From IMG/VR virus record IMGVR_UViG_3300026484_000402, positions 1 through 64,000 of that record: a DNA stretch of 64,000 nt. One strand, 5' to 3'. Of this stretch, positions 1-64,000 are shown in pieces. The notes beneath the pieces are model-generated. The model searched no databases, had not been told where the DNA came from, and saw nothing but the letters and a program-made list of their open reading frames with translations. The position numbers and the translations under genes were made by a program. The DNA comes from a virus. Numbering within the stretch: the stretch's first letter is position 1; each line of letters starts with the position of its first letter.

Positions 1-73
1 TCAACCACAGCTTTCTGAACTCTATTACATCCATTATGTCTGATTCGACTTCTGTGAATAATTTATTTGTCAT
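1..73 (-). CDS. Hypothetical protein, runs off the window start (MTNKLFTEVESDIMDVIEFRKLWL...)
   Basis: ATG at 73 preceded by AGGAGGTG SD; open to the window edge. Confidence 0.6.
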   Translation of the reverse strand, partial: MTNKLFTEVESDIMDVIEFRKLWL

Positions 74-82
74 ATCACCTCC

Positions 83-322
83 TTATGGTATCCAGTATAA
101 AATATGGCCATCTTCATCGACATTAAAATTTTTTAAAGAGTCGATATATTTAAAATGAGGCCTCAACTGTTTTTTTATTTCTGTTTCATACTCGATAGAT
201 AACTCTAAATCTTCCACTACATCATTTTCAAGTTCAGAAATCAATTCATCATCTTGAACGTCCAACTCTATTTCTGTATAATAGAGACAAGGAATTGCAA
301 CTTTAATTTTTTTCTTTTCCAT
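83..322 (-). CDS. Small acidic hypothetical phage protein
   Basis: ORF with AAGGAGG SD. Confidence 0.75.
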   Translation of the reverse strand: MEKKKIKVAIPCLYYTEIELDVQDDELISELENDVVEDLELSIEYETEIKKQLRPHFKYIDSLKNFNVDEDGHILYWIP

Positions 323-945
323 TGAACCTCCTTTTAAATTTTTTACAACAGAATTAAAATATAGTCGTTTTTGCTATCTATCTCAAACGCTATTAAAAGA
401 AATCCCCCTTGTAAGTACCTACATAGCCGACACACATTAAAATTGCTTATACGGCTTTATTTTTAATTATTTGTTTCGTTAAGGGATAATTTTTTTTAAA
501 ACGCAAAATAAACATTTTTTTACATTATTTTCGGTTATTGCCGTTTTTTAGGGGTTTAAACTGGTTTACTCGAAGAGAGTTATATTTTGGATAGATAATA
601 TTTATTCATTTTCCCAAAAAATCATACTTTTATAAATTAGAGTATTTTCTCCTGATGCTTCTTCTTAGCTCTTTTCAACCCCAACATTAAAAACATAGAG
701 AGTGAACTATATTTTCCTGTTGAAATTTAGGCGTTATATAAAGTTCATTTACAAGTTATTATACAATACCATTTGCCTAAAATACGGAACATCTAGGCGA
801 TAAAATAATATTTAGACATAAGGTAGTGAAAAAAATGTTGTTTTTCTTAGGTAAGTAGATAAAATTAACAGGAATTTTATATGTTTTTTTGGGGTATTTT
901 TGGAATTTTTATACATTTTTTTACACATAATTATCTTTTAATAGA

Positions 946-951
946 TATAAT
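946..951 (+). promoter_or_regulatory. Sigma70-type -10 (TATAAT) preceded by periodic T-tracts; would drive the 25-aa sORF
   Basis: TATAAT at 946-951 with T-tracts spaced roughly 10-11 bp over 875-940. Confidence 0.55.
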
Positions 952-990
952 GAAAAAATTTTATAAAAATACATTTATTTTTTAAGAGCT

Positions 991-1068
991 AAAAAGAAAA
1001 AAGAGGGAGAAAATATTCCTCAAGGAGAAAGAAAATGGGAAAAATCTCAATATTGTGCTTGCTGGGCA
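991..1068 (-). ncRNA. Putative ~75-80 nt antisense sRNA (cis to the 1035 sORF; trans-complementary to the rep RBS/start)
   Basis: Extended -10 TGATATAAT at 1074-1082 (minus strand); ends in GAGG...CCTC hairpin plus U6CU5; contains TTTTTCCCATTTTCTTTCTCCTT. Confidence 0.55.
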
Positions 1069-1112
1069 GTATTATTATATCATTATTTTTTCTTTGTGAC
1101 AAGATATGTTAG
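1035..1112 (+). CDS. 25-aa hydrophobic peptide MGKISILCLLGSIIISLFFLCDKIC, type I toxin-like
   Basis: AAGGAG SD at 1022-1027, ATG at 1035, TAG at 1110-1112; one TM-like stretch; below the ORF-track size cutoff. Confidence 0.5.
   Translation: MGKISILCLLGSIIISLFFLCDKIC
1074..1082 (-). promoter_or_regulatory. Extended -10 promoter TGATATAAT for the antisense sRNA
   Basis: Perfect TGnTATAAT with no protein gene immediately downstream. Confidence 0.55.
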
Positions 1113-1313
1113 ATGATATAATACAGCAAACCAACTTAATAATGAAGATATTAATAATACAATTATTGCTTCTTCCTTTGTTATACTCTCTCCGCTTTCT
1201 TCTCTTATTTCGTTAAGTATTTTTTCATATTCTTGATTAAATATAAACATCCCCAACAATATTGCAACTATCACTCCAACAATATAAACATTAAACATCA
1301 CCATCACCTCCAT
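1083..1313 (-). CDS. Small two-TM membrane protein
   Basis: Two hydrophobic segments; start may be a few codons downstream (GGAGGTG-ATG). Confidence 0.7.
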   Translation of the reverse strand: MEVMVMFNVYIVGVIVAILLGMFIFNQEYEKILNEIREESGESITKEEAIIVLLISSLLSWFAVLYHLTYLVTKKK

Positions 1314-1427
1314 CTTTTATTTTGTAATACATTTTTAACAACTTCAACAACCTAAGGTCACTTTTGTTGATTTCTTGTATATTTTGTTTGCAAACTCTGC
1401 ACAAGCAATTACATCTACATTTTACTC

Positions 1428-1676
1428 CTACATATAAATTTCAATAACATCGGCTTCGTTCACCTTGGAAATATCCTCATTAGTTAAAACGCTAAGTAAA
1501 AAAGATTTTATTTTATCCTCTTCATTTTCCTCTTTAACAATTCTCATAATTAAGAAATTATCCCCAATAGGCACAAGTACAGAAAAAGAAATATCATTTT
1601 TTTCAGCGAGTTCAATAGCTTTAAATTTGTTTATGTTTTCTGGTAAATCAAAATCTACAGTCATATACATTTGCAC
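1428..1676 (-). CDS. Hypothetical protein
   Basis: AAGGAG SD; part of a tightly packed minus-strand operon. Confidence 0.7.
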   Translation of the reverse strand: MQMYMTVDFDLPENINKFKAIELAEKNDISFSVLVPIGDNFLIMRIVKEENEEDKIKSFLLSVLTNEDISKVNEADVIEIYM

Positions 1677-1679
1677 TCC

Positions 1680-1946
1680 TTATACATCAAGCCATGCTTG
1701 AATTATTTTTACATCATCTAATTCTTTTGGAGAATATTCTATACCATCTATAATCTTGTCGTCGTTACATTCCAAGTCCGACAACTCAAATTCAACATAT
1801 GGACCACTATCGGTTTCTCTTTCCATATAATTGCTGTGTTCCGTATTCTCCTCAAGAAACTTTTTTAAGCTCTCATAATCATCTTTGTCAATTACAAAAT
1901 ACGCCACTTTTGTTATAAAAGGTCTATATTTTTTATTTTCCATCAT
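1680..1946 (-). CDS. Hypothetical acidic protein
   Basis: Overlaps upstream gene (ATGA); SD present. Confidence 0.7.
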   Translation of the reverse strand: MMENKKYRPFITKVAYFVIDKDDYESLKKFLEENTEHSNYMERETDSGPYVEFELSDLECNDDKIIDGIEYSPKELDDVKIIQAWLDV

Positions 1947-2332
1947 AACTCCTTAAATAATGGTTTAGTTGTTGAAAGCTCTATAGCCCTGTCAATTATT
2001 TTTTCAGCATCACTCAAACGAATTATTTTAAATTGAAATTCTGACTTTATTTTTTTTAATTCATTCATAGCGATTTTCAACTTATTGTTGTCTTCAACCT
2101 CAATCACAATGTTCCCATTGTTAAAATCTACACTTACATATTTTCCGTCTTCAAACATTACAACTACATCTTCAACGCTTTTTGAAACCACATAAGAACC
2201 GTCTTTTATAAATTTCTTTAGATATTCTGTAGCAGCTAAAGAATTAAGTCTTGATAGGTCTATTTTCTTATCCGATAGGTATTTGTAGATTTCATTAAAA
2301 TCAAATTCTCCCTGATATTCTATTTTCGCCAT
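1943..2332 (-). CDS. Hypothetical protein
   Basis: Operon packing; GGAGG SD. Confidence 0.7.
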   Translation of the reverse strand: MAKIEYQGEFDFNEIYKYLSDKKIDLSRLNSLAATEYLKKFIKDGSYVVSKSVEDVVVMFEDGKYVSVDFNNGNIVIEVEDNNKLKIAMNELKKIKSEFQFKIIRLSDAEKIIDRAIELSTTKPLFKEL

Positions 2333-2333
2333 C

Positions 2334-2732
2334 TTACCTCCTGTTTTTCAAAAACTGTTTGGCTTCATCCAAGTCAGATAAAGACACAAGCTCTCCGTTC
2401 TTAACATAGAACCAGTGTCTCTTATCAACTTTTCTTCCGGTTTCAAGCCGTACTTCAATTACATCATTTTCAGAAATCTCTACATCCCAATCCTCTTTGT
2501 AAAACCTCTTTTTCTTACACCATTCCTTACCGTTTGACGGAACAAATTCCCTATCAACCTCATCACCACATAAAAACAACTTAGCTACATATGCAGGACC
2601 AAATTTAGGATAAAAACAACCATCAGTTTTAAAATGCACCCATTTATTTTCCCTCCTTCTCGCTAATTCTAGTTTGGCTTCATCTATTAACTGTTCAAGT
2701 TCCTCTTCTGTTAATAATTCAAGCTTTAACAT
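2334..2732 (-). CDS. Hypothetical phage protein
   Basis: Operon packing; N-terminal helix plus beta-rich domain. Confidence 0.7.
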   Translation of the reverse strand: MLKLELLTEEELEQLIDEAKLELARRRENKWVHFKTDGCFYPKFGPAYVAKLFLCGDEVDREFVPSNGKEWCKKKRFYKEDWDVEISENDVIEVRLETGRKVDKRHWFYVKNGELVSLSDLDEAKQFLKNRR

Positions 2733-3156
2733 CGAAAGTTCTTTTTTTTAACCTATCGTTAATCACTTTCCTAATATTTGCTTTCAACTCCTCACGCTCT
2801 TTTATTTCCTCGCATTTTTCCGTTACAGGCTCTAATTGTTTTTTTTCGGCCTTTCTTTTGATTTCATTTATTTCTTTATTAAGCTCTTGAACAGTTTTTA
2901 CTTTTTTATTTTTTTGATAACCCATCTCAACTAAAGCTTCTAAAAGTGCCTTGTTTGAAGCTTTAAGAGATTCCATCTCTCTTTGCATTTCAACCTTTTC
3001 TTTTAAAAGGTTTTGAGCCCTCCAATACCAATCTACTAACTTTTTTCTGTCCGATTCAATCTCTTCATTCTCCTTTTCCAGTTTTTTTATAACTTCAAGA
3101 GATTTGTTAAGTAGCTCTTCAAGCCAAGCGATTCTAGCTTTTAATTTTTTAGACAT
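2719..3156 (-). CDS. Coiled-coil hypothetical protein
   Basis: AAAGGAG SD; heptad-like E/K/L pattern. Confidence 0.7.
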   Translation of the reverse strand: MSKKLKARIAWLEELLNKSLEVIKKLEKENEEIESDRKKLVDWYWRAQNLLKEKVEMQREMESLKASNKALLEALVEMGYQKNKKVKTVQELNKEINEIKRKAEKKQLEPVTEKCEEIKEREELKANIRKVINDRLKKRTFDVKA

Positions 3157-3251
3157 AACATCTCCTTTTAATTTAGTTAACTAAACAACAAATTAAATTA
3201 AAATAGAAAAAAAAGAAAAAGGGTGCAGTGTTATTACCCAATTATATATAA

Positions 3252-3273
3252 CAGGAAAATAATATTTTTCCCG
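3252..3273 (-). terminator. Hairpin directly after the stop of 3274..3972
   Basis: Minus strand CGGGAAAA-ATATTA-TTTTCCTG. Confidence 0.4.
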
Positions 3274-3972
3274 TTACGCATAGACGCTTTGCAGTGATGG
3301 TCTTCTTTGTAAAGAAGGTCTTGTTTGTAAAGAAGGTTTTTTGCCTTGATTTCTTAAAATTGATTTTATTTCACTTAGAGCTTTATATTTTTCTTGAGCT
3401 CTTTGTGAGATTTCAGATAACTCGTTTTTCATTTTACTTAGTTGCGTTTTAGAATATCCGTTTAACGGCTGAGGCTGATTATATAATCTTGCTGCATGCC
3501 TATATTTTTCGTACATAGTTTTTCCGTTTGGATTTAAAGACTTCAAACTTTTGGGAGCTCCTCTTAAAGACTGTCTATTCATATAGTTTAAGACTTTGCC
3601 TGTCCCACTTAATTCATGTAATACACTTTGAAGTGCTGCTGTTTTTTTAAGCTTCCTGCTTTTTCTTTTTAAATAAGAATAACCTTTTTGTGCCCCTATT
3701 GTACCTACTACACCAAGCCCTATTCCTGCTCCAACTTTTTTTGCTGTCCCTTGAGATGCTTCTTGAGTAACTTTTTTAAGTTTGTTCTTATAACTAGAAA
3801 TCTCTTTTGAATGTCTCAATCTTTCTTTTCTCACAAGGTCTAACGCTATCTTTTTACCGTCATCATCCAAAAGCTCTATAGGGTTTTTAAGGTTTTCAGG
3901 TCTTGCAGCTTTTACTGCTTTGTATATTTTAAAAGGGTTTACTGTGAAAGCTTTTTTATATAGTCCACTCAT
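3274..3972 (-). CDS. Basic glycine-zipper protein with K-x-A sites, putative internal virion protein
   Basis: GAGIGLGVVGTIG segment; KKA and KTA sites; C-terminal PSLQ x3. Confidence 0.6.
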   Translation of the reverse strand: MSGLYKKAFTVNPFKIYKAVKAARPENLKNPIELLDDDGKKIALDLVRKERLRHSKEISSYKNKLKKVTQEASQGTAKKVGAGIGLGVVGTIGAQKGYSYLKRKSRKLKKTAALQSVLHELSGTGKVLNYMNRQSLRGAPKSLKSLNPNGKTMYEKYRHAARLYNQPQPLNGYSKTQLSKMKNELSEISQRAQEKYKALSEIKSILRNQGKKPSLQTRPSLQRRPSLQSVYA

Positions 3973-4000
3973 TTGCTTCCTTTATAAAACTGGAAATGGA

Positions 4001-4987
4001 CTATTTGTCCTTATTTCCAGCTACTGCTTTATACGCTCCATAACCAACTGTTCCAACTCCAGCTGCAGTTCCTCCTATAGCAAGCGCTTGTCTTTTTCTA
4101 ATATTTTTCAATGATTTTTTTGTATTTTCAACATCTTTTAATTTTGCATGATATTTTTCTTGGAATTTTCTGATTAATGGGTCTTTTTTATCACGACCAG
4201 TCTCTCTAAGTTTTTTAAATGCTGCTGTTCCATCTTGCTCACCAGTTAAGAGTTTTGCTCTGTTATACATAACTTTTTTTGCTGCTTCTAAATTGTTTGT
4301 TTCTTTTGATAATCTACTTTTTACTTTATCTGCTCCTTTTCCTGTTAAAGCAGATTTGTAAGAATTCCAAGCGCCTTTCACTCTTCTCTTAATAGCCTTC
4401 CCTGCAGCGCCTATCACTCTATCTGCTAATCGCACTTCATTTTCAGATATTTTGGCTTCTTTTATAAGAGCTAAAGCTTCTTCAGGCAATAATCCAGTTT
4501 CAGCATAAATAGCTTCCGCAACTTTTTCTGCAAATTCGAGGTGCTCATCAGTATATCCAAGAGCAACTGCTTCACTAGCAACTTTTTCATCTACACTTCC
4601 ATCATCGTAAATAGATGACGCAAGGACCATAGCATCTTCAAAAGGCATTCCAGCTTCTTCAACATATATAGCATATTCTGCAACTTTATCCATCAAATCC
4701 TCTGCTCCTGCTGAAATTTCTTCAGCAACCTTAATCATATCTTCATCAACTCCACCAAGAAATTCTGCAACTTCAACAAGTGCTGCACTTTGTTCTGGAG
4801 TTAGTTCGTTTTCTACAACGCTTGCAACTTTTTCATTAAGAACATTCCCTTGCTCATCAGTTAAAGCAAGTGTAACAAGACCTCCTATAGGGTCAACTCC
4901 ATATGCTTCCAAATAATCCATTGCTTCAGCGACTTTTTCAATCATGTCTTCAGTCTGATAACCAGCTAGTTTTAATAAATTAGCCAT
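4001..4987 (-). CDS. Acidic KVA-repeat N-terminal region plus basic glycine-zipper C-terminus; putative processed head/ejection protein
   Basis: 8 K-x-A sites in the first ~180 aa; C-terminal LAIGGTAAGVGTVGYGAY; shares a domain with 39607..40245. Confidence 0.65.
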   Translation of the reverse strand: MANLLKLAGYQTEDMIEKVAEAMDYLEAYGVDPIGGLVTLALTDEQGNVLNEKVASVVENELTPEQSAALVEVAEFLGGVDEDMIKVAEEISAGAEDLMDKVAEYAIYVEEAGMPFEDAMVLASSIYDDGSVDEKVASEAVALGYTDEHLEFAEKVAEAIYAETGLLPEEALALIKEAKISENEVRLADRVIGAAGKAIKRRVKGAWNSYKSALTGKGADKVKSRLSKETNNLEAAKKVMYNRAKLLTGEQDGTAAFKKLRETGRDKKDPLIRKFQEKYHAKLKDVENTKKSLKNIRKRQALAIGGTAAGVGTVGYGAYKAVAGNKDK

Positions 4988-5048
4988 TTATTCTCCTTTG
5001 TTAGTTTTTATTTTTCTAATTGTATTCTAAAAAAAAAATATTGTCAAA

Positions 5049-6800
5049 TTATTGTTGAACATTTCCGTTTTGAGATTGTGTTTTTTGTTTCTGGTCTAAA
5101 AATTCCATTCTCCATTTTACGACCGCATATAAAACAGGATTTTCTTTAGAAAGTTCATCAAGTTTTGATTTTCTAACTCCGTAATCCATATTTTGAAGCT
5201 GCTGAACATAAGTGTCTGCTTCTTGAATAATTGCCGTTTGATTTATATTCCATGCGGAAGAGTTTTCCATCATTGATTCTTGTTTTATTTTATCTTCAAG
5301 CGAAGTAGCTACATCCTGTTGATACCTTTGTAATTCTAATTGTCTTCTTATATCCTCTTTCTGTTCTTCCATCATTCTTTCTTGCTCTTTATGATAATCT
5401 AAATCAAAAAAGTCAAGCGCTGTATGTCCAGAAACTTTTCCTGCTTGAAGAAGATTTAACATATTTTGCTTATCAGCTACATCATCAATAAGTTTTATAG
5501 GAACTAATTTAACTTTAATTTGTTCTTTATTTATTCTATTAGCTATTTGTTTTATAATAAAATTAGCTACCTGTTCTAAGGATTTAGTTAATTCTATTAA
5601 TTGATTTTGTAAAACTCTAAGCGAAGCACCTGCTCCTGAATAACTTAAACCTCCTTTTACAAACTCAGGCGGGACTCCTATAGCCGTCATAATCATAGTT
5701 GAGTACGCATCTATCTCTTGAGATAATTCAAGGTTTTTACCTTCACCAAATAAATTTATAGGCTCTAGCGGAATTGGGAAAAACTTAATAGCAGTAGGGT
5801 CTTTTTTCCAGCTTTTAAGCAAAGATTCAACCTTGTTTTTTAAATCACTGCCACCCATATAATTGTATATAGGCTGTTGGTCAACCCCCTGAACTCTCGG
5901 AACTAATCCACGTAATGGAAGTATCATATCTGAATATATCTTTTCATTCATCTTTCTTAACAACAACAATGAAATCATATCAGGTATAGCTGAAGTAAGC
6001 ATAGGAATACCCCACGATGTATTAGTTGAATTGAATTTTCTATTTCTGACATGCAAAACACTTGATTCGTTAAATTTTATTTTTCCATTAGTAAGAGAAG
6101 CTATTATTATATCTCTTGGTAAATTAAACAGCTTATCTTTATTTCCGTTTTTTATAAGCTCTTTATCTGATTCTGACGGATTATAATATATTGTTTTGAC
6201 ACCGGTTATTTCATCTTCATATAAATCTATATTATTTACAGGCCAAGATATTATTTTCATTTTAGATAAATCTTCTATTGGCCTATCCGATATTGTAAAA
6301 ACTGTTTCTTTTTTACATGCAGGACAAGTTCCCAAAAACACAAGCTCCTTGTTTCTAACTTCCGGCACAAGTTTTACATCTTCAACGTTTCTTCTCTTAA
6401 ATTTAGTTTCGCAAAATGAACAAGTTATAGTTCTGTCTATTGGAAAATTAACTGAGATAAACTGGTTTGCATATAAAAGAAAATTAAATCCTATTTCTTT
6501 TAATCTTTCTATAATTCCAACTTCATCTTCTAAAATACTTTTCCAGCTTAAAGCATCATCTTGTGATAATTCAGTTAAATCATTTGACAAATAAGAAAGA
6601 CTTGTGATTGAGATTGAAGCCATTTTATCTAATGCCGACTGAACCATTGGAACATTAGCTGTAATAAAATTAACCCATTTAAACACTTCTTTTATATCAT
6701 TAGGTAACACATACTGATATATTGAAGATAAATAATTGTACTTCTTTAAAAAACTAGTATCATAAAATTCAGTGTTTATCTTTGTGAAAGATGGTGTCAT
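5049..6800 (-). CDS. Phage portal protein with Zn-ribbon insertion
   Basis: 583 aa; VLHVR...WGIPML and AIGVPPEFVKGGLSYSGA portal-like motifs; CSFC...CPAC insertion. Confidence 0.75.
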   Translation of the reverse strand: MTPSFTKINTEFYDTSFLKKYNYLSSIYQYVLPNDIKEVFKWVNFITANVPMVQSALDKMASISITSLSYLSNDLTELSQDDALSWKSILEDEVGIIERLKEIGFNFLLYANQFISVNFPIDRTITCSFCETKFKRRNVEDVKLVPEVRNKELVFLGTCPACKKETVFTISDRPIEDLSKMKIISWPVNNIDLYEDEITGVKTIYYNPSESDKELIKNGNKDKLFNLPRDIIIASLTNGKIKFNESSVLHVRNRKFNSTNTSWGIPMLTSAIPDMISLLLLRKMNEKIYSDMILPLRGLVPRVQGVDQQPIYNYMGGSDLKNKVESLLKSWKKDPTAIKFFPIPLEPINLFGEGKNLELSQEIDAYSTMIMTAIGVPPEFVKGGLSYSGAGASLRVLQNQLIELTKSLEQVANFIIKQIANRINKEQIKVKLVPIKLIDDVADKQNMLNLLQAGKVSGHTALDFFDLDYHKEQERMMEEQKEDIRRQLELQRYQQDVATSLEDKIKQESMMENSSAWNINQTAIIQEADTYVQQLQNMDYGVRKSKLDELSKENPVLYAVVKWRMEFLDQKQKTQSQNGNVQQ

Positions 6801-6829
6801 TTCCGTCCTTTGTGTTTTCTTATTTTAAC

Positions 6830-6838
6830 ATTATATCA
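6830..6838 (-). promoter_or_regulatory. Extended -10 TGATATAAT upstream of the portal gene
   Basis: Perfect TGnTATAAT ~30 nt before the ATG, with AAAGG SD. Confidence 0.6.
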
Positions 6839-7606
6839 GTTTTCAATGTTTTTTTCATCAATTTCGGCATTCTCTATATCCACATCTATTACATCTAACT
6901 GCAAATTCCATTGCTCTTTTTGTATAACTTCGTCATTAAGTTTAACAAGGTAATTTTTAATTTCATCAAACGTGTTTCCACCAGATGTTTGAGTTGAAGC
7001 TTTTTGAATGTCTAATGCCGCACTTATTAGCTGCTTACCGCTTCTTATATGATTTTCTACTTCATCGGGTTTAAGCATAAAACTCTTTTCAACATATTTA
7101 AAATACATATCCATAAAAGTTGCTTTCATTACATCGTCTATAGCTATTTGTGATGTATTCAAAGCAAATTTCCATTCTATATATTTATAACCAAACGTAT
7201 GAGCGCTTTTAAGTATTACTCCAAGTTCTCTAAACTTTTCATTATCATGATAAATCAATTGTTTAAAAAAATTAATTTTCCCAAATACGCCTCTAAATTT
7301 TTTTACATTAAAAAAAAACATCTCAAATAATTCAATTGCTCTTACAGAAACTCCCATATATTCAGCTATTTTATCATAGGGAGCATTTGTAAAAAGCATT
7401 GATGCAACAAACATAAAATTCAAACTGTTTTCTTCTAAATATAAAATTTCATCAGCTATTTTAGATATTTTAACTGGTTTTTTTTTATTTTTAGGACATT
7501 TTATTGAAGCTATTTCTTTATAGTATTTAAGAGCTTTTTTTTGAACAACAATTCCATCTTTAATACAATAATTTTCATCAAACGCACTAATTTCTGGTAC
7601 TATCAA
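6836..7606 (-). CDS. HTH-containing protein upstream of portal (possible small terminase-like protein)
   Basis: YDKIAEYMGVSVRAIELF HTH-like segment; gene position. Confidence 0.4.
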   Translation of the reverse strand: MIVPEISAFDENYCIKDGIVVQKKALKYYKEIASIKCPKNKKKPVKISKIADEILYLEENSLNFMFVASMLFTNAPYDKIAEYMGVSVRAIELFEMFFFNVKKFRGVFGKINFFKQLIYHDNEKFRELGVILKSAHTFGYKYIEWKFALNTSQIAIDDVMKATFMDMYFKYVEKSFMLKPDEVENHIRSGKQLISAALDIQKASTQTSGGNTFDEIKNYLVKLNDEVIQKEQWNLQLDVIDVDIENAEIDEKNIEN

Positions 7607-7629
7607 ATAAAACGCCTTCTTTTTGGGTA

Positions 7630-7638
7630 ATTATAACA
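7630..7638 (-). promoter_or_regulatory. Extended -10 TGTTATAAT
   Basis: Upstream of the 7606 TTG start; flanked by CCT9G / CAAAAAGAAGG arms. Confidence 0.55.
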
Positions 7639-7741
7639 AAAAAAAAGGAATCAGCGAATTTTCGAGAGGAACAAGAGTTTTTTTCTATTTGCCTAAGCAT
7701 AAAATATTGTAAACGCTTTCTTGTTTAAAATGAAAGGCATT

Positions 7742-10234
7742 CTATATGCCTTCCAAATTAATTATAAAATCAGTCATTTTCTTAGATAACGCTTTTCCTT
7801 TATTTAAAAACGATGACAACATTCCATCACTAACACTATCAAGCATTTTATGGTAATTGCTATCTATAATCATAAGAACTCTAACCATGCCATTTACTCC
7901 ATCTTTAAGTTGCTCTATATAACTTTTTATAACTGCAACAGGCGTGTCAAGAGTTGCTAAATAACTTATAATAGCAGATTCTAAAACTTTTTTATCTGCT
8001 ATCTCTTTCAACTGTTCAAGCATCTCAGGGTCTATATTTTGTACCATAAAACCATTTTCATCCACTTCTGGAGTTTGCATATTATCATCAGCTTGATTAA
8101 CCTGCTGTTGAGCGCCTATGTCACCCTGTTGTTGCGCTTGAGGCATATCTTGCTGAGTTTGAGCATTAGGTTCTTGTTGCGCTTGAGGTATACCTTGCTG
8201 AATTTGAGCATTAGGTTCTTGTTGCGCTTGCTGCATTTGTTGTTCTTGTGGTTGGGCTCCCTGGGTTTGAGCAACATAATTATCAAGCTGAACTAGTAAA
8301 TCATCTAATGATAAACCTTGTTGTTGAGCAGCTTGAATTAACTGATTTGGGTCTTGCCCTATTTGTTGACACAATTCATTTATTTTATTTATTTTTTCTT
8401 GTTCATTAGGTTGAGCTTGTTGTTGGACCTGATTGTTGACATCAATATTTTGTTCTTCTTCAGATGGTTGTTGTCCAGCAATAGCTCCGGCGGTAGCAAA
8501 TTGTTGCAACGTTGAAGTTTGAATATCAATCGATTGTTTCATTTGAGCTATTAACATCATAAGTTGTTGCATTGTAAGTTGTTGCTGTTGAGCCATTTGA
8601 ATTAATTGCGCTATTTGTTCATTAAGTTGATATAACGGAGTAACAGTATCCGGTTGCTTTGCTGCTTCTTTAATTATTTTACATATTTCTTCTTCTTTAT
8701 AACCCTCGTTTGCAAGCTTAATAACAAAACCTTCTTTTGAATAAAATTCTCCATTGTATTCAATTTTCCCATCTCTTCTTTGAGTTACTTCTGCTGTTTT
8801 TGTAAGCATAAAATTGTTAATATCTTCACTTCTAAAAAAGTCGCATCTATTTCTTGAACAACTAAAAGCTTCTTCTTTCACAAAAAACGCATTATTTTTA
8901 GGTATATACAAAATATCATTATTTCTAATAATTCTTGTAATTTCATTATCAGGAACGACAACTATCTGTTTAATCGGACCAAAAGATTGTTCTATAACAA
9001 TTCTTCCATTTTTTAATTTAATTAATTCTCCAAACAAATATCTTATATAAGAAATTTCATTACCATTGTTGATTAATAAAAACCCACTTTTTTCAGAACT
9101 TGGATTTTCGTCAATCCATTTTTTTATATGGAGTTTTATAACAGAGCTTATACTCATACCGTATTCATCTTTTTTTATACCCATAATAGGATTATCACTT
9201 TTACCAGAGGTTACACAAACTTTTTCAGAAGACAACATCATCTTTTTATCTTCTCCAAACTTTGAAGCAACAATATACGTATATGGGTTTAATTCTTTGT
9301 CAAATAAAGTATATACACCAGAATCCGATACCTCAGTCAAATTTTTAAGAAACGACTCTTTAACTAAATCTTTAAGAGTAGGAGAATTAACTTCTGCAAC
9401 TTTGGTCAATACATCAGAATTTTTTATATAAAAACCTTGTGTTGCTATTTTTTTAAATGCTTTTTCTCTCTCATATTCAGGCAATGTTTTTATTTCGTCT
9501 TTTGTAAAATACACAACTGGTTTTTTATTTGCTGAAGCGACTTTTGAAATGTCAGACAATTTAGCATATCTTTCGATTTCTGAATAATCAGATACCATTT
9601 CAATCATTTTTTTTATATTTTCATTTTTAGAAGCTATTTTAACAATACTTTTTGCAAACTCTTTATCTTTAAAAGCCATATCACTCAACATTGATGATTC
9701 GTTATTTGAAGCAGTCTTATTAATTCCAGGAAGGCCGATTTGTTTGAACTTAAGAGTTTTGAAACCGCTTAAAACATCATCAAAATTTATTTCTTTAGAA
9801 AAATTATTGGATGCAACTTTAGGAGAGTATGTCATAGGTGTAGCAAATAAGCTCCCTATAATTCCTTTATCTATAGCTATCTCCCCTTCCTTATTTTTCA
9901 TATCTTCTTTTGTCAAAACCTGACCTATTGAATTTGAAATAGAATTGACAAGCTTGTTATATAAAAGTTTTGTAAGAGCATAATACCTACCAGTATTATC
10001 GTAACCTATATACGACACACAATCTACATTTCCATCTCTATAAATTATCGGAATAGTTAAATCTATTCCTGAAATAAGTAATTTAAAAGAACCTAAAGCT
10101 TCCGAACCATCTGGATTTATTTCATCCAGGCTATATTTAACAATAAATTGAGCAAAAGCTGGATAATTTGAAATAAGTTGTGAATAAGCTTCATCCAATA
10201 TGTTTTGTTTCATTACATTAATTTTAACGCCCAT
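7742..10234 (-). CDS. Large head-associated (core/scaffold-like) protein with K-x-A sites and Gln-rich region
   Basis: 830 aa; at least 9 K-x-A sites; long Q-rich low-complexity tract; near portal. Confidence 0.55.
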   Translation of the reverse strand: MGVKINVMKQNILDEAYSQLISNYPAFAQFIVKYSLDEINPDGSEALGSFKLLISGIDLTIPIIYRDGNVDCVSYIGYDNTGRYYALTKLLYNKLVNSISNSIGQVLTKEDMKNKEGEIAIDKGIIGSLFATPMTYSPKVASNNFSKEINFDDVLSGFKTLKFKQIGLPGINKTASNNESSMLSDMAFKDKEFAKSIVKIASKNENIKKMIEMVSDYSEIERYAKLSDISKVASANKKPVVYFTKDEIKTLPEYEREKAFKKIATQGFYIKNSDVLTKVAEVNSPTLKDLVKESFLKNLTEVSDSGVYTLFDKELNPYTYIVASKFGEDKKMMLSSEKVCVTSGKSDNPIMGIKKDEYGMSISSVIKLHIKKWIDENPSSEKSGFLLINNGNEISYIRYLFGELIKLKNGRIVIEQSFGPIKQIVVVPDNEITRIIRNNDILYIPKNNAFFVKEEAFSCSRNRCDFFRSEDINNFMLTKTAEVTQRRDGKIEYNGEFYSKEGFVIKLANEGYKEEEICKIIKEAAKQPDTVTPLYQLNEQIAQLIQMAQQQQLTMQQLMMLIAQMKQSIDIQTSTLQQFATAGAIAGQQPSEEEQNIDVNNQVQQQAQPNEQEKINKINELCQQIGQDPNQLIQAAQQQGLSLDDLLVQLDNYVAQTQGAQPQEQQMQQAQQEPNAQIQQGIPQAQQEPNAQTQQDMPQAQQQGDIGAQQQVNQADDNMQTPEVDENGFMVQNIDPEMLEQLKEIADKKVLESAIISYLATLDTPVAVIKSYIEQLKDGVNGMVRVLMIIDSNYHKMLDSVSDGMLSSFLNKGKALSKKMTDFIINLEGI
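8129..8230. repeat. 45-bp tandem repeat (~2.3 copies) encoding QAQQEPNAQxQQxxP
   Basis: GTTGCGCTTG at 8131, 8176 and 8221. Confidence 0.85.
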
Positions 10235-10256
10235 TACATTTCCTTGTTTTTAATGA

Positions 10257-10265
10257 ATTATAACA
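10257..10265 (-). promoter_or_regulatory. Extended -10 TGTTATAAT
   Basis: Upstream of the 10234 ATG with AAGGA SD. Confidence 0.6.
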
Positions 10266-10281
10266 AAGTATTGAGATTTTG

Positions 10282-10488
10282 TTAAATATTTATTTCTTTA
10301 ATATCTCTTCCAACAGATGAGATATTAACCGATAATGCTACTTTTCCATCATATGACAACACTTGATTATTAACAAAAGGACAAAGGTTAAATATGACCG
10401 CTTTTTTTTGCTCTTTGAAATAATTATCAATATCTTCGCTTTTAAGTGATACTTGACTAACAGGGATTCCTTTTATTTGTTCAGCCAT
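10282..10488 (-). CDS. Hypothetical protein
   Basis: AAAGGAG SD. Confidence 0.6.
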   Translation of the reverse strand: MAEQIKGIPVSQVSLKSEDIDNYFKEQKKAVIFNLCPFVNNQVLSYDGKVALSVNISSVGRDIKEINI

Positions 10489-10537
10489 AGTTTCTCCTTT
10501 TTTTCAAATAATATCATTATTATAAATAAAAGTGAAG

Positions 10538-10744
10538 CTAAGATAGAAGTTGTCTAAAATATTCATCGTTTTGTTTTATTATATAAAAATCTATTTTTAC
10601 ATTTTCTCCTATTTTGTTATACAGTTCTTTTATATATTGTTTTGCTTTTTTCTTAGTTTTAAAAATTGCGACAACTTCTTTTTCATTATAGACATTTTCA
10701 ACATAAACGACATATATTCTTTTAAAATCTGTTTCAATTAACAA
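10538..10744 (-). CDS. Small hypothetical phage protein coupled to rep
   Basis: Overlaps the rep stop; IYVVY...VAIFKTKKKAKQY pattern common in small phage proteins. Confidence 0.6.
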   Translation of the reverse strand: MLIETDFKRIYVVYVENVYNEKEVVAIFKTKKKAKQYIKELYNKIGENVKIDFYIIKQNDEYFRQLLS

Positions 10745-11799
10745 TTTTCATCCATTACTTTTATGATTTTAGAATTAAGTTCAGTAAATTTGTTAACATC
10801 AATTTTGTATAAATCAAAATAGCATCTACCCTCTTTAAGAAAGTTATAATAATCTTCTATCTTTTTTGCAAACATATATACGTTATTATAAATTTCCATA
10901 CTTTCATCTGAATCTATGTAAACTTCTTCACCGTTTGTTGTTTTAGCAAAAATTTTACCATTAACATCTATTCCATACCATACAACTTTGTTATTAAGTT
11001 TACCGACAATAAAATATTTACCAGTACCAGAATATGTTTCACGTAAAAATCTTACAAAATTTTTAATATTTTTAACTTCAGGCTTATCATACCTGTTTTT
11101 TTTATTATCGGTTACATAAAATACAACATTATACACTCTATTTCCATCTGTTTCAGTTTTATATGTAACGTATATATCAGTGTGTTGATTTATTTCTTTT
11201 ATAGCTGGTTCTAATAATCTTCTTTTAATATCATAAAAATCATACTTATCAGAACACATGAAAAAATCTCTAAGTTCATCTATAGAATACGATATTTCTC
11301 TTTTATATTTTTTTTGTATTTCATATTTGTTTTTTAATTCTTCAAAAAGCCTTAATGAATATGGTTTTCTTAAATTTTTCATATTTTTTATATGATATTT
11401 AAGATAATTATTTTTATACTCTATCAATATAGACAACATATCTTTGTCTATATAAAATACTATGTCTTGTCTTTTTTTATATATAACTTTATCTACAAAA
11501 TGTAAAAACATTTCTTCATTGCCATTTTTAATTATTATAACTTTTGACATTAATTCTTTTATTGCTTTTTTAATTTGTTTATATATTACACTTATATCTT
11601 TGTCAAAAAGACTAAACAATTCATCTTTTTTTATAGAATAAATATAGACATCTTCTTCAGTTTTTGTAACAACTATGTTTAATAGCTGAATTGCATAAAT
11701 AGACAAGTCATATTTACTCTTCATTATTATTGAACTTTTTTTTATGCTAAATTCTTCATCTAGCTCAATTACTACAATATCATCTTTATTTTTTCCCAT
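10738..11799 (-). CDS. rep: Plasmid replication initiator, Rep_3 (RepB/RepE-like winged helix)
   Basis: KSSIIMKSKYDLS, LRKPYSLRLFEEL, YSIDELRDFF and DIKRRLLEPAIKEINQHTDIYVTY Rep_3 motifs; adjacent iterons. Confidence 0.9.
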   Translation of the reverse strand: MGKNKDDIVVIELDEEFSIKKSSIIMKSKYDLSIYAIQLLNIVVTKTEEDVYIYSIKKDELFSLFDKDISVIYKQIKKAIKELMSKVIIIKNGNEEMFLHFVDKVIYKKRQDIVFYIDKDMLSILIEYKNNYLKYHIKNMKNLRKPYSLRLFEELKNKYEIQKKYKREISYSIDELRDFFMCSDKYDFYDIKRRLLEPAIKEINQHTDIYVTYKTETDGNRVYNVVFYVTDNKKNRYDKPEVKNIKNFVRFLRETYSGTGKYFIVGKLNNKVVWYGIDVNGKIFAKTTNGEEVYIDSDESMEIYNNVYMFAKKIEDYYNFLKEGRCYFDLYKIDVNKFTELNSKIIKVMDENC

Positions 11800-11890
11800 T
11801 TCTTTCTCCTTCTTTTATTGTATCTTATAATGTAACTATAATATGTAGAAATTTGAAACCTCGTAATCACGGTACTTCCAGCGATTTTTC

Positions 11891-12008
11891 ACCGACAACT
11901 TTGCCAATAAAACAGGGGGTTAAACCGACAACTTTGCCAATAAAAATCGATTTTCACCGACAACTTTGCCAAAATAAAACAGCAACACCGACAACTTTGC
12001 CAATAAAA
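11891..12008. repeat. Four iterons ACCGACAACTTTGCCAA (plasmid-type origin)
   Basis: Identical 17-bp core at 11891, 11924, 11956 and 11987 (33/32/31-bp phasing) upstream of rep, followed by an AT-rich tract. Confidence 0.9.
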
Positions 12009-12200
12009 TTTTACCACATTTTTAATGATTTAAGGGGATATTTTTTTGAGGAAAAAAAGCTTTAATTAAAGAAAGTACAAAAGCTCCAAGTTCTGGATAT
12101 TTTTAAGATTTTTATTTTTATTTTTTCAATTTTAAATTTCCTAATAAGGTAAGGAAATAAAACTGATTTTTAATTGTTGATTTACATATAAATTCATATC

Positions 12201-12216
12201 TGATATAATTATATCA
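12201..12216. promoter_or_regulatory. Perfect palindrome TGATATAATTATATCA giving an extended -10 on each strand
   Basis: 16-bp palindrome between ori and the 12247 gene. Confidence 0.55.
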
Positions 12217-12246
12217 AATTGATAATAAAAAAACAAAGGAGCTTAC

Positions 12247-12678
12247 ATGATAGCTTTAACATTACAATCAGCATTTAACTGGGATAAGGAAACAGCTAAT
12301 TTAATAGGTCACCTAGCGTCTACTTTATCTAAAGAATCTATAGGGTTAAGTGACATAGTTTCAGCTATAAAATCTAAAGATACAGACAATGATGTAACTA
12401 TAGCAGATAATTGGATTAAATATTTGCTAAATACTGTATTTAATGGAGTAAAAGAAAAAGCTTTATCTTTAACTTCGGACAGTAATGTAACAGATGTAAT
12501 CAATAAATTAGCCGACGATTTTAACCCAGTTATAAACGGAAAAGACTCGTCTTTTGGAAATATATTAGATATATTCATTGCTAAAGAATATTCATTCCAA
12601 GAATACGCAAATGCACTTATAGGTGAAGTAATGAAAGCTGACACATACTGGAAAGGTGTTATATGCGATAATAATTGA
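12247..12678 (+). CDS. Hypothetical protein adjacent to ori
   Basis: AAAGGAG SD; own promoter. Confidence 0.7.
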   Translation: MIALTLQSAFNWDKETANLIGHLASTLSKESIGLSDIVSAIKSKDTDNDVTIADNWIKYLLNTVFNGVKEKALSLTSDSNVTDVINKLADDFNPVINGKDSSFGNILDIFIAKEYSFQEYANALIGEVMKADTYWKGVICDNN

Positions 12679-12694
12679 GCGGATTAAACTCCGC
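12679..12694. terminator. Hairpin between convergent genes
   Basis: GCGGA-TTAAAC-TCCGC. Confidence 0.35.
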
Positions 12695-13595
12695 CCATTG
12701 TTATCATAATATTGCCTTCTTCATCTTTAATCATTTTAACAGAATCGCTAGGTATCTGGTCTTGAACAATATCTCTTCCTTCTTTATATTTGGCAAAGGC
12801 ATCAAAAACTTCTAAGTAACTTTTCGGGTTTGTATCGGTATGACTATATTTAGCCACTTTATCACTATAACCAGCTATTTCTACAAAAGTCTCTATTCCC
12901 ATTTTTACAAATTTAAAAGAGACTCTACCTATTCTTTCTTTTTTACCCTCACGATATTTAAATTTAACTCTATTATCTGAAATTTTTTCAATTATTTTTT
13001 CATCAGTTATATTATCTATTTGAGCGTTAAATGAGGGGTCAAAATAAATTTCAACAGATTCTATTTCTTTTATTTCTTCTTCATTATACGTTTCATCTTT
13101 TTGTTTCTCAGAAGCTGTTTTTTGCAGCTCATAATTGCTGTCAGAATTGTCATCCTGATTTTCTTCATTTTGTTCATCTTTTTGATTCTTGTCATTATCA
13201 ACAACTTTCATTGCTACTATTGACAAATTTTTCATAGCTTCAATTTGTTCATAAGATAAGTCTATTTTTATAGAATACGCAGATGGATTCAAAGAAAGTT
13301 CTTCATTGTTAGTTATAAATTTACCGTTTTTATAAGTTGCGATTATATATCTTTCATACGGAAATCTAAGTATTACCAAATTGCCATCATCTAATGCTTT
13401 ACCAAGTTTATCTGTAACGCTGTTAGGTTTAAGTGTAGACTTTGGAGAAGGTGTTCCGTTTATTATAATTCTTCCATCAACATCATATAATGCAATTTTA
13501 CCATCAAAATCAACCATTATAAAATTTTCATCCACAGAAAGCACTTTCCCAATACCTAAGAATTCACATTTTACTTCTTGTCCTTTTACAAACAT
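12684..13595 (-). CDS. Hypothetical protein with N-terminal Tudor/SH3-like domain
   Basis: FVKGQEVKCEFLGIGKVLSVDENFIMVDF resembles the UvrD/PcrA C-terminal Tudor pattern; acidic linker with a KTAS site. Confidence 0.55.
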   Translation of the reverse strand: MFVKGQEVKCEFLGIGKVLSVDENFIMVDFDGKIALYDVDGRIIINGTPSPKSTLKPNSVTDKLGKALDDGNLVILRFPYERYIIATYKNGKFITNNEELSLNPSAYSIKIDLSYEQIEAMKNLSIVAMKVVDNDKNQKDEQNEENQDDNSDSNYELQKTASEKQKDETYNEEEIKEIESVEIYFDPSFNAQIDNITDEKIIEKISDNRVKFKYREGKKERIGRVSFKFVKMGIETFVEIAGYSDKVAKYSHTDTNPKSYLEVFDAFAKYKEGRDIVQDQIPSDSVKMIKDEEGNIMITMGGV

Positions 13596-13605
13596 TAAAT
13601 CTCCT

Positions 13606-13800
13606 TTACCCTATTCTTTTAGTTCTTGTTGATATTCTAAATCCTGAATGTCCTCTAGTGCCTATTGACAATCTCATTTTTGCTTTTTCTGATGGGCTTC
13701 TTTTTCTTGATAAAAAACCATATCCTTCTTTTTCAAGAGGATTACATTCATTGTCAACTTCATATTTTAACATTTTTTGAGCAGAAATTTTATATAACAT
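13606..13800 (-). CDS. Small basic hypothetical protein
   Basis: AAAGGAG SD and TGTATAAT promoter upstream. Confidence 0.6.
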   Translation of the reverse strand: MLYKISAQKMLKYEVDNECNPLEKEGYGFLSRKRSPSEKAKMRLSIGTRGHSGFRISTRTKRIG

Positions 13801-13859
13801 TGTTTTTTCTCCTTTTTTTTGTTTTAATTATACAACAACTTTTTAAAAAGGTCTAAAGT

Positions 13860-14594
13860 GTGATTAACATAGTAGTTTCCAGTAACCTTAAAACAAGTTT
13901 AGATTATTTATTATTAAAATATACTATTCGAAGTATAGAAAAAAACTTTAGAGAACCAGATTATATAATTCATGTTTTTTCCAATTTTAATCCAACTTTC
14001 CTAAAAAATATAATTTATCATAAGGTTCATTTTGAAAAATCACACGATGAGCTTTTTTCAATTCATAATTCTTCAATTGTAAATGCAGCATCAAAATTTA
14101 AAGATTTTATATTTATTCAAAGTGGAAACATAATAAATGACAAAATAACTTCGATGTATACTAAAAATGCAAAAGGATTTAAAAAAGAAAGGAACCTTAT
14201 AGATGAAATAAGTGATGTTTATTCAAAATACGCATACATGACGTATATTGAGATGTCTACAAATTTTGGTCACAATAAAACTATTATCACAGATTTGTTT
14301 TCTCCGCAATTTATAAAATCAAAAGATTTTAACAAGATGATGAACGACTTTAGAACTATACAAACAAACAACTATAACGCTTTAATGCTTTATAGAAATT
14401 ATTTTAATACAATAAAAATTACAAAAATAAACAGAATGAATAGTTTTATAATAGATGAAGAGACATATTATTGTTTTATGAAAAGGTTTAAGAAAGATAA
14501 AGTTTTTTTTATAGAAAAATATGGGCTTAAAAACCCAATTGTAAAAACTTATATAGAAAAGAAATTTGGAAACAAATGTTCTTTTGAATGCTAA
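13860..14594 (+). CDS. Divergent Stealth CR2-like (sugar-phosphotransferase-related) protein
   Basis: LKYTIRSIEKNF...IHVFSNFNPTFL resembles ELRYSLRSIEK; the NDD motif is replaced by QSG. Confidence 0.4.
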   Translation: MINIVVSSNLKTSLDYLLLKYTIRSIEKNFREPDYIIHVFSNFNPTFLKNIIYHKVHFEKSHDELFSIHNSSIVNAASKFKDFIFIQSGNIINDKITSMYTKNAKGFKKERNLIDEISDVYSKYAYMTYIEMSTNFGHNKTIITDLFSPQFIKSKDFNKMMNDFRTIQTNNYNALMLYRNYFNTIKITKINRMNSFIIDEETYYCFMKRFKKDKVFFIEKYGLKNPIVKTYIEKKFGNKCSFEC

Positions 14595-14848
14595 TGTTTA
14601 TTTGTTACGCCTAGATATTTTTCTGCGGTTCTAAGTCCGGCAAGCACTCCTCCAGTGATAAGAATATCATTTAATCTAGATATTACTTCAGACGGTAATT
14701 CTATATGTATTCCAAATCCAGACAATATAGCATACGCAGTGGGATATACAATATAAATTAACACTACTGACATAACTATTGCAGCGGCTAAAACCGGTCT
14801 CCATGCTGGATTTATAAAATCTATTATTTTTTTTACCGTAGGATTCAT
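14591..14848 (-). CDS. Holin (GTA_holin_3TM-like)
   Basis: 85 aa; WRP...hydrophobic helices...LAGLRTAEK signature. Confidence 0.75.
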   Translation of the reverse strand: MNPTVKKIIDFINPAWRPVLAAAIVMSVVLIYIVYPTAYAILSGFGIHIELPSEVISRLNDILITGGVLAGLRTAEKYLGVTNKH

Positions 14849-15891
14849 TTTGTCTCCCTTCTTGCTGGAACTGTTATTTTAATTATTGTTCCGTTCTCAT
14901 CTGAATTAACCACTTCTTCATTACCATTTGCCGAATTTATTATTTCTTTACATAGATACATTCCAAATCCTCTTCCATTGCCTTTTGTGCTTTTTCCTAA
15001 ATCCCATATATTTGCAACCATATCCGGTGGTATTCCTTCTCCATTATCTATTATATAGAATGTGAGAATTTTATTTTCACAATCATATGATATATATTTA
15101 ATTTTTACTATCGAAGCATTTGCGTCTAAGCTGTTTTGTATATGATTATTTAAAACATTTAGCATTTCAACGGGTTTCATTGTTGTTAAATAAAAACATT
15201 TAAGTTCTTCCGAAACATAATAATCAAAATTATATTTATTAAACATACTAAACATTGAAAAAACATTATTTGCTATATTGTATAACGAGTCCTGATTTTT
15301 TAGTTTGTTATCTTTTATGCTTTTTATCATACCTAACGTTTCAAACATGCTATTTATTGAATTTTCTATTAAAGAACTATTTATTTGTATATCTTTTATA
15401 AGTTTAATATTTCCGTCACAATATCCTGTTAAAGAACAATTTTTACAATCTCTCGTTTTTTCATTACAACCATATACTATTCTATCTATGTTTCTTTTTC
15501 CATCTCTCTTTGCAGATGATACGAGTGTTTTTATTATCCTGTTGTTTTCCTCAAAAGCATTTCTTATAGCAATTAAAGGACTCATTAGTTGATGGTCTAT
15601 ATTTTGCATTAACGAATATGTTATTTTGTATGACAGAATATTTTTTTCTTTATTCAAGTATGTTTCAAATGTAATCTTAAAAAGGTTTGATATTTTATAT
15701 AAAAAAACAAAAAAACTTAAAACAATGAATAATGATTTTATTATCCACATCATATGCCCATTATCACAACAAGGGCATTTATTTAAATATTCAAATAAAA
15801 GCTCTATTAAGAATATTGATATTATAAAAATTAGTGTTATTTTTATAGCTTCGTGTATATGTTTTTTTGATTTATTATAATTCTTAAACAT
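14845..15891 (-). CDS. Membrane-bound sensor histidine kinase with Cys-rich insertion
   Basis: Two TMs; H-box NIDHQLMSPL; N-box NNHIQNSLDA; G1 DNGEGI; G2 GRGFGMYL; C-x6-C-x2-C-x5-C insertion. Confidence 0.9.
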   Translation of the reverse strand: MFKNYNKSKKHIHEAIKITLIFIISIFLIELLFEYLNKCPCCDNGHMMWIIKSLFIVLSFFVFLYKISNLFKITFETYLNKEKNILSYKITYSLMQNIDHQLMSPLIAIRNAFEENNRIIKTLVSSAKRDGKRNIDRIVYGCNEKTRDCKNCSLTGYCDGNIKLIKDIQINSSLIENSINSMFETLGMIKSIKDNKLKNQDSLYNIANNVFSMFSMFNKYNFDYYVSEELKCFYLTTMKPVEMLNVLNNHIQNSLDANASIVKIKYISYDCENKILTFYIIDNGEGIPPDMVANIWDLGKSTKGNGRGFGMYLCKEIINSANGNEEVVNSDENGTIIKITVPARRETK

Positions 15892-15892
15892 A

Positions 15893-16594
15893 TTAATCCT
15901 TAAACAAGCATTCTATAAAAAATTTTGCCCTATCATCAAAATAAGGTGTTTTTGTTAACACATTGTTTTTTAAATAATTTTCGCCTAATAATTTTATTAT
16001 TTTTTCTTTTTCTTTTGAGAAATGGTTATCAAGATAACAGCCAGTAAAAATACAAGTTTTTATATTAGGGTTAATTTTATGCAAATAGTACACAAGGTCT
16101 ATTCCGTCCATAGTATATTTTTTGCCATTTTTTATAATCGATTCTCCAAAAACAATATCTACTATTGCATAATCAAGAGAGCACAATGTTTTGTCGTAAC
16201 TATCACAAGTTTTTTGTATTCTGTAAGGTGCATAACTATCTACTATAGGTCTTATTTCAACATCTTCATAATTAAGTTTTACCGAGTCTATAAGTTTAAG
16301 GGTTTCAATGTCAGTGTAAATATCGACGTTTTTAGTAAGTATTCTTTTTAAATCTTTTAAAACAAGCTCAGTAACCCCTTTATTGTCATCAGTTACTAAT
16401 AGATGTTTTTTATTATCGTCTTTAAAACCGCAAAAATAATTTAAATCTTCCCATTTTTTTAATTTTTCAAACGTCTCTTTTTGTAATTCTTCTTTAATTT
16501 TTGATACCTCAAATATATCTTCTTCAGAGATTTTAAATTTTTGTCTATTTTGAAGAAAATTAAATAATTTATTTTTTATATTGATAAGACTCAT
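15893..16594 (-). CDS. Receiver-only response regulator with internal insertion
   Basis: LLVTDD acidic pocket, YAIVDI phospho-Asp, MDGIDL, IFTG, LTKTP; no DNA-binding output domain. Confidence 0.75.
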   Translation of the reverse strand: MSLINIKNKLFNFLQNRQKFKISEEDIFEVSKIKEELQKETFEKLKKWEDLNYFCGFKDDNKKHLLVTDDNKGVTELVLKDLKRILTKNVDIYTDIETLKLIDSVKLNYEDVEIRPIVDSYAPYRIQKTCDSYDKTLCSLDYAIVDIVFGESIIKNGKKYTMDGIDLVYYLHKINPNIKTCIFTGCYLDNHFSKEKEKIIKLLGENYLKNNVLTKTPYFDDRAKFFIECLFKD

Positions 16595-17058
16595 TTTATT
16601 CCTTTCACACTTGAAGTAATATCTTTTACTACTTCTGTTGATTTAACCATTGCTTTTTCGTCTAAATGATAAAAAACCATTAAACCGCCTATAAAAAGCA
16701 AGATTCCTAACACTATTGAAAAAATTATTTTAAATGGAGATTCAATAAAGAAACGATACCACTTCTTTTTAGTGCTAGGTTTAGTTTTGTCATACAATAT
16801 ATAAATATACTCTTGTTGTATATCTATAATACACCATGTCATTTCAGAAATTGTCAGTTTTAATTTTTTCTGCTCAGTTTCTATTTTAGAAGCCAATGTA
16901 ATGATAAAATCGCTTATTTCTTCTACGTTTTGAGCTTTAGTTAAATTGTAATAAATTTGTAAGTCGTTATTAGATAATGTGTCGTTATGCAATTCTTTTA
17001 GAACGTTTTTCAATTTTTCAATATATTCTTTTAGTTTTTCATCTTTTACTGAAGACAT
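16591..17058 (-). CDS. Helical protein with C-terminal TM anchor; first gene of the kinase/holin operon
   Basis: IIFSIVLGILLFIGGLMVFY TM; ATGA overlap with the regulator gene. Confidence 0.7.
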   Translation of the reverse strand: MSSVKDEKLKEYIEKLKNVLKELHNDTLSNNDLQIYYNLTKAQNVEEISDFIITLASKIETEQKKLKLTISEMTWCIIDIQQEYIYILYDKTKPSTKKKWYRFFIESPFKIIFSIVLGILLFIGGLMVFYHLDEKAMVKSTEVVKDITSSVKGIK

Positions 17059-17110
17059 TGCTGACCTTTGTATTTTTAAATAATTATAATAAATATTTTG
17101 AAGTCAGCAA
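17058..17110 (-). promoter_or_regulatory. Promoter (-10 at 17083-17088) enclosed by an inverted repeat that covers the RBS and start
   Basis: TTGCTGAC (17058-17065) / GTCAGCAA (17103-17110). Confidence 0.55.
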
Positions 17111-17142
17111 AAAAAAATAAAAAAAAGACGGAAAAAAGGAGA

Positions 17143-17565
17143 TTAAAAAGGTATCTCACTCTCGTCTATATTGTCTCCGTATTCATTATCGTAGTATTGA
17201 TAATTTTTATTTTTTTCTTGATTGTTCTTGTTGTTTGCATTATTGTTCTTTTTTGACAATATTCTAATATCGGAAGCAAGGACATATGTTTTACTTTTAT
17301 TGTTTCCATCTTTGTCTTTCCAAGTGTCTATTTTTATTTTTCCTGATAATTCAATTAAATCACCTTTATTTGTATAATTGTTTATAAATTCAGCATTGTT
17401 ACCCAATAATTTAATTGGGATAAATTCAGTAACTTCTTGATATGCCCCTTTTACTTTTTCATTGTCAGATACAGCTATATTTATTTCTAAAATACTAAAC
17501 CCATTTGGTGTTTTTGTTAGCTCTCTTTTAGAAGATATTCTTCCAGATAAACATACTTTGTTCAT
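17143..17565 (-). CDS. ssb: Single-stranded DNA-binding protein
   Basis: MNKVCLSGRI, KGDLIELSGKI, acidic C-terminus ending EIPF. Confidence 0.95.
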   Translation of the reverse strand: MNKVCLSGRISSKRELTKTPNGFSILEINIAVSDNEKVKGAYQEVTEFIPIKLLGNNAEFINNYTNKGDLIELSGKIKIDTWKDKDGNNKSKTYVLASDIRILSKKNNNANNKNNQEKNKNYQYYDNEYGDNIDESEIPF

Positions 17566-17966
17566 TTTTGTTCCTTTATTATTTGTTTTAAGACGTCTTC
17601 TTTATCATCTACTATTGAAGACAAGCAAGACCATATGTCGCTTATTTTTATTAAAGTTTCAGCTATACTTAATTCATCCGTAATTAAAGATACCAGGTTT
17701 TTTATAATTTCTGCTTCAGGATTTAAAAATGATGAATGTTCATTATAAAAAACATCACTTAATAATGCTGGTGAGTGCGCTCCTTTTACAAGAGTTAATT
17801 TTATTACGTTTGAAACTAACTCAGCTTCGTCATAGTTTTCTCCTGCCATTTTTAATGCAGATTCTTTTATAGCTAAAGATACATATAAGTCAAAAGAATT
17901 TTGGTCTACATTTGGCTTAATTATTTCAAAAGCATTAATTAAATTATTCATGCCCAACCTCCACAT
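17562..17966 (-). CDS. Hypothetical protein
   Basis: Overlaps both neighbours in the operon. Confidence 0.65.
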   Translation of the reverse strand: MWRLGMNNLINAFEIIKPNVDQNSFDLYVSLAIKESALKMAGENYDEAELVSNVIKLTLVKGAHSPALLSDVFYNEHSSFLNPEAEIIKNLVSLITDELSIAETLIKISDIWSCLSSIVDDKEDVLKQIIKEQK

Positions 17967-19368
17967 TTACAATATATGAAATATTGTTTAAAAGAATGGC
18001 TAATTCAGATGAGGATTTTAACACCTCTTCAATAGTTAATGCAGAATCATAAATGTCTTTTGCGTCATCAATATTGTAACCGTTCTTTTCAATTTTATTT
18101 TTTATAGCTGAAAAAATTTCAACAAAAGCATTAGGATTGGATGTTATATCATTAAGCTTCAAATAACTTTTACCAGCGCCTGGCATTGCGCCGTATATTT
18201 TTGATTTGTAATATGAATGAAGAGCATCGTCAACTCTGTCTCTTATCTCTTTTGCTTTGTTCTCTATTGACGTACCTATTATTATTTTCACAACTTCTCT
18301 TTCAAGTATTGCCAATATGGCTCTATATTTCGCAGCTTCATAATCATCTTTTGAATCACGTAACATAGCTTTGTATTTTTCTATTAGTTTAAAATCTTTT
18401 TCTCCTTCAATGTTCTCAACAGTTAAATAATTGTTATGAAAAAAAGCATTTTTAGGCGGTGTAAAGCCGTCAATATCAACATCTGACAAATATGCTCCAT
18501 AATCAATTCCACTAATAGGAGCATTCAAAGAAGAAGATATTATTTTTATAATATCAACGTTTTTCATAACTTCATCTCCACCTACAACAATAGGTAATAT
18601 ATTCATTACGCCTTGGAGGTGATTTATGGATAAAACACCTATTGCATCATCACTAAACCCGTTTGCTATGATAATAAGATTTTTATATCCGTACTCTCTG
18701 GCTTTTTCCAGTAGTTCAACACACTCCCTTTCTGTTTCCACTGTTCCAGCATTACAAACTATCAGAGGCGAAGGCATTTTAATTTTATTTTGATTTTCAA
18801 ATACTTCTGCAGCCGTCTTGCACCTTATTAATACACCGTTTATTATTTCCACTTTTGATTTTGAGTTAAGTTTTGTTTCAACAACTATATTATCAGATGT
18901 TGACAATTCTAGAGCTGAATTAATTAAGTCTGCCAAATTTTTATCTCCTGATACGGCAGTAAGCACTATTTTGTCTTTTATTTTATCTATATTTTTTATT
19001 TTTATTTGATTAATTTTTTCAACCATTTCTTCTATCTTTGAAGAAAGTTGCTCCTCTGTAATTTGATTGCTTTTTAATGCGTTTAGCATTTTTTCAGCCA
19101 ATACGATTGTTGATGTTGTGCCGTCACCGGCTTTCCTTAATACAGACTCAGAGGCTTCTTTTATAACCGTTACTATGTTGTTTACATATGGGTTGTTGCT
19201 TCTTATAAGTCTTAAACATGAAACACCGTCTTTTGTTGTGTGAACATTGTGCTCATTTCCTATTACAACATATTTTCCTGCCGGTCCTAAAGTTTCAGAA
19301 ACAAATCCGCTTACGTCTGATAATATCTTTTCTATCGCAGTAGGTTTTGCGAAATTGTACATTTCCAT
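17944..19368 (-). CDS. groEL: Phage chaperonin, GroEL-like (474 aa)
   Basis: TLGPAG, TKDGVS, AGDGTTS, DRVDDAL and MPGAG motifs; no GGM tail. Confidence 0.9.
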   Translation of the reverse strand: MEMYNFAKPTAIEKILSDVSGFVSETLGPAGKYVVIGNEHNVHTTKDGVSCLRLIRSNNPYVNNIVTVIKEASESVLRKAGDGTTSTIVLAEKMLNALKSNQITEEQLSSKIEEMVEKINQIKIKNIDKIKDKIVLTAVSGDKNLADLINSALELSTSDNIVVETKLNSKSKVEIINGVLIRCKTAAEVFENQNKIKMPSPLIVCNAGTVETERECVELLEKAREYGYKNLIIIANGFSDDAIGVLSINHLQGVMNILPIVVGGDEVMKNVDIIKIISSSLNAPISGIDYGAYLSDVDIDGFTPPKNAFFHNNYLTVENIEGEKDFKLIEKYKAMLRDSKDDYEAAKYRAILAILEREVVKIIIGTSIENKAKEIRDRVDDALHSYYKSKIYGAMPGAGKSYLKLNDITSNPNAFVEIFSAIKNKIEKNGYNIDDAKDIYDSALTIEEVLKSSSELAILLNNISYIVNVEVGHE

Positions 19369-20852
19369 TAAATACTCCTTATTTGATTTATAAGCGTTTT
19401 TTTGTCTGAATACGACATTGAAGATTGTTTAATTTGATTGATTTTTTTTAATTTTAAGCTTTCAATTACGCCTTCATACATTTCATCAAATTCTTCGTCT
19501 CCTATTATGTCGCATTCTAATTTTTTAATCATTTTTTCGTTTATATCCATACCCGTTAATGTTGATAATTTTTCTATCTCTTTTTTAAGACCATTTATAA
19601 GACAATATTTTATAACCATACATTCTTCAATAGTGATGTTTGATGGTTTTTGTTGCTTAAAAATAGACACATCTCCATTTGTTTTTGCGATATATCTTTC
19701 AATTATCTCTTCTTGTATAGGGTATGGGTATTTATCTATTGTAGATTTTAGCTCATCCAATCCTTTTATTTTTTTCTCCGTATTACCACTGATTAAATAC
19801 TCAACAACAAATGCCGTTCCTGACATATTGTTTTTTATTCTTCTTAAAAACTCATTAATCCCATATTGAGAAACTATATCTGCAGGGTCGTTATCTTTTA
19901 AAAAAGTTACTTTTGGTATTACTCCGTTTTGCAGCATTATATTTGTTGCTTTATACGCAGCATTATATCCAGCTTTATCACCATCATAGCAAATCAATAT
20001 CTTTTTGTCTTTTATATGATTTAACTGCATCTTTGTAAATGCAGTACCCTGGCTTGCTACAGCTATATCAAAACCGGCTTGATGTAAGAGTATTACATCT
20101 ATTTGCCCTTCTACTAAAACAATTTTTTTTCTTTTTTTATCTACGAAATTTAACCCATATAAAATATTTCTTTTTTTAAAATATTCACTTTCCGGAGAAT
20201 TTACGTATTTTGACTTACTTTTACCTGTAATATCTCTCCCTGAAAAACCAACTATAGTTCCAAACTTGTTAAAAATAGGAAACATTAACCTGTTATAAAA
20301 CTTAGGATAATACTCATTTTTTTCTTTATCATATCCAAGAATTTTTAGTTTTAAATACTCTTTTACATATGAGGTATTGAGCATAAAGTTTAATACATCT
20401 TTATATGCTGGAGCATATCCTATTCCAAATTTTTCGATACTACTATCGTTTATCCCTCTCGAGTATATATATTGCTTTATTCTTTCATTTAAATTCTTTT
20501 TAAAGAAATACTGAAGCGTGTCGATAGCATTTGAGTAAAACATCTCGTCTTCATCAGAATCTTCATATTCCACCTCTACTTTTAATATATCAGCACCCCT
20601 TTTAACTGCATCAGGAAAAGTTAAACTTTCATATTCCATAATGAAGCTTATAGGCCCCTTACCTCCTTTTCCGCTTGAAAAATCTTTCCAAATACCTTTA
20701 CTTGGTGAAACAGTAAAAGAGGGTGTTTTTTCTGAATTAAACGGAGAAAAGCCAACATATAGGCTCCCCCTTTTTTTTAAATCTACATAACTACTTATTA
20801 TCTCCACCAGGTATTGATTCACTGTTTCTATTGTTGTTTGTTTTATTTTCAT
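19368..20852 (-). CDS. dnaG: DNA primase (DnaG family)
   Basis: SPFNSEKTPSF N-domain, RLMFPI...GFSGR, KYVNSPE, TOPRIM VEGQID and YDGDKAG. Confidence 0.95.
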   Translation of the reverse strand: MKIKQTTIETVNQYLVEIISSYVDLKKRGSLYVGFSPFNSEKTPSFTVSPSKGIWKDFSSGKGGKGPISFIMEYESLTFPDAVKRGADILKVEVEYEDSDEDEMFYSNAIDTLQYFFKKNLNERIKQYIYSRGINDSSIEKFGIGYAPAYKDVLNFMLNTSYVKEYLKLKILGYDKEKNEYYPKFYNRLMFPIFNKFGTIVGFSGRDITGKSKSKYVNSPESEYFKKRNILYGLNFVDKKRKKIVLVEGQIDVILLHQAGFDIAVASQGTAFTKMQLNHIKDKKILICYDGDKAGYNAAYKATNIMLQNGVIPKVTFLKDNDPADIVSQYGINEFLRRIKNNMSGTAFVVEYLISGNTEKKIKGLDELKSTIDKYPYPIQEEIIERYIAKTNGDVSIFKQQKPSNITIEECMVIKYCLINGLKKEIEKLSTLTGMDINEKMIKKLECDIIGDEEFDEMYEGVIESLKLKKINQIKQSSMSYSDKKTLINQIRSI

Positions 20853-21297
20853 CCCTCACTCCAATTGTTTTGTTAGCTAGAGAAATCTCAAGGTCTTTAA
20901 TTATTGATTTTATTATTTCTTCAGCTTTTGTGTTATCGTTTTTTGCAGTAGCTTTTATAATTATAGACAATATAAATGCTATATCTGAATTGTCCAGTTC
21001 TTTATTTATTTTAAATTGTCCGTTTTCTTCTTTGATTATTTCTAGACCATCTATCTTATTTATCTTTTCTTCGTTGGAAATTTTTGTTTCCAAAAAGTTT
21101 TTAAAGATATTTAAAAAGTCTTTATACTCTTTATCTATTGAAACAATTAAAGGCTCTGCGCTTCTTAGAGATTTTTCAAGACCATTTATTAAACAATTGT
21201 TCACAAATACGCTTACAAAAAGTACATAAGCTTCATTTAAACCTAAATCCCCGTTTACTCTTATACCTTGTTTTTCTTTTATCATTGTTAATTTCAT
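20791..21297 (-). CDS. Hypothetical protein
   Basis: AAGGAGAG SD; operon position. Confidence 0.65.
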   Translation of the reverse strand: MKLTMIKEKQGIRVNGDLGLNEAYVLFVSVFVNNCLINGLEKSLRSAEPLIVSIDKEYKDFLNIFKNFLETKISNEEKINKIDGLEIIKEENGQFKINKELDNSDIAFILSIIIKATAKNDNTKAEEIIKSIIKDLEISLANKTIGVRDENKTNNNRNSESIPGGDNK

Positions 21298-21316
21298 TTG
21301 CTCTCCTTATATTTAA

Positions 21317-21439
21317 TTAATTTTTATGACCACCATGGATAATCCACAATATGCATCCCCATATAAATGCAAAAACATATTCTACACCAAAGAAAATAAA
21401 CCTAATTATAGCAAGAAGAATACCAAATGCAGCACCCAT
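21317..21439 (-). CDS. 40-aa membrane protein MGAAFGILLAIIRFIFFGVEYVFAFIWGCILWIIHGGHKN
   Basis: TAATG overlap with the upstream stop; AAAGG SD; fills the operon gap; absent from the ORF track. Confidence 0.65.
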   Translation of the reverse strand: MGAAFGILLAIIRFIFFGVEYVFAFIWGCILWIIHGGHKN

Positions 21440-21891
21440 TATTCGTCCTTTTTGTGATATTTTTTCTTCATTGGAGGATTTTTCTTAGTTATTTTGTCTA
21501 AAAATCTCTGCATTGCTTCTTCATCCATTAACGCAGCCCATTTTTCAAATTTCTTAACATCAAGCAATAGCGTTTGTTGTCCTTTTTTTATTTCATCAGC
21601 CATTACTATGATGCTATTTTTTAGCCCCTCTATAATGTCAGAAGCCAGTTCTTCAAACGTTAAGATTTCATCTACATCAGATGATGTTAACTCATTTGCT
21701 TTTACGTATTTTAAATACGAAACAGTATTTTTAGATTTGATAAGCGAAGCTAATGTTTTAATAAGCTCCATATTCAATTCTTGTTTAGGTAGGAATGTAG
21801 AAGCAATTGATATTTTATCTTTTAAGTCATCAATTGCCTCTTTCAAAGATTTGTTTTCATCCAAAATTTGTTCCATTTCCTTTTTAAGCAT
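21439..21891 (-). CDS. Hypothetical protein
   Basis: AAAGG SD; TGGTATAAT promoter. Confidence 0.7.
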   Translation of the reverse strand: MLKKEMEQILDENKSLKEAIDDLKDKISIASTFLPKQELNMELIKTLASLIKSKNTVSYLKYVKANELTSSDVDEILTFEELASDIIEGLKNSIIVMADEIKKGQQTLLLDVKKFEKWAALMDEEAMQRFLDKITKKNPPMKKKYHKKDE

Positions 21892-21921
21892 CGTTCATCC
21901 TTTTTTATAATTATACCAATA

Positions 21922-22179
21922 TTATCGATTATTCAGTAGTTCTATTGTCTTGTCTAAAGAACCACTTTTAATATCTGACACAATTCTAACCAATATCTCT
22001 TTTTTGTTATTGGTAAAAGATATTGGTTCTATGATATGCCCCTTATATTTAAATTTTATAGATGTAAATGTTTCATATTCGCAAACAGACAAAGCTTCAA
22101 TGTCTTTTGCCCTGGATTGCTTTTTAATCCAATCTTCAATTTCTTTTTTCTTTTCATCTGTCAATTTTTTTTCAGTCAT
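21922..22179 (-). CDS. Hypothetical protein
   Basis: Overlaps upstream gene; GAGG SD. Confidence 0.65.
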   Translation of the reverse strand: MTEKKLTDEKKKEIEDWIKKQSRAKDIEALSVCEYETFTSIKFKYKGHIIEPISFTNNKKEILVRIVSDIKSGSLDKTIELLNNR

Positions 22180-22843
22180 CGATTACCTCGATTCCACCAT
22201 TTTTTATTAAAGATTCTACATCTTTTTTTGGTAAATCAACTTTTACCAGAGAATTGTTTCCTTTTATAGCGAATAAAGTATTATCGCTAAACAAATATCC
22301 GTTCCATACATTACCTTGTTTATCCTTAACTCTCACAAGAGAGGGAGCATAATCTTCGTATACTTCCTGACTTATAAAAGTTTTTAAATGTTTCATATAA
22401 GTAGTGTCACCTATATCTTCACGATATAAATCAATGATGTGCATTGCTATTTCAGGTCTTATTTTAGATAACTTTGATTTTTTCCATTTCTCAAAAGCAT
22501 CTTTTTTGGAACCCGGATTGTGTTTTTCTCTATTGTAATGTTTCCATATCTTTTCAAAAGGTTCAGGATATTTGTTTTTAAGACTTGGTACTTCTACACC
22601 ATTAATGTCTTCAATGCTTATTTTGGTAAGATGAATTTTCCCATTTCCTTTTACTTCTATAATGTTTGTTTCTTTTAATTCAGAGAAAACCTTTTTTTTT
22701 CTTGAATCGCTCCAAAAAAACACATCAATATCGTTTATTGTAGGAAATTCTTTTTCAGATTCTACTATTTTCTGATACAAAACCGCACATTCTACCCCTA
22801 TCTTTTTAGCTAAAAGCCCATCAAAAACAACAGGTTTTTTCAT
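22172..22843 (-). CDS. Phage replication initiator / replisome organiser (lambda O-like)
   Basis: N-terminal wHTH-like LAKKIGVECAVLYQKI; FEKIWKHY...KKDAFEKWKK...YMKHLKTFISQ domain; next to dnaB. Confidence 0.65.
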   Translation of the reverse strand: MKKPVVFDGLLAKKIGVECAVLYQKIVESEKEFPTINDIDVFFWSDSRKKKVFSELKETNIIEVKGNGKIHLTKISIEDINGVEVPSLKNKYPEPFEKIWKHYNREKHNPGSKKDAFEKWKKSKLSKIRPEIAMHIIDLYREDIGDTTYMKHLKTFISQEVYEDYAPSLVRVKDKQGNVWNGYLFSDNTLFAIKGNNSLVKVDLPKKDVESLIKNGGIEVIDD

Positions 22844-22853
22844 TCTTCACTCC

Positions 22854-24182
22854 TTATACTTCTGGTATAGCGTCTAAATCTATACTACTCATATCTATAG
22901 AAGGTGACATTTCTACAACTTGAGCAGCTTCATCGTCCCCAACCCTTACGTATTTACCGTTAAACCAAGTTTCACATACTCCAGTAGACCCGTCTCTTTG
23001 TTTTAAAATAATAAGTTCCATTTTTGATGGATTAGGCTCTTCTTTTTCTTTACCATCTTTGACAAGATAATAAGCTTCTCTGTATAGACCTATAATAGTA
23101 TCTGCATCTTCTTCTATACTACCAGATTCTCTTAGGTCCGATAATGTAGGTCTTCTGTTTGGTCTATTTTCTATAGACCTGTTTAGCTGTGACAGCAACC
23201 ATATTTTAGCACCGGTTGTTTTTGCCACTTTTTTTAATTTTTTCGTTATATATCCAACTTTGTGATGTGTGCTAGAAAAATCTTCATCAACCGTTATCCA
23301 ACCTAAATGGTCGATGAAAAAATCCTCGATTTCAGGGTTAGACATTCTTATTTTTGTAATCATATTGCAAATACTTGTTATGTTATTGACGCTGTCAATT
23401 ACATTGAACCATCTATCGAGCGATATTAACTTTTTCTTTGCTTCAAGATATTTGTTATAATCGCTCAATCTCCCTTTTATAATTTCATTTATGGGAATTT
23501 CCCCAACATTTGATAATGCTCTGGCAGTAATTTTTTCTTCAGGCATTTCAAGAGAAAATATCACACTCCCTTTTTTTAACTTCGCCTTATTTAAAGCTAC
23601 CGAGACAATAAAGCCTGTTTTACCCATAGATGGTCTAGCACCAACAACAATTAAATCCCCAGGAGATGTTACAAGCCTATTATCTAAAGATGGTATTCCA
23701 GTTACGCTTACATTGTTTTTTATTTCTTCCATCTGTTTTTCTAATTTTTCTATTTGTTGCTCAACTGTATTTATAGTAACATCTTCAGATGGAATTTCAA
23801 CGTTTGATAATTCAGAATTGATGTCTATTTTTTCGCCATTTTTTATTTTTTCTAGCATTAAAGAAAGTTTGGCGGTCAACTGTCTATTATAATATGCCTC
23901 TTGAATATTTTTTAAATGTATAGGCATTGTTTTATCTGTTGCTACTACACCAAGTAAAACATCCTGAACTTCTGTGTTGTTATCGGGAAAGAAAGACATT
24001 ATTATGTCGTCACTAATGTCTTCTTTCCTAAAAAACAAATCAAATATAATGTCATATATTTGTTGATGTATAGTTAAGAAAAAATGTTTTTTATTAATGT
24101 CGGCTATATATTTTTCTCTTAACTTTTCTACTTTTATTAATGTGGAAAGTATTATTTTCTCTGAAGGTATATTGCTCAACAT
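22854..24182 (-). CDS. dnaB: Replicative DNA helicase
   Basis: GARPSMGKT, FSLEM, LSQLNR, DLRESGSIEEDAD, KQRDG. Confidence 0.95.
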   Translation of the reverse strand: MLSNIPSEKIILSTLIKVEKLREKYIADINKKHFFLTIHQQIYDIIFDLFFRKEDISDDIIMSFFPDNNTEVQDVLLGVVATDKTMPIHLKNIQEAYYNRQLTAKLSLMLEKIKNGEKIDINSELSNVEIPSEDVTINTVEQQIEKLEKQMEEIKNNVSVTGIPSLDNRLVTSPGDLIVVGARPSMGKTGFIVSVALNKAKLKKGSVIFSLEMPEEKITARALSNVGEIPINEIIKGRLSDYNKYLEAKKKLISLDRWFNVIDSVNNITSICNMITKIRMSNPEIEDFFIDHLGWITVDEDFSSTHHKVGYITKKLKKVAKTTGAKIWLLSQLNRSIENRPNRRPTLSDLRESGSIEEDADTIIGLYREAYYLVKDGKEKEEPNPSKMELIILKQRDGSTGVCETWFNGKYVRVGDDEAAQVVEMSPSIDMSSIDLDAIPEV

Positions 24183-24198
24183 TTACATCTCCTTCTGT

Positions 24199-25194
24199 TT
24201 ACCCTTCGAACCCAACCTCTTCTTCAATATTGTATTTATACCAATTAGGTAAAGATATAACTTGAAAAGGTGTTTTCTTTTTGTCTTCGAAATTCATTTC
24301 ATAACCAAACCAGTCACCAGTTTCAGTACAGTATGAATACTGTTCTAAAACCTTTTTGGCAATTTTGTCGGTATAGTATGTGATATCTTCGGGAGATATA
24401 ACCAGTCCGTTAACAAGATAAGGCCTTGTTTTTTCAACCGCAACAAAGCCAAACATTTTTTTAGCATCTCCTCCTAACTCACATATTCTTAAATACAGCC
24501 AGTTTTGCAAATCGTATCCGAATTTTGCACTTGTTGCTGAGAAGTCGCTTGCGTTAGCTGAAGTTGTTGTTTTTAAATCAAGTACTTTATCGTTAGTGTC
24601 AGCATCCACTTTAACTCTCAATACGCATTTGTATTCATCGTCCCACACAAACATTGCTCTCTCATTGTGTCCGCTTCTTAATAATTGTAAGAAGTTGTAG
24701 TGATTTTTTAATGATTCCGCCATCCCTTCAATATCTTTAAACACTGTATCTTTTATTAATTCTTTTCCTTTTGCGTCTTCAGCATATTTTTTATAAGCAG
24801 CACTGTTTTTTCTAACTTCTCCAGGATATACAAAATACTCATTATAAAAGTCATTAGGTTCTAGCACGTATTTGTGAAATGCCCTACCAAAAACAAGAGC
24901 ATCTCTGTTTTGCTTTTCTGGATAATCTTTTAAGGCTCTATATTTTGCCGGTGTGTTGTGATAAATTGACTTCATCCCTGATGAACTTAAACCAGGAGTC
25001 AATGGATTATGATATAAATAGTCTTCTAGTTTTATCCATTCACCAAGAGGTATTCCAAGCACTTCAAGCTGTTCTTTTTCGTCCATTAAGTCCCATTCAA
25101 TAGGGTCTATTCCAAGCAATTCCAACATTGAATCTTTGTCATTATTTTGGTATACTTCATCAAACGTTAATTCCATAAATTTTTTAGTAGCCAT
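24199..25194 (-). CDS. RecE/exonuclease VIII-like PD-(D/E)XK exonuclease (DUF3799-like)
   Basis: LSSSGMK, FGRAFHKYVLEP, KVD...DLKTT, YDLQ; adjacent to recT. Confidence 0.85.
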   Translation of the reverse strand: MATKKFMELTFDEVYQNNDKDSMLELLGIDPIEWDLMDEKEQLEVLGIPLGEWIKLEDYLYHNPLTPGLSSSGMKSIYHNTPAKYRALKDYPEKQNRDALVFGRAFHKYVLEPNDFYNEYFVYPGEVRKNSAAYKKYAEDAKGKELIKDTVFKDIEGMAESLKNHYNFLQLLRSGHNERAMFVWDDEYKCVLRVKVDADTNDKVLDLKTTTSANASDFSATSAKFGYDLQNWLYLRICELGGDAKKMFGFVAVEKTRPYLVNGLVISPEDITYYTDKIAKKVLEQYSYCTETGDWFGYEMNFEDKKKTPFQVISLPNWYKYNIEEEVGFEG

Positions 25195-25208
25195 TTCTCT
25201 CTCCTTAA

Positions 25209-26156
25209 TTATTTATTTTCAACCGGTTCATAAACAATATCTTCTTCTTCACTTATTTCATATTCAACAATAGATTGCGCTTTCCCAACCAAATGGTCCG
25301 GCAATTTGGCTGTTGTTGTTAATTTTAATTTATCTATAAGTTCCTCAGGGATGTCTTTCTTGGATACTTTTACATATCCCTTTTTCAGTTCATATTCAAC
25401 TCCCATATCATCCAAAGCCATCTGTAAGGTAACTTTTTTTTCGACTTCTTGATTTAATTCTTCTATAGCCTCATAAGTGCTGTCTACTTTTTCACTTTTT
25501 TCAATTTCATCAATTGTTGCATAATTTTCATTGTCTATCTCTGTAGCGTATCTTAATGATTCTGGGACAGGAATCATTTTAACCAATCTTTTTAACGGGA
25601 CTTTTTTCGCTACTTCATCAAACCAAGTATCCCATACAGTATGTTTTCCTTTTGATTTGATTTTAGCTGCTTTCCGAGCCTCATTTAATTCATTTAAATT
25701 AGCAGTAGCAATTACAACTTCTCCGCTTGGTAAAACGCCTCTTGCATAGGCACCTATAACCCTATTGTCAGTATTAAATGGATTAACAGTATGTTTTATT
25801 TCAGTTTTTCCATTGTCAATATTTATTTGAAAGTTTTCACCCTCTCTTACTACATATGCATCCACTAATTTAAAAACCCCATATTCAATAAGTTTTTTGG
25901 GCCAAAATGTATATTTTTGTTCAATTTTAATTGTTCCATTGTACACTATAATATAAATATCATCTACAGCTGACAATTCTGGGTCTGCTGTGATAATTTT
26001 AAGTATAGTATTTAAAACAGCTTCTTTAGGTGGAATTTCTTTTTGATAGATTTTATTTAACAGTAATGAAAGTTTGTTTTTTTTTAAAGCATCAACTTTT
26101 AAATCAAGTTCTTTTACTATTTCTTCTACAGTTAATTTATTATTTCTTGCAGCCAT
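25209..26156 (-). CDS. recT: RecT-family single-strand annealing protein
   Basis: VVREGENF, VIGAYA, WDTWFDEVAKKVPLKRLVKMIP. Confidence 0.85.
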   Translation of the reverse strand: MAARNNKLTVEEIVKELDLKVDALKKNKLSLLLNKIYQKEIPPKEAVLNTILKIITADPELSAVDDIYIIVYNGTIKIEQKYTFWPKKLIEYGVFKLVDAYVVREGENFQINIDNGKTEIKHTVNPFNTDNRVIGAYARGVLPSGEVVIATANLNELNEARKAAKIKSKGKHTVWDTWFDEVAKKVPLKRLVKMIPVPESLRYATEIDNENYATIDEIEKSEKVDSTYEAIEELNQEVEKKVTLQMALDDMGVEYELKKGYVKVSKKDIPEELIDKLKLTTTAKLPDHLVGKAQSIVEYEISEEEDIVYEPVENK

Positions 26157-26176
26157 TTCTTTCTCCTTGTGTTTTT

Positions 26177-26569
26177 TTAGTATTCCGGCAAGTATTTAGG
26201 TCTTTTTCCTTTATTAGCCCATCTGTCTTTAATGTTTAATGATTGATTAACCCATTCCAAATTATTCACTTGATAATCACTTCTGTTTCCATTTTTGTGA
26301 TTTACAATATTGTAATCCGGTCTTGGTTTAGGTAAAAATGTCTCCGCAACCGCCCTATGTATTTTTACTTCATGTTTTTTCCCGTCTGACATAAGGGTTA
26401 CTCTGGGATATCCCATCCATGTCCGTCCCCTTAAAATTTTTTTTGTTTTAGCATTCCTTATACCTAGAAAGGGATGAACTTCATAATTGTTAAATTTTTC
26501 AAGTCTTTTCCATTGAGCTGAAGATAGTGAATGCAGAGATAGGTGAGATGTTTCTACCTGTTGTCCCAT
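26177..26569 (-). CDS. HNH homing endonuclease (NUMOD4/HNH type)
   Basis: IHRAVAETFLPKP...VNHKNGNRSDYQVNNLEWV. Confidence 0.85.
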   Translation of the reverse strand: MGQQVETSHLSLHSLSSAQWKRLEKFNNYEVHPFLGIRNAKTKKILRGRTWMGYPRVTLMSDGKKHEVKIHRAVAETFLPKPRPDYNIVNHKNGNRSDYQVNNLEWVNQSLNIKDRWANKGKRPKYLPEY

Positions 26570-26916
26570 CTTGCCTTACCTTCTCTAACGTCTACGTGAG
26601 TTCTACCAATATATCTTCCTATTCCATATTTGTTTGGATATTTACTTTCAAGATAATCAGCAACTGCATCTTGATTTTCCCCTAAATTTAAAACTACAAA
26701 ATCACATGCCATACCTTTTGTATGCATAGAATTTGGACTACCGCCTACAGCTTTGTTGTGCTCTATACATCTACACCCAGAGTTTATTTTAATAGGGGAA
26801 TTAAAATGTGCTCTAACATCTTCTAAAACCTCTAAAAGTTCACTATCCATAGCAGCAAAACCACAACCACATTTACATGCAAATTCACTTCTTTTAAAAT
26901 GCCCTTTACTATACAT
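26554..26916 (-). CDS. Endolysin, peptidase M15A (Peptidase_M15_3); start revised to MYSKG
   Basis: HFKRSEFACKCGC, SGCRC..HN..VGG, SMHTKGMACD, HVDVR; AAAGG SD before 26916. Confidence 0.9.
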   Translation of the reverse strand: MYSKGHFKRSEFACKCGCGFAAMDSELLEVLEDVRAHFNSPIKINSGCRCIEHNKAVGGSPNSMHTKGMACDFVVLNLGENQDAVADYLESKYPNKYGIGRYIGRTHVDVREGKARWDNR

Positions 26917-26924
26917 ATGTATCC

Positions 26925-26949
26925 TTTTTGTGTAATTATAACACAAAAA
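26925..26949 (-). promoter_or_regulatory. Endolysin promoter TGTTATAAT within a perfect 9-bp inverted repeat
   Basis: TTTTTGTGT-AATTATA-ACACAAAAA. Confidence 0.6.
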
Positions 26950-27071
26950 TAAAAGTCATTTTTTTGCATTAAAAATATCATATATCTTTTTAGAGGTAAT
27001 AAGAATAGAACATTTAATTGAATATATCCAAAAAATAAATTTTGAATTTTTAATGTCAGACAGGAAAAGAA

Positions 27072-27266
27072 CTACTTTCCCTTACGTTTCTTTTGCAACA
27101 AGAGTTTGTATTTTTTAATTCTTTCATTTATAAACTCTTTATCATCGTTAGCCATTCCAAAAATAGCTAGAACTTTTTTTAAATATGCAGTTTTAAGAAG
27201 AGACTTAAGCTCGTCTTCTGTATATCCGTTTTGTCTCGCTATAGCATCTTTTTCTTTAAGAGTCAT
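27072..27266 (-). CDS. Small basic hypothetical protein
   Basis: ATGA overlap with upstream gene. Confidence 0.6.
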   Translation of the reverse strand: MTLKEKDAIARQNGYTEDELKSLLKTAYLKKVLAIFGMANDDKEFINERIKKYKLLLQKKRKGK

Positions 27267-27856
27267 TTTTCAATCCTTTTTTTTATTTTTACAAATTCTA
27301 CACTATTTTTCCATTTGTCTGCAACAACACATTTTATTGCTTTTATCATATTGTTTATATTTGCAGCATACGCTTTTGCTTGAGCGCTTTTATAATGTGT
27401 GCCAGCATTATATGATGCCCATATTTGCATCCAATTGTTTTCACCTCTTATTTTCTGCCAACATCTTATTTCAGCAACAGCCTCAGCGAATGCAAAATCT
27501 AAATTTTCAATTAATCTAGTACATATCATATTTGCATTCACTCTTGTCCACCTCCATTCTTTATGTCTTCCGAATACGCTTTTAAGCCTATAGTGGAAAA
27601 TACCGCAACTTCCGCCATCTCCATCCCACATATCAATTTTGGCGAGCCCAGCTATTGATTCTTTCCAAGCTATTGCCGTGAGAGTATATTGCAAGTTGAC
27701 AGTTTCACCTTTTTTGAAAACTTCATATAAAAGTTTTTGTTGTGACAAAGAAAGCAAGTTAAATGCTCTTATATATTCCTTAACAGAATATACTTTATAA
27801 TTTGATGCAAATAAAAAACTAATAAATGTTAACGCAATTAGTACTTTTTTTATCAT
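27263..27856 (-). CDS. Lysozyme-like / lytic transglycosylase with N-terminal signal peptide
   Basis: MIKKVLIALTFISFLFAS leader; AIAWKES catalytic Glu; CGIFH; ASYNAG. Confidence 0.75.
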   Translation of the reverse strand: MIKKVLIALTFISFLFASNYKVYSVKEYIRAFNLLSLSQQKLLYEVFKKGETVNLQYTLTAIAWKESIAGLAKIDMWDGDGGSCGIFHYRLKSVFGRHKEWRWTRVNANMICTRLIENLDFAFAEAVAEIRCWQKIRGENNWMQIWASYNAGTHYKSAQAKAYAANINNMIKAIKCVVADKWKNSVEFVKIKKRIEK

Positions 27857-27999
27857 ATTTTTCTCGTTTTGTAAACTTTGCCGTCTTTAATAAACAGCAT
27901 TATTTTCTTAAACGTTAAAATTAGACTGTCTTCAGTCCTTTTAATTTTTAATGGTACACGACCATTTAAGGTATTTGTTAAAATATCAAAACCTTTCAT
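27853..27999 (-). CDS. Small hypothetical protein (start revised to MKGFD)
   Basis: AAGGAGG SD before 27999. Confidence 0.55.
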   Translation of the reverse strand: MKGFDILTNTLNGRVPLKIKRTEDSLILTFKKIMLFIKDGKVYKTRKI

Positions 28000-28064
28000 T
28001 AGTCCTCCTTTCATAATATTCGAAACTGGGCTCATATATATATAACATGAAAAAACCTTTTTTC

Positions 28065-28670
28065 CTAATTTGCTGAACTATTAATTGTAGTTTCATTTAA
28101 AGAAGTAGCAATTTCAGATGTGGTTATTTTTGAGTTAATAGACGAAGGTGATAAAAAGGACGAAGAGCTAGGCGAGGTAGTGTTAAAATTAAAAGCCTTA
28201 CTAGTGAATGTATATTTATTGAATCTTTTTGAATTATTCATATTAAACGGAGAAACTGTTTTTGATTTATCTATTTCTATAAAACCTATAGAGTCTATTT
28301 CGTCGGCTTTAAAACAATATAATTTATCATATATTTTTTCGGCATTAAAAAACATATTCCTTCCGTCAACAGTAAACACAGATATTGGTATTGCATCAGG
28401 GTTTTTATTTTTTATATCATAAACAAATATATAATATGAAATAGCCCCTTTTATCATTACTTGAAATGACTTTTCTCCCATTACTATATAGTATCCGTCA
28501 TTTGCGGCCAAAAATTTAAGAATATACTTTCCGTTATATTCAGATTGCTCTAAATTTAATTCTGTAGATTTTTCTCCGTTAAAATATACAACTGTAATAG
28601 TCTTAGGGTTAGTGGTTTTAATAAACCCGTATAACCCTGTGATAGGAATAAAAGTTTTTATATGTTTCAA
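28065..28670 (-). CDS. Putative virion structural protein (beta-rich, Ser/Thr tail)
   Basis: Follows the 562-aa beta-rich gene; composition. Confidence 0.45.
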   Translation of the reverse strand: MKHIKTFIPITGLYGFIKTTNPKTITVVYFNGEKSTELNLEQSEYNGKYILKFLAANDGYYIVMGEKSFQVMIKGAISYYIFVYDIKNKNPDAIPISVFTVDGRNMFFNAEKIYDKLYCFKADEIDSIGFIEIDKSKTVSPFNMNNSKRFNKYTFTSKAFNFNTTSPSSSSFLSPSSINSKITTSEIATSLNETTINSSAN

Positions 28671-28671
28671 T

Positions 28672-30360
28672 TTACACCTGCTTGTAAGAATTTCCTATTT
28701 TAAGTATTCCATGATTATTAGGATTAAGAACTGCATACATTAATCCTTCTTCTCCATAAGTAGCTGTTCCGCTTTCAAGCTCATCCCCATCTATGCTTTT
28801 TAATACATAATTTAATGTAGTGTTTTCGGTATAATTAGGACTGTAAGCTATAACAATGTTTTTTGAGTCTCCTACCTTAAAAATTTTTATTGCTTTATCT
28901 ATTTTTGCTATATACACGCAATCATTTAATTCAGCCGTAAATTCAGTACCATATATATTGTCAAACAATTGGTTCATTCCGGCAACTTGTATTTTTTCAA
29001 ATGTTCCATCCTGTTTCACAGCATACAATTTATATACCGGAACTGCTCCGCTTTTAGATATAACACTAAACGTTATTTTATCTCCTATACTATATTCTTC
29101 AGCGTTATCGCTTGCATTTACAGATGTTATTTCAGTAGATAATTTTTTAGTATTTCCTCCCGCATCTATAAGATATGCTTCAATAATATATTTACCAATT
29201 TGTTTCATTTCAAGGTCTATAGATATAGCATCGTTTCCGGCTAACTCTTCATATACTATATCTGTTTTTATATGTTCGTCTTTGCCTGCAATATTTACAA
29301 CATTTTGAATTACATACGAATCAAACACTACTCTCCATAAGATATTTGTAATGTTTTGTAAAGAATCGTTTTTTGATGATAAAATTATTGTATATATACC
29401 TATATCAGAATTATATTCTACGCCTAATGAAGCATCTATGTTTTCGGAGACAAATATTGTTTTTTTATCTTCAAAAGATACTTGTTTTCCATCTTCATCC
29501 AAACAATTGAATATTAGTTTTATTTCGTTGTTTTGATAACTATTACAAGTGGATATATTTATATTTTTCAAAGGAGTCGCAAAGTCTTTAATGGTTTCTG
29601 TTTTCTGTGTGTTTATAAACACATCTACGCTTTGTGGAATTAGGTTTTTGGATATGTATAAAGCAATAGGCATCATAGGTTTTACGGCATTACTATAAAT
29701 AGGGCTAAAATATGCAAATTGATATTTTATTTGATTAAGTGTTACAAATTCTTGTTCCTCATTTTCTCCGATTACTTTTATTTTAATGTTTGTTTCATCT
29801 GTAAACGTATCATCGGAAAAAACCAATCTTATATTTAAATCGTATTCCCCTTTTTGTAATCCCGTAAATCCATCAAAAGGAACTGCTCCATTTTCCGTTA
29901 GTTCTTCAATTAAGTATTTTCTTTGTGGAAAAATTATTTTATCTTTAAAACTATACATTACTTGGGGTGTTACTTGTATTTCATTTAAAGTTTCGTTTAT
30001 CTTTATAGTATATTCTTTTGTTATGTCAACTTTTATATCCGATTTTTTGATAAGCGATGTGGTTATATATTCAGAAACTTTATTATTGTTATTCTCAATC
30101 AATAAATTGTTAAGATAATTATGCATATGCAATCTGTTACTATCACCAGACCATAAACATATCAATATATCACTTCCATCGCTCCAAGGTGTTTCAAAAG
30201 ATGATTTATTAGGTATTTTAACTTCAGTTATATTTGATGTTATTTTAAAAACATCTCCTTCATAATTGTCTTTGCCGTTTGCATCAAAAATAAATAATTG
30301 ACCATATATTGTTTCACCTATTTCGTTAAAATTTAAAATGTCGACAATTATACTTTTCAT
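28672..30360 (-). CDS. Beta-rich (Ig/PKD-like) putative virion protein
   Basis: GEYDLNIRL and GKYIIEAYLIDAGGN Ig-like strand motifs. Confidence 0.5.
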   Translation of the reverse strand: MKSIIVDILNFNEIGETIYGQLFIFDANGKDNYEGDVFKITSNITEVKIPNKSSFETPWSDGSDILICLWSGDSNRLHMHNYLNNLLIENNNNKVSEYITTSLIKKSDIKVDITKEYTIKINETLNEIQVTPQVMYSFKDKIIFPQRKYLIEELTENGAVPFDGFTGLQKGEYDLNIRLVFSDDTFTDETNIKIKVIGENEEQEFVTLNQIKYQFAYFSPIYSNAVKPMMPIALYISKNLIPQSVDVFINTQKTETIKDFATPLKNINISTCNSYQNNEIKLIFNCLDEDGKQVSFEDKKTIFVSENIDASLGVEYNSDIGIYTIILSSKNDSLQNITNILWRVVFDSYVIQNVVNIAGKDEHIKTDIVYEELAGNDAISIDLEMKQIGKYIIEAYLIDAGGNTKKLSTEITSVNASDNAEEYSIGDKITFSVISKSGAVPVYKLYAVKQDGTFEKIQVAGMNQLFDNIYGTEFTAELNDCVYIAKIDKAIKIFKVGDSKNIVIAYSPNYTENTTLNYVLKSIDGDELESGTATYGEEGLMYAVLNPNNHGILKIGNSYKQV

Positions 30361-30410
30361 TTTTTTTCCTTTTTCTTATACGAGTGTTTTGATATTTTGT
30401 AATATTTTAT

Positions 30411-30416
30411 TATAAT
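30411..30416 (+). promoter_or_regulatory. -10 TATAAT for the RNAP subunit gene, inside a TTTGATA...TATCAAA inverted repeat
   Basis: Arms at 30388-30394 and 30431-30437, the latter running into the AAAGGA SD. Confidence 0.5.
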
Positions 30417-30447
30417 TGTAGCAAAAAGATTATCAAAGGAAAACTTT

Positions 30448-32187
30448 ATGGACGCTGTATCTGCTTTAAACAGTTTTCTTCCAGATGAATTTCATATTAA
30501 AAAAAGCGACTTACCACTTACAAAAGCAAAATTAAATAAGTTATTAACAGAATATGCTAAAAAATATCCTGACCACTACGCAAAAAATATACATAAAATA
30601 GGTGATTTAGGAGAAGAGTTGGCATACTTACACGGACATCACGTAGGTATAAATGATTTGCTGCACCCCAATAGAAAAAAAATAGAATCTTTTTTAGAAA
30701 AAGAAAATAAAAAACTGTCTTTAATGAGTACAGAAAAGAAAAAAGAACATTTAATAAAATTATTTGATAAAGTCCAAGAGTTAACTATGGAACCTGATGG
30801 CAACCATTTAGTTGACCAAGGAAAATCGAGAAGTAGAGGAAATCCAGCTACAATAACTAGAACAATTGGGGCTTCAGTATATACTGTAGATATGAATTCT
30901 GAGCCATTTCCTTTCCTAATTAAAAATTCATTATCATCAGGGTATAGGAGTCATGAAATGTTTGCTGCAGGTTCCCAAGCCAGATATGCAGCCGTACAAT
31001 CTGCTACTTCAACATCTGAACCTGGAGCTATGAGTAAAGTTTTAGTGGCTAACACAGAACATTTAAAAATATGTTGTAAAGACTGTGGCACTAAAAATGG
31101 TATTGAATATAAAATTGATGACTCCCAAATAATAGGAAGATATGAAGCAGGCACCAACAGATTAATAACTAAAGATTACGTTAATCAATTGAAAAAACAA
31201 AGAAAAAAAACAATAGTAGTAAGAGACCCTATTACTTGTCAAGCTAAAGACGGAATATGCGCAATGTGTTATGGACATAATGCAATGGGTAAATTATATG
31301 AACCAGGGCACAATATAGGCATTCAGGCTTCACAAACAGTAGGTGAAAAAGCAACTCAGCTTGTTTTGTCAGCTAAACATAACATAAAAGGTAAATTAAC
31401 ATCTAATATACCTACAGGTTTTGAAGCACAAAAAATCTTATTAAATACTCCTAAATCTTTTAGAGGGAAAGCCACTATATCAACTACAGATGGTAAAGTT
31501 GAAAAAATAGAAAGATTAAACACTGGTGGATATAATGTAGTAATAGCGGGGAAAACTCATTATATTTCTCCAGAAGTCAAACCAAAAGTCAAAGTTGGCG
31601 ATGAGGTTTTCAAAGGGCAAACGTTAAGCACAGGTTTAGCTTCCCCAAGAGAAATAATGGAGCATTCCGGAGTGTATCAAGCTAGAAAATATACCGTAGA
31701 TAAATTATATGAGGCAAATGGCGGAGATATAGATAAAAGAGTGTTTGGAGTTTTAGCAAGGGGATATTTGGAATTAGCTAAACATAAAAAAGATGAAATG
31801 CACGAATTACATAATTATGATGCATTATTGCACACTATAGAAGAGCCTAATACACATATTGTCAAGGTTTCAGATAGACAGATTACAAATAAATATCTAG
31901 CCCAGCCTTTTTTACATTATAGTCCTGGTACTAAAATTACACCTGGAATAGTTAAAAAAATGAAACAACACGGATTAAAAGAAGTAAAGGTATCTCATAA
32001 TCCATTTCCTATTGTACCAGTATATAAAACTTATGAACAAAAACCATTGGCAAATACAACAATTTGGCAGAAAATGAATTATAGAGGAATTAAAAAAGGA
32101 TTAACAGGAGAGCTTTTATATAATAAAGAAACTGATATCAATAGATTGCAAAGTGATAGGGCTAAATACACTCTTGGGAGATTGTAA
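30448..32187 (+). CDS. Multisubunit RNA polymerase beta-prime C-terminal half (split subunit)
   Basis: SRGN, bridge-helix-like ARYAAVQSATSTSEPGAMSKVL, Zn site DCGT...RDPITC...GICAMCYG, trigger loop ASQTVGEKATQLVLSAKH; no NADFDGD. Confidence 0.9.
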   Translation: MDAVSALNSFLPDEFHIKKSDLPLTKAKLNKLLTEYAKKYPDHYAKNIHKIGDLGEELAYLHGHHVGINDLLHPNRKKIESFLEKENKKLSLMSTEKKKEHLIKLFDKVQELTMEPDGNHLVDQGKSRSRGNPATITRTIGASVYTVDMNSEPFPFLIKNSLSSGYRSHEMFAAGSQARYAAVQSATSTSEPGAMSKVLVANTEHLKICCKDCGTKNGIEYKIDDSQIIGRYEAGTNRLITKDYVNQLKKQRKKTIVVRDPITCQAKDGICAMCYGHNAMGKLYEPGHNIGIQASQTVGEKATQLVLSAKHNIKGKLTSNIPTGFEAQKILLNTPKSFRGKATISTTDGKVEKIERLNTGGYNVVIAGKTHYISPEVKPKVKVGDEVFKGQTLSTGLASPREIMEHSGVYQARKYTVDKLYEANGGDIDKRVFGVLARGYLELAKHKKDEMHELHNYDALLHTIEEPNTHIVKVSDRQITNKYLAQPFLHYSPGTKITPGIVKKMKQHGLKEVKVSHNPFPIVPVYKTYEQKPLANTTIWQKMNYRGIKKGLTGELLYNKETDINRLQSDRAKYTLGRL

Positions 32188-32225
32188 TGAATATTGATAA
32201 AAAAATAAAGCGGAAAGGATAAAGC

Positions 32226-32534
32226 ATGCGAAATTGGAGAAATTCAAGAGAATATAGAAAGTGGAGAGCTCAAGTTATACGCAGAGATGTTAAGTGTGTA
32301 ATATGTGGAAGTATTAAAAAAAGAGTTGCTCACCATTTAAATCATGCTAGTTATTTTATAGATGAAAGGTTTGATGTAGATAACGGTGTGTGTTTATGTG
32401 AAGAATGTCATATACAATTTCACAATAATTTTAAAAGAAATAATCGTGTAAAATGCACGAAATATGACTTTGATAATTTTGTGAAATTATTAAGATATGC
32501 AAAGGAGAAACTATGCTTTTCAGAATCAAATTAA
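32226..32534 (+). CDS. HNH endonuclease
   Basis: YRKWRAQVIRRD..CVICG..AHH..NGVCLCEECH..FH. Confidence 0.85.
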   Translation: MRNWRNSREYRKWRAQVIRRDVKCVICGSIKKRVAHHLNHASYFIDERFDVDNGVCLCEECHIQFHNNFKRNNRVKCTKYDFDNFVKLLRYAKEKLCFSESN

Positions 32535-32821
32535 TATTGGTAGGAATAGGAACTATTTTAATTACCTTTTTGGGCTTGTTTGCTAAATTAAAATCAACAG
32601 AACATCGTGTGGAAGATTTAGAGAATGAAAACGAGAATATTAAACAGCAAAATGAAGCTTTAAAACAAAATGTAGAAGTTAAAAAAGAAGAGCTTAACTT
32701 ATCAAACGTGCAGCATAAAATAGAAAAAGAATTTGATACTGCCCAAAAGAAAAAAGAAATTGAAATTGAAGAAAAAATTACAAAGGCTGAAGATGGTGAA
32801 AAAATTACTATTACTATTTAG
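32513..32821 (+). CDS. Inner-membrane spanin (Rz-like)
   Basis: N-terminal TM plus coiled coil; overlaps a lipoprotein gene. Confidence 0.7.
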   Translation: MLFRIKLILVGIGTILITFLGLFAKLKSTEHRVEDLENENENIKQQNEALKQNVEVKKEELNLSNVQHKIEKEFDTAQKKKEIEIEEKITKAEDGEKITITI

Positions 32822-33089
32822 TTCATTGTTTATTATCGGTTGTGCACAAAAAAAAGTTGTATATATAAAAAACAAATGCCCGTCTTTTAGGTATGAACCA
32901 AGCATCCCTAAAAGTAAGACTTTTACTTTTTCAAGTAAAAATGATAAAATTGTTTTATCAAAGCAGGATTTTAAAGAAATTTTAAAAAATTATTCTTTTA
33001 TGAAAAATGAACTAAATCAAACAAAAAAATATATAAAAGAATACAACAAAATGATACAAAGGATTAACAATGTCAGATATAGTAACTAA
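32793..33089 (+). CDS. Outer-membrane spanin lipoprotein (Rz1-like); start revised to MVKKLL
   Basis: Signal peptide with lipobox FIIGC; overlaps the 3' end of the i-spanin. Confidence 0.7.
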   Translation: MVKKLLLLFSSLFIIGCAQKKVVYIKNKCPSFRYEPSIPKSKTFTFSSKNDKIVLSKQDFKEILKNYSFMKNELNQTKKYIKEYNKMIQRINNVRYSN

Positions 33090-33630
33090 ATTGGAGAAAA
33101 TAGCTGAAGAGCTTCCTAAAATAGAAGACGCTATTGGGGCTAAAAACACATTGGAAAAAATAGCTTTTGCAGTTAAAGCGCTAGAAATAATAGACAATGG
33201 TGGAATGAGTAAAGAAGCAGCAGTGTCTAGCAATTCATTAAGCCAAATAGGTGGGACTATGGCTAAAGCGTTAGTTGCGGGTCTAGGTATAGGACTTGCT
33301 GGAGAAGCATTAGATATTGGTCATCAAAAAGTAAAAAAGATGTTTTTTGAGAGAAAATTGAATTCTTTAGCAAAAGCGGTAAAAAAGGAAGCCCCTGAAC
33401 TTAAACATACAGATGATGCAAAAATAAAGAAAATGCTAGAGGCTGGATATGAATTGGCCCCTGAAGTAATGGAAAATCCAACTCTTGCTGCAAGTTTTGT
33501 AAGCATAGGAAATAGTTTAGGTGGAAAAGTTGACCCTAATACGATGAAAATTTTCGCAGACATACATTCAAAATTAAATGGGAGAGGAAAGTTTTCCGAT
33601 AATTTAACATCAGGAATAGGACTTATATAA
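33070..33630 (+). CDS. K-x-A leader plus glycine-zipper putative internal virion protein
   Basis: EKIA x2 and KEAA, then ALVAGLGIGLAG. Confidence 0.6.
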   Translation: MSDIVTKLEKIAEELPKIEDAIGAKNTLEKIAFAVKALEIIDNGGMSKEAAVSSNSLSQIGGTMAKALVAGLGIGLAGEALDIGHQKVKKMFFERKLNSLAKAVKKEAPELKHTDDAKIKKMLEAGYELAPEVMENPTLAASFVSIGNSLGGKVDPNTMKIFADIHSKLNGRGKFSDNLTSGIGLI

Positions 33631-33639
33631 GGTGGTAAA

Positions 33640-34185
33640 ATGGGAGCTTATAAAATAAAACAAAAAACAAAAAAACCAAAATATAACATATTCAATATAC
33701 CTAAAATTAAAACAAATATTGATTTAGCTAAATATGACCCTGTTACTGGAGAGAAAATAGCACTAGATTCCAATTTAAATAATTCCGAACAAAATGTAAC
33801 CGGGAATGTTCCAAGTGCGTTATCTGGGAGAAAACAGGCTGATAAAAATGATTATTACAATTTAAGAAAAATGAAAATGGAAACTATGGCAGATGCTCTT
33901 CAAAGCAGAAAACAACCGGTGGATTTATTTGAAGCTGTAAAAAATGGAACAGTAGGAACTACTGCAGGGGTTGCGATAGGAAATATCTTGAATACTTCTA
34001 ATAGAGCTAAAGGTTTGTTGGGTCTGGGACTTGGAGGCGCTATTGCTGCGATGGATGTTAATAGACAACTTAGAAAATATAATAATCAAATGGCTGCTAG
34101 AGAAGCTTTAATTGGACAGCCAACAGATAGGGAAAAAGCTTACATGAAATTATTGAGAGAAAAATATTCACAAGGTAAAAAATAA
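33640..34185 (+). CDS. Glycine-zipper putative internal virion protein
   Basis: EKIA site; GTVGTTAGVAIG and GLLGLGLGGAIA. Confidence 0.6.
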   Translation: MGAYKIKQKTKKPKYNIFNIPKIKTNIDLAKYDPVTGEKIALDSNLNNSEQNVTGNVPSALSGRKQADKNDYYNLRKMKMETMADALQSRKQPVDLFEAVKNGTVGTTAGVAIGNILNTSNRAKGLLGLGLGGAIAAMDVNRQLRKYNNQMAAREALIGQPTDREKAYMKLLREKYSQGKK

Positions 34186-34709
34186 TGGATATTTTTAATT
34201 ATTCAGACACAGATTATTCTGCGATTTTGTATAAAGATTTTTTTGTAATTTATATGAACTTAATAAAATCAAAACTTAGAGATAATAATATTGATGAAAA
34301 AATAGTTAGGCTCATAGATGCAGATACAATAAATGTTAATAGAGCGCCTTTGATAATCCTTAAAAGAACACATAGTCCACAACCTCCTACAGGAGCATTA
34401 TTAAATGAAAGGCTTAACACTATAAATAACAAAAATATAATTAACAGTGTTTCATACCAAATGTTTAATTTGTTGATAACTTGCTATGGAAACACATATC
34501 TAGAATCTGAAAGACTTGCCAGTTTAGTAATAGAGTCAATAATTCTTTCATCAATAAACAAAATTAGGGCTTTAAGTGAAAACAGAATTATAGGTCACGA
34601 ATTTTTAAATTGGTCAGAAACAGGGTTAGTGTCACAAGATACTAAATTATTTGCAAGTTCTATAGAAATAAGAATAAGCACAATGTTTGAAACATCAACA
34701 GTGTTATAA
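34185..34709 (+). CDS. Putative tail completion/terminator-like protein
   Basis: 174 aa; PLIILKR...ITCYG...SERLASLV pattern; structural context. Confidence 0.4.
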   Translation: MDIFNYSDTDYSAILYKDFFVIYMNLIKSKLRDNNIDEKIVRLIDADTINVNRAPLIILKRTHSPQPPTGALLNERLNTINNKNIINSVSYQMFNLLITCYGNTYLESERLASLVIESIILSSINKIRALSENRIIGHEFLNWSETGLVSQDTKLFASSIEIRISTMFETSTVL

Positions 34710-34724
34710 AAAAAAGGAAGTAAT

Positions 34725-35657
34725 ATGAATTTATACCCTTTGTTTTTAGGAAATGGAAATTCCTCAGCAGGACATGGTTCTTTTACTTTAGCTATTAAGG
34801 CCACTTGCGAAACAATCCAGAATACAAATAATACGTATAAATTAAACGGAGAAGTAGCGAATTATGAATCTAATTCAAATCTAGAATTAAGTGGATTTAT
34901 AGCTGAGGGGTTGCCATATTATGCTATGTGGATGCAAACGGTAGATAATTCAATTGCATTAAATTTCTCTCTTTTGTCTGAGGAATATGAGATAGCGATT
35001 TTGGACCAGGAAGTAAATATACAACAACCAGATGTAATATTCACCTTTGAAGCCCTTCCCGCTTCTGTTAGTTTAAGTTGTATTTTGGAAGAAAAAGATT
35101 TCACTTCAACACTTTCTATAGGAGAAAACAAAATTATAGAAATTACCGAAAATGTTATAGAGTTAAATGAGAACAATGTTGTCTTTAACACTCAAGCAGG
35201 TAATATATACAGCACTCTTCTAGAGGAAACAATATATCCAACAAATATTAATGCAGAAATATTAAACAACAATATTACCATACTTGGATATGTAAATGGT
35301 GAATTTGTAAGCATTAACACCAATATCGATAAGAATTATGTAATAGAAATTAAAAAAGGATGGAACAACATTATAGTGCCAACCATTATAGCAAACAATA
35401 AAGAAATGAGAATTTATGATTTTGTAAACATATTGGCTAATTATATAGACAAAGAGCCTTATGAATTATTTGAAATCGCTTCATTCGTGGAAAATGATAC
35501 TGAAAACAATTTTATTATTACAAAAGAATTTGTTTCAAATGTTAATGGTCCAAATAATTTTAAACTATTTAAACAAATTAATAAAAAGATGTATCCTGTT
35601 CCATTCTTAATTAAATCTTTAGTTGATATTAATATTCCATTAAAAGAAGTGTTATGA
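34725..35657 (+). CDS. Putative virion structural protein
   Basis: Acidic, beta-rich; IEIKKGWNNIIVP motif. Confidence 0.45.
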   Translation: MNLYPLFLGNGNSSAGHGSFTLAIKATCETIQNTNNTYKLNGEVANYESNSNLELSGFIAEGLPYYAMWMQTVDNSIALNFSLLSEEYEIAILDQEVNIQQPDVIFTFEALPASVSLSCILEEKDFTSTLSIGENKIIEITENVIELNENNVVFNTQAGNIYSTLLEETIYPTNINAEILNNNITILGYVNGEFVSINTNIDKNYVIEIKKGWNNIIVPTIIANNKEMRIYDFVNILANYIDKEPYELFEIASFVENDTENNFIITKEFVSNVNGPNNFKLFKQINKKMYPVPFLIKSLVDINIPLKEVL

Positions 35658-35887
35658 CGTGTGTAAGAATTGATAACATTGGGGTTATACAAGAAATAAC
35701 CAGATACATGAGAGAAAAAGTGTTTATTTGTAGAAAAAGATATGTTTGTTTAAAAGCTAAAGATTTTGCTACAGAAAAAGTATATTTAAACGAATTAATG
35801 GATATTTTGAGAAATACGCCAATAAAAACAACTTTTGAAATAATGTATAATTATATAAAAGATGAAGGAGAATGTAATGCTCACTAA
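35654..35887 (+). CDS. Small hypothetical protein
   Basis: Overlaps both neighbours. Confidence 0.5.
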   Translation: MTCVRIDNIGVIQEITRYMREKVFICRKRYVCLKAKDFATEKVYLNELMDILRNTPIKTTFEIMYNYIKDEGECNAH

Positions 35888-37178
35888 ATATATAGATGCA
35901 CAAATTGAATACGCTGAAGCAGAAAAAGAAATATGTCCCAATGGAATGTGCTCAATAGTAAAAACAGCTTCTGAAAGACCTGAGATTTTTAATGATATAA
36001 AAATTAAAAAAAATCACGCATATTTATATGTAATAGCTATGGGAGCTGGAGATTTTTATGGCGAAAACAAAAATGGAGACTTTTTTTGGGAAAAAGATTT
36101 AAAACAATATTACACTAAATTTTTAACATCAGGAGTATTTGTTCAACACGACAATAAAGACCCATCAAAAAGTATTGGTAAGGTTTTAAAAGCTATTTAT
36201 AACGATGAAATGCATAGAGTGGAACTACTTATAGAGATAAAAAAGGAATTAGCACCAGATATTTATTATTCTATTGAAAATGGAGAAAGAATAGCGGTTT
36301 CTATGGGAACCAAAGTTACCGAAGAACATTGCTCTTATTGTGGGCATGTCACAAAAGACAGTCTAGCAAACAGATGTGAGCATTTGAAATATATGATGCA
36401 TCAAATAATGCCTAATGGTGTAAGAGTTTTTGCTATAAACCATCCTCCTTTAAATTTCTTTGATATTTCTATAGTAAGAAGACCTGCTGATACTCAGGGG
36501 TATGCATTATTTCAAAAAGTAGCATCTGATAATAGTGAAAGGTTAATGCCCCAAAAAAAAGCTCTTTCTAAAATAGCAGAATTAAAAAAAAGAATAGATG
36601 CGTGGGCAGTATCAAATCCTCTCAACTATTCTGATATTAGAGAAATGAAACAAATACCTATGCCTATATTGAGTAATTTTATTAAAACAAATAATATTTT
36701 ATTAAGACCATCTGAGATAATAGGTTTATTAAGCAATATAGATGAATATACATATTCTTCTCTAACCAAGTATGACACTTTAAAAACAATGATTAGATTA
36801 TTGTCTTTATTGGAAGGGTGTGCACAACCACATATTGCTCCGGTTATTAAAATGGCCTCTGAAGACAGATATCCTGTTTTGAACAAATTAAAACATAGAG
36901 AAATATTAGTAAAAGAAGCTATGAATCAAATGGAATCGGAAAATATAGACGCTTTTGGAAATAAAAGAATAAAAATGAGAAAAAAACACAAAACCACTTC
37001 ATATCCATATAATGAATATGCTGGAATAAGAATAAATTTAAACAATGGAGATAGTGTAACAGTTCAAGAACATATATTTGACGATGTTTTTGAAGCCTTC
37101 AAAGACAGTGGAGCAATTGATTCAGTATATGGAATATTGCCTAATGGAACTGAGAAAATAATATCTATCCAAAGGTAA
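35877..37178 (+). CDS. Prohead (capsid maturation) protease, HK97/assemblin fold with Zn-finger insertion; start revised to MLTKY
   Basis: NKNGDFF, VQH (His), SIGKV, AVSMG (Ser), CSYC...CEH, FFDISIVRRPAD; AAGGAG SD. Confidence 0.8.
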   Translation: MLTKYIDAQIEYAEAEKEICPNGMCSIVKTASERPEIFNDIKIKKNHAYLYVIAMGAGDFYGENKNGDFFWEKDLKQYYTKFLTSGVFVQHDNKDPSKSIGKVLKAIYNDEMHRVELLIEIKKELAPDIYYSIENGERIAVSMGTKVTEEHCSYCGHVTKDSLANRCEHLKYMMHQIMPNGVRVFAINHPPLNFFDISIVRRPADTQGYALFQKVASDNSERLMPQKKALSKIAELKKRIDAWAVSNPLNYSDIREMKQIPMPILSNFIKTNNILLRPSEIIGLLSNIDEYTYSSLTKYDTLKTMIRLLSLLEGCAQPHIAPVIKMASEDRYPVLNKLKHREILVKEAMNQMESENIDAFGNKRIKMRKKHKTTSYPYNEYAGIRINLNNGDSVTVQEHIFDDVFEAFKDSGAIDSVYGILPNGTEKIISIQR

Positions 37179-37181
37179 TTT

Positions 37182-38357
37182 GTGGGCAAAAAAATTGGTA
37201 TTGGCAAAGTGGTAAATGTTTTTATTGATTCAACAAACACAATAAAAGCAGATGTTAAATTAGATAGTGGTGGTTATATAAAAGCTGTATTAGGGTCTGA
37301 AAAAATAAATGAAGACGATATTGTATATGTTATGAAAGATGATTTTGGCAGATATTATTTGACCCATAAAACATCATATAACCAAAGTTTGTTTACTTAT
37401 TTGGAATCCCCTTTTTACACTACTGTTGCAGGAGATTTTATTACAGGTGTTACCTTACTTGATATAGGAAATGATAGTTTTGTTATAAATTTTGATTTAT
37501 TAAATTCGGGTTCTCTGGCTATTGGTTCAGATATTGCATATATGGGGGTTGATTATGTTAATTATGTAGCTATAAAAAATGATACTAGTATTAGAAAGTT
37601 TGAAAGCGGCACATTGATAGAGGGTCCATTAATAAAAGGTTTTTCTTTTGATAAAAAGATTTCGTTTGAATTTTTAATAGGAAAAGTAAGAGATGATTTA
37701 CTGCATCTAAAATCTATACAAGATATTGGAAAGATAATAGTTAAATCTACGAATTCTTTTGCTGAAATTATGGGCAAGTATGGAGCTCAACTAATATCTA
37801 TATCTGAGGTATATAAAATAAAAGGCGTTGGTATAGGTTCTTATGTTGAATTAATTGCTATAGACCCTTCTTTTGCATCAGATTATTTAGATGATGTTAG
37901 AACAAATTTTTCCAAATTAACAGAAGAACTTAATGCACTAAAAATAAATCCTGATGTAATTATTGAATTTGATTTAGTTTTATCAAAAACTCCATACAAT
38001 TCAAATATCTCAATTTCTTTTTTTGGTGAAATATATTATGTTACTTATTTTAAAGCAATAACTCTTGATGGAAATCGTATTGAAATATCAGCAAAACATA
38101 TAAAATTAAATAATACAGATATTCTTAAAACAAATATTTCAGAAATGAAATTTAACAAGATTTTTGTAAACAATGCTTTTTATGTTAATGAAGGAGAAAC
38201 CTCTCTAGCAATATTAAACCCAAAATTAACGTTATTACTAAGAGATGCCGTATTGTCTGTTGATAAATATGAAATCACTGCCACAGACTATATAGATATG
38301 CATGTAGGCGGCAAAGGATTCTATATAGATATATATGGTACTAGCTCACATCACTGA
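37182..38357 (+). CDS. Putative baseplate central spike (gpV/gp5-like)
   Basis: N-terminal OB-like IGKVVNV...ADVKL, beta-rich body, His pair at the extreme C-terminus. Confidence 0.4.
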   Translation: MGKKIGIGKVVNVFIDSTNTIKADVKLDSGGYIKAVLGSEKINEDDIVYVMKDDFGRYYLTHKTSYNQSLFTYLESPFYTTVAGDFITGVTLLDIGNDSFVINFDLLNSGSLAIGSDIAYMGVDYVNYVAIKNDTSIRKFESGTLIEGPLIKGFSFDKKISFEFLIGKVRDDLLHLKSIQDIGKIIVKSTNSFAEIMGKYGAQLISISEVYKIKGVGIGSYVELIAIDPSFASDYLDDVRTNFSKLTEELNALKINPDVIIEFDLVLSKTPYNSNISISFFGEIYYVTYFKAITLDGNRIEISAKHIKLNNTDILKTNISEMKFNKIFVNNAFYVNEGETSLAILNPKLTLLLRDAVLSVDKYEITATDYIDMHVGGKGFYIDIYGTSSHH

Positions 38358-38442
38358 TGATTCGTGTTTTTTTATAGTAATAATTTACTTTTTTCTATTT
38401 TTAAGTAAAATAATAATGAAAACTAAAATTAAAGGAGATAAT

Positions 38443-39093
38443 ATGAACGAAATTCAACAATTGTTACAGCTTGTTGCGCAACATTTTGGTTGGCAGGTTG
38501 GGGACAAGATAAAGACAGAAATAAACAGTATACTTGCCCTAGAAAATGTAGACATTAAGGAACTTCAAAACAGAATAAAAACCATTGAAAGTATTCTTGA
38601 TGCCGACCCTGATACTGAGGAATTTGATGTAGCGCAAAATATTATCACTCAGCTTACTAATATTTTAACTAGACTTACAGATATTGAAAACAATATTTCA
38701 GATATTAGTTCAAGACTAGCTGATGTTGAATCACAAAATCAACAACAAAACAAAAGACTTGATGATATAGAATCACAATTATCCAATTTAACTTCAAATG
38801 ATACAATTAATGGGATTCAGGAAGAAATTAGCAATATTGAAACAGAAATTGATAATATTGAAAACATAATAGACAGTAAAGCCGACAAAACATATGTTGA
38901 TGAAAAATTTGTAACAAAAGAAAGTGTTACATCTATTAATGTAGAAGCATTAGCAAATATATTTAGAGCAGCAATGGATTGTGGATTTAACGGAGTTAGT
39001 TTAAGCGATTGCAATACTAATAATTCAAACAATAACCCACAAGATAATTCTGATAATGAAAATGGTGATACTGGGGACGGAGCAGTAATATAA
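38443..39093 (+). CDS. Coiled-coil fibre-like protein; start revised to MNEIQQ
   Basis: AAAGGAG SD; heptad repeats; KADKTYVD motif. Confidence 0.6.
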   Translation: MNEIQQLLQLVAQHFGWQVGDKIKTEINSILALENVDIKELQNRIKTIESILDADPDTEEFDVAQNIITQLTNILTRLTDIENNISDISSRLADVESQNQQQNKRLDDIESQLSNLTSNDTINGIQEEISNIETEIDNIENIIDSKADKTYVDEKFVTKESVTSINVEALANIFRAAMDCGFNGVSLSDCNTNNSNNNPQDNSDNENGDTGDGAVI

Positions 39094-39120
39094 TTGATTT
39101 TCCTCCCTCTTTTTTTGTAT

Positions 39121-39144
39121 AATGCCTTTTAAAAAGGCGTTTTT
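39121..39144 (+). terminator. Terminator-like hairpin overlapping a -10 (39118-39123) and the SD of the next gene
   Basis: AATGCCTTTT-A-AAAAGGCGTT followed by T's. Confidence 0.5.
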
Positions 39145-39570
39145 ATGAAAATACCTTCTAAAAAACCTCTTACTGAAAAACAAATTCAAAATATGATTAT
39201 AAAATATTTAGAATGGAGAAAAGATATATTCTTTTGGAGGCAAAATTCAGGTTCTTTTACTGAAAAAGCAAAATCTGTTTTAAGTAAAATAATTAATTCT
39301 ATCCCCAGTTTGAGTCCTACTATTAAGGCAAGAATTATAGGTTCGTTTTACAGACAAGTAGGGCATTACGATTGTGCTAGTGTTAAAGGGCTTCCTGATA
39401 TAATAGTTATCCAAAACGGAAAATTTATAGGACTTGAAGTAAAGACCAAAACAGGAAGACAAAGAGAGACCCAAAAAAACGTTCAAAATAAAATAGAAAA
39501 AGTTGGAGGGGAGTATTATATAGTAAGAAGTGTAGATGATGTAAAAAGAATATTGGACAAAAACAAATAA
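39145..39570 (+). CDS. VRR-NUC domain nuclease
   Basis: TEKQIQ, GLPDII, GLEVKT..GRQ...Q, YYIVRS. Confidence 0.85.
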   Translation: MKIPSKKPLTEKQIQNMIIKYLEWRKDIFFWRQNSGSFTEKAKSVLSKIINSIPSLSPTIKARIIGSFYRQVGHYDCASVKGLPDIIVIQNGKFIGLEVKTKTGRQRETQKNVQNKIEKVGGEYYIVRSVDDVKRILDKNK

Positions 39571-39606
39571 ACTTGTTACAATTAAAAAAAATTACAAGGA
39601 GCATTT

Positions 39607-40245
39607 ATGAGCTTTATAGAAAAAGTAGCTAGTTATTTTCAAACTTATGAAAATTCGTCAACTAAGGAAGGGTTGTTGAAAATAGCGGCTGAAGACGGGG
39701 TAACTGCCGATGACTTGGTTGCATTTCACAATTTAGTGTACGGTAATATTTTTACCGGCAAGAATCTCTTAAAAACAGCAAGCGAAAATCCTGAAAGTAA
39801 AATTATTGCTATAGGCATGGCATTTGACAAAGTTGCAAGTGGTGAAATGACCCCAGAAGAGGTTGTTGCTTACGCAAATGAACTAGGTATGACGAAAGAA
39901 GATGTTGATTTTATTTATGCACAAATTGAAAAACAAGCAGAAGAAGCTGGAATTATTGAACCAGAGGCAAATGAGTACGATGAAGATTTAACTGATAAAG
40001 TTGCAGAAGCAATGGATTATCTTGACGCAAACGGCATTGACCCTATAAGCGGGCTAATAATTGCTGCAAATGTTAATGAAGAAGGACTGATTGCTGACGA
40101 AAAAGTTGCTGAGGAAGCAGTTGAGGCTGGCTTTACAGAAGAGGACCTAACTAAAATTGCCGAAGTAGTTGATTTTCTAGGCGCTGTAGATGAAAAAGTT
40201 TTAGCTACTGCTGAAGCATTATTTGAAGCAGCGCATCAAGAATAA
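39607..40245 (+). CDS. Acidic K-x-A repeat protein (scaffold-like)
   Basis: 8 K-x-A sites; C-terminal domain paralogous to 4001..4987. Confidence 0.65.
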   Translation: MSFIEKVASYFQTYENSSTKEGLLKIAAEDGVTADDLVAFHNLVYGNIFTGKNLLKTASENPESKIIAIGMAFDKVASGEMTPEEVVAYANELGMTKEDVDFIYAQIEKQAEEAGIIEPEANEYDEDLTDKVAEAMDYLDANGIDPISGLIIAANVNEEGLIADEKVAEEAVEAGFTEEDLTKIAEVVDFLGAVDEKVLATAEALFEAAHQE

Positions 40246-40325
40246 ACCGCCTTTTCTCTTTCTTTTCACCTTTTAATTTCACTTATCTATCTTTTTTTAG
40301 TATAATTAACAAAAAAAGGACTGTT

Positions 40326-41288
40326 ATGTATCCAATAGAAGAATTAGCAAATCAAATAGTTAATTCAGACGATGTTGCTGCAGAATTTGCAAAAATCGCA
40401 AGCAATATGGATGAAAGGTGGAAAGTTACTTTAGCTAGAGAGGTAAATAAACAGAATTTTATTAAAAAACTTCAAGAATCAGACTTAAATTCAGATATAA
40501 GATTTGATGTAGTAGAAACCCCTGAAATGTCTAAACTAGCTTCTGAAAAAGAAAAAAGTAGACCCCAAAATCTTACTAAAACAGCTTCTGTTAACAAACA
40601 GGCGAACATAGAAAAAAAAGCACAAATATTGCCTTCAATGTTTGTTATAAAACAAAATGAAAATATTTATAGAGAAAAAATTTCCTCAGGATACACATAT
40701 AAAGAAACTTTAACAAAAGAAGCAAAAGAGGCAATTAATGATGAATTAGCATATGAATTAAAGGATAAAATAGCAAAAGAAGAAAATGAAAAAAATAGAT
40801 TATTATTTGAAGCAGAGGTGGCAAAAGAAATACTGCTTGATAAAATAGCTTCTTTAACAGATATGGAGTCTGAAATGAGAGATATTATAAAAACTCTAGT
40901 AAAATCTAATATGGAAAAATATGCTGAAGATGTTTTAATGAGAAGCAATGTGAGAACAGATATGTTATCAAAAGTAGCAAGCGAAAATCTTGATATTGAG
41001 AAAAAAGCCAAATTAGACGATGCTATAAATAAACTTGCTCAGATTGACGAATTAATGGAAAAAAAAGCTATTGGTCCTCTGGCTAGAGTTGTGACAACTG
41101 TATTAGGTAAAGGGCTAAATTTAATTGGGACTGGTGCTGCATATGGAGCAAGAGGAGCTGCAATAGCAGCAAAGGGATTTGCTAGAACAGCTATTAAACA
41201 CCCTATTGCCACTACTGCTGTAGTAGCCGGCTCTAATGTATCAGATAAATCTACTAATCAAATAAGAAATGTAGTGCTAGGATATTGA
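40326..41288 (+). CDS. K-x-A repeat region plus C-terminal Gly/Ala-rich basic segment
   Basis: About 12 K-x-A sites, then IGPLARVVTTVLGKGLNLIGTGAAYGARGAAIAAKG. Confidence 0.65.
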   Translation: MYPIEELANQIVNSDDVAAEFAKIASNMDERWKVTLAREVNKQNFIKKLQESDLNSDIRFDVVETPEMSKLASEKEKSRPQNLTKTASVNKQANIEKKAQILPSMFVIKQNENIYREKISSGYTYKETLTKEAKEAINDELAYELKDKIAKEENEKNRLLFEAEVAKEILLDKIASLTDMESEMRDIIKTLVKSNMEKYAEDVLMRSNVRTDMLSKVASENLDIEKKAKLDDAINKLAQIDELMEKKAIGPLARVVTTVLGKGLNLIGTGAAYGARGAAIAAKGFARTAIKHPIATTAVVAGSNVSDKSTNQIRNVVLGY

Positions 41289-41289
41289 G

Positions 41290-42525
41290 ATGTTAAACAA
41301 TTTTAATTCTCTAATTTCTGATTCGTTTAAAAAAGCTGTTTTAAATACAGCTAGAAAAGAAGTGAATAATATTGTAGATACTTCAGTTATGACTGATGAG
41401 CAGAAAGAAGCAATAGAAACTTTTTTTGTTCAACCATTATTTTGGTCTAAATTATATTTTTTTGCAGGGATTTATTTTCAATTCAATGAAACTGATATTA
41501 CATCAGTTATTATGAATCCAAATATTTCAGATGATGATAAAAAATATTTTCTTAACACTTTGTTGCTTAAACTAGGAATAGATAGTACGGGCGACATAAA
41601 TAAAGACGCCCAACTTATTTTAAATAAACTTTTTTATACAAATGAAATAAAGACTTCTAAAGTGTCATCATTACTTGAGCATAATGAAATAAAAGCAATA
41701 CAATTTAATCCAAACCTAATTCATTTTTGTAATGAATTATCACAATATGCTTATGATAATTTTAAAGATTTGTATCTAGCTGAAAATTTGAAAAGTTTAT
41801 TTTATATATCTGAAATAGCAGATAAAACTGTGTCTTTTGATAAAATTAACGAATATTTTAACACCAAACAATCTACATATCACCGTAATTCAGTTGCAAT
41901 ATACACCAGTGATGCAACTATAGTTAAAAACTCCCAAAATATTTATGTTCCAGAAGGTGATATCAAAACAGTGTCTATTGATGGTATGTTTTTTGATATT
42001 AAGATTTTAGCCGACAATAAGGAAAATGTAAAAGTAAGTTTTGCTAAAAATAATTTTATAGGGAATGAAAAAAAAGAATATTTATTAACATTGATAGGCC
42101 CGGTAAATGTAACTATAGAGTTATATGGTAGTGAGATTTCTAATGATATTATCTCTGAAATTAATTCAACATTTAAAGAATATGATTGTAAAGTAATGGC
42201 TCCATTTAAAATAGAGGCTGAAATAACAGTAAACAATGAGAATAATTTAAATAAATTATATGAATTAACTAATTTTAAAGATTATGATTATTTTTTTGAA
42301 AAAATAAAAACATATGCTAATGAATTGATTTTAAATAATAATATGATTGCGGATTATGTCGCTAATATTTTTCTAAACCCTTTTGTGTTTAAATCGATTA
42401 GCTTTAATTATTTAGGAATTCCATTTAATGAAACTAAAATAACATCCAATATGAACAAAGATAATTGTTTAATTAAAATTGCTAAAATAATAGTTAGGGA
42501 AACAGGCAATGTTTACTCCTTTTAG
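41290..42525 (+). CDS. Putative baseplate protein
   Basis: Size and position before the tape measure; no diagnostic motif. Confidence 0.35.
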   Translation: MLNNFNSLISDSFKKAVLNTARKEVNNIVDTSVMTDEQKEAIETFFVQPLFWSKLYFFAGIYFQFNETDITSVIMNPNISDDDKKYFLNTLLLKLGIDSTGDINKDAQLILNKLFYTNEIKTSKVSSLLEHNEIKAIQFNPNLIHFCNELSQYAYDNFKDLYLAENLKSLFYISEIADKTVSFDKINEYFNTKQSTYHRNSVAIYTSDATIVKNSQNIYVPEGDIKTVSIDGMFFDIKILADNKENVKVSFAKNNFIGNEKKEYLLTLIGPVNVTIELYGSEISNDIISEINSTFKEYDCKVMAPFKIEAEITVNNENNLNKLYELTNFKDYDYFFEKIKTYANELILNNNMIADYVANIFLNPFVFKSISFNYLGIPFNETKITSNMNKDNCLIKIAKIIVRETGNVYSF

Positions 42526-43216
42526 TGTTGTATACGGCAGTTATTCTGATAATATAGAAAAAGATAACGATATTTTAAAAATAATATCATTGTATAATTC
42601 ACTTACAGAAATACAATATATAAATTATATAAATAATGATTTTTTTATTCTTCCTACATATATAGAGGATATAGATGATGAAAACTTTACTCTGAAAGAC
42701 GCTTTTGGAAAACAAATAAATTCAATCGTTGGATATATTAATGATGATAACGCTTTAATTAATATTAATATCACATTTCCAGCTTCCAAAAATGATTATA
42801 TTGATTTTTATAATTTAAAAGGTTTTATTGTTTACGTTAAAATACCCAATGAAAAACAACTAAAAATAACACCTATTTTTAAAAACAAAAACCAATATTC
42901 TATATTTGATAAAGTTTTGCTTAACAGAGCTGAATTGTTTTTAAATTATTTATTTGGATGCACTTATTCAACATTGAATGATAAAGTTACTGAAATAGGT
43001 GACGGTTATGTCAAAATAGGGGAAACAACTTTTAATGTTGATAATGAATTAATATGTGTAAAAGTTGATGATGTTGTTAAAAAAGGCGATTTAATTGAAA
43101 AAAATTTCTCATTCACAAAGCAAAAAGGAATTATAGTTTTATCATATAAAAAAGATTTTACTTTTCCAATAGATATGGTACTACCTTTTGAAAAAATAAA
43201 AATCATTAAGGAATAA
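42509..43216 (+). CDS. Putative baseplate protein
   Basis: Position; VKVDDVVKKGD hybrid-motif-like segment. Confidence 0.35.
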   Translation: MFTPFSVVYGSYSDNIEKDNDILKIISLYNSLTEIQYINYINNDFFILPTYIEDIDDENFTLKDAFGKQINSIVGYINDDNALININITFPASKNDYIDFYNLKGFIVYVKIPNEKQLKITPIFKNKNQYSIFDKVLLNRAELFLNYLFGCTYSTLNDKVTEIGDGYVKIGETTFNVDNELICVKVDDVVKKGDLIEKNFSFTKQKGIIVLSYKKDFTFPIDMVLPFEKIKIIKE

Positions 43217-43218
43217 TA

Positions 43219-46200
43219 ATGTATTCTCCGTTTGCGTATGACCCATATGAAACTACAGGAAGTTCTTACTATTCTCCTTTATCAGGCTATTTAGCTGCCC
43301 CTCATATATTTAATCCTTCCACATATGGACAATATGCCCCAGATACTATGGCTATGATGAGAACTCCTTACGGAGGGGCCTTTCAGACTCCTATGTCTAA
43401 TAATTATTATGCCGCTATGATTGCTCATCCATTTAAATCGTTCTTGACCTATAAAGTGCCTCTCTATATGGCTCCTGCTGGCTTAAATCCAGTTTTATTT
43501 GACACTTATGCTAACGAAGCTAAAGCTCAAGGGACAATTGGAACAGCAGGGTTTGTAGCAGGTAGCGGAATGTCGTTGGCTTTAGGCGCTGTAGGAGCTT
43601 CTTTTGCGGGTCCTATTGGTGGTATTGCCGGTTCTTTATTAGGAGAAGCACTTGGAAATACTATAATGGCTCCTCTTAATACTGCTGCCGGAAGAATTAT
43701 ACAAACGCATGAAGCAGCTAATTTGCTTAATGTAGCAGGGGCAGGAAAATATGGTTTTGGAATAAGTATGGGACAAGCAACTAAATTATATAAAGACTTT
43801 ACTGCCTCCGCCGTTGAACATCCTAGATTCTCACCAGAAGAACAACAATTAGCATTCAATGAATTAGCAAGAAATTCAATGATAGATGATAGCGGTGATT
43901 TTGGTGAGGTGGAAATGAATATTAAAAAAATGAAAAATGTTGTTGAGAAATTAAGAGATTTATTTAATGGAAGTATAAAGCAAACCATTCAAGCATTAAG
44001 GCAATTAAATTTATCAGGAATAAGTTCTGAAGATTTTGTTCATGTTACAGCAGCTGCAGGAGTTGCTGCAGCAAACAAAGGTCAAACCACAGCTGATTAT
44101 ATTAATAATACAGTAAACACTGCTCAAATAACATCTAATCAGACAGGTTTTTCAAAAGGAACAATGTTTGAAGTTAAAACAATGTTTGACTCAACTACAG
44201 ATATTGTTGGAAATGCTGTAAAACAGTTTTACAAAAAAGGATTATCAAACAAAGATAGAGTAGAAAAATTTCAACAAGATTTTATAAGAAGTATGTCGGC
44301 GTTAGGAATGAATGGAAATGTTTTATTGGCAAATAAAGCAATGTCTCCTCAACAATATGTTCTAACTGCGTTAGAAGCTGGTATACAGAAATACAATAAA
44401 GATGTTGGAGAACATTTAACATTAAGGGACGTAATTAATAATAAGCAACTTCAAGAAAAAATTATGAATAGATATGGAGTTAAAGAACTTCAGAAATTAG
44501 AACAGCAATATAATGGAGACTACAATAAAATATTTAATTATTTAGCAAACAAAGATAGTAGTTATTATTATGATGTATTGGATTTTCGTCGAACAGCTAA
44601 TGATGTAAAAAGAATAGACAGTAAAAAGGTCTTAAATCTTATAAGTAGTTATTTGCCCAATATGAGTAGTAAATTAAAAGATTTATTAGTTCATAAAAAA
44701 CTTGGAATGTTAAATCCGGAAGAGTATGACTCTACATTAAAATTGTTAGATATATATAACAATAATCCAGATTTGTTTGAAAAAATATTTAAAACAAGTG
44801 AACAAAGAACAGAAAAAGCTATAGCAAAAGATAGATGGCAAAGATTAAAAGCTGAAAATAGTTTTCAAGCAGTCTTTAGAAGAGTGAAATACAATTTTCA
44901 AAAAAGTATGGCAACTTTAGTTTCATGGATGCCTGGATTTGGTGAAGATGAAACATTCAAACCATTAAACACAAAAGTGGCGCAAGGAAAAATAGGTAAA
45001 TATTATAACGCATTGAATAAACTAGGTTCGGTAAAACTAGATGATATGTTAGTGCGTGGATATTTTCCTTCTTCTTTTGAAGGGAATGTGTTTAGCGCTT
45101 TAAGAAGAACGTTTGTTGGAAGTGAAGATGAAAGAGATGTAAGTAATAGAATGCAAGATTTATTAGGGGGACAATGGTTTTCTTACAATAAAGAGGACTT
45201 TCCGCATATATGGGCGGCTGCTAAACATAGAAGAAGAGCAATGGAACATATGTATCGTACTATCGATTCATGGTCTAAAGGAGATGAAGAAGCAACTTCC
45301 GTGTTGGCTGCATACTTTTCAAAGAAAAGAACAGAAGACGAAACGAATTCGGCTGTTACCAATATTGGAGCGACTGATGAATTTAAAAATTATTTTAAAA
45401 AATTAACACAGACAATAACAGAAATAAATAACGCTATTAAAGAGGCTAAAGCAAAAATAGGCGCATCACAATTTGAAGCTATGAATAGTGACGATGTTAG
45501 AGAAGGATTGCTTAAAAAATTAAACTTTAACGGTTCTTATGAAGAGATGATAGAAAAAGCGCACAGTGACAACAATTTAAAAAGTAAAATAATAAAAACA
45601 TATGAAAAAGCAGGATTAGACCAAAAACAAGCTAATGCGTTATTTGAATATGAATTTAATAGAGCAAAAAAACAAAAAACAATAAACGAAATGAAAACTA
45701 TATATACAGCTGATGAAGCGGGTATAGTTGGAGTTTTAAGGCAAATGGGATACAAGGGGGATATAAAATATGATGATATTAAAGACATATCTGAAGCATT
45801 ATCAGAAAACGCTATTTTTAGGAAAAAATTTACAGAATCTTTAATGAAAAGTAATCATATAAGCAAAGAAGCAGCTACCAAAGTAGTTAACTATTTAACT
45901 AAATACGGAGACAAAGACGCAAATATTAGAGCAGATGTGTTGTCATTTAATCAGATATCTCAAGAAGATTATATGGAAGTATTTAAGAAAGATAATATTG
46001 TTTCTAATATGTTTAAAAAGGGAGCGGCAATAGAGACGCTAAAAGCCATGCAAGCATATAAAAATAATTTTGAAGATTTTTATAAAGATATAAAATTCCT
46101 ACAAGAAAATGAAGAATTTAATGATTATTATGGAAGCAGCGAAAACTCTAAAAAAATAATGAATTTTATGATGTCAAGAGGACATTTTAACAATAAAGAA

Positions 46201-46707
46201 CAACTAGACGCAATAACTAAAGTATATACTTCTTTGAGAGATTATTTTGATAAGCATGGTAAATTAGATTTTAATGGACGTACCTATATGTCTTTTAAAG
46301 AATTTGTTGCAGATGAGCCTATGTTTAAATTATATACTAAAAAAATATTAAGTGCTGGATTTGCTTCTCAATTAAGTAAAAAACTTGGAATAGATGCTTA
46401 TGAGAATCCAGAAGATATTATGAAGTTAATAAAAGGCGCTTTTAAATATGATGAACAAACTGGTAAATTTACGCTTAAAAGCAAAGAAGAACTAGATAAA
46501 AATTTTAAAGATTTGCCGGCATTGTTAAAAAAATTGCACCTTGGAGAATCGTATGCTGATTTGGGAAGAATAGAAAGCCAATTAAATGGGGACAACAGTC
46601 TAAAACAGACAAATTCTTGGCTACAATCTATCTATAGAGTATTAGAAGAAATTAAAAATGGAGATGAAAAAAACTCAAAAATTAAAAATGATAATATAAA
46701 ACATTAA
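43219..46707 (+). CDS. Tape measure-like protein
   Basis: 1162 aa, mostly helical; Gly/Ala-rich hydrophobic stretch (GAVGASFAGPIGGIAGSLLG); near the frameshifting chaperone. Confidence 0.6.
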   Translation: MYSPFAYDPYETTGSSYYSPLSGYLAAPHIFNPSTYGQYAPDTMAMMRTPYGGAFQTPMSNNYYAAMIAHPFKSFLTYKVPLYMAPAGLNPVLFDTYANEAKAQGTIGTAGFVAGSGMSLALGAVGASFAGPIGGIAGSLLGEALGNTIMAPLNTAAGRIIQTHEAANLLNVAGAGKYGFGISMGQATKLYKDFTASAVEHPRFSPEEQQLAFNELARNSMIDDSGDFGEVEMNIKKMKNVVEKLRDLFNGSIKQTIQALRQLNLSGISSEDFVHVTAAAGVAAANKGQTTADYINNTVNTAQITSNQTGFSKGTMFEVKTMFDSTTDIVGNAVKQFYKKGLSNKDRVEKFQQDFIRSMSALGMNGNVLLANKAMSPQQYVLTALEAGIQKYNKDVGEHLTLRDVINNKQLQEKIMNRYGVKELQKLEQQYNGDYNKIFNYLANKDSSYYYDVLDFRRTANDVKRIDSKKVLNLISSYLPNMSSKLKDLLVHKKLGMLNPEEYDSTLKLLDIYNNNPDLFEKIFKTSEQRTEKAIAKDRWQRLKAENSFQAVFRRVKYNFQKSMATLVSWMPGFGEDETFKPLNTKVAQGKIGKYYNALNKLGSVKLDDMLVRGYFPSSFEGNVFSALRRTFVGSEDERDVSNRMQDLLGGQWFSYNKEDFPHIWAAAKHRRRAMEHMYRTIDSWSKGDEEATSVLAAYFSKKRTEDETNSAVTNIGATDEFKNYFKKLTQTITEINNAIKEAKAKIGASQFEAMNSDDVREGLLKKLNFNGSYEEMIEKAHSDNNLKSKIIKTYEKAGLDQKQANALFEYEFNRAKKQKTINEMKTIYTADEAGIVGVLRQMGYKGDIKYDDIKDISEALSENAIFRKKFTESLMKSNHISKEAATKVVNYLTKYGDKDANIRADVLSFNQISQEDYMEVFKKDNIVSNMFKKGAAIETLKAMQAYKNNFEDFYKDIKFLQENEEFNDYYGSSENSKKIMNFMMSRGHFNNKEQLDAITKVYTSLRDYFDKHGKLDFNGRTYMSFKEFVADEPMFKLYTKKILSAGFASQLSKKLGIDAYENPEDIMKLIKGAFKYDEQTGKFTLKSKEELDKNFKDLPALLKKLHLGESYADLGRIESQLNGDNSLKQTNSWLQSIYRVLEEIKNGDEKNSKIKNDNIKH

Positions 46708-46758
46708 TTTTGCTTTTTTTATTGAATTTTTGGTAAAATACAGAAAAAAAGGAATTGT

Positions 46759-47016
46759 ATGATTGTTCCTATGTATGACAATATATGTTGTAAAAGAATA
46801 GGTGACGACAAGAAAACTGCGTCAGGAGTAATAAGAGGAATTTCAAAAGAAAAACCGTTAATTGTAAAAGTTATATCCGTAGGCGATGAAATAAAAGAAG
46901 TGCAGCCTGATGATATTCTTTTAATAAATAAATACTCCGGAGTTGAAATGGAGATAGAGAAAGAATTACTGCTTTTTATAAAACCAACAGATATATTAGC
47001 AAAAATAAAAGGATAA
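46759..47016 (+). CDS. groES: Co-chaperonin GroES
   Basis: PMYDNI, KTASG mobile loop, KEKPL, KYSGVE, DILAKI. Confidence 0.9.
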   Translation: MIVPMYDNICCKRIGDDKKTASGVIRGISKEKPLIVKVISVGDEIKEVQPDDILLINKYSGVEMEIEKELLLFIKPTDILAKIKG

Positions 47017-47019
47017 AAA

Positions 47020-47598
47020 ATGGCATTAGATTTAGAACAATTGGCAGAAGAATCAACTGAGACAACAGAAACACCAAAAAACAATGAACATTCTGAAAAC
47101 GTTAAAGAAAAAACAAAAGAAAAAAAATCTATTTTTGATGAGGCGTCTCAAATATTGGAATTACCTTTTGAGGTTGCTATGCAAAATCTAAAAGTTAGTG
47201 AAGAGGATATACTAGAAGCGGGAAAACAGTTGTTTATTAATGGTAATTTCGAATATAAGTTAAAACTACCTTTTGGAATGGAAGTGATTCTAAAAAGTAA
47301 AAAAGCCCTTGATGAAGTAGATTACTATACCTTTCTGTATGATGCAATGCAAAAAGAACTAAGCATGGAAGAATTTAGATATATGTTAAACATAAGAAAC
47401 CTTGCTCACTGTATTGTTAAGCTTGGAGATAAAGATATGTCTAAGATGACTTTTGATGAAAAGGTTGATTATTTACTATCATTACCATCACCATTGATAG
47501 CTTCAATTTTAAATCAGACCCAAAAATTTTGGAGTTTAATGTTGTTAATGATGCATAAAGATTTTGTGGGTTTTTTAATGGAAAAAGAGGGGCAGTAA
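47020..47598 (+). CDS. Tail assembly chaperone (G-like)
   Basis: Acidic N-terminus; G GGT TTT slippery site near the 3' end. Confidence 0.65.
   Translation: MALDLEQLAEESTETTETPKNNEHSENVKEKTKEKKSIFDEASQILELPFEVAMQNLKVSEEDILEAGKQLFINGNFEYKLKLPFGMEVILKSKKALDEVDYYTFLYDAMQKELSMEEFRYMLNIRNLAHCIVKLGDKDMSKMTFDEKVDYLLSLPSPLIASILNQTQKFWSLMLLMMHKDFVGFLMEKEGQ
47568..47574 (+). other. -1 programmed ribosomal frameshift site G GGT TTT
   Basis: In-frame X XXY YYZ heptamer; the -1 frame is open from 47559 to 47843. Confidence 0.75.
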
Positions 47599-47843
47599 TA
47601 TACTGGGCGTTAAAGCGTCTAGACAAAATGGATTCCCCTCCAGATGACGCTTTAGAAAATTTGGTTTTTGAGCAGTTAATATATTTGAAAAAATATTCCA
47701 AATTTTTAGAAATTATAATTCCTACACGTTTAATAGAAAAAGCTATAATGTTGCCTAACGTAAAAGAAGAGTTTAGAAAAGATTTAGAAGAACAATCTCA
47801 AGAGAATTTAAAAGAACTGATAAAAGGACTAATAATTGATTAA
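47568..47843 (+). CDS. Frameshift extension (T-like) of the tail chaperone
   Basis: The -1 frame reads GFFNGKRGAVIYWALKRLDK-MDSPP...; the 47628 ATG lacks an obvious SD. Confidence 0.65.
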   Translation, partial: GFFNGKRGAVIYWALKRLDKMDSPPDDALENLVFEQLIYLKKYSKFLEIIIPTRLIEKAIMLPNVKEEFRKDLEEQSQENLKELIKGLIID

Positions 47844-49683
47844 GTTTGACAGGTACTCTCCGCTGGCAGAAGTTTTTAAAAACGAGTTCAATATTAAACC
47901 TTTTGATGTTCAATATTGTTTTGAAAAACATTTAATATTATATAAAAATAAATATTGGTTTGATACGGTTACTTCATTTATTAATTTTATTAAACCCAAA
48001 ATGGATATTGAATATTTTATAAATGAACACAAGACAATAATATCCCCTCTTGAAACTCTAAGAATGGAAGAATATAAGCAAAACCTAATCAATATAGATA
48101 AGATTATATCTCAAATACCGCATCAGGACAAAGGAAAAAATTACTTAATAGTTACAGAATCAACTTCTATTAACTTCAAAGATAAAACTGTAAAAATACC
48201 AAAATACGGAAGATTGTATTTTGAAAAAAACTTTGCAAACCAAACTACAGGTCTTTTTATTACAAATAAAAACGGTCAGATTTTATTTTATGTTAGAGCT
48301 GCTTCCTTGTTATCTAAACCATTAAATTTTGACTCAACAAAAATAAATAAAATATATTTTGACTACAATATGGATATAAATCAATTCACTAAAGAGGAAG
48401 ACACTATAGTTGTGAAACCAAATCAATTTTTATTACTTGAAGATATTGTTAAAAAAAATAAAAGAATAATAAAATTTTTTATGAGAGGAAAATTAACAGG
48501 AAAATTTTTATTAAAACATCAAGATATTATATGGGCAATGTATAGAAACTCTCCTGTAAATGGCGAATTAATTTACGATTCTATTTTATCAGGAGATTAT
48601 ACGCCTAATGAAATTACCCTAATAAAGAAAATGTTGTATGAGTTAGATATAACTAAATATATACATCCAAAATATTATAATGATTTTAGAAATTTAATTG
48701 TTTCTCTTCAAAGAAAAATTAACGAGAAAAAACAAATATACAAATTAACCAATAAATATATTATAGTTAGAGATTTTAAAACCATTAAAGAAAATAAAGC
48801 AAAATATCTTTTTGACGCTTTTTTTGATTATAAACATATTTCAAAAGATGAAATTTTAGTAAAATCAAAGACGTTAAAATTCAAACAAAAATTAACTCAC
48901 GCCAATATTCCTCAAGTTGCATTTAAAATAATGCAAAAAGTATCTCATACTGAGCTTTTTAATGAAATACGTGAATATGTATCAGAATCTTTTAAAATTC
49001 AATACGGGATGGAAATAGTTTTATTAAAACTTTTAAACAAACACAAACCTTTCTTTTTTGGTAATTTCAATAACACTTTTCATATGGTTGGTAAAAACGG
49101 GACATTAAAAATTATATATGATAAAAAAGTGGAATTAATTAAAGATGTTAAAAATCAAAAACAGTGGGTTAAATTCAACAATTTTAAAAGTTTTTATATT
49201 TATAAAACAGATTTATCCTTTAATTTAAATAGATTACTAGATTTTGTTAAACAAGCAACATATATTAAAAAACCTGTTATTATAGATAATATTTTAAAAT
49301 TAATTATTGCTGGACCAACTTATCATTTGTTTAATATTGATTTTGATTTTCCTTTGTATGTAAAGGAAGGATGGCATTCTAAAAAATTATTTCACTTATT
49401 AAACGCTAACGGGATAATTGACATTCCTTATCATAAAACGTCTTACAGTAATATTCACCCTTTTTATACCGACCATAGATTCGGTGTTTATAAAAATAAA
49501 GAGCTAGAAAAAAAAGCCAAAAGGATATACAGGGAAATAAAAAAAGAAGATATTAAAAATGCACAAATAAATTTTTTGTTACAAAGTATAAAAAATGGCC
49601 CTGAGGAATTTGATAAAAAGAAGTGGAAAGAATCTTTTGAGAAGACCTGGTCTTTTATTTTAGAAGAGGGAATAACGGTTTAA
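47836..49683 (+). CDS. Large basic hypothetical protein
   Basis: 615-aa ORF; no motif recognised. Confidence 0.7.
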   Translation: MIKFDRYSPLAEVFKNEFNIKPFDVQYCFEKHLILYKNKYWFDTVTSFINFIKPKMDIEYFINEHKTIISPLETLRMEEYKQNLINIDKIISQIPHQDKGKNYLIVTESTSINFKDKTVKIPKYGRLYFEKNFANQTTGLFITNKNGQILFYVRAASLLSKPLNFDSTKINKIYFDYNMDINQFTKEEDTIVVKPNQFLLLEDIVKKNKRIIKFFMRGKLTGKFLLKHQDIIWAMYRNSPVNGELIYDSILSGDYTPNEITLIKKMLYELDITKYIHPKYYNDFRNLIVSLQRKINEKKQIYKLTNKYIIVRDFKTIKENKAKYLFDAFFDYKHISKDEILVKSKTLKFKQKLTHANIPQVAFKIMQKVSHTELFNEIREYVSESFKIQYGMEIVLLKLLNKHKPFFFGNFNNTFHMVGKNGTLKIIYDKKVELIKDVKNQKQWVKFNNFKSFYIYKTDLSFNLNRLLDFVKQATYIKKPVIIDNILKLIIAGPTYHLFNIDFDFPLYVKEGWHSKKLFHLLNANGIIDIPYHKTSYSNIHPFYTDHRFGVYKNKELEKKAKRIYREIKKEDIKNAQINFLLQSIKNGPEEFDKKKWKESFEKTWSFILEEGITV

Positions 49684-50443
49684 TTCTAGCATCGTTTGAA
49701 GGAATTATTTGAGCTGTTATTTGTGTTGATGTTCTAACTCCTCCAATAGATGCTTCATTAGCGTTTTTTATTTCAAAAAACTCTCTTGTTGTTAAATCAA
49801 ACATTATACTACCTAATACAAAATCAAGCCTACTAAATGTAGTATATATAGCTAAATTGTAAAAGGTAATACCTTTATCTGTAATTACTTGTTGTGATTG
49901 TGTTTTTATTCTTCTAGCTTTAAAATAAATAGGGATATAATGGTTAATTTGCCCTGTTCCATTACACATTGAACAATTGGTAGATATTCTTTGCCCCAGG
50001 TCATCATCATAGCATTCTGGGCACGGTTGACTTTCCAAATTCTTTACAAATAATGCGCATTCAGTTCCAGAAATCGACCAAAGTCTTTCAAAGTCGAACA
50101 TTAACTTATTTACTATTCCATATAAATCTTTTCTTCCTTTTGGTTCTAATTTAAACGCTGAAGATGTTTCTACAACTTTACCATCTTTTAATAATTCGAA
50201 ATAAAAATCTTTATAAAAGATAAAATCAAATTCAATCATATTTACTTCAACTTCATAAATATCATCATCTTTTTTTATCAAAATATTATTCTTGGATTTA
50301 TCATTAATCAAATCGTATGAATCCATTTCTATTGTTGTGTTTTCAGTTTTCATTTTTAGAACAATGGTGTCGTATTCAGAATCTGTAATTATCTTAAACT
50401 CAAGATTCCCTGCTGTAATTAGTAATATTTTAATATCAATCAT
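49655..50443 (-). CDS. Putative neck/head-closure protein with Zn ribbon
   Basis: CPEC...CSMCNGTG; structural context. Confidence 0.45.
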   Translation of the reverse strand: MIDIKILLITAGNLEFKIITDSEYDTIVLKMKTENTTIEMDSYDLINDKSKNNILIKKDDDIYEVEVNMIEFDFIFYKDFYFELLKDGKVVETSSAFKLEPKGRKDLYGIVNKLMFDFERLWSISGTECALFVKNLESQPCPECYDDDLGQRISTNCSMCNGTGQINHYIPIYFKARRIKTQSQQVITDKGITFYNLAIYTTFSRLDFVLGSIMFDLTTREFFEIKNANEASIGGVRTSTQITAQIIPSNDARIKPLFPLLK

Positions 50444-50883
50444 AATGAAATACTTTCATCATTATATTTTATTTCATTATTTGTAATTTCAATGTTGTCT
50501 TTGTTTTCTGGAGAAACAATCACATTATCTCTATAAATTGAAATAGTGCCCTCTATTTTATCTGTTTTATATTTTATATTAGAGATATTAGAAGCTGCAT
50601 TCACAATTAAAGGGGTTTCTGAAATTTTATTATTTAAATCTACAAAAAAACTATTAATTAATTTTATATTTTCATTTAAAATAGGAATTATGTTTTCTAT
50701 CCTGTCTATTTTTTTCAATTCTATTATAGGCATTTCAAATCCTTTTTCTTTTATCTTGTTAATATAATAATTTATTGACAACTCTATATCATCTAACATA
50801 GAATTAACACTGTTTAAACTTAAACTATCTATAGAATTTATTTTTTTAAAAAACACTTTTAATTCAGCTATTATTGATACCAC
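50440..50883 (-). CDS. Hypothetical protein
   Basis: Overlaps neighbours in the operon. Confidence 0.55.
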   Translation of the reverse strand: MVSIIAELKVFFKKINSIDSLSLNSVNSMLDDIELSINYYINKIKEKGFEMPIIELKKIDRIENIIPILNENIKLINSFFVDLNNKISETPLIVNAASNISNIKYKTDKIEGTISIYRDNVIVSPENKDNIEITNNEIKYNDESISL

Positions 50884-51484
50884 TATAATCCCTTAATACT
50901 TTAATATATGCTTGTTTCATTTTGTCTTGTAATTCTTTTCGCTTAGAATAATATGTGGTTTTTGGTAGTCCCGTATATTTGTATGCTTTTTCAGGGCTCA
51001 TATTTTGTGTAATTGTATGCAATATTTTTTCCTCATCCTTAGAAAGTCCATGCAATAAATCTTTTGGATTAATGTTTATTTTAGAAGTATCAACTCCATG
51101 CACAATAGCTACGTGCTGATTATTTTCAAGTATATTTTTTACTTTAGATTCAGGTATTTTTAATTTTTTTGCAATATCGTATGTTGTTGGAGTGATATGC
51201 TTATAAGTTTTCATTTCTTTATAGGTATTAATAACTTTATTTTCTAAACTTTTAGAATATTCCGTGGTTTTTACTAATCCTCCTTTTGCTTGAGCTGCCC
51301 TACTCATTTTATTCATATATGATGCTAAATGAGTTTGAAATTGAGATTTATTAGGGTCATAAGTTTTCACCGCCTGATTATACAGTCTCTCAATATGAAA
51401 ATCCAACATAGCAGGAGAAAAATGTCCCTCATATTTAGTCTTATAATAAGACAATAATTTGTTTTTTTGTTTTTCATCTAACAC
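50864..51484 (-). CDS. Sigma70-like phage sigma factor
   Basis: Region 2 AVKTYDPNKSQFQTHL; region 3 PTTYDIAKKLKIPESKVKNIL; region 4-like LSKDEEKIL...GLPKTT. Confidence 0.7.
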   Translation of the reverse strand: MLDEKQKNKLLSYYKTKYEGHFSPAMLDFHIERLYNQAVKTYDPNKSQFQTHLASYMNKMSRAAQAKGGLVKTTEYSKSLENKVINTYKEMKTYKHITPTTYDIAKKLKIPESKVKNILENNQHVAIVHGVDTSKININPKDLLHGLSKDEEKILHTITQNMSPEKAYKYTGLPKTTYYSKRKELQDKMKQAYIKVLRDYSGINNS

Positions 51485-51485
51485 T

Positions 51486-52451
51486 TTACATCCTTGTAGC
51501 TACATCTTTATATGATTCCATTTTGTTGCGGTTATGATATCTATCATATAATACTCCTCCCGTCAAACCAACACCTATTGTATCATATATCATATTACTT
51601 TTGTGTTTGTCTATTTCTTTTGTTAATTTTTTATAATCGGGATGACTTTCAGCTAATTCACCATAATCTTTTTTAAGCTGCTCTAAATTTTTCATAGCAC
51701 CTCTATACCTTTGAAAACTGGTTATAATTGGAACATATGAAGCTCTTTTTTGTATCATATTAGGAATATTAGCAACATCATCAATATATGGAGTATATTT
51801 TAAAGCAGGATTCATTGTATTCTTTTCATTTGTTTCTTTTTGTTGTTTTTTCTTATGTAAATAATATGAAATTGCAGGAATAGCAGACAATCCCAGACCA
51901 ATCAGGTTACTTCCTTTTAAAAATCTGCTAAATTTACTCATTTTTATAGTAGGGTTAAAAGCTTTAAATCCCTCCCCTATTTCTTTAACACCTCTTTTTA
52001 GATGTTCGGCAGGATTAAAGGCATGTTTTAGATTTTTAAATAATTCAGCCTTATGTTTAGAATTAATAATTTTTTTACCGGCATCCATTCCATGCATCAT
52101 AGCCCCAAACGAATATACACTTCCTGCAGCAGCTGGAGCATATATCATTCCTGCATGTAGCAAACTTGGTTTATCATCTTCTCTCATATATTTTTCTCTT
52201 AAAGCTTGTGATGCCTCATTCCCTGCATAAGAAGCTGCAGCTCCAGTTATACCTCCTGCAAATCCTCCAGCAAGCCCCCCTCCTATATTTTTAGCTATCC
52301 CCTTTATTTTACTTGTGTTTTTGTCTATTTTATCAAAAGCACTCATAGTGCCAGTAAGGGCGGTATTAATTAGTGTGTCATTTTTTATTTGCTCATATGG
52401 ATTTTTTTTATTTATTTGTTGTACATTATTATATTGTTGTATCTCTGACAT
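51486..52451 (-). CDS. Multi-glycine-zipper putative internal virion protein
   Basis: IGGGLAGGFAGGITGAAA, LIGLGLSAI and IGVGLTGGV; internal QKRAS site. Confidence 0.6.
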   Translation of the reverse strand: MSEIQQYNNVQQINKKNPYEQIKNDTLINTALTGTMSAFDKIDKNTSKIKGIAKNIGGGLAGGFAGGITGAAASYAGNEASQALREKYMREDDKPSLLHAGMIYAPAAAGSVYSFGAMMHGMDAGKKIINSKHKAELFKNLKHAFNPAEHLKRGVKEIGEGFKAFNPTIKMSKFSRFLKGSNLIGLGLSAIPAISYYLHKKKQQKETNEKNTMNPALKYTPYIDDVANIPNMIQKRASYVPIITSFQRYRGAMKNLEQLKKDYGELAESHPDYKKLTKEIDKHKSNMIYDTIGVGLTGGVLYDRYHNRNKMESYKDVATRM

Positions 52452-52464
52452 TTGTCTGCTCCTA

Positions 52465-52758
52465 TTAATATTGTGCTTTTATTTTATAATATGTGTTAAT
52501 TATAACACCATTATTATTAATTGTAAACCATCCATAATATGTAGTAGGTCTTGTTAGAAAATCATTAGTATTATATACAAAAATTATTTTATTCCCGTTT
52601 ATCGATTGTGGAGAAACTTCTTTTATTTTGTCACTTAAACCCTGTGCCATATTCTTTCTATAAAGGGTTAATTTAATATTAGATGCATTGGGAGATAGAT
52701 TATCTATTTCCACATTTAATGTTACAGTATCTCTAACTTTATGTTTAAATATAATCAT
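52465..52758 (-). CDS. Small Ig-like putative baseplate/tail protein
   Basis: RDTVTLNVEI...TYYGWFTI beta-sandwich pattern. Confidence 0.4.
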   Translation of the reverse strand: MIIFKHKVRDTVTLNVEIDNLSPNASNIKLTLYRKNMAQGLSDKIKEVSPQSINGNKIIFVYNTNDFLTRPTTYYGWFTINNNGVIINTYYKIKAQY

Positions 52759-52768
52759 ATTTATCTCC

Positions 52769-54547
52769 TTATTTCCCTATTTTCTTGGTTTCAATAATTT
52801 TTCCGTATTTATCTTTAATTGTCATTATTCCAACATTTGAATTGTCATTGGATAGATTTCCACTATATGTTATATTTCCATTTTTATCTGTTATCGTTAT
52901 ATGATTATCGTTTGATTGGTTTTTTAGTTCATTTGATAAATCTTGCTTTGATATAATGTTGCCATTTTTATCTTTAATTATAAGACTATTTGCAATAGTG
53001 TCATTTTTTCTATCGTCTGGTTTTATTTTATCTATGATATTACCATCTTTATCTTCAATTATCAACGTTTCTAAATCAGATTCATTGTCTTTATAATTTA
53101 ATATATCATTATATATCACATCTCCATCTTTGTCTTTTATAATCAAGCATCCACCATATTGAGACTCTGTATTGTTTTCTGACACTTCTTTATCTATTTC
53201 TTTTTCTATGTCAGTTAGGGTTATTTTAATAAAATCATCTTTTAGTTCTGTGCATAATAAATTTGAAACAACCTCAATTCCATCTGATGTAGGTATAAAT
53301 TGCACACTAGTTGAAAGCACTAATAAATCAACTTGATTTATTTCTAATTGTTTATATTCTTCATAATTAAAATCGTTATATTTTTCTAAAACAAAATTAT
53401 CTTCGGGAGCTACATTAACTACAGAATATACCGGGGCTATTCCTACTATGGAAACATTTGTTGAGACTGTATTAATTCTATTTTTTAGACTTGATATATA
53501 TTTTAAATAAGCTAGCAACAGTGAACTGCCTTTATATTCTGAATCAGCAGAAGAATTATCTTTTTTAGCTTTTAGTCCTAAAATCTTACTTTTGTTTATT
53601 TCCAGTGGTTCTTTTTGTTTTTTCTCTTTTATTTTTACATCAACATTCGTAAAAAACGACATTAAAGGTGATGAGATTGAATATTGATAATTTCCTCCTA
53701 TAGCAGTTGAATGGCTTAAATTTGTATCTTTTAAAAACGAAATTACGTGCTTATTTGCCCAGTCGTCATATTTTATAGAACCATTAAATGGATTAGCACT
53801 TGAAATTCCCCCTTCATTATCTAAAGTGTAACTAATAAAGGTGATGTTTTTTGAATAATCTACAGTTTCATTCAATGATAGCACAGATTCAACATTGCTA
53901 GGAATGCCGTTATCTTTAGAGAACAATTCTTCTAGAGTATACATAGTAAAAGATGGTTGCGCCATATCTAAATCAACTGGGAAATCTTGAACTATTCTTA
54001 ATCCCATATTCTGATATAAAACATTTAAGATTTCGTTTACATTTATATATGAATTAATCATATTAAATAACATTTTAACTGAATTTGGGTTTATTGTTAA
54101 TTTGTTTAAAATAAAATTATCAGTATCTTTTAGCATTTTTGATTTTTTTATAAAAATCTTATCAGTATCTTCAAGTTTTTCTGCTTTATAAACCAAATTT
54201 AACAATTGATTTATTAGGTCTACCGGAGACAAAACAATATTTGCATCTGCTGTAATAATTTGTAGAAAATCAGCAGAATTTATAACTGGAATATCTGTAA
54301 TTTTTGAGAGAGTAGATATTGGGTAATTTCTATTCATATATACAAATAATTTAGGGATTAAAACAGAAGTAGTTCCTATATTTGATGAACTAACTTGGGA
54401 AATCCCTTTTGTTTCTATCCAACCAATATTGTTACTAATTTCAGGCTTTGATACATATGTTTTTGATATAGAATAAAAAGTACTTATTTGCGCATTAAAA
54501 CTATTAATTGAAAGCTGAGTTAAATTTTCAAAATATTTTAAATTCAT
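52769..54547 (-). CDS. Putative tail/baseplate protein with C-terminal IxDKxG repeats
   Basis: 592 aa; five C-terminal repeats. Confidence 0.5.
   Translation of the reverse strand: MNLKYFENLTQLSINSFNAQISTFYSISKTYVSKPEISNNIGWIETKGISQVSSSNIGTTSVLIPKLFVYMNRNYPISTLSKITDIPVINSADFLQIITADANIVLSPVDLINQLLNLVYKAEKLEDTDKIFIKKSKMLKDTDNFILNKLTINPNSVKMLFNMINSYINVNEILNVLYQNMGLRIVQDFPVDLDMAQPSFTMYTLEELFSKDNGIPSNVESVLSLNETVDYSKNITFISYTLDNEGGISSANPFNGSIKYDDWANKHVISFLKDTNLSHSTAIGGNYQYSISSPLMSFFTNVDVKIKEKKQKEPLEINKSKILGLKAKKDNSSADSEYKGSSLLLAYLKYISSLKNRINTVSTNVSIVGIAPVYSVVNVAPEDNFVLEKYNDFNYEEYKQLEINQVDLLVLSTSVQFIPTSDGIEVVSNLLCTELKDDFIKITLTDIEKEIDKEVSENNTESQYGGCLIIKDKDGDVIYNDILNYKDNESDLETLIIEDKDGNIIDKIKPDDRKNDTIANSLIIKDKNGNIISKQDLSNELKNQSNDNHITITDKNGNITYSGNLSNDNSNVGIMTIKDKYGKIIETKKIGK
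52790..53147 (-). repeat. Five ~27-aa protein repeats with core (L/I/M)xI(K/E/T)DKxGxII
   Basis: LIIKDKDGDVI, LIIEDKDGNII, LIIKDKNGNII, ITITDKNGNIT, MTIKDKYGKII. Confidence 0.8.
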
Positions 54548-54554
54548 AATTCAC

Positions 54555-56024
54555 CTAAAATAAATAAGTTTTTTCAGCTGCTATATTAATTCCGTTATTA
54601 ATATTTACAGCCTTACAAGGCAACTCATTGTTTACACATATAGGAGATGTAAAGAAATAATTATCATCATCCAAAAAAGAAACTTTATTACTTAAAATAT
54701 TCAAAAATTCTAAATTTGAAACTAAAATTCCAGCGTTCATATTGTTAAATAAAGTGACAAGCAAATTAACGTTTGCTAATGTTGCAGGAATTCCTGAAAT
54801 CGGTTCAATAAAAGAATATAGAACATCATCACAATATTTGTTTAATCGTCTAGATGTTATTAAATATATAAAAAGTTCCGTATATATTTTTTCAGTATTT
54901 GGTTCAGTTAAATCAGCATATTTTAGATAATCGAATAAATTTGAATTTACACTTTCTGTCGCAGCGTTTGTTGAGTGTTCAGAGTATCTGTTTTTAAAAA
55001 ATTCATTTCTTTCTTGGTACATCTTTTTAAAGAGAGATTCAAACGAATCACTAGTCTGAATTAACTTATATAAATAATCCATATATTTTCCGGTAAAAGT
55101 ATTGTTTTTAGTTAAATAGTTTTTGGCATCCATATTTATTTTTAACGATTCTTGTTTACTAATTTTAAATGTTCCTAATTTAGCTAAAAAAGCTGAATGA
55201 GATATTACAGAATTTAATTCTGTCGAATCAATTACTGTTAATTGTTTTAAATTATTTAAATTTTTTAGAATTACTTCATTAGATATTGCTGTATCTGTAA
55301 TAACTGAATTTAAATCACTTAATAAAAATGTTTTTATATTTGAAAATTCGACAACAGTATCTGTATTTGATAAGCTAAAAGATGAATCTAACACAGAAAA
55401 AATGTTGGTATTTATACTTTTTAAAACATTAACATACATATTTTTATTCTGTTTGTTTATAGATGATAAGATATTTCCAATTCCAATATTAACAATACTG
55501 TCATCTGTGAATTGTTCTAATTTTTTAGAGAATATCTTAAATTTTATAGTTTTATCGTTTTTTATATAATAATTGTTTTTAAACCATTCAAATGATGGTA
55601 TTTGAGCGTCTTTAAAATCGGAAGAGCTTATTTCATCTGTATATGTAAATTCAAACTCATTTATTTGTGATAATTCGGCAAATGTTTTTGATAATTCAGC
55701 AATTAATTTATCTACATTATCAACAAGAAAAACAGTATTGTTTTTAATGCGTGAATAATCACATTCTATATCGTTGTTAAATAATTTTATTTTTATATCA
55801 GTTAAAGCAGACCATGTATTATCTTCGGGAACAACTTTAAGCCCTCCTCCTATTTGTATTTGTTCAATAGAGGATGAAAACACAGGAACGGGCATTATTG
55901 TTTTTTTTCTGCTTTCAAGATAATTATTTACAAAATCCTGCAACGTTTCATCAATATAAGTAGTGGAGGTGTCTATATAATCTATTATAGATTTGTAATA
56001 ATCAAAATCAAAAGTTACATTCAT
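54555..56024 (-). CDS. Hypothetical (putative structural) protein
   Basis: 489-aa ORF in the structural operon. Confidence 0.6.
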   Translation of the reverse strand: MNVTFDFDYYKSIIDYIDTSTTYIDETLQDFVNNYLESRKKTIMPVPVFSSSIEQIQIGGGLKVVPEDNTWSALTDIKIKLFNNDIECDYSRIKNNTVFLVDNVDKLIAELSKTFAELSQINEFEFTYTDEISSSDFKDAQIPSFEWFKNNYYIKNDKTIKFKIFSKKLEQFTDDSIVNIGIGNILSSINKQNKNMYVNVLKSINTNIFSVLDSSFSLSNTDTVVEFSNIKTFLLSDLNSVITDTAISNEVILKNLNNLKQLTVIDSTELNSVISHSAFLAKLGTFKISKQESLKINMDAKNYLTKNNTFTGKYMDYLYKLIQTSDSFESLFKKMYQERNEFFKNRYSEHSTNAATESVNSNLFDYLKYADLTEPNTEKIYTELFIYLITSRRLNKYCDDVLYSFIEPISGIPATLANVNLLVTLFNNMNAGILVSNLEFLNILSNKVSFLDDDNYFFTSPICVNNELPCKAVNINNGINIAAEKTYLF

Positions 56025-56036
56025 ATCGATTCCTTA

Positions 56037-56726
56037 TCATACATATTTAAGTGCATGTTTTTTTATATCAAAATTACCATATTCTAATTCGCTAACGGCC
56101 TCGTCATAAAGTTTTCTATCAAGACCAGGAAATGGTAATTTTTCTTTCAAAATATCTTTTGCTGCTATATTGCCATCATAATCATAAAGCTCTATTTTAG
56201 AACTGCCAGGCCTTAAAGTAAACCAATTATTTTTTTTAAAATCACAAACAAAATAGAACCCAGCTTTATTCTTAACTATAAATTTTTCTTTGGCAGTCCC
56301 AACAGCCAAATATATGTCTACTTTTTTAGGATTAATAGCTACAAGCCCTTTTGTAACAGGTTGAACTTCATCAGACCCTTCTTCATAGCCACCTATGTCT
56401 CTTTTATAACATACTGAACTAACCTCTACTCCTACATTAAATTTTTCATGGATAAACAATTTACCATCAACTAATTCAATAGGGTATGTAGATATAAAAA
56501 TGCCTATATTTTTATTTGACGACATTTGTTCTTCCGTCATCATTAAGAGTCTTTTTTTGTCATCCCATTTAACACCTACATAAAAGAGATGCTGATTTTC
56601 ATAGGTAACTTTTCTATTGTCTATTACTCCTATATCCATTCTGCCTTTTACTGTTAAGGCAATTCCAGAAGGTATGTTTTTTTCTTTTTTACTCAATTGC
56701 GCATTAAAGATTACTTTAGCCATCAA
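56037..56726 (-). CDS. Hypothetical protein
   Basis: Operon packing. Confidence 0.65.
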   Translation of the reverse strand: MMAKVIFNAQLSKKEKNIPSGIALTVKGRMDIGVIDNRKVTYENQHLFYVGVKWDDKKRLLMMTEEQMSSNKNIGIFISTYPIELVDGKLFIHEKFNVGVEVSSVCYKRDIGGYEEGSDEVQPVTKGLVAINPKKVDIYLAVGTAKEKFIVKNKAGFYFVCDFKKNNWFTLRPGSSKIELYDYDGNIAAKDILKEKLPFPGLDRKLYDEAVSELEYGNFDIKKHALKYV

Positions 56727-57030
56727 TATCCTTTGTAAAATTGTATATTTTAAAATCTCTTAAATACATCAATTGATAAATTAAACCGGAATCATTTTTT
56801 ATTGCACTTTCATATTGAAAATTATGTTGATTTAAATACGGATTTATTTTATTTTTTTTTGTATTTGAAGAAAAAACATCACTTTTTGCAACTATATCAA
56901 ATTCAGTTTTCTCTGCATTAAAAAAATTATCTATTTGGGAATTTTCTTTATATAAAAAACCCTCCCTATGAAGCTGATTAACATCTTTAAAAAACCCATT
57001 TTTAATTAGCTCCAAAACATCATTTAACAT
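56716..57030 (-). CDS. Hypothetical protein
   Basis: Operon packing. Confidence 0.6.
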   Translation of the reverse strand: MLNDVLELIKNGFFKDVNQLHREGFLYKENSQIDNFFNAEKTEFDIVAKSDVFSSNTKKNKINPYLNQHNFQYESAIKNDSGLIYQLMYLRDFKIYNFTKDIDG

Positions 57031-57031
57031 T

Positions 57032-57286
57032 TTATTCCTCTATTATTGGATTTTGTTCAACATCAGATTCTTTAACAATTACAGAATATGTAATTATTCT
57101 CGTTACGGTTCCCTGCATATCTGTACTTTCTATAGTTTCAATATGCTCATATCTATTATCTGTTAAAAGTTTCTGCATAAATTCCTCATATAGTTCTGCC
57201 ACAGAAAAATCAGCAAAAATGAACATTTTTGTTTTTATTACTTTCTTATATCCGTCTAACCCGAAAGTGCCAAAAACGTCCATCAT
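57032..57286 (-). CDS. Hypothetical protein
   Basis: Operon packing. Confidence 0.6.
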   Translation of the reverse strand: MMDVFGTFGLDGYKKVIKTKMFIFADFSVAELYEEFMQKLLTDNRYEHIETIESTDMQGTVTRIITYSVIVKESDVEQNPIIEE

Positions 57287-57525
57287 CCTCTTCTATCTCT
57301 GGCCATAATAGCAGATTTTACCATTTTTAAATATGGAGCAACTTTTCTTGCTACTTCTCCGCTACATTCTCTTAATTTTAACTGAAGGGCTGAGACCTGT
57401 TGTAAATCCAAATTATCCACCATCCAATTAGGGCTTTTACTTTCAAAAAAATGTCTTAATTTTGTGCAACTCCATCTTCCAATATCTCCTACATTCATTT
57501 TATTCTCCTTTGTAAAAAGTTCCAA
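57283..57525 (-). CDS. Hypothetical protein (true start probably MNVGD)
   Basis: AAAGGAG SD before the internal ATG. Confidence 0.6.
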   Translation of the reverse strand: MELFTKENKMNVGDIGRWSCTKLRHFFESKSPNWMVDNLDLQQVSALQLKLRECSGEVARKVAPYLKMVKSAIMARDRRG

Positions 57526-57724
57526 TATTTTGTAGCAATCTTACGTTAAAAGCTTCAACTGTTTTAAATCTTTCAAAATTTCTTACTTCAGCTGTAGAAA
57601 CAATAAAATCATCCATAAACTTAGGACAATTTTTTGCACTAACATTATAAAAATAATTTTTTTGCTGCGATATTCTTTCTAATTTTTCAGTTGTAAGCTT
57701 ACCAGATATTATAGCATTTTTCAT
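57500..57724 (-). CDS. Hypothetical protein
   Basis: TAATG overlap with upstream gene. Confidence 0.6.
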   Translation of the reverse strand: MKNAIISGKLTTEKLERISQQKNYFYNVSAKNCPKFMDDFIVSTAEVRNFERFKTVEAFNVRLLQNIGTFYKGE

Positions 57725-60700
57725 TATGTTTCCTTAATATAATTTGTTAAAACTAAATTATTTTTATCATTATATATTAATTTTAAATCAGTACCATTTA
57801 AAGTTACATTACAATTTTTACCTAAAGCCTGTTCAATATTAGCCTCAAAATCATATTTAGATAAATCTATATCTAAAACATCTCCCTCTGTTATATCGTT
57901 CATTACACCAATACTACATAAAAACATATGAAATAATTCATAAGGCAATATATCTGTTGCAGTGTCATCATTCATAAAAATAGTTCCAATACATCCATTA
58001 AAATAATCTTGATAATCAGAAGATGCAATATTATTTCGTTTTATTGATTCATATATTCTAATAAATAAATTGATTAAGGCACTTTCAGATGAGTAAATAT
58101 TATTAGTAGGTCCCAATAATGCCGCAAAATCCCAAGGGTCTACTCCATTAAATCTATCGTAAAGTATCTTAATTTGAGAAACCGAATCTTGTACACCTAT
58201 AATATTATCTTTATCTTTGATAAAAAACGTTTTAATCAAAGCATTCCATACTGTGTCTTTATACTTTAAAGATACCCCGCTTGTACATCTGTTAGACAAG
58301 AAACCACCTAAAGTAGCAAAATATCCGTTTCTTACAACATCTATAAGCAGCATATCATCATAAATTGATATAGTTTCTATAATTTTATGTTTAGAAGTTG
58401 CTAGAGGCAGCACTACCTCTTTGCTTCCACTGTCATATTTAAGTGTTGCTTTAATAGCTGCTGGCAGTATTCTTAATGTAAGAGCTTTTTCATTGATGGA
58501 CATATTTTTATATTCTTGCGTTGTTATTTTATTCAAGTCTAAATCGAGAGTTTTATTTATCTCTGTTTTATATTGTCTTATGTAAAGAGTTGAAAAACTA
58601 ACCACGGCTTCTTCCGGAGTTCCATCTAGCCCATAATCCATAGCTGGGGCAGATTCTGGAGTGTCTAATTCCAAGACCACATCCCTAAAAGTATCACTAT
58701 ATAAATGAATTATTACATCGTTGAGGTCAAAGAAAAACACTTCCAATAATACAGTAATTTGTTCAAGCATATTAGGTGCATTTTGCGCAAGAAATAAATC
58801 CATCAAAGCATGTTTTAAAACATATTCATCTATTTGTATCTCATTATTATTGTTGTCTAATAGTGTGTCATTTTTAAATAATTTAATTAATTCAGGTTTT
58901 TTAGATAAATCATTTAATGTTATTTTTCCATAAGTTTTAAAATTGAACTCTTTAACATTTAACATGCCATAATAAGGTTTAAATACTTCTTTTAAATCTG
59001 TTTCTTTAAACACATATGGCCCTATATTATTTATGTTTTGTTTAGTTAATAAATCATGGAGTGTATATATGTTTTCTTCTTGCATATAATTGCTAAACGT
59101 ATTTTGCATTGTTGAATAATGTGTATCACTCATACCTAAAAACGTTTTTTGAACATCATCTAAAGATATCTCATCAAAATATTTTAATTGTATAGATGGA
59201 ATAAATTGATTCTTTGGCGCAGTAAATATACCGTATTTTTCTACAATTGAAGCATTTTGAAAATAAAAATCTGCATCTATAACGCTATCATATATAGAAA
59301 TGTATTCTAATTTTTTTTGCAATAACAAATTTTTATTAATAAGAGTAAGATTTATTATTTCATCAACACTTTCATATAGGGTTGATATATCATCATCGTC
59401 TTTTGAATAATATTTATAATTTTCTTTATCAAATTTTAGTCTAACATCGGAAATGGCGTTTGATGTAAAAATAATTCCTGTATTCATTATATCTTCAGAT
59501 TCTTTTAGGCTAATAGGCGAATTTAAAGTATTAATACTATTTTGTGGTTTGTATAATTTTAAATTAGTTCCCTGAAAAGCATAATTTCTTACATCATATT
59601 TAACTAAAGCGTTTCTGCTTACAGGTTCTACATAATCTTGTTCTCCACTAGTTGAAATAGTGTGTTCTGTGTAATCTTTTAATGTAAGTAAAATTTTATT
59701 TGAACTATTTGTAGCTGTTCCCAATGTTCCTGCATTTATTAATTCTACAAATTTAGAAGCTAAAGCTACTTCATTGTTTACATCAGGATTATTTTCATTG
59801 GTAGTATCAATAGTGTATTGAGTGTCATCTACTTTTATATAATAAACATATCCTCTTCTAAATTTAACAACTTCTATACTCCCACTTTGATGTTTACCAT
59901 CAGCATAAGATTGTATTTTACTTATATTAAATAAATCTGTAGGGGCACCTGTTACTGTTAAATCTGTTTTTTCAGAAGTTAAAATCAATTTACTGTCTGT
60001 TTGCTCTAAGGTAAAATCCATTTCGTAAGGATAATCATCGTCTACAGTATATGATGAATTAACTAATTCTACCTTTATAGGACTAGATGAATTATTAACC
60101 GCATCCAATATTTCACCTATCGTAGGGAATATTGTATCTGAACCATCTGAAGCATACACTACTTCTAAAGTGTAGTTTTCTTCATCCCAGTTTACCTCCA
60201 GGTCATGTTCGCTTGAGTTGTCTTCAGTAAGGGATACATTTATAGTTAACCCTGTTTCAGTTGTAGGATAATACCACGCAAGTTTTACCTCATTATCATC
60301 GTCTATTGGAGCAGCAGAATAATAACCTGCTTCGGTAGCATAACTTACTCCGTCTATTCCTTCAGTAATATTGCTTCCAAGTGTATCAGCAACTATATCG
60401 GGAGTATCGTCTGTTGTTGGAGTATAAGAATAAGCAGTTCCGTTTACATCTAAAGTATTTGTTTGTTCAGGAAGTAAATATTTCACATATATTTCAACTA
60501 TTGCGTTTTGTGCATCTTGTGCTGCCTGGGTTTCTGTAAAATTACTTATTTTACATCCGCTACCAGTAATTTCAGAATCAGTAAGATTTAGTTTGATTTC
60601 TTTAAAAGTCGAATTATCTAGAAATAATCCGTCTAGATTATTTAATGTTAAAAACATATAATCTATAGATTCATCTTTATGATAAAAAACATCTTTAAAA

Positions 60701-61218
60701 GCTTTTACATTTAAGATTGAATTGTCCTCAAACTTAACATATGATACAGTTCCCGAAGTTACCGTTAATGTTTCAGTGGCTTTTGATAAAGTATTTATTT
60801 TTTCTTGTTGTATTATTTCTCTAACACTTAAAGCATTAGTGTTAAAACTATTTTTCTCTTGAATTTTATCCCAGGTTTTACTTTTTTTTAGAAAATTAAC
60901 TTCAAGAAAATCGTAAAAATCTGAATATTTCTTAATAGAATCATCCTCTGAAACCAAATTATTACATTTGATTTTAAAAACATCAGATTGCAATTCATAT
61001 TCAACTCCCAGCAAGTCACCAGATATTTGTTTTAAATACCCATCTATATTGTTAGTAAATACTTTATTCAAAGTCACTCCTAATAAATTATTTTTTATAT
61101 TGTTTTCATTTGTTAGCAATGTAAAAATTTTATCATATTGATTAACGGCATCAGAAAGAGCTAATTTTAGCTCATCTAGAGTATAATTGCCGCTTAAAAG
61201 TAATTCAACGTTAGTCAT
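57724..61218 (-). CDS. Large acidic virion (tail/baseplate/fibre) protein
   Basis: 1164 aa; Thr/Asp-rich beta segments. Confidence 0.55.
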   Translation of the reverse strand: MTNVELLLSGNYTLDELKLALSDAVNQYDKIFTLLTNENNIKNNLLGVTLNKVFTNNIDGYLKQISGDLLGVEYELQSDVFKIKCNNLVSEDDSIKKYSDFYDFLEVNFLKKSKTWDKIQEKNSFNTNALSVREIIQQEKINTLSKATETLTVTSGTVSYVKFEDNSILNVKAFKDVFYHKDESIDYMFLTLNNLDGLFLDNSTFKEIKLNLTDSEITGSGCKISNFTETQAAQDAQNAIVEIYVKYLLPEQTNTLDVNGTAYSYTPTTDDTPDIVADTLGSNITEGIDGVSYATEAGYYSAAPIDDDNEVKLAWYYPTTETGLTINVSLTEDNSSEHDLEVNWDEENYTLEVVYASDGSDTIFPTIGEILDAVNNSSSPIKVELVNSSYTVDDDYPYEMDFTLEQTDSKLILTSEKTDLTVTGAPTDLFNISKIQSYADGKHQSGSIEVVKFRRGYVYYIKVDDTQYTIDTTNENNPDVNNEVALASKFVELINAGTLGTATNSSNKILLTLKDYTEHTISTSGEQDYVEPVSRNALVKYDVRNYAFQGTNLKLYKPQNSINTLNSPISLKESEDIMNTGIIFTSNAISDVRLKFDKENYKYYSKDDDDISTLYESVDEIINLTLINKNLLLQKKLEYISIYDSVIDADFYFQNASIVEKYGIFTAPKNQFIPSIQLKYFDEISLDDVQKTFLGMSDTHYSTMQNTFSNYMQEENIYTLHDLLTKQNINNIGPYVFKETDLKEVFKPYYGMLNVKEFNFKTYGKITLNDLSKKPELIKLFKNDTLLDNNNNEIQIDEYVLKHALMDLFLAQNAPNMLEQITVLLEVFFFDLNDVIIHLYSDTFRDVVLELDTPESAPAMDYGLDGTPEEAVVSFSTLYIRQYKTEINKTLDLDLNKITTQEYKNMSINEKALTLRILPAAIKATLKYDSGSKEVVLPLATSKHKIIETISIYDDMLLIDVVRNGYFATLGGFLSNRCTSGVSLKYKDTVWNALIKTFFIKDKDNIIGVQDSVSQIKILYDRFNGVDPWDFAALLGPTNNIYSSESALINLFIRIYESIKRNNIASSDYQDYFNGCIGTIFMNDDTATDILPYELFHMFLCSIGVMNDITEGDVLDIDLSKYDFEANIEQALGKNCNVTLNGTDLKLIYNDKNNLVLTNYIKET

Positions 61219-62953
61219 TAATATTACCTTCGAGTTGACTCAATCTGTTTTCAATTTCCTCAAATTTTACCTTATTGTTCTGATTTTGCGTTTTGAACTT
61301 ATCTGCTAAGACAGTTAATGCATCTGAGATTGATTTAATAGCTTCTACATGCTTATTCATAGATTCAGCAACTTTAGTTTGCAATACAGCTGTATCTATA
61401 TCTCTGTAAATTATTTCTTCAGGTAATAGCGACGTATCAAGCTCATCAGTAATTTCTGCTTCTAATAATTCGAAACTTGAAGCCCCTTTAATGTAAATTG
61501 CTAATTTACCAGTTTCAAAAGAAGGCTCTTCCACTGAGAGCATTTTTGTTTTTATTTCGATAAAATTTCCATTTATACTTTTAAACAATCTTAGACTTTT
61601 ACCAAATGGAGTAAATGAAATTACAAGTTTATAAATATTATTGTCAAAAGACAAGAATTCCTCAGGAATTACTGAAAATCCATCTACTAGAAAACTATTT
61701 TTAGGTTGTGCTTTAAAATTATAAGCGAGGTCTGCTCCATTAGGATGTTTTACAATACAATACCCTTTAATATTGTTTGCCAAGACTTCAAACATAGTAT
61801 CCTTTTCAGTCGATTCAACAATTACTGGTGTTTGTTCGCCAAGAGAATTTACCCCATAAACCACATCTGAAGTAACATTGTATGTTTGCACTCCAAATAC
61901 TACATTAAAAATATCGTTTCTCGCCAATTCTGGATATTTTGCAAAAGATTGTTTATTGTTTACACTTTCTTGATAAGTTACTATATCCAAGGAAATGCCG
62001 CTATGTTTATTATCTCTATCTACAAAAAGATAATTTCCATTTTCATCAACAAATGACCATACAGGATATTTTAATGAAAGCTCAATCTCTTCTTCATTGT
62101 AAATTTTAACCACCCCATTTAAAGAAACAATATAATATTTTCCATTGGCAAGTTGCGCATCTTGCACTTCATTTTCAGTATTAACTGTACCATCAATAAA
62201 GTTGAAAAAATACAAATTATTGTCAATATCTATTAATGTTAATGAATTTTTAAACGCTTTGATTGTTTTGTATGTTAGTGTGGTATCAACAGCAGAATAA
62301 TCTCCATCTCCCCAAATTGAAATTTTGCCGTTTGCTTTTTTAATTATTATAAAATCGCTTCCTGCAAATATTTTTACCGGAGCATCTGTTGAACTATCAT
62401 AATCATTTACAGTATCGGGAACTGATACATTATTACCAGCGCTTTTACCGTTTACAATTACTATGTTTTTATTTTCATCAGTGTTTTTATAGATATATGC
62501 AATAAACCCGTCTCCGGTTGCAACATCTATTACATTATCAGGCTGATTATCAATTTGCCCATTACTATTGTCACCATAAACATAAACATTACCGTTAATT
62601 AACGCTACTTTATTAGTCGAACTCCCATCTAGTTTTAAATTTTGGAAATCAATTTCATTAAAAGCGGTTTTTTCTTCTCCATCAACAATTAATTTTTTCT
62701 CACTGTTAATATAGATTTTTTCATCTCCATCAAACCAATACGGTGCAGGTAATTCTGTTTCAACATAAGGGTCAGCTTTAAATAAAAAAACAACGCTTTT
62801 GTTTACAGATAAATCAAATGTATCATTTGAAACAATTCCTGTGTTATAGTCTTGATTTTTTACATTATTTAAATAGATTCCGCCATTTTCTGTTAATACA
62901 GCAGTAGCTCCTACTACAGAGAAATCACTATTGGTTAATTTTTGGGTCGCCAT
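61211..62953 (-). CDS. RCC1/BLIP-II-like beta-propeller tail or receptor-binding protein with C-terminal coiled coil
   Basis: VYVYGDNSNGQ, VIDVATGDGFIAY, IFAGSDFIIIKKANGKISIWG. Confidence 0.6.
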   Translation of the reverse strand: MATQKLTNSDFSVVGATAVLTENGGIYLNNVKNQDYNTGIVSNDTFDLSVNKSVVFLFKADPYVETELPAPYWFDGDEKIYINSEKKLIVDGEEKTAFNEIDFQNLKLDGSSTNKVALINGNVYVYGDNSNGQIDNQPDNVIDVATGDGFIAYIYKNTDENKNIVIVNGKSAGNNVSVPDTVNDYDSSTDAPVKIFAGSDFIIIKKANGKISIWGDGDYSAVDTTLTYKTIKAFKNSLTLIDIDNNLYFFNFIDGTVNTENEVQDAQLANGKYYIVSLNGVVKIYNEEEIELSLKYPVWSFVDENGNYLFVDRDNKHSGISLDIVTYQESVNNKQSFAKYPELARNDIFNVVFGVQTYNVTSDVVYGVNSLGEQTPVIVESTEKDTMFEVLANNIKGYCIVKHPNGADLAYNFKAQPKNSFLVDGFSVIPEEFLSFDNNIYKLVISFTPFGKSLRLFKSINGNFIEIKTKMLSVEEPSFETGKLAIYIKGASSFELLEAEITDELDTSLLPEEIIYRDIDTAVLQTKVAESMNKHVEAIKSISDALTVLADKFKTQNQNNKVKFEEIENRLSQLEGNIND

Positions 62954-62965
62954 ATTTTTTCCTTA

Positions 62966-63295
62966 TTATTTATTTTTCCCAATCGCCTCTATAACTTTAT
63001 TGGCTATTTTATCACCTAGCACATCTGCTATTTTTACTAAATTTGCAATATCTGTATTTCCAGCTTCTTCAGCTACTTTTATTAAACCGTCAAGGGAATT
63101 AACTTTGTCTATTTCTGTAGCTATTTTTTCAATTGATTGACTTACTTTATTTACAGTTTCAATTTCAAGATTTAAATCATCAAGTTCAACTGCTTTCTTT
63201 TCTGATGCTTCTTTTTGTAGGTTTACATCAGGTTTAGTCTCTTCTGATTTTACTTCTTCTTTTATGTTTTGGATAAATTCTTGAAAAGAATGCAT
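62966..63295 (-). CDS. Small acidic K-x-A repeat protein
   Basis: 6 K-x-A sites in 109 aa; own promoter (63317-63325) and SD. Confidence 0.65.
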   Translation of the reverse strand: MHSFQEFIQNIKEEVKSEETKPDVNLQKEASEKKAVELDDLNLEIETVNKVSQSIEKIATEIDKVNSLDGLIKVAEEAGNTDIANLVKIADVLGDKIANKVIEAIGKNK

Positions 63296-63368
63296 GACAA
63301 ATCCTTTTTTTGTTAAATAATATCAAAAAATAAGGGTATTAGCAAGAAAAAAAGAAAGAAAGAAATCG

Positions 63369-64000
63369 TTAGAGATTTGAAAGATAATTGTATTTTCTGA
63401 TTTTACCACCAAAAATAACATAAATATATTTATCTTCATTAACGGTTTCTACATTGATTACATCATTACCAAGCTGAATATCTTTTACATCTGTTACTGT
63501 TGTCACATTACCATCGGCGTCTTTATACCACAAAGTATTTGTTTTATCTAAAACAAACAGATGTTCATTTAAAGAAAGGGCTTTTACAATTCCGTTAGAT
63601 ACTGCTGATGATTTAACGTTGTTATCGTTATCTACAATCTTATAATCATCAAAAATATCTGAGTCTACCAATTCGCTATCTGTAATTTCTTTTACAGCAT
63701 TGCTGTTTAATACAGCGATAATTTTATCTCCTACAGGAAATACATTAGCAATATCTGTTATATTCGCTGTCGCTATAGTTGAAACTGATTTTGCATTGTA
63801 TGCTGTTTCACCAAGAACTACAATTTTATCTTCAGCTTGAACTAATGTTACAGTGTTGTATAGGATTACCAATTTGATTTTTTTAATATCAAATTTTTCC
63901 TCTGTATAATATTTGTTGTCTTTCAGTTTTCCATCTACAGTAACAATAACCATATGGTTTTTATTTGTTCCAGCATAACTTATATCAACATTTGACGCCA
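63369..64000 (-). CDS. Beta-propeller-like putative virion protein, 5'-truncated by the window edge
   Basis: Frame stays open upstream of 63953 to the window end. Confidence 0.6.
   Translation of the reverse strand, partial: ASNVDISYAGTNKNHMVIVTVDGKLKDNKYYTEEKFDIKKIKLVILYNTVTLVQAEDKIVVLGETAYNAKSVSTIATANITDIANVFPVGDKIIAVLNSNAVKEITDSELVDSDIFDDYKIVDNDNNVKSSAVSNGIVKALSLNEHLFVLDKTNTLWYKDADGNVTTVTDVKDIQLGNDVINVETVNEDKYIYVIFGGKIRKYNYLSNL

Follow-up and report, generated by a model that had tools for sequence, protein, structure and literature searches.

We wanted to establish whether a complete histidine kinase and receiver pair encoded by a large uncultured phage, directly followed there by the gene of a holin-like protein, constitutes a signal-controlled lysis switch or whether the two simply came to lie side by side. 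The locus was analyzed within a 64,000-nucleotide stretch of viral DNA (hereafter the window) and consists of four open reading frames on the minus strand, namely the gene of a 155-aa protein (16591-17058), which is the first gene of a trio, those of a 233-aa receiver (15893-16594) and a 348-aa histidine kinase (14845-15891), and that of an 85-aa holin-like protein (14591-14848). The first-pass annotation had described four coupled genes joined by an ATGA overlap, a 1-nt gap, and a second ATGA overlap, and the open reading frame calls and the junctions read from the sequence confirm this: the 155-aa and 233-aa genes overlap by ATGA (AAAATGAGT), the receiver and kinase genes are joined as TAA, 1 nt, and ATG (GATTAATATG), and the kinase and 85-aa genes again overlap by ATGA (AAAATGAAT). 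An AGG-containing, Shine-Dalgarno-like stretch precedes every start in the locus, and that of the 85-aa gene is a strong AAGGGAG ribosome-binding site within the 3' end of the kinase gene.

The first-pass annotation had placed one promoter ahead of the four genes. A TATAAT hexamer resembling a -10 element (17083-17088, minus strand) lies 25 nt 5' of the first ATG; it has a poor -35 and is kept in the contig L001, the other member of the window's lineage. Judged by its sequence, it is a possible promoter element. Sigma-70-like sites in general were not enriched in the region (31 found compared with 31.2 expected from shuffles). A terminator scan of positions 13500-17700 returned a single terminator-like site (shuffle mean, 0.6), a hairpin with a T-run at 14522-14537 (minus strand), 54 nt past the stop of the 85-aa gene and within the 3' end of a convergent 244-aa gene. 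This hairpin is likely the end of the transcription unit. The same scan revealed no terminator between the cassette and the SSB gene upstream, and the cassette is located directly behind the replication genes SSB, DnaG, and DnaB on the same strand. The holin-like gene is probably co-expressed with the cassette in this phage.

The 348-aa protein is, by its sequence, a HisKA-type sensor histidine kinase for which autophosphorylation is predicted. It matches HATPase_c (PF02518) at residues 242-344 with an E-value of 3.4e-14 (53.7 bits compared with a cut-off of 26.4), and its H, N, G1, and G2 boxes are all intact: across 11 relatives, His-100 and Pro-105 of the H-box as well as Asn-249 and Asn-253 are invariant, and the DNGxGI and RGxGxY motifs are nearly so. 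This agrees with the claim, made at first reading, of a complete kinase with intact phosphotransfer motifs. When the single kinase sequence was compared with the PDB, the matches were histidine kinases, with ThkA as the best sequence match, and the family profile aligned its ihHElntPl motif to the H-box of FixL and covered the DHp and CA domains of HK853. No member of the kinase family matched the Pfam HisKA model. We noted two predicted transmembrane helices (about residues 11-29 and 47-65) linked by a loop of ~16 residues that carries a CPCC motif, and a Cys4 insertion (C-x6-C-x2-C-x5-C) in the DHp hairpin.

The 233-aa protein gave no match to the Pfam Response_reg model (PF00072), which was matched weakly by only 4 of 34 receiver relatives (best E-value, 3.2e-5). 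Its AlphaFold model (pLDDT 90.9, pTM 0.83), however, displays a CheY-like (beta-alpha)5 fold, and a Foldseek search of the PDB with this model gave 205 matches at E<=0.001; among the matches listed, all were receiver domains, with a target-normalized TM score of up to 0.73, and the top ones included Spo0F, CheY, TrrA, and RR468. Asp-69, Asp-70, and Asp-146 are invariant in 34 sequences, Lys-215 and the mostly Thr or Ser position 184 (Thr-184 in the window) are largely conserved, and these active-site positions fit strands 63-69, 142-145, 179-184, and 212-214 of the model, with Asp-146 as the predicted phospho-acceptor. The modeled protein begins with an N-terminal helical extension (residues 1-60), followed by a divergent CheY-like domain with insertions. 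Neither the Pfam scan nor the AlphaFold model revealed a DNA-binding domain, LytTR included, or any domain beyond the receiver fold. We therefore file the protein, by its modeled fold and active-site residues, as a divergent stand-alone receiver subfamily, in line with the earlier description of a receiver-only regulator devoid of a DNA-binding domain, and such a receiver should act through protein contact. Because the receiver and the DHp domain of the kinase both miss their Pfam models, divergence toward another activity is possible.

The first gene had been annotated as encoding a transmembrane protein, and the hydropathy profile of the 155-aa product indeed gives a single C-terminal anchor at about residues 108-130. 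Its relationship to the proteins encoded at the same position in other loci was detected by hhalign (probability 62%, E-value 7.7e-5). The family comprises 39 clusters, all of which lack Pfam domains, and corresponds to no known family; an AlphaFold model from a 38-sequence alignment is all-helical and of low confidence (pLDDT 63, pTM 0.31). Matches of the 155-aa and 233-aa proteins to Imm3, KaiC, and troponin C were rejected as sub-threshold, compositional, or due to coiled coils.

The three genes travel together. In an HMM scan of 13 viral or MAG loci, 12 had a member of the anchor family immediately upstream of the receiver gene and 12 had the kinase downstream of it, the one locus that lacks a kinase ending at a contig edge, and the genes are usually joined by 4-nt overlaps or 1-nt gaps, as in the window. 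The flanks of the trio vary: they include virion genes in L013 and L014, tail-fiber-like genes in L009, and two secreted proteins in L002, L006, L008, L010, and L012. Kinases of the largest subgroup (L002, L006, L008, L009, L010, and L012) carry ~100-residue sensor domains, and the gene after each of them encodes a small secreted protein. Scans of 185,579 bacterial species representatives yielded no true relative of the cassette; the only family-like genome match, L016, comes from a Guaymas MAG in which it forms a phage-like scaffold of 5.8 kb, and a further candidate, L017, was discarded as an ordinary long NtrC-like regulator. L001 was the sole return of the metagenome scan. Among GenBank phages, blastn gave zero matches to the locus, and tblastn matched the kinase through its ATPase domain only, in a few unannotated records, and did not find this receiver in any of 50,697 deposited genomes. 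We conclude that the trio is a mobile signaling cassette shared by about a dozen related large low-GC phages and is an undescribed phage-specific two-component variant.

Comparison with classical two-component systems shows what is shared and what is particular to the cassette. As in CheA/CheY, KinA/Spo0F, and ThkA/TrrA of Thermotoga maritima, the kinase has an HxxxxP H-box together with N, G1, and G2 boxes, and, like classical stand-alone receivers, the window receiver combines a (beta-alpha)5 fold and the DD/D/T/K residues with the lack of an output domain. Unlike those systems, the one in the window is encoded by phages only and adds a tail-anchored helical protein as a third gene, and its kinase, unlike classical kinases, carries the Cys4 insertion in the DHp hairpin. 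The receiver differs from classical ones in missing PF00072, in its 60-residue N-terminal helical extension, in an additional helix that separates alpha1 from beta2, in a beta-hairpin insertion that immediately follows the phospho-Asp, and in having Val at the aromatic switch position three residues before Lys-215.

The first-pass annotation had named the last gene a holin, a name that is backed by homology below the Pfam threshold. The 85-aa protein matches the holin family phrog_3427 at 6.8e-5 (its two close homologues at 1.2e-5 and 4.1e-5), and in a BLASTP alignment of 69 aa, which runs colinear to the C terminus, it is 29% identical to a bona fide member of PF11351 (GTA_holin_3TM). An orthologue in the sister phage L021 (48% identical) matches PF11351 at 5.2e-4, and this family was also the closest structural cluster in the ESM Atlas, where all feature matches were below 0.9 and serve as leads only. 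The window protein itself, however, falls below the Pfam cut-off for PF11351 (E-value 0.12; 13.3 bits compared with 24.8) and was not matched in a six-frame search with that model. It is also short: with a median of 132 aa for 40-odd relatives, it covers the C-terminal ~70 residues of the family without the N-terminal ~60, and so is reduced to the membrane core at the C terminus, WRP...FGI...GLRTAEKxxGVT. Judged by these alignments, it probably represents a shortened member of the GTA_holin_3TM (TeaA-type) family and is a putative holin. The other lysis genes lie elsewhere: an endolysin gene (Peptidase_M15_3; 26554-26946, minus strand; PF08291, 4.9e-26; phrog_894, 5.6e-41) is 11.7 kb away, with no other holin candidate beside it, and an Rz-like lipoprotein is encoded at 32733-33089. 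As the lysis genes of large phages such as T4 can also lie apart from one another, the distance to the endolysin gene does not exclude a holin function.

We compared the linkage of the cassette and this putative holin gene across related loci. Only in the lineage of the window (the window and L001) does the holin-like gene come after that of the kinase; it is missing from this position in ~12 other trio loci, whereas the contexts of P0002-P0009, the closest receiver relatives (42-53% identity) and not among these loci, might have such a linkage. Small membrane proteins beside the trio in L005 and L010 were considered as lysis genes and rejected, matching only DUF2644, DUF5675, and unknown PHROGs. 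Conversely, when 43 loci that encode relatives of the 85-aa protein were compared, only the L001 contig contained the trio, and 41 other relatives had no kinase, receiver, or anchor gene within about 4 kb. In L021, the orthologue of the 85-aa gene has no cassette beside it: it is preceded by the orthologue of window gene 30448-32187 (RNA_pol_Rpb1_5, an RNA-polymerase subunit), and no kinase, and followed by those of 13606-13800, 12684-13595, 12247-12678, and Rep. The 24.6-kb L021 record contains no HATPase_c domain and is a 14%-complete fragment, so that a cassette elsewhere in that genome is possible. The linkage is thus not conserved, whether viewed from the other trio loci, from the relatives of the 85-aa protein, or from the sister phage, and this is the outcome that the first-pass annotation had itself set in advance against its proposal that phosphorylation tunes holin triggering. 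A kinase-controlled lysis switch as the general job of the cassette is not supported.

We consider it reasonably probable that the locus is a phage signaling trio and a separate backbone holin-family gene that are joined in this lineage only, a genome rearrangement or the insertion of the cassette having put the backbone gene directly behind the kinase. In the trio, the kinase would autophosphorylate at His-100 and the phosphate would pass to Asp-146 of the receiver. The scant extracytoplasmic domain of the kinase in this lineage, its CPCC loop, and its cytoplasmic Cys4 insertion suggest that the signal may come from the membrane, from thiol/redox state, or from a metal. The output of the receiver would be through protein contact, and the tail-anchored protein, its companion in 12 of 13 loci, is the best candidate partner, with host proteins as alternatives.

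An unlikely alternative is that, in this lineage at least, phospho-receiver gates the 85-aa holin, directly or via the tail-anchored protein as antiholin or adaptor, so that lysis timing follows the kinase signal; such a switch would be a cytoplasmic analogue of lysis inhibition in T4 or ICP1. It would account for the translational coupling of the 85-aa gene to the kinase gene in both members of the lineage, and the exact ATGA junction with its AAGGGAG site could reflect selected coupling and not an accident. Also in its favor are the membership of the protein in the TeaA/GTA holin family, the lack of a rival holin candidate beside the endolysin gene, the reliance of a receiver without a DNA-binding domain on protein contact, and the known susceptibility of TeaA-type holins to lysis inhibition, TeaA of ICP1 having experimental support as a holin that is inhibited in a signal-dependent way (PMC7182436). 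These points are set against the absence of the linkage from ~12 other trio lineages and from other relatives of the 85-aa protein, L021 included, against the missing N-terminal ~60 residues, which leave holin activity putative, and against a location on the same strand behind SSB, DnaG, and DnaB, with no intervening terminator, that is unusual for a late lysis gene. A more specific version, in which the captured cassette is a phosphorylation-gated, post-translational lysis clock acting on a truncated TeaA-type holin, with a redox, metal, or membrane cue read by the Cys-rich kinase, is decidedly unlikely; here the tail-anchored protein would delay or trigger hole formation as a cytoplasmic-face antiholin or adaptor.

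Precedents for signal control of holins differ from the window locus in several respects. The family whose C-terminal membrane core aligns with the 85-aa protein (PF11351) includes ICP1 TeaA, which is regulated by ArrA, and the RcGTA holin rcc00556, but members of PF11351 are typically about 130-135 aa and the 85-aa protein falls short of them in length and score. The ICP1 regulator is a membrane antiholin and involves no kinase, the RcGTA kinase belongs to the host, and a fusion of kinase and holin genes is present in neither system. For RcGTA, the sensor kinase CckA is reported to modulate lysis and release (Westbye 2013, as cited in PMC5026251). LytSR-LrgAB/CidAB of Staphylococcus and Bacillus differs further, since its LytTR output, its LytS architecture, the LrgA/CidA families, and a chromosomal location are all absent from the window locus, for which the conserved two-component/holin linkage also fails. 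This is nevertheless a precedent for a kinase governing holin-like genes, a two-component system being linked there to holin/antiholin-like genes; LytR is a LytTR DNA-binding regulator of transcription, and LytS has 5-6 transmembrane helices and a GAF domain. The control of RcGTA by CckA is transcriptional, through CtrA.

It is similarly unlikely that, in the cross-talk with host signaling that the first-pass annotation had offered as its alternative, host two-component proteins are the target of the phage kinase or receiver, which would reprogram host physiology during infection, either as a phosphate sink or by transfer from the kinase to a host regulator, with the tail-anchored protein only localizing the complex. 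A receiver with no output domain of its own and a mobile accessory module with variable flanks would suit this role, and phage proteins directed against host two-component systems are on record, for example PIT4 of Pseudomonas phage LSL4 (PMC10714779). However, the co-inheritance of kinase and receiver, their strong divergence from cellular families, and the absence of a true relative among the bacterial species representatives argue for a closed cognate pair.

Least probable, and in our view very doubtful, is that the 85-aa protein assists the kinase as an accessory partner in the membrane, supplying or modulating its signal, and is not its target (in a variant, the kinase could sense membrane perturbation by the holin-like protein, a LytS-like logic), because the gene is conserved without a kinase in L021 and hence has a kinase-independent function. 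It would fit the co-occurrence of a minimal ~16-residue sensor loop with a small membrane gene behind the kinase, the ~100-residue extracytoplasmic domain having been lost in this lineage under such a reading, and the small secreted protein at the same position in the subgroup with ~100-residue sensors, which suggests that the slot after the kinase holds sensor accessories. MgrB, SafA, and LiaF, which modulate cellular kinases (MgrB-PhoQ, SafA-PhoQ, and LiaF-LiaS), are similar in being short membrane proteins beside a kinase with little or no extracytoplasmic domain, but the 85-aa protein has no sequence relation to them, and its orthologue in L021 is independent of a kinase.

Overall, we conclude that the holin link is a lineage-specific junction and not conserved system logic, which corrects the first reading of the locus. 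Complete phage-encoded kinase-receiver pairs are hardly documented: our literature search found no description of such a phage module, and the sole mention in a comparative survey of jumbo phages is of a variant receiver that is never in linkage with kinases (PMC7824862). The family defined here is small and phage-restricted, and has three co-inherited genes, a receiver without transcriptional output, and a membrane-anchored partner. The window lineage, in which the cassette is fused to a holin-family gene, represents a natural experiment, and, if the lysis-clock reading were true, this would be the first holin under virus-encoded two-component control. An active cassette would mean that large phages themselves sense an environmental or intracellular cue and act at the membrane by protein contact, and it would bear on how phages time their decisions.

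The four minus-strand open reading frames across window positions 17058-14591 encode proteins of 155, 233, 348 and 85 aa, i.e. a tail-anchored protein, a stand-alone receiver, a histidine kinase and a small holin-like membrane protein (14591-14848). The 155-aa and 233-aa genes meet in an ATGA overlap (AAAATGAGT), the 233-aa and 348-aa genes are separated by a 1-nt gap (TAA-T-ATG), and the 348-aa and 85-aa genes again meet in an ATGA overlap (AAAATGAAT), exactly as the first-pass annotation had read these junctions. A ribosome-binding stretch with AGG precedes each of the four starts, and the region has a single terminator-like hairpin, 54 nt past the stop of the 85-aa gene. The annotation had also placed the locus under one promoter. 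The 84-nt gap preceding the first gene contains a TATAAT (17088-17083) that is conserved in L001, a sister contig of the same lineage, but this claim remains unproven because sigma-70-like sites in the AT-rich region showed no excess (31 found and 31.2 expected from shuffles) and no terminator was found between the SSB gene and the cassette.

The window covers positions 1 to 64,000 of an 80,340-bp IMG/VR record (completeness estimated by CheckV at 43%), has a GC content of ~28% and derives from a large phage. Replication genes lie directly upstream of the cassette on the same strand, where SSB (PF00436, 2.3e-21), a Cpn60-like chaperonin, DnaG and DnaB, and RecT with an exonuclease VIII-like protein are encoded; downstream of the four genes are a Rep_3 initiator and genes without an assigned function. 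A 244-aa gene that belongs to no known family (13860-14594, plus strand) converges on the 85-aa gene with a 4-nt overlap and is kept in L001 and missing at the equivalent place in L021, a sister phage with no kinase next to its copy of the 85-aa gene. Because an Rz-like lipoprotein is encoded (118 aa, 32733-33089, plus strand; lipobox-like LFIIGC, weak match to the Rz-like spanin phrog_812 at 1.4e-4), the sequence suggests a Gram-negative host.

The 233-aa protein has no match in Pfam, a six-frame PF00072 search of the whole record was empty, and only 30 relatives emerged when 1.84 billion representative proteins were searched exhaustively. In a 34-sequence alignment of the family, Asp-69, Asp-70, the predicted phospho-acceptor Asp-146 and Gly-164 are invariant, position 184 is mostly Thr or Ser, position 215 is mostly Lys, and 4 of the 34 sequences match Response_reg weakly. 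Receiver domains made up most matches of the family profile to PDB sequences, with weak E-values. The AlphaFold model is confident (pLDDT 90.9, pTM 0.83) and gave 205 PDB matches in Foldseek at E<=0.001; among the matches listed, all are receiver domains (Spo0F, CheY, TrrA, RR468 and PhoB-type N-terminal domains). Strands beta1, beta3, beta4 and beta5 of the model end at the conserved acidic residues, Thr and Lys. The model is peculiar in having a helical N-terminal extension of 60 residues, an extra helix in the alpha1-beta2 interval and a beta-hairpin immediately past Asp-146. With this receiver fold and no DNA-binding domain in the 233-aa protein, its description as a receiver-only regulator was correct.

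The 348-aa protein contains HATPase_c (3.4e-14), and among PDB sequences it best matches ThkA, a sensor kinase of Thermotoga. The predicted phospho-accepting His-100, Pro-105, Asn-249, Asn-253, DNGxGI and RGxGxY show little or no variation among 11 aligned family members, the H-box around His-100 and Pro-105 reading DHQLMSPL in the window and HHELNTPL in the consensus. No family member reaches Pfam HisKA; even so, the family profile covers both DHp and CA of HK853, and its H-box lines up with the one in FixL. A few kinase-like PHROG families, of unknown function, match the ATPase domain. We note that the kinase of one other locus (L012:6545-7753) is missing the segment with the G1 box (DNGxGI) in the alignment; this may be a decayed copy or reflect an error of assembly or ORF calling. 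The two hydrophobic helices of the window kinase (about 11-29 and 47-65) are joined by a linker of only ~16 residues that contains CPCC, and most relatives have a ~100-residue domain with a C-x5-C pair in this position. Further, a C-x6-C-x2-C-x5-C insertion in the DHp hairpin has all four Cys in the window, a Ser in place of the fourth in the closest relative (L001) and three Cys in L013, L014 and L002; as six other family members are without it, the insertion is, by alignment, a variable feature. Receivers at four other loci (L006:5932-6609, L008:5812-6495, L011:5824-6468 and L016:4253-4942) have Cys-rich N-terminal extensions of ~60 residues with several CxxC-like pairs, whereas the window receiver has plain helices there. 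Together, the receiver extensions and the kinase Cys motifs suggest metal or redox chemistry across the cassette family.

The 155-aa protein is helical with a single C-terminal anchor, and because its structure model is of low confidence (pLDDT 63), we leave its fold at "helical." Proteins in the same position at other loci share this architecture and a motif around FIxFxNDKxET, and hhalign linked the window pair to them with a probability of 62% (E 7.7e-5). A profile search with the family retrieved 39 clusters, all of ~150 aa and none with a Pfam domain.

In IMG/VR scans with subfamily alignments and one genome scan, receiver relatives turned up at 13 distinct loci, all low-GC (0.23-0.36) and several on contigs of 67-272 kb. 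HMMs of the three families placed the anchor protein immediately before the receiver in 12 of the 13 loci and the kinase after the receiver in 12 as well, the one locus lacking it (L011) stopping at the contig edge; 4-nt overlaps or 1-nt gaps recur at both junctions. Receiver and kinase are not adjacent only in L007 (194-kb contig), where an antisense 101-aa ORF and a 198-aa 2-TM protein intervene (L007:6609-7566). No true homologue was found in representative genomes of 185,579 species. We conclude that the anchor-receiver-kinase trio is the conserved functional unit. Its flanks vary, its genes are tightly coupled to one another and it occurs in phages only, all features of a mobile accessory cassette.

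Outside the window, only L001 (89% identical) has the 85-aa gene directly behind the kinase. In six other loci (L002:9807-11275, L006:8058-9604, L008:7858-9386, L009:7886-8170, L010:7788-9140 and L012:7765-8417), a secreted protein of about 82-98 aa with the motif TKSYxGWxRV follows, succeeded in 5 of the 6 by a signal-peptide/secreted protein of 365-420 aa; neither has Pfam or PHROG matches, and both may serve the system in the periplasm, as accessories or as outputs. L013 and L014 have virion genes after the kinase. The L002 contig also encodes SmpB, the tmRNA partner protein (L002:12163-12606, minus strand; PF01668, 2.1e-38).

Several weak lines agree that the 85-aa protein is likely to be homologous to the PF11351 (GTA_holin_3TM) holin family. 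It aligns to the C-terminal half of the phrog_3427 "holin" profile (6.8e-5; two close homologues, 1.2e-5 and 4.1e-5), matches PF11351 at E 0.12 (its L021 orthologue, 48% identical, at 5.2e-4), and has PF11351 as its nearest structural cluster in the ESM Atlas, which we treat as a lead only. A tblastn search of GenBank phages gave a single match, gp44 of Roseobacter phage CRP-125, itself a true PF11351 protein (1.9e-15). The two proteins align colinearly as far as both C-termini, with WRP...FGI...GLRTxEKxxG(V/I)T in common; we take the place of gp44 just before maturase A, in T7 gene order, to be the usual holin position of T7-like phages. Relatives are typically longer, about 130-135 aa, and carry the homologous stretch at their very C-terminus; the short form occurs only in the window lineage and L021. 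PF11351 is named for the RcGTA holin, from the endolysin-holin locus rcc00555-rcc00556 (PMC5026251), and has among its members ICP1 TeaA, whose role as a holin has experimental support (PMC7182436).

The endolysin of the window (Peptidase_M15_3, 26554-26946) lies 11.7 kb from the 85-aa gene, and an HNH endonuclease gene just downstream (26177-26569) begins within it. About 300 nt upstream of it, a 197-aa signal-peptide protein (27263-27856; phrog_600, unknown function) looks like a lytic transglycosylase from its WKES...GIFH stretch. Because no small membrane or holin-like gene was found beside the endolysin, the short 85-aa protein could still be the holin of this phage. An alternative candidate holin is a 76-aa protein (1083-1313, minus strand; no PHROG match) of class II holin-like shape, which has two strong hydrophobic helices and ends in KKK.

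The general proposal of the first-pass annotation, a lysis switch in which the two-component system controls the holin, is refuted by the criterion that the annotation itself had set: seen from both the cassette and the holin side, the linkage is not conserved. Among 43 viral loci from a scan with the 85-aa alignment, only the L001 contig had anchor, receiver or kinase matches in the flanks. The decisive locus is L021, where the short form is preceded by orthologues of window 28672-30360 and 30448-32187 (RNA_pol_Rpb1_5) and followed by those of 13606-13800, 12684-13595, 12247-12678, Rep and 7742-10234. It keeps its downstream backbone neighbours there, and its upstream neighbour is the RNA-polymerase subunit gene, not a kinase; no HATPase_c was found in the L021 record, which is 24.6 kb and only 14% complete. 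Relative to L021 (L021:1-8255; window 28065-32187), window block 7742-14848 is inverted and set ~13 kb apart from the RNA-polymerase subunit gene (30448-32187), the interval holding the signalling cassette, replication genes and the endolysin, and one breakpoint falls exactly between the kinase and 85-aa genes. Judged from this gene order, the kinase/85-aa junction is a rearrangement or insertion breakpoint specific to the lineage of the window and L001, and the holin-family gene belongs to the backbone, doing its work in L021 without the cassette. Because the 85-aa protein is probably co-translated with the kinase in the window, a lineage-specific functional tie is possible. Such a tie might gate lysis through the holin-family gene in the window lineage, which we consider unlikely; that the small protein instead serves there as a kinase accessory is more doubtful still.

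For the conserved trio, His-100 of the kinase and Asp-146 of the receiver would form a working phosphotransfer pair, and the receiver would act by touching another protein, for which the tail-anchored protein inherited along with it is the most economical candidate. The many kinase Cys and the Cys-rich receiver extensions in the largest subgroup hint at a thiol, redox or metal cue. We found no description of a phage-encoded kinase-receiver-anchor module in the literature; a jumbo-phage survey mentions only a divergent receiver, never linked to kinases (PMC7824862). Overall, we regard the cassette as a two-component system whose receivers form a new subfamily, whose third component, tail-anchored, is obligatory and whose distribution is confined to phages.

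Follow-up and report, generated by a model that had tools for sequence, protein, structure and literature searches.

The window analysed here, a stretch of 64,000 nt, covers the initial 64 kb of a viral contig from IMG/VR that is 80,340 bp long and has a CheckV completeness of 43%. On its minus strand lies a row of four genes, which are predicted from the sequence to be translationally coupled and encode, in this order, a coiled-coil membrane protein, a receiver, a histidine kinase, and a holin-like protein. The features of this locus are as follows.

16591..17058, (-): coiled-coil protein of 155 aa whose C-terminal part forms a TM helix, first gene of the row (ORF call)
15893..16594, (-): divergent single-domain response regulator, 233 aa (alignment A3, AlphaFold2, Foldseek)
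14845..15891, (-): two-TM histidine kinase P0001, 348 aa (HATPase_c, PDB profile, AlphaFold2, Foldseek)
15748..15780, (-): KCPCCDNGHMM loop between TM1 and TM2 of the kinase, residues 38-48 (sequence, AlphaFold2)
15592..15594, (-): codon of H100, the predicted phospho-accepting His, in the H-box QNIDHQLMSPL (invariant in 60 family members)
15403..15513, (-): insert of 37 residues (127-163) at the tip of the DHp hairpin (AlphaFold2 secondary structure, pLDDT 70-90)
15418..15468, (-): four-Cys motif CNEKTRDCKNCSLTGYC, C142-x6-C149-x2-C152-x5-C158, residues 142-158 (located in the ORF translation)
14860..15168, (-): CA domain (HATPase_c), catalytic ATP-binding, residues 242-344 (Pfam, PDB profile, Foldseek)
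14591..14848, (-): 85-aa small membrane protein, holin-like (phrog_3427 holin, 6.8e-5)
14522..14537, (-): terminator-like hairpin with a T-run, consensus match; 0.6 such sites were expected by chance

The initial annotation had described the 348-aa protein as a histidine kinase, and this assignment was confirmed. Pfam HATPase_c (PF02518) matched the CA domain with an E value of 3.4e-14 (53.7 bits; cut-off, 26.4), and the H-box QNIDHQLxSPL with H100 was invariant in an alignment of 60 sequences. The residues of the N box (N249, N253), the G1 box (D282, G284, G286), and the G2 box (G308, G310) were conserved as well, and the ATPase domain is intact. A profile of the close family matched ThkA, HK853, WalK, SrrB, and ZraS in the PDB. 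The AlphaFold2 model, for which the alignment of 60 sequences served as input, had a pLDDT of 85.9 and showed the DHp-CA fold; Foldseek matched it to DHp-CA kinase structures including HK853, CpxA, and WalK. In the model, TM1 (residues 9-37) is followed by a seven-residue loop (38-44) and by an unbroken helix (45-126), which represents TM2 running into DHp alpha1 with H100. Then follow the insert, which contains a short helix, DHp alpha2 (164-197), and the CA domain. Pfam gave no match to HisKA, PAS, GAF, or HAMP domains for the kinase, and a PAS or GAF domain was also absent from the model. Although Pfam HisKA did not match, the H-box, the predicted fold, and the CA motifs characterize the protein as a HisKA-type kinase.

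Like the HisKA kinases of known DHp-CA structure, HK853 of Thermotoga (with its regulator RR468), ThkA, WalK/YycG, CpxA, and ZraS, the phage protein has a DHp hairpin, the H-box His, a GHKL domain, and the N, G1, and G2 boxes, and it is paired with a CheY-like receiver. It differs from them in the hairpin loop, where they have only a few residues and the phage protein has 37, among them four conserved Cys, and in the lack of a Pfam HisKA match and of HAMP or PAS domains. It is also viral, unlike these kinases, and the searches located its family on uncultured viral or metagenomic contigs alone.

The gene directly upstream of the kinase, separated from the kinase start by 1 nt, encodes the receiver. 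The protein consists of an N-terminal helical extension (residues 1-62) and a REC core (63-231). The active-site residues are the putative phospho-acceptor D146, the acidic pair D69/D70, T184, and K215. Among the 29 homologues of alignment A3, D69, D70, D146, and G164 were invariant, while T184, G185, and K215 were conserved to at least 90%. The AlphaFold2 model (pLDDT 91.1) showed a (beta-alpha)5 fold preceded by the helical extension of about 60 residues, and the Foldseek matches listed were receiver domains, with E values down to 5e-6 and TM scores of 0.6-0.72. Pfam Response_reg (PF00072) matched neither this protein nor anything else in the 80-kb record, PHROGs gave no match to the receiver, and a profile search of the PDB retrieved CheY only at 1e-3. 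By its modelled fold and its catalytic residues, the partner is nevertheless a receiver, albeit a very divergent one.

At the upstream end of the row, the 155-aa gene and the receiver gene share 4 nt at the receiver start. Homologues of this gene were present directly upstream of the receiver in three other loci (L002, L006, L008). Pfam and PHROG gave only weak, non-informative matches for the 155-aa protein. At the downstream end, the start of the 85-aa holin-like gene overlaps the kinase stop (ATGA). This arrangement of kinase and 85-aa gene was conserved in L002 and L005, and in L023 a homologue of the 85-aa protein was found beside the pair. The terminator-like hairpin follows the last gene of the row at a distance of about 55 nt. 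A promoter scan of the AT-rich window gave 25 sites, compared to 24.2 expected by chance. In two relatives of 35-40% identity (L004, L006), a different gene pair follows the kinase. One of its genes encodes a coiled-coil protein with a TM helix at the N-terminus and overlaps the other, which encodes a lipobox-bearing lipoprotein. The two look like a spanin pair, without a PHROG match.

The GC content is 26-31%, and PHROG matches around the locus comprised a GroEL-like chaperonin, a DnaG-type primase, a DnaB helicase, and a beta-type subunit of RNA polymerase. Besides GroEL, primase, and small phage membrane proteins, the neighbours of the kinase included SSB, and a Rep-type initiator was also present. 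No tRNA genes were found in the 64-kb window. A sister contig of 176,653 bp (CheckV 100% complete) is colinear in this region and encodes a kinase with 89% identity; the contig carrying our kinase is an 80-kb fragment of a phage of roughly 180 kb. Because of the viral contig, the surrounding phage replication genes, and the colinear sister genome, we assigned the kinase gene to a large phage and not to a cell. The reading as a cellular host gene was rejected, as the kinase sits amid phage replication genes on a viral contig. In the complete sister genome, a single gene matched HATPase_c, and Pfam showed no canonical receiver. We therefore concluded that the phage has one kinase and one single-domain receiver without DNA-binding output. 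The sequencing runs containing the stretch are labelled as hydrothermal vent metagenome, an origin that fits a low-oxygen host without proving one. Among the runs listed, none was from RNA. The initial annotation had mentioned neither the large-phage origin nor the divergent receiver partner nor the fact that the pair recurs in phages as a module.

For gene context, 29 viral or metagenomic loci were collected by pattern scans; the homologues retrieved numbered about 150. An iterative search showed the kinase-receiver pair, with the receiver immediately upstream on the same strand, in all 29 loci with enough flanking sequence. A scan of IMG/VR gave 27 loci, which included genomes of 126-273 kb that were 97-100% complete by CheckV, two of them with terminal repeats. 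The RNA polymerase or GroEL genes of the window are common to only some of the family genomes. In the exhaustive search, more than 100 kinases shared the H-box ENIHHELNTPLE and an RYSNGNK motif. The family was found in no isolate phage: tblastn against 50,697 phage records gave only weak CA-domain matches for P0001 and none for P0099. The family is also missing from PHROGs, in which its kinases matched only the generic CA-domain groups phrog_857 and phrog_10912. One peptide pattern searched in 185,579 species genomes gave a single match, on a 1.4-kb contig of an archaeal MAG, and ten sampled clusters of the family had only metagenome sources, without names. An absence of the family from cells is suggested by this one pattern scan and by the sources of the ten clusters. 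Our literature search retrieved nothing on this phage kinase-receiver family. A survey of jumbo phages mentioned only a divergent receiver, which was never linked to a kinase (PMC7824862).

The initial annotation had placed a Cys motif within the DHp region, and the AlphaFold2 model supported this placement. The motif lies between the helices 45-126 and 164-197, which are the two DHp helices, and therefore within the DHp hairpin. The insert starts with a conserved AK..GKRNIDRIVYG segment, which is followed by the Cys knuckle. In alignment A1, residues A127, G131, R133, D136, G141, and C142 were invariant. A Pfam search with the 41-residue insert alone gave no family at E values up to 10, and a search of the ESM Atlas with kinase residues 122-166 gave no usable match. 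We take the tip of the hairpin to be close to the docking surface of the receiver, a position known from the HK853-RR468 structures.

Conservation of the Cys residues was followed in homologues retrieved by word-indexed and exhaustive HMMER searches. All four insert Cys were present in each of the 14 distinct homologues of the close subfamily (28-42% identity), and in this subfamily an invariant Gly precedes the first insert Cys (YGC). The C149-x2-C152 pair was invariant in 22 of 22 kinases of alignment A4, with a spacing of x2 and once of x3. The Cys residues are thus conserved in homologues, a point on which the initial annotation had made its proposal depend. Its further claim, that the spacing is that of endonuclease III and MutY, held only in part. 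The spacing C-x6-C-x2-C-x5-C is exact in the window protein and identical to that of the EndoIII/MutY cluster loop, and a six-frame search of the window found the exact pattern a single time, compared to 0.02 expected from first-order Markov simulations. Among the homologues the spacing was C-x3-7-C-x2-3-C-x4-8-C with variable outer spacers; since the spacers vary, the EndoIII spacing is not conserved. It was exact only in P0001, P0003, and P0004, which are at least 89% identical. Membership in the EndoIII/MutY family was rejected, as the motif lies in a DHp hairpin and not at the C-terminus of a HhH-GPD glycosylase fold. In contrast to EndoIII/MutY, FNR, WhiB-like proteins, and AddB/Cas4, the phage kinase has no HhH-GPD, FNR, or Wbl fold, and these proteins have no sequence similarity to the kinase insert beyond the Cys.

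A sister clade of six kinases lacks C142. In 6/6 of these, a Cys closely follows the final CA strand (P-V/I-K-Y/E-C), while this Cys was found in 0/16 of the four-Cys kinases. The loss of C142 is thus matched by a gained C-terminal Cys, which fits selection for four ligands. The replacement Cys of this clade also suggests that the C-terminus of the CA domain can reach the tip of the hairpin. Most likely, judged by the pattern of conservation, the four insert Cys form one tetra-coordinate metal site near the receiver docking surface.

In the wider family the Cys content of the loop was variable. Of 116 family kinases, 42, 18, 19, 20, and 17 had 0, 1, 2, 3, and at least 4 Cys in the DHp loop, respectively, and the C-x2-C-x5-C core was present in nine of the 116 and in several partner receivers. 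Cys accounted for 2.2% of the residues in the loop region and for 0.84% elsewhere in the 116 kinases, a 2.6-fold enrichment. As the number of loop Cys in related kinases can be 0, 2, or 3, the Cys cluster is not essential to the family. In eight loci, a four-Cys motif was instead located on the N-terminal extension of the receiver, typically as C-x2-C-x5-C-x5-9-C. The kinase loop had 0-1 Cys in seven of these eight loci; the eighth (L031) was not scorable. Conversely, in the 12 loci with at least three Cys in the kinase loop, the receiver extension had 0-2 Cys. Cys clusters on both proteins were found in none of 29 loci. On a tree of the receiver core, the two Cys-cluster traits had changed at least 6 and 4 times. 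The exclusivity was not significant in an independent-contrast test, which allows for relatedness, due to too few pairs. With too few independent pairs, we regard the exclusivity of kinase and receiver clusters as an observation only and not as proof.

The second Cys-rich element of the kinase, the loop between the two TM helices, had been described as a tiny CPCC-HMM extracytoplasmic loop. Positive-inside topology puts the loop outside the cytoplasm, and it is indeed tiny, with about 10 residues. Conservation of its sequence was not observed. The CPCC...HMM loop is kept in P0003, while the 89%-identical P0004 has YSYFVAGNMV instead, with 9 of 11 positions differing, and it was absent from all homologues more distant than P0003 and P0004. 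The loop was therefore rejected as a conserved sensor.

These results bear on the question of how the kinase may receive its input, since apart from the membrane anchor no input domain other than the Cys site is present. This makes the Cys site the part most likely to serve for input or control. We propose that one tetra-coordinate metal centre is bound by the four insert Cys where the DHp bundle is farthest from the membrane and that this centre would be a redox- or oxygen-labile Fe-S cluster. Because the tip of the hairpin is near the receiver docking site, the state of the cluster would set how strongly the kinase phosphorylates itself, passes phosphate on to D146 of the receiver, or acts as a phosphatase there. 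The phage may thus read the redox or iron state of its host through the kinase insert. We assign a probability of roughly 0.4 to an Fe-S cluster with a sensing role at the DHp tip. The single CxxC flanked by single Cys, the C-x2-C-x5-C core, and the vent habitat support an Fe-S cluster. The [4Fe-4S] ligand sets of FNR, WhiB-like proteins, EndoIII/MutY, and AddB/Cas4 are built around C-x2-C-x5-C. What counts against Fe-S is that a compact Cys4 knuckle of 12-20 residues could equally bind zinc, in the style of a retroviral-type knuckle.

A structural Zn(II) would form a rigid knuckle at the DHp tip without a sensing role and would shape the hairpin (handedness or stability of the bundle) or dock the N-terminal extension of the receiver. 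Such a knuckle agrees with the compact motif and its variable spacers, and AlphaFold2 ordered the insert without a cofactor (pLDDT 70-86). The receiver-borne C-x2-C-x5-C-x5-9-C motif resembles zinc knuckles, and the three-Cys clade with its C-terminal replacement Cys fits any tetrahedral site. Cys4 zinc ribbons and treble clefs, however, usually have two CxxC knuckles, and only one is present in the insert. The two CxxC (or CxxC/CxxH) of a zinc ribbon were not found either when the 22 aligned kinases were compared, as they share only one CxxC, with single Cys on its flanks; this does not speak against zinc binding as such. In addition, C-x2-C-x5-C is better known from [4Fe-4S] proteins, and a purely structural site would leave the kinase with no obvious sensor domain. 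We consider structural zinc a serious though tentative alternative; Fe-S is slightly favoured over it, and the two are about equally likely. The Cys residues might also function without any metal, as a thiol switch at the DHp tip, in which disulfides or persulfides change the kinase output as in RegB (C265) or SrrB. Oxidants, polysulfide, or electrophiles in a sulfur-rich host would act as triggers. Thiol-switch kinases are known, the Cys are conserved, cytoplasmic, and located at a mechanically sensitive place, and the vent habitat would be suitable. The known examples use one or two Cys, whereas four are kept here, and a lost Cys is made up for by another part of the protein, a pattern that argues for a centre with four ligands. 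This renders a metal-free switch improbable.

An input from the membrane or the extracytoplasmic side would make the Cys site in the DHp hairpin incidental. The CPCC...H-M-M loop could bind Cu(I), Ag(I), or another thiophilic metal; alternatively, sensing could occur through the TM helices or the co-transcribed membrane proteins, as in intramembrane-sensing kinases. The two TM helices, the loop of about 10 residues, many of them Cys, His, or Met, and the small membrane proteins that are translationally coupled on both flanks of the pair are in line with such an input. With its two TM helices, an outside loop below about 25 residues, and no other input domain, the kinase has the architecture of an intramembrane-sensing kinase. 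It resembles LiaS and BceS in the two TM helices, the very short outside loop, and the lack of a periplasmic sensor domain. In contrast to LiaS and BceS, neither a partner ABC transporter (BceAB-type) nor a LiaF-like gene is located nearby, and its neighbours are replication and lysis-type genes. As the loop motif is missing in P0004 and in all distant homologues, it cannot be a conserved input, while the Cys of the DHp hairpin are conserved. We judge it improbable, too, that the signal enters from the membrane side.

The proposed Fe-S cluster at the DHp tip would differ in its position from the clusters of other kinases. In NreB, a [4Fe-4S] cluster is held by a PAS domain. The chloroplast sensor kinase CSK/Hik2 harbours an Fe-S cluster in its sensor region (PMC6949291). 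The phage kinase may share with NreB, AirS/YhcS, and CSK/Hik2 a cytoplasmic Cys-ligated cofactor as redox or O2 input. While the clusters of these kinases are located in PAS/GAF domains N-terminal to the DHp, the Cys site of the phage kinase lies inside the DHp hairpin, and its cluster is a candidate only. Our literature search retrieved no paper on a Cys, metal, or Fe-S site in a DHp hairpin.

The output of the system would be exerted by the single-domain receiver, probably by control through protein-protein contact. Lysis timing is our leading guess for the process that is controlled, because the pair repeatedly adjoins holin- or spanin-like genes. A comparable system is the lysis inhibition of T4 with holin T and the antiholins RI and RIII. 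The proposed output of the phage pair would likewise be a signal-dependent timing of lysis, and translation of the kinase gene is coupled to that of a gene for a holin-like protein. T4 differs in using direct protein binding to the holin and not phosphotransfer. Taken together, the locus may encode a virus-specific two-component system, in which a redox-labile Fe-S cluster at the kinase-receiver interface, on the DHp tip or on the receiver extension, gates phosphotransfer and times lysis. That all parts of this composite picture apply is rather unlikely.

The input of histidine kinases is thought to come via N-terminal sensor domains, and the loop of the DHp hairpin is regarded as a short passive connector. 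A conserved Cys4 metal site in this loop would feed a signal or a cofactor requirement into phosphotransfer in a different way. The kinase-receiver pair defines a two-component family found only on large uncultured phage genomes, and both proteins are small and easy to express. If the pair times lysis according to host physiology, it would represent a type of sensory circuit in phages that has no bench precedent. If an Fe-S cluster is indeed located at the kinase-receiver interface, histidine kinases would gain a new site for a cofactor, and phages a decision circuit of a new type.

The first half of the insert at the tip of the DHp hairpin (residues 127-163, window 15403-15513 on the minus strand) was strongly conserved: residues 127-141 followed the pattern A..GKR-x-I-D-R/K-I-x-Y-G. 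A similar R-x-I-D-R/K-like motif was present in 28 of 116 family kinases, some of them without the cysteines.

In alignment A4, which comprises 22 kinases, the first insert cysteine was missing in a sister clade (P0012, P0014, P0016, P0019, P0024 and P0029). All six sister-clade kinases had a cysteine immediately past the final strand of the CA domain (P-V/I-K-Y/E-C), a position at which the 16 four-Cys kinases all lack cysteine. As judged from the alignment, this residue may provide the fourth ligand from the C-terminus of the CA domain. Another cysteine, C314 (window 14950-14952, minus strand), lies in the G2-box region GFGMYLCK; it was invariant among the eight closest homologues and not invariant across the wider kinase family.

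At eight viral or metagenomic loci (L021, L026, L027, L037, L015, L017, L029 and L031) a motif of four cysteines, typically spaced C-x2-C-x5-C-x5-9-C, was located on an N-terminal extension of the receiver, for example:

L021, 2632-3309, receiver with Cys motif
L026, 2877-3575, receiver with Cys motif
L027, 3024-3734, receiver with Cys motif
L037, 2424-3233, receiver with Cys motif

The DHp loop of the partner kinases contained 0-1 cysteines at the seven loci that were scored (L031 aside), and no locus had Cys clusters on kinase and receiver together. This exclusivity was statistically not significant once relatedness was allowed for.

The homologue P0004 was 89% identical to the window kinase overall, yet 9 of the 11 positions of the extracytoplasmic loop KCPCCDNGHMM (window 15748-15780, minus strand) were changed, and the substitutions clustered at the Cys, His and Met residues. 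By this comparison the loop looks hypervariable, not conserved.

The complete phage G003 (187,664 bp, with terminal repeats; the record of locus L025) carries the kinase-receiver pair together with counterparts of the RNA polymerase subunit (53% identity, 163422-165158) and GroEL (29%, 136781-138166) of the window. Neither was present in some other carriers of the pair.

The kinase stop (ATGA) is translationally coupled to the 85-aa holin-like gene (window 14591-14848, minus strand), and in the distant phage L023 a 136-aa homologue of its product (2085-2495) adjoins the kinase-receiver pair. A 244-aa ORF (window 13860-14594, plus strand), without a match in Pfam and PHROG, converges on the row with a 4-nt overlap with its last gene and is also kept in the sister phage. 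Immediately 3' of the kinase, loci L006 and L004 encode a protein with a coiled coil and a TM helix at its N-terminus; its gene overlaps that of a small lipoprotein whose lipobox reads LITGC / FIGC:

L006, 6894-7250 and 7222-7524, TM/coiled-coil gene and lipoprotein gene
L004, 1571-2026 and 1995-2297, TM/coiled-coil gene and lipoprotein gene

These putative spanin genes, which resemble an i-spanin/o-spanin pair, had no PHROG match.
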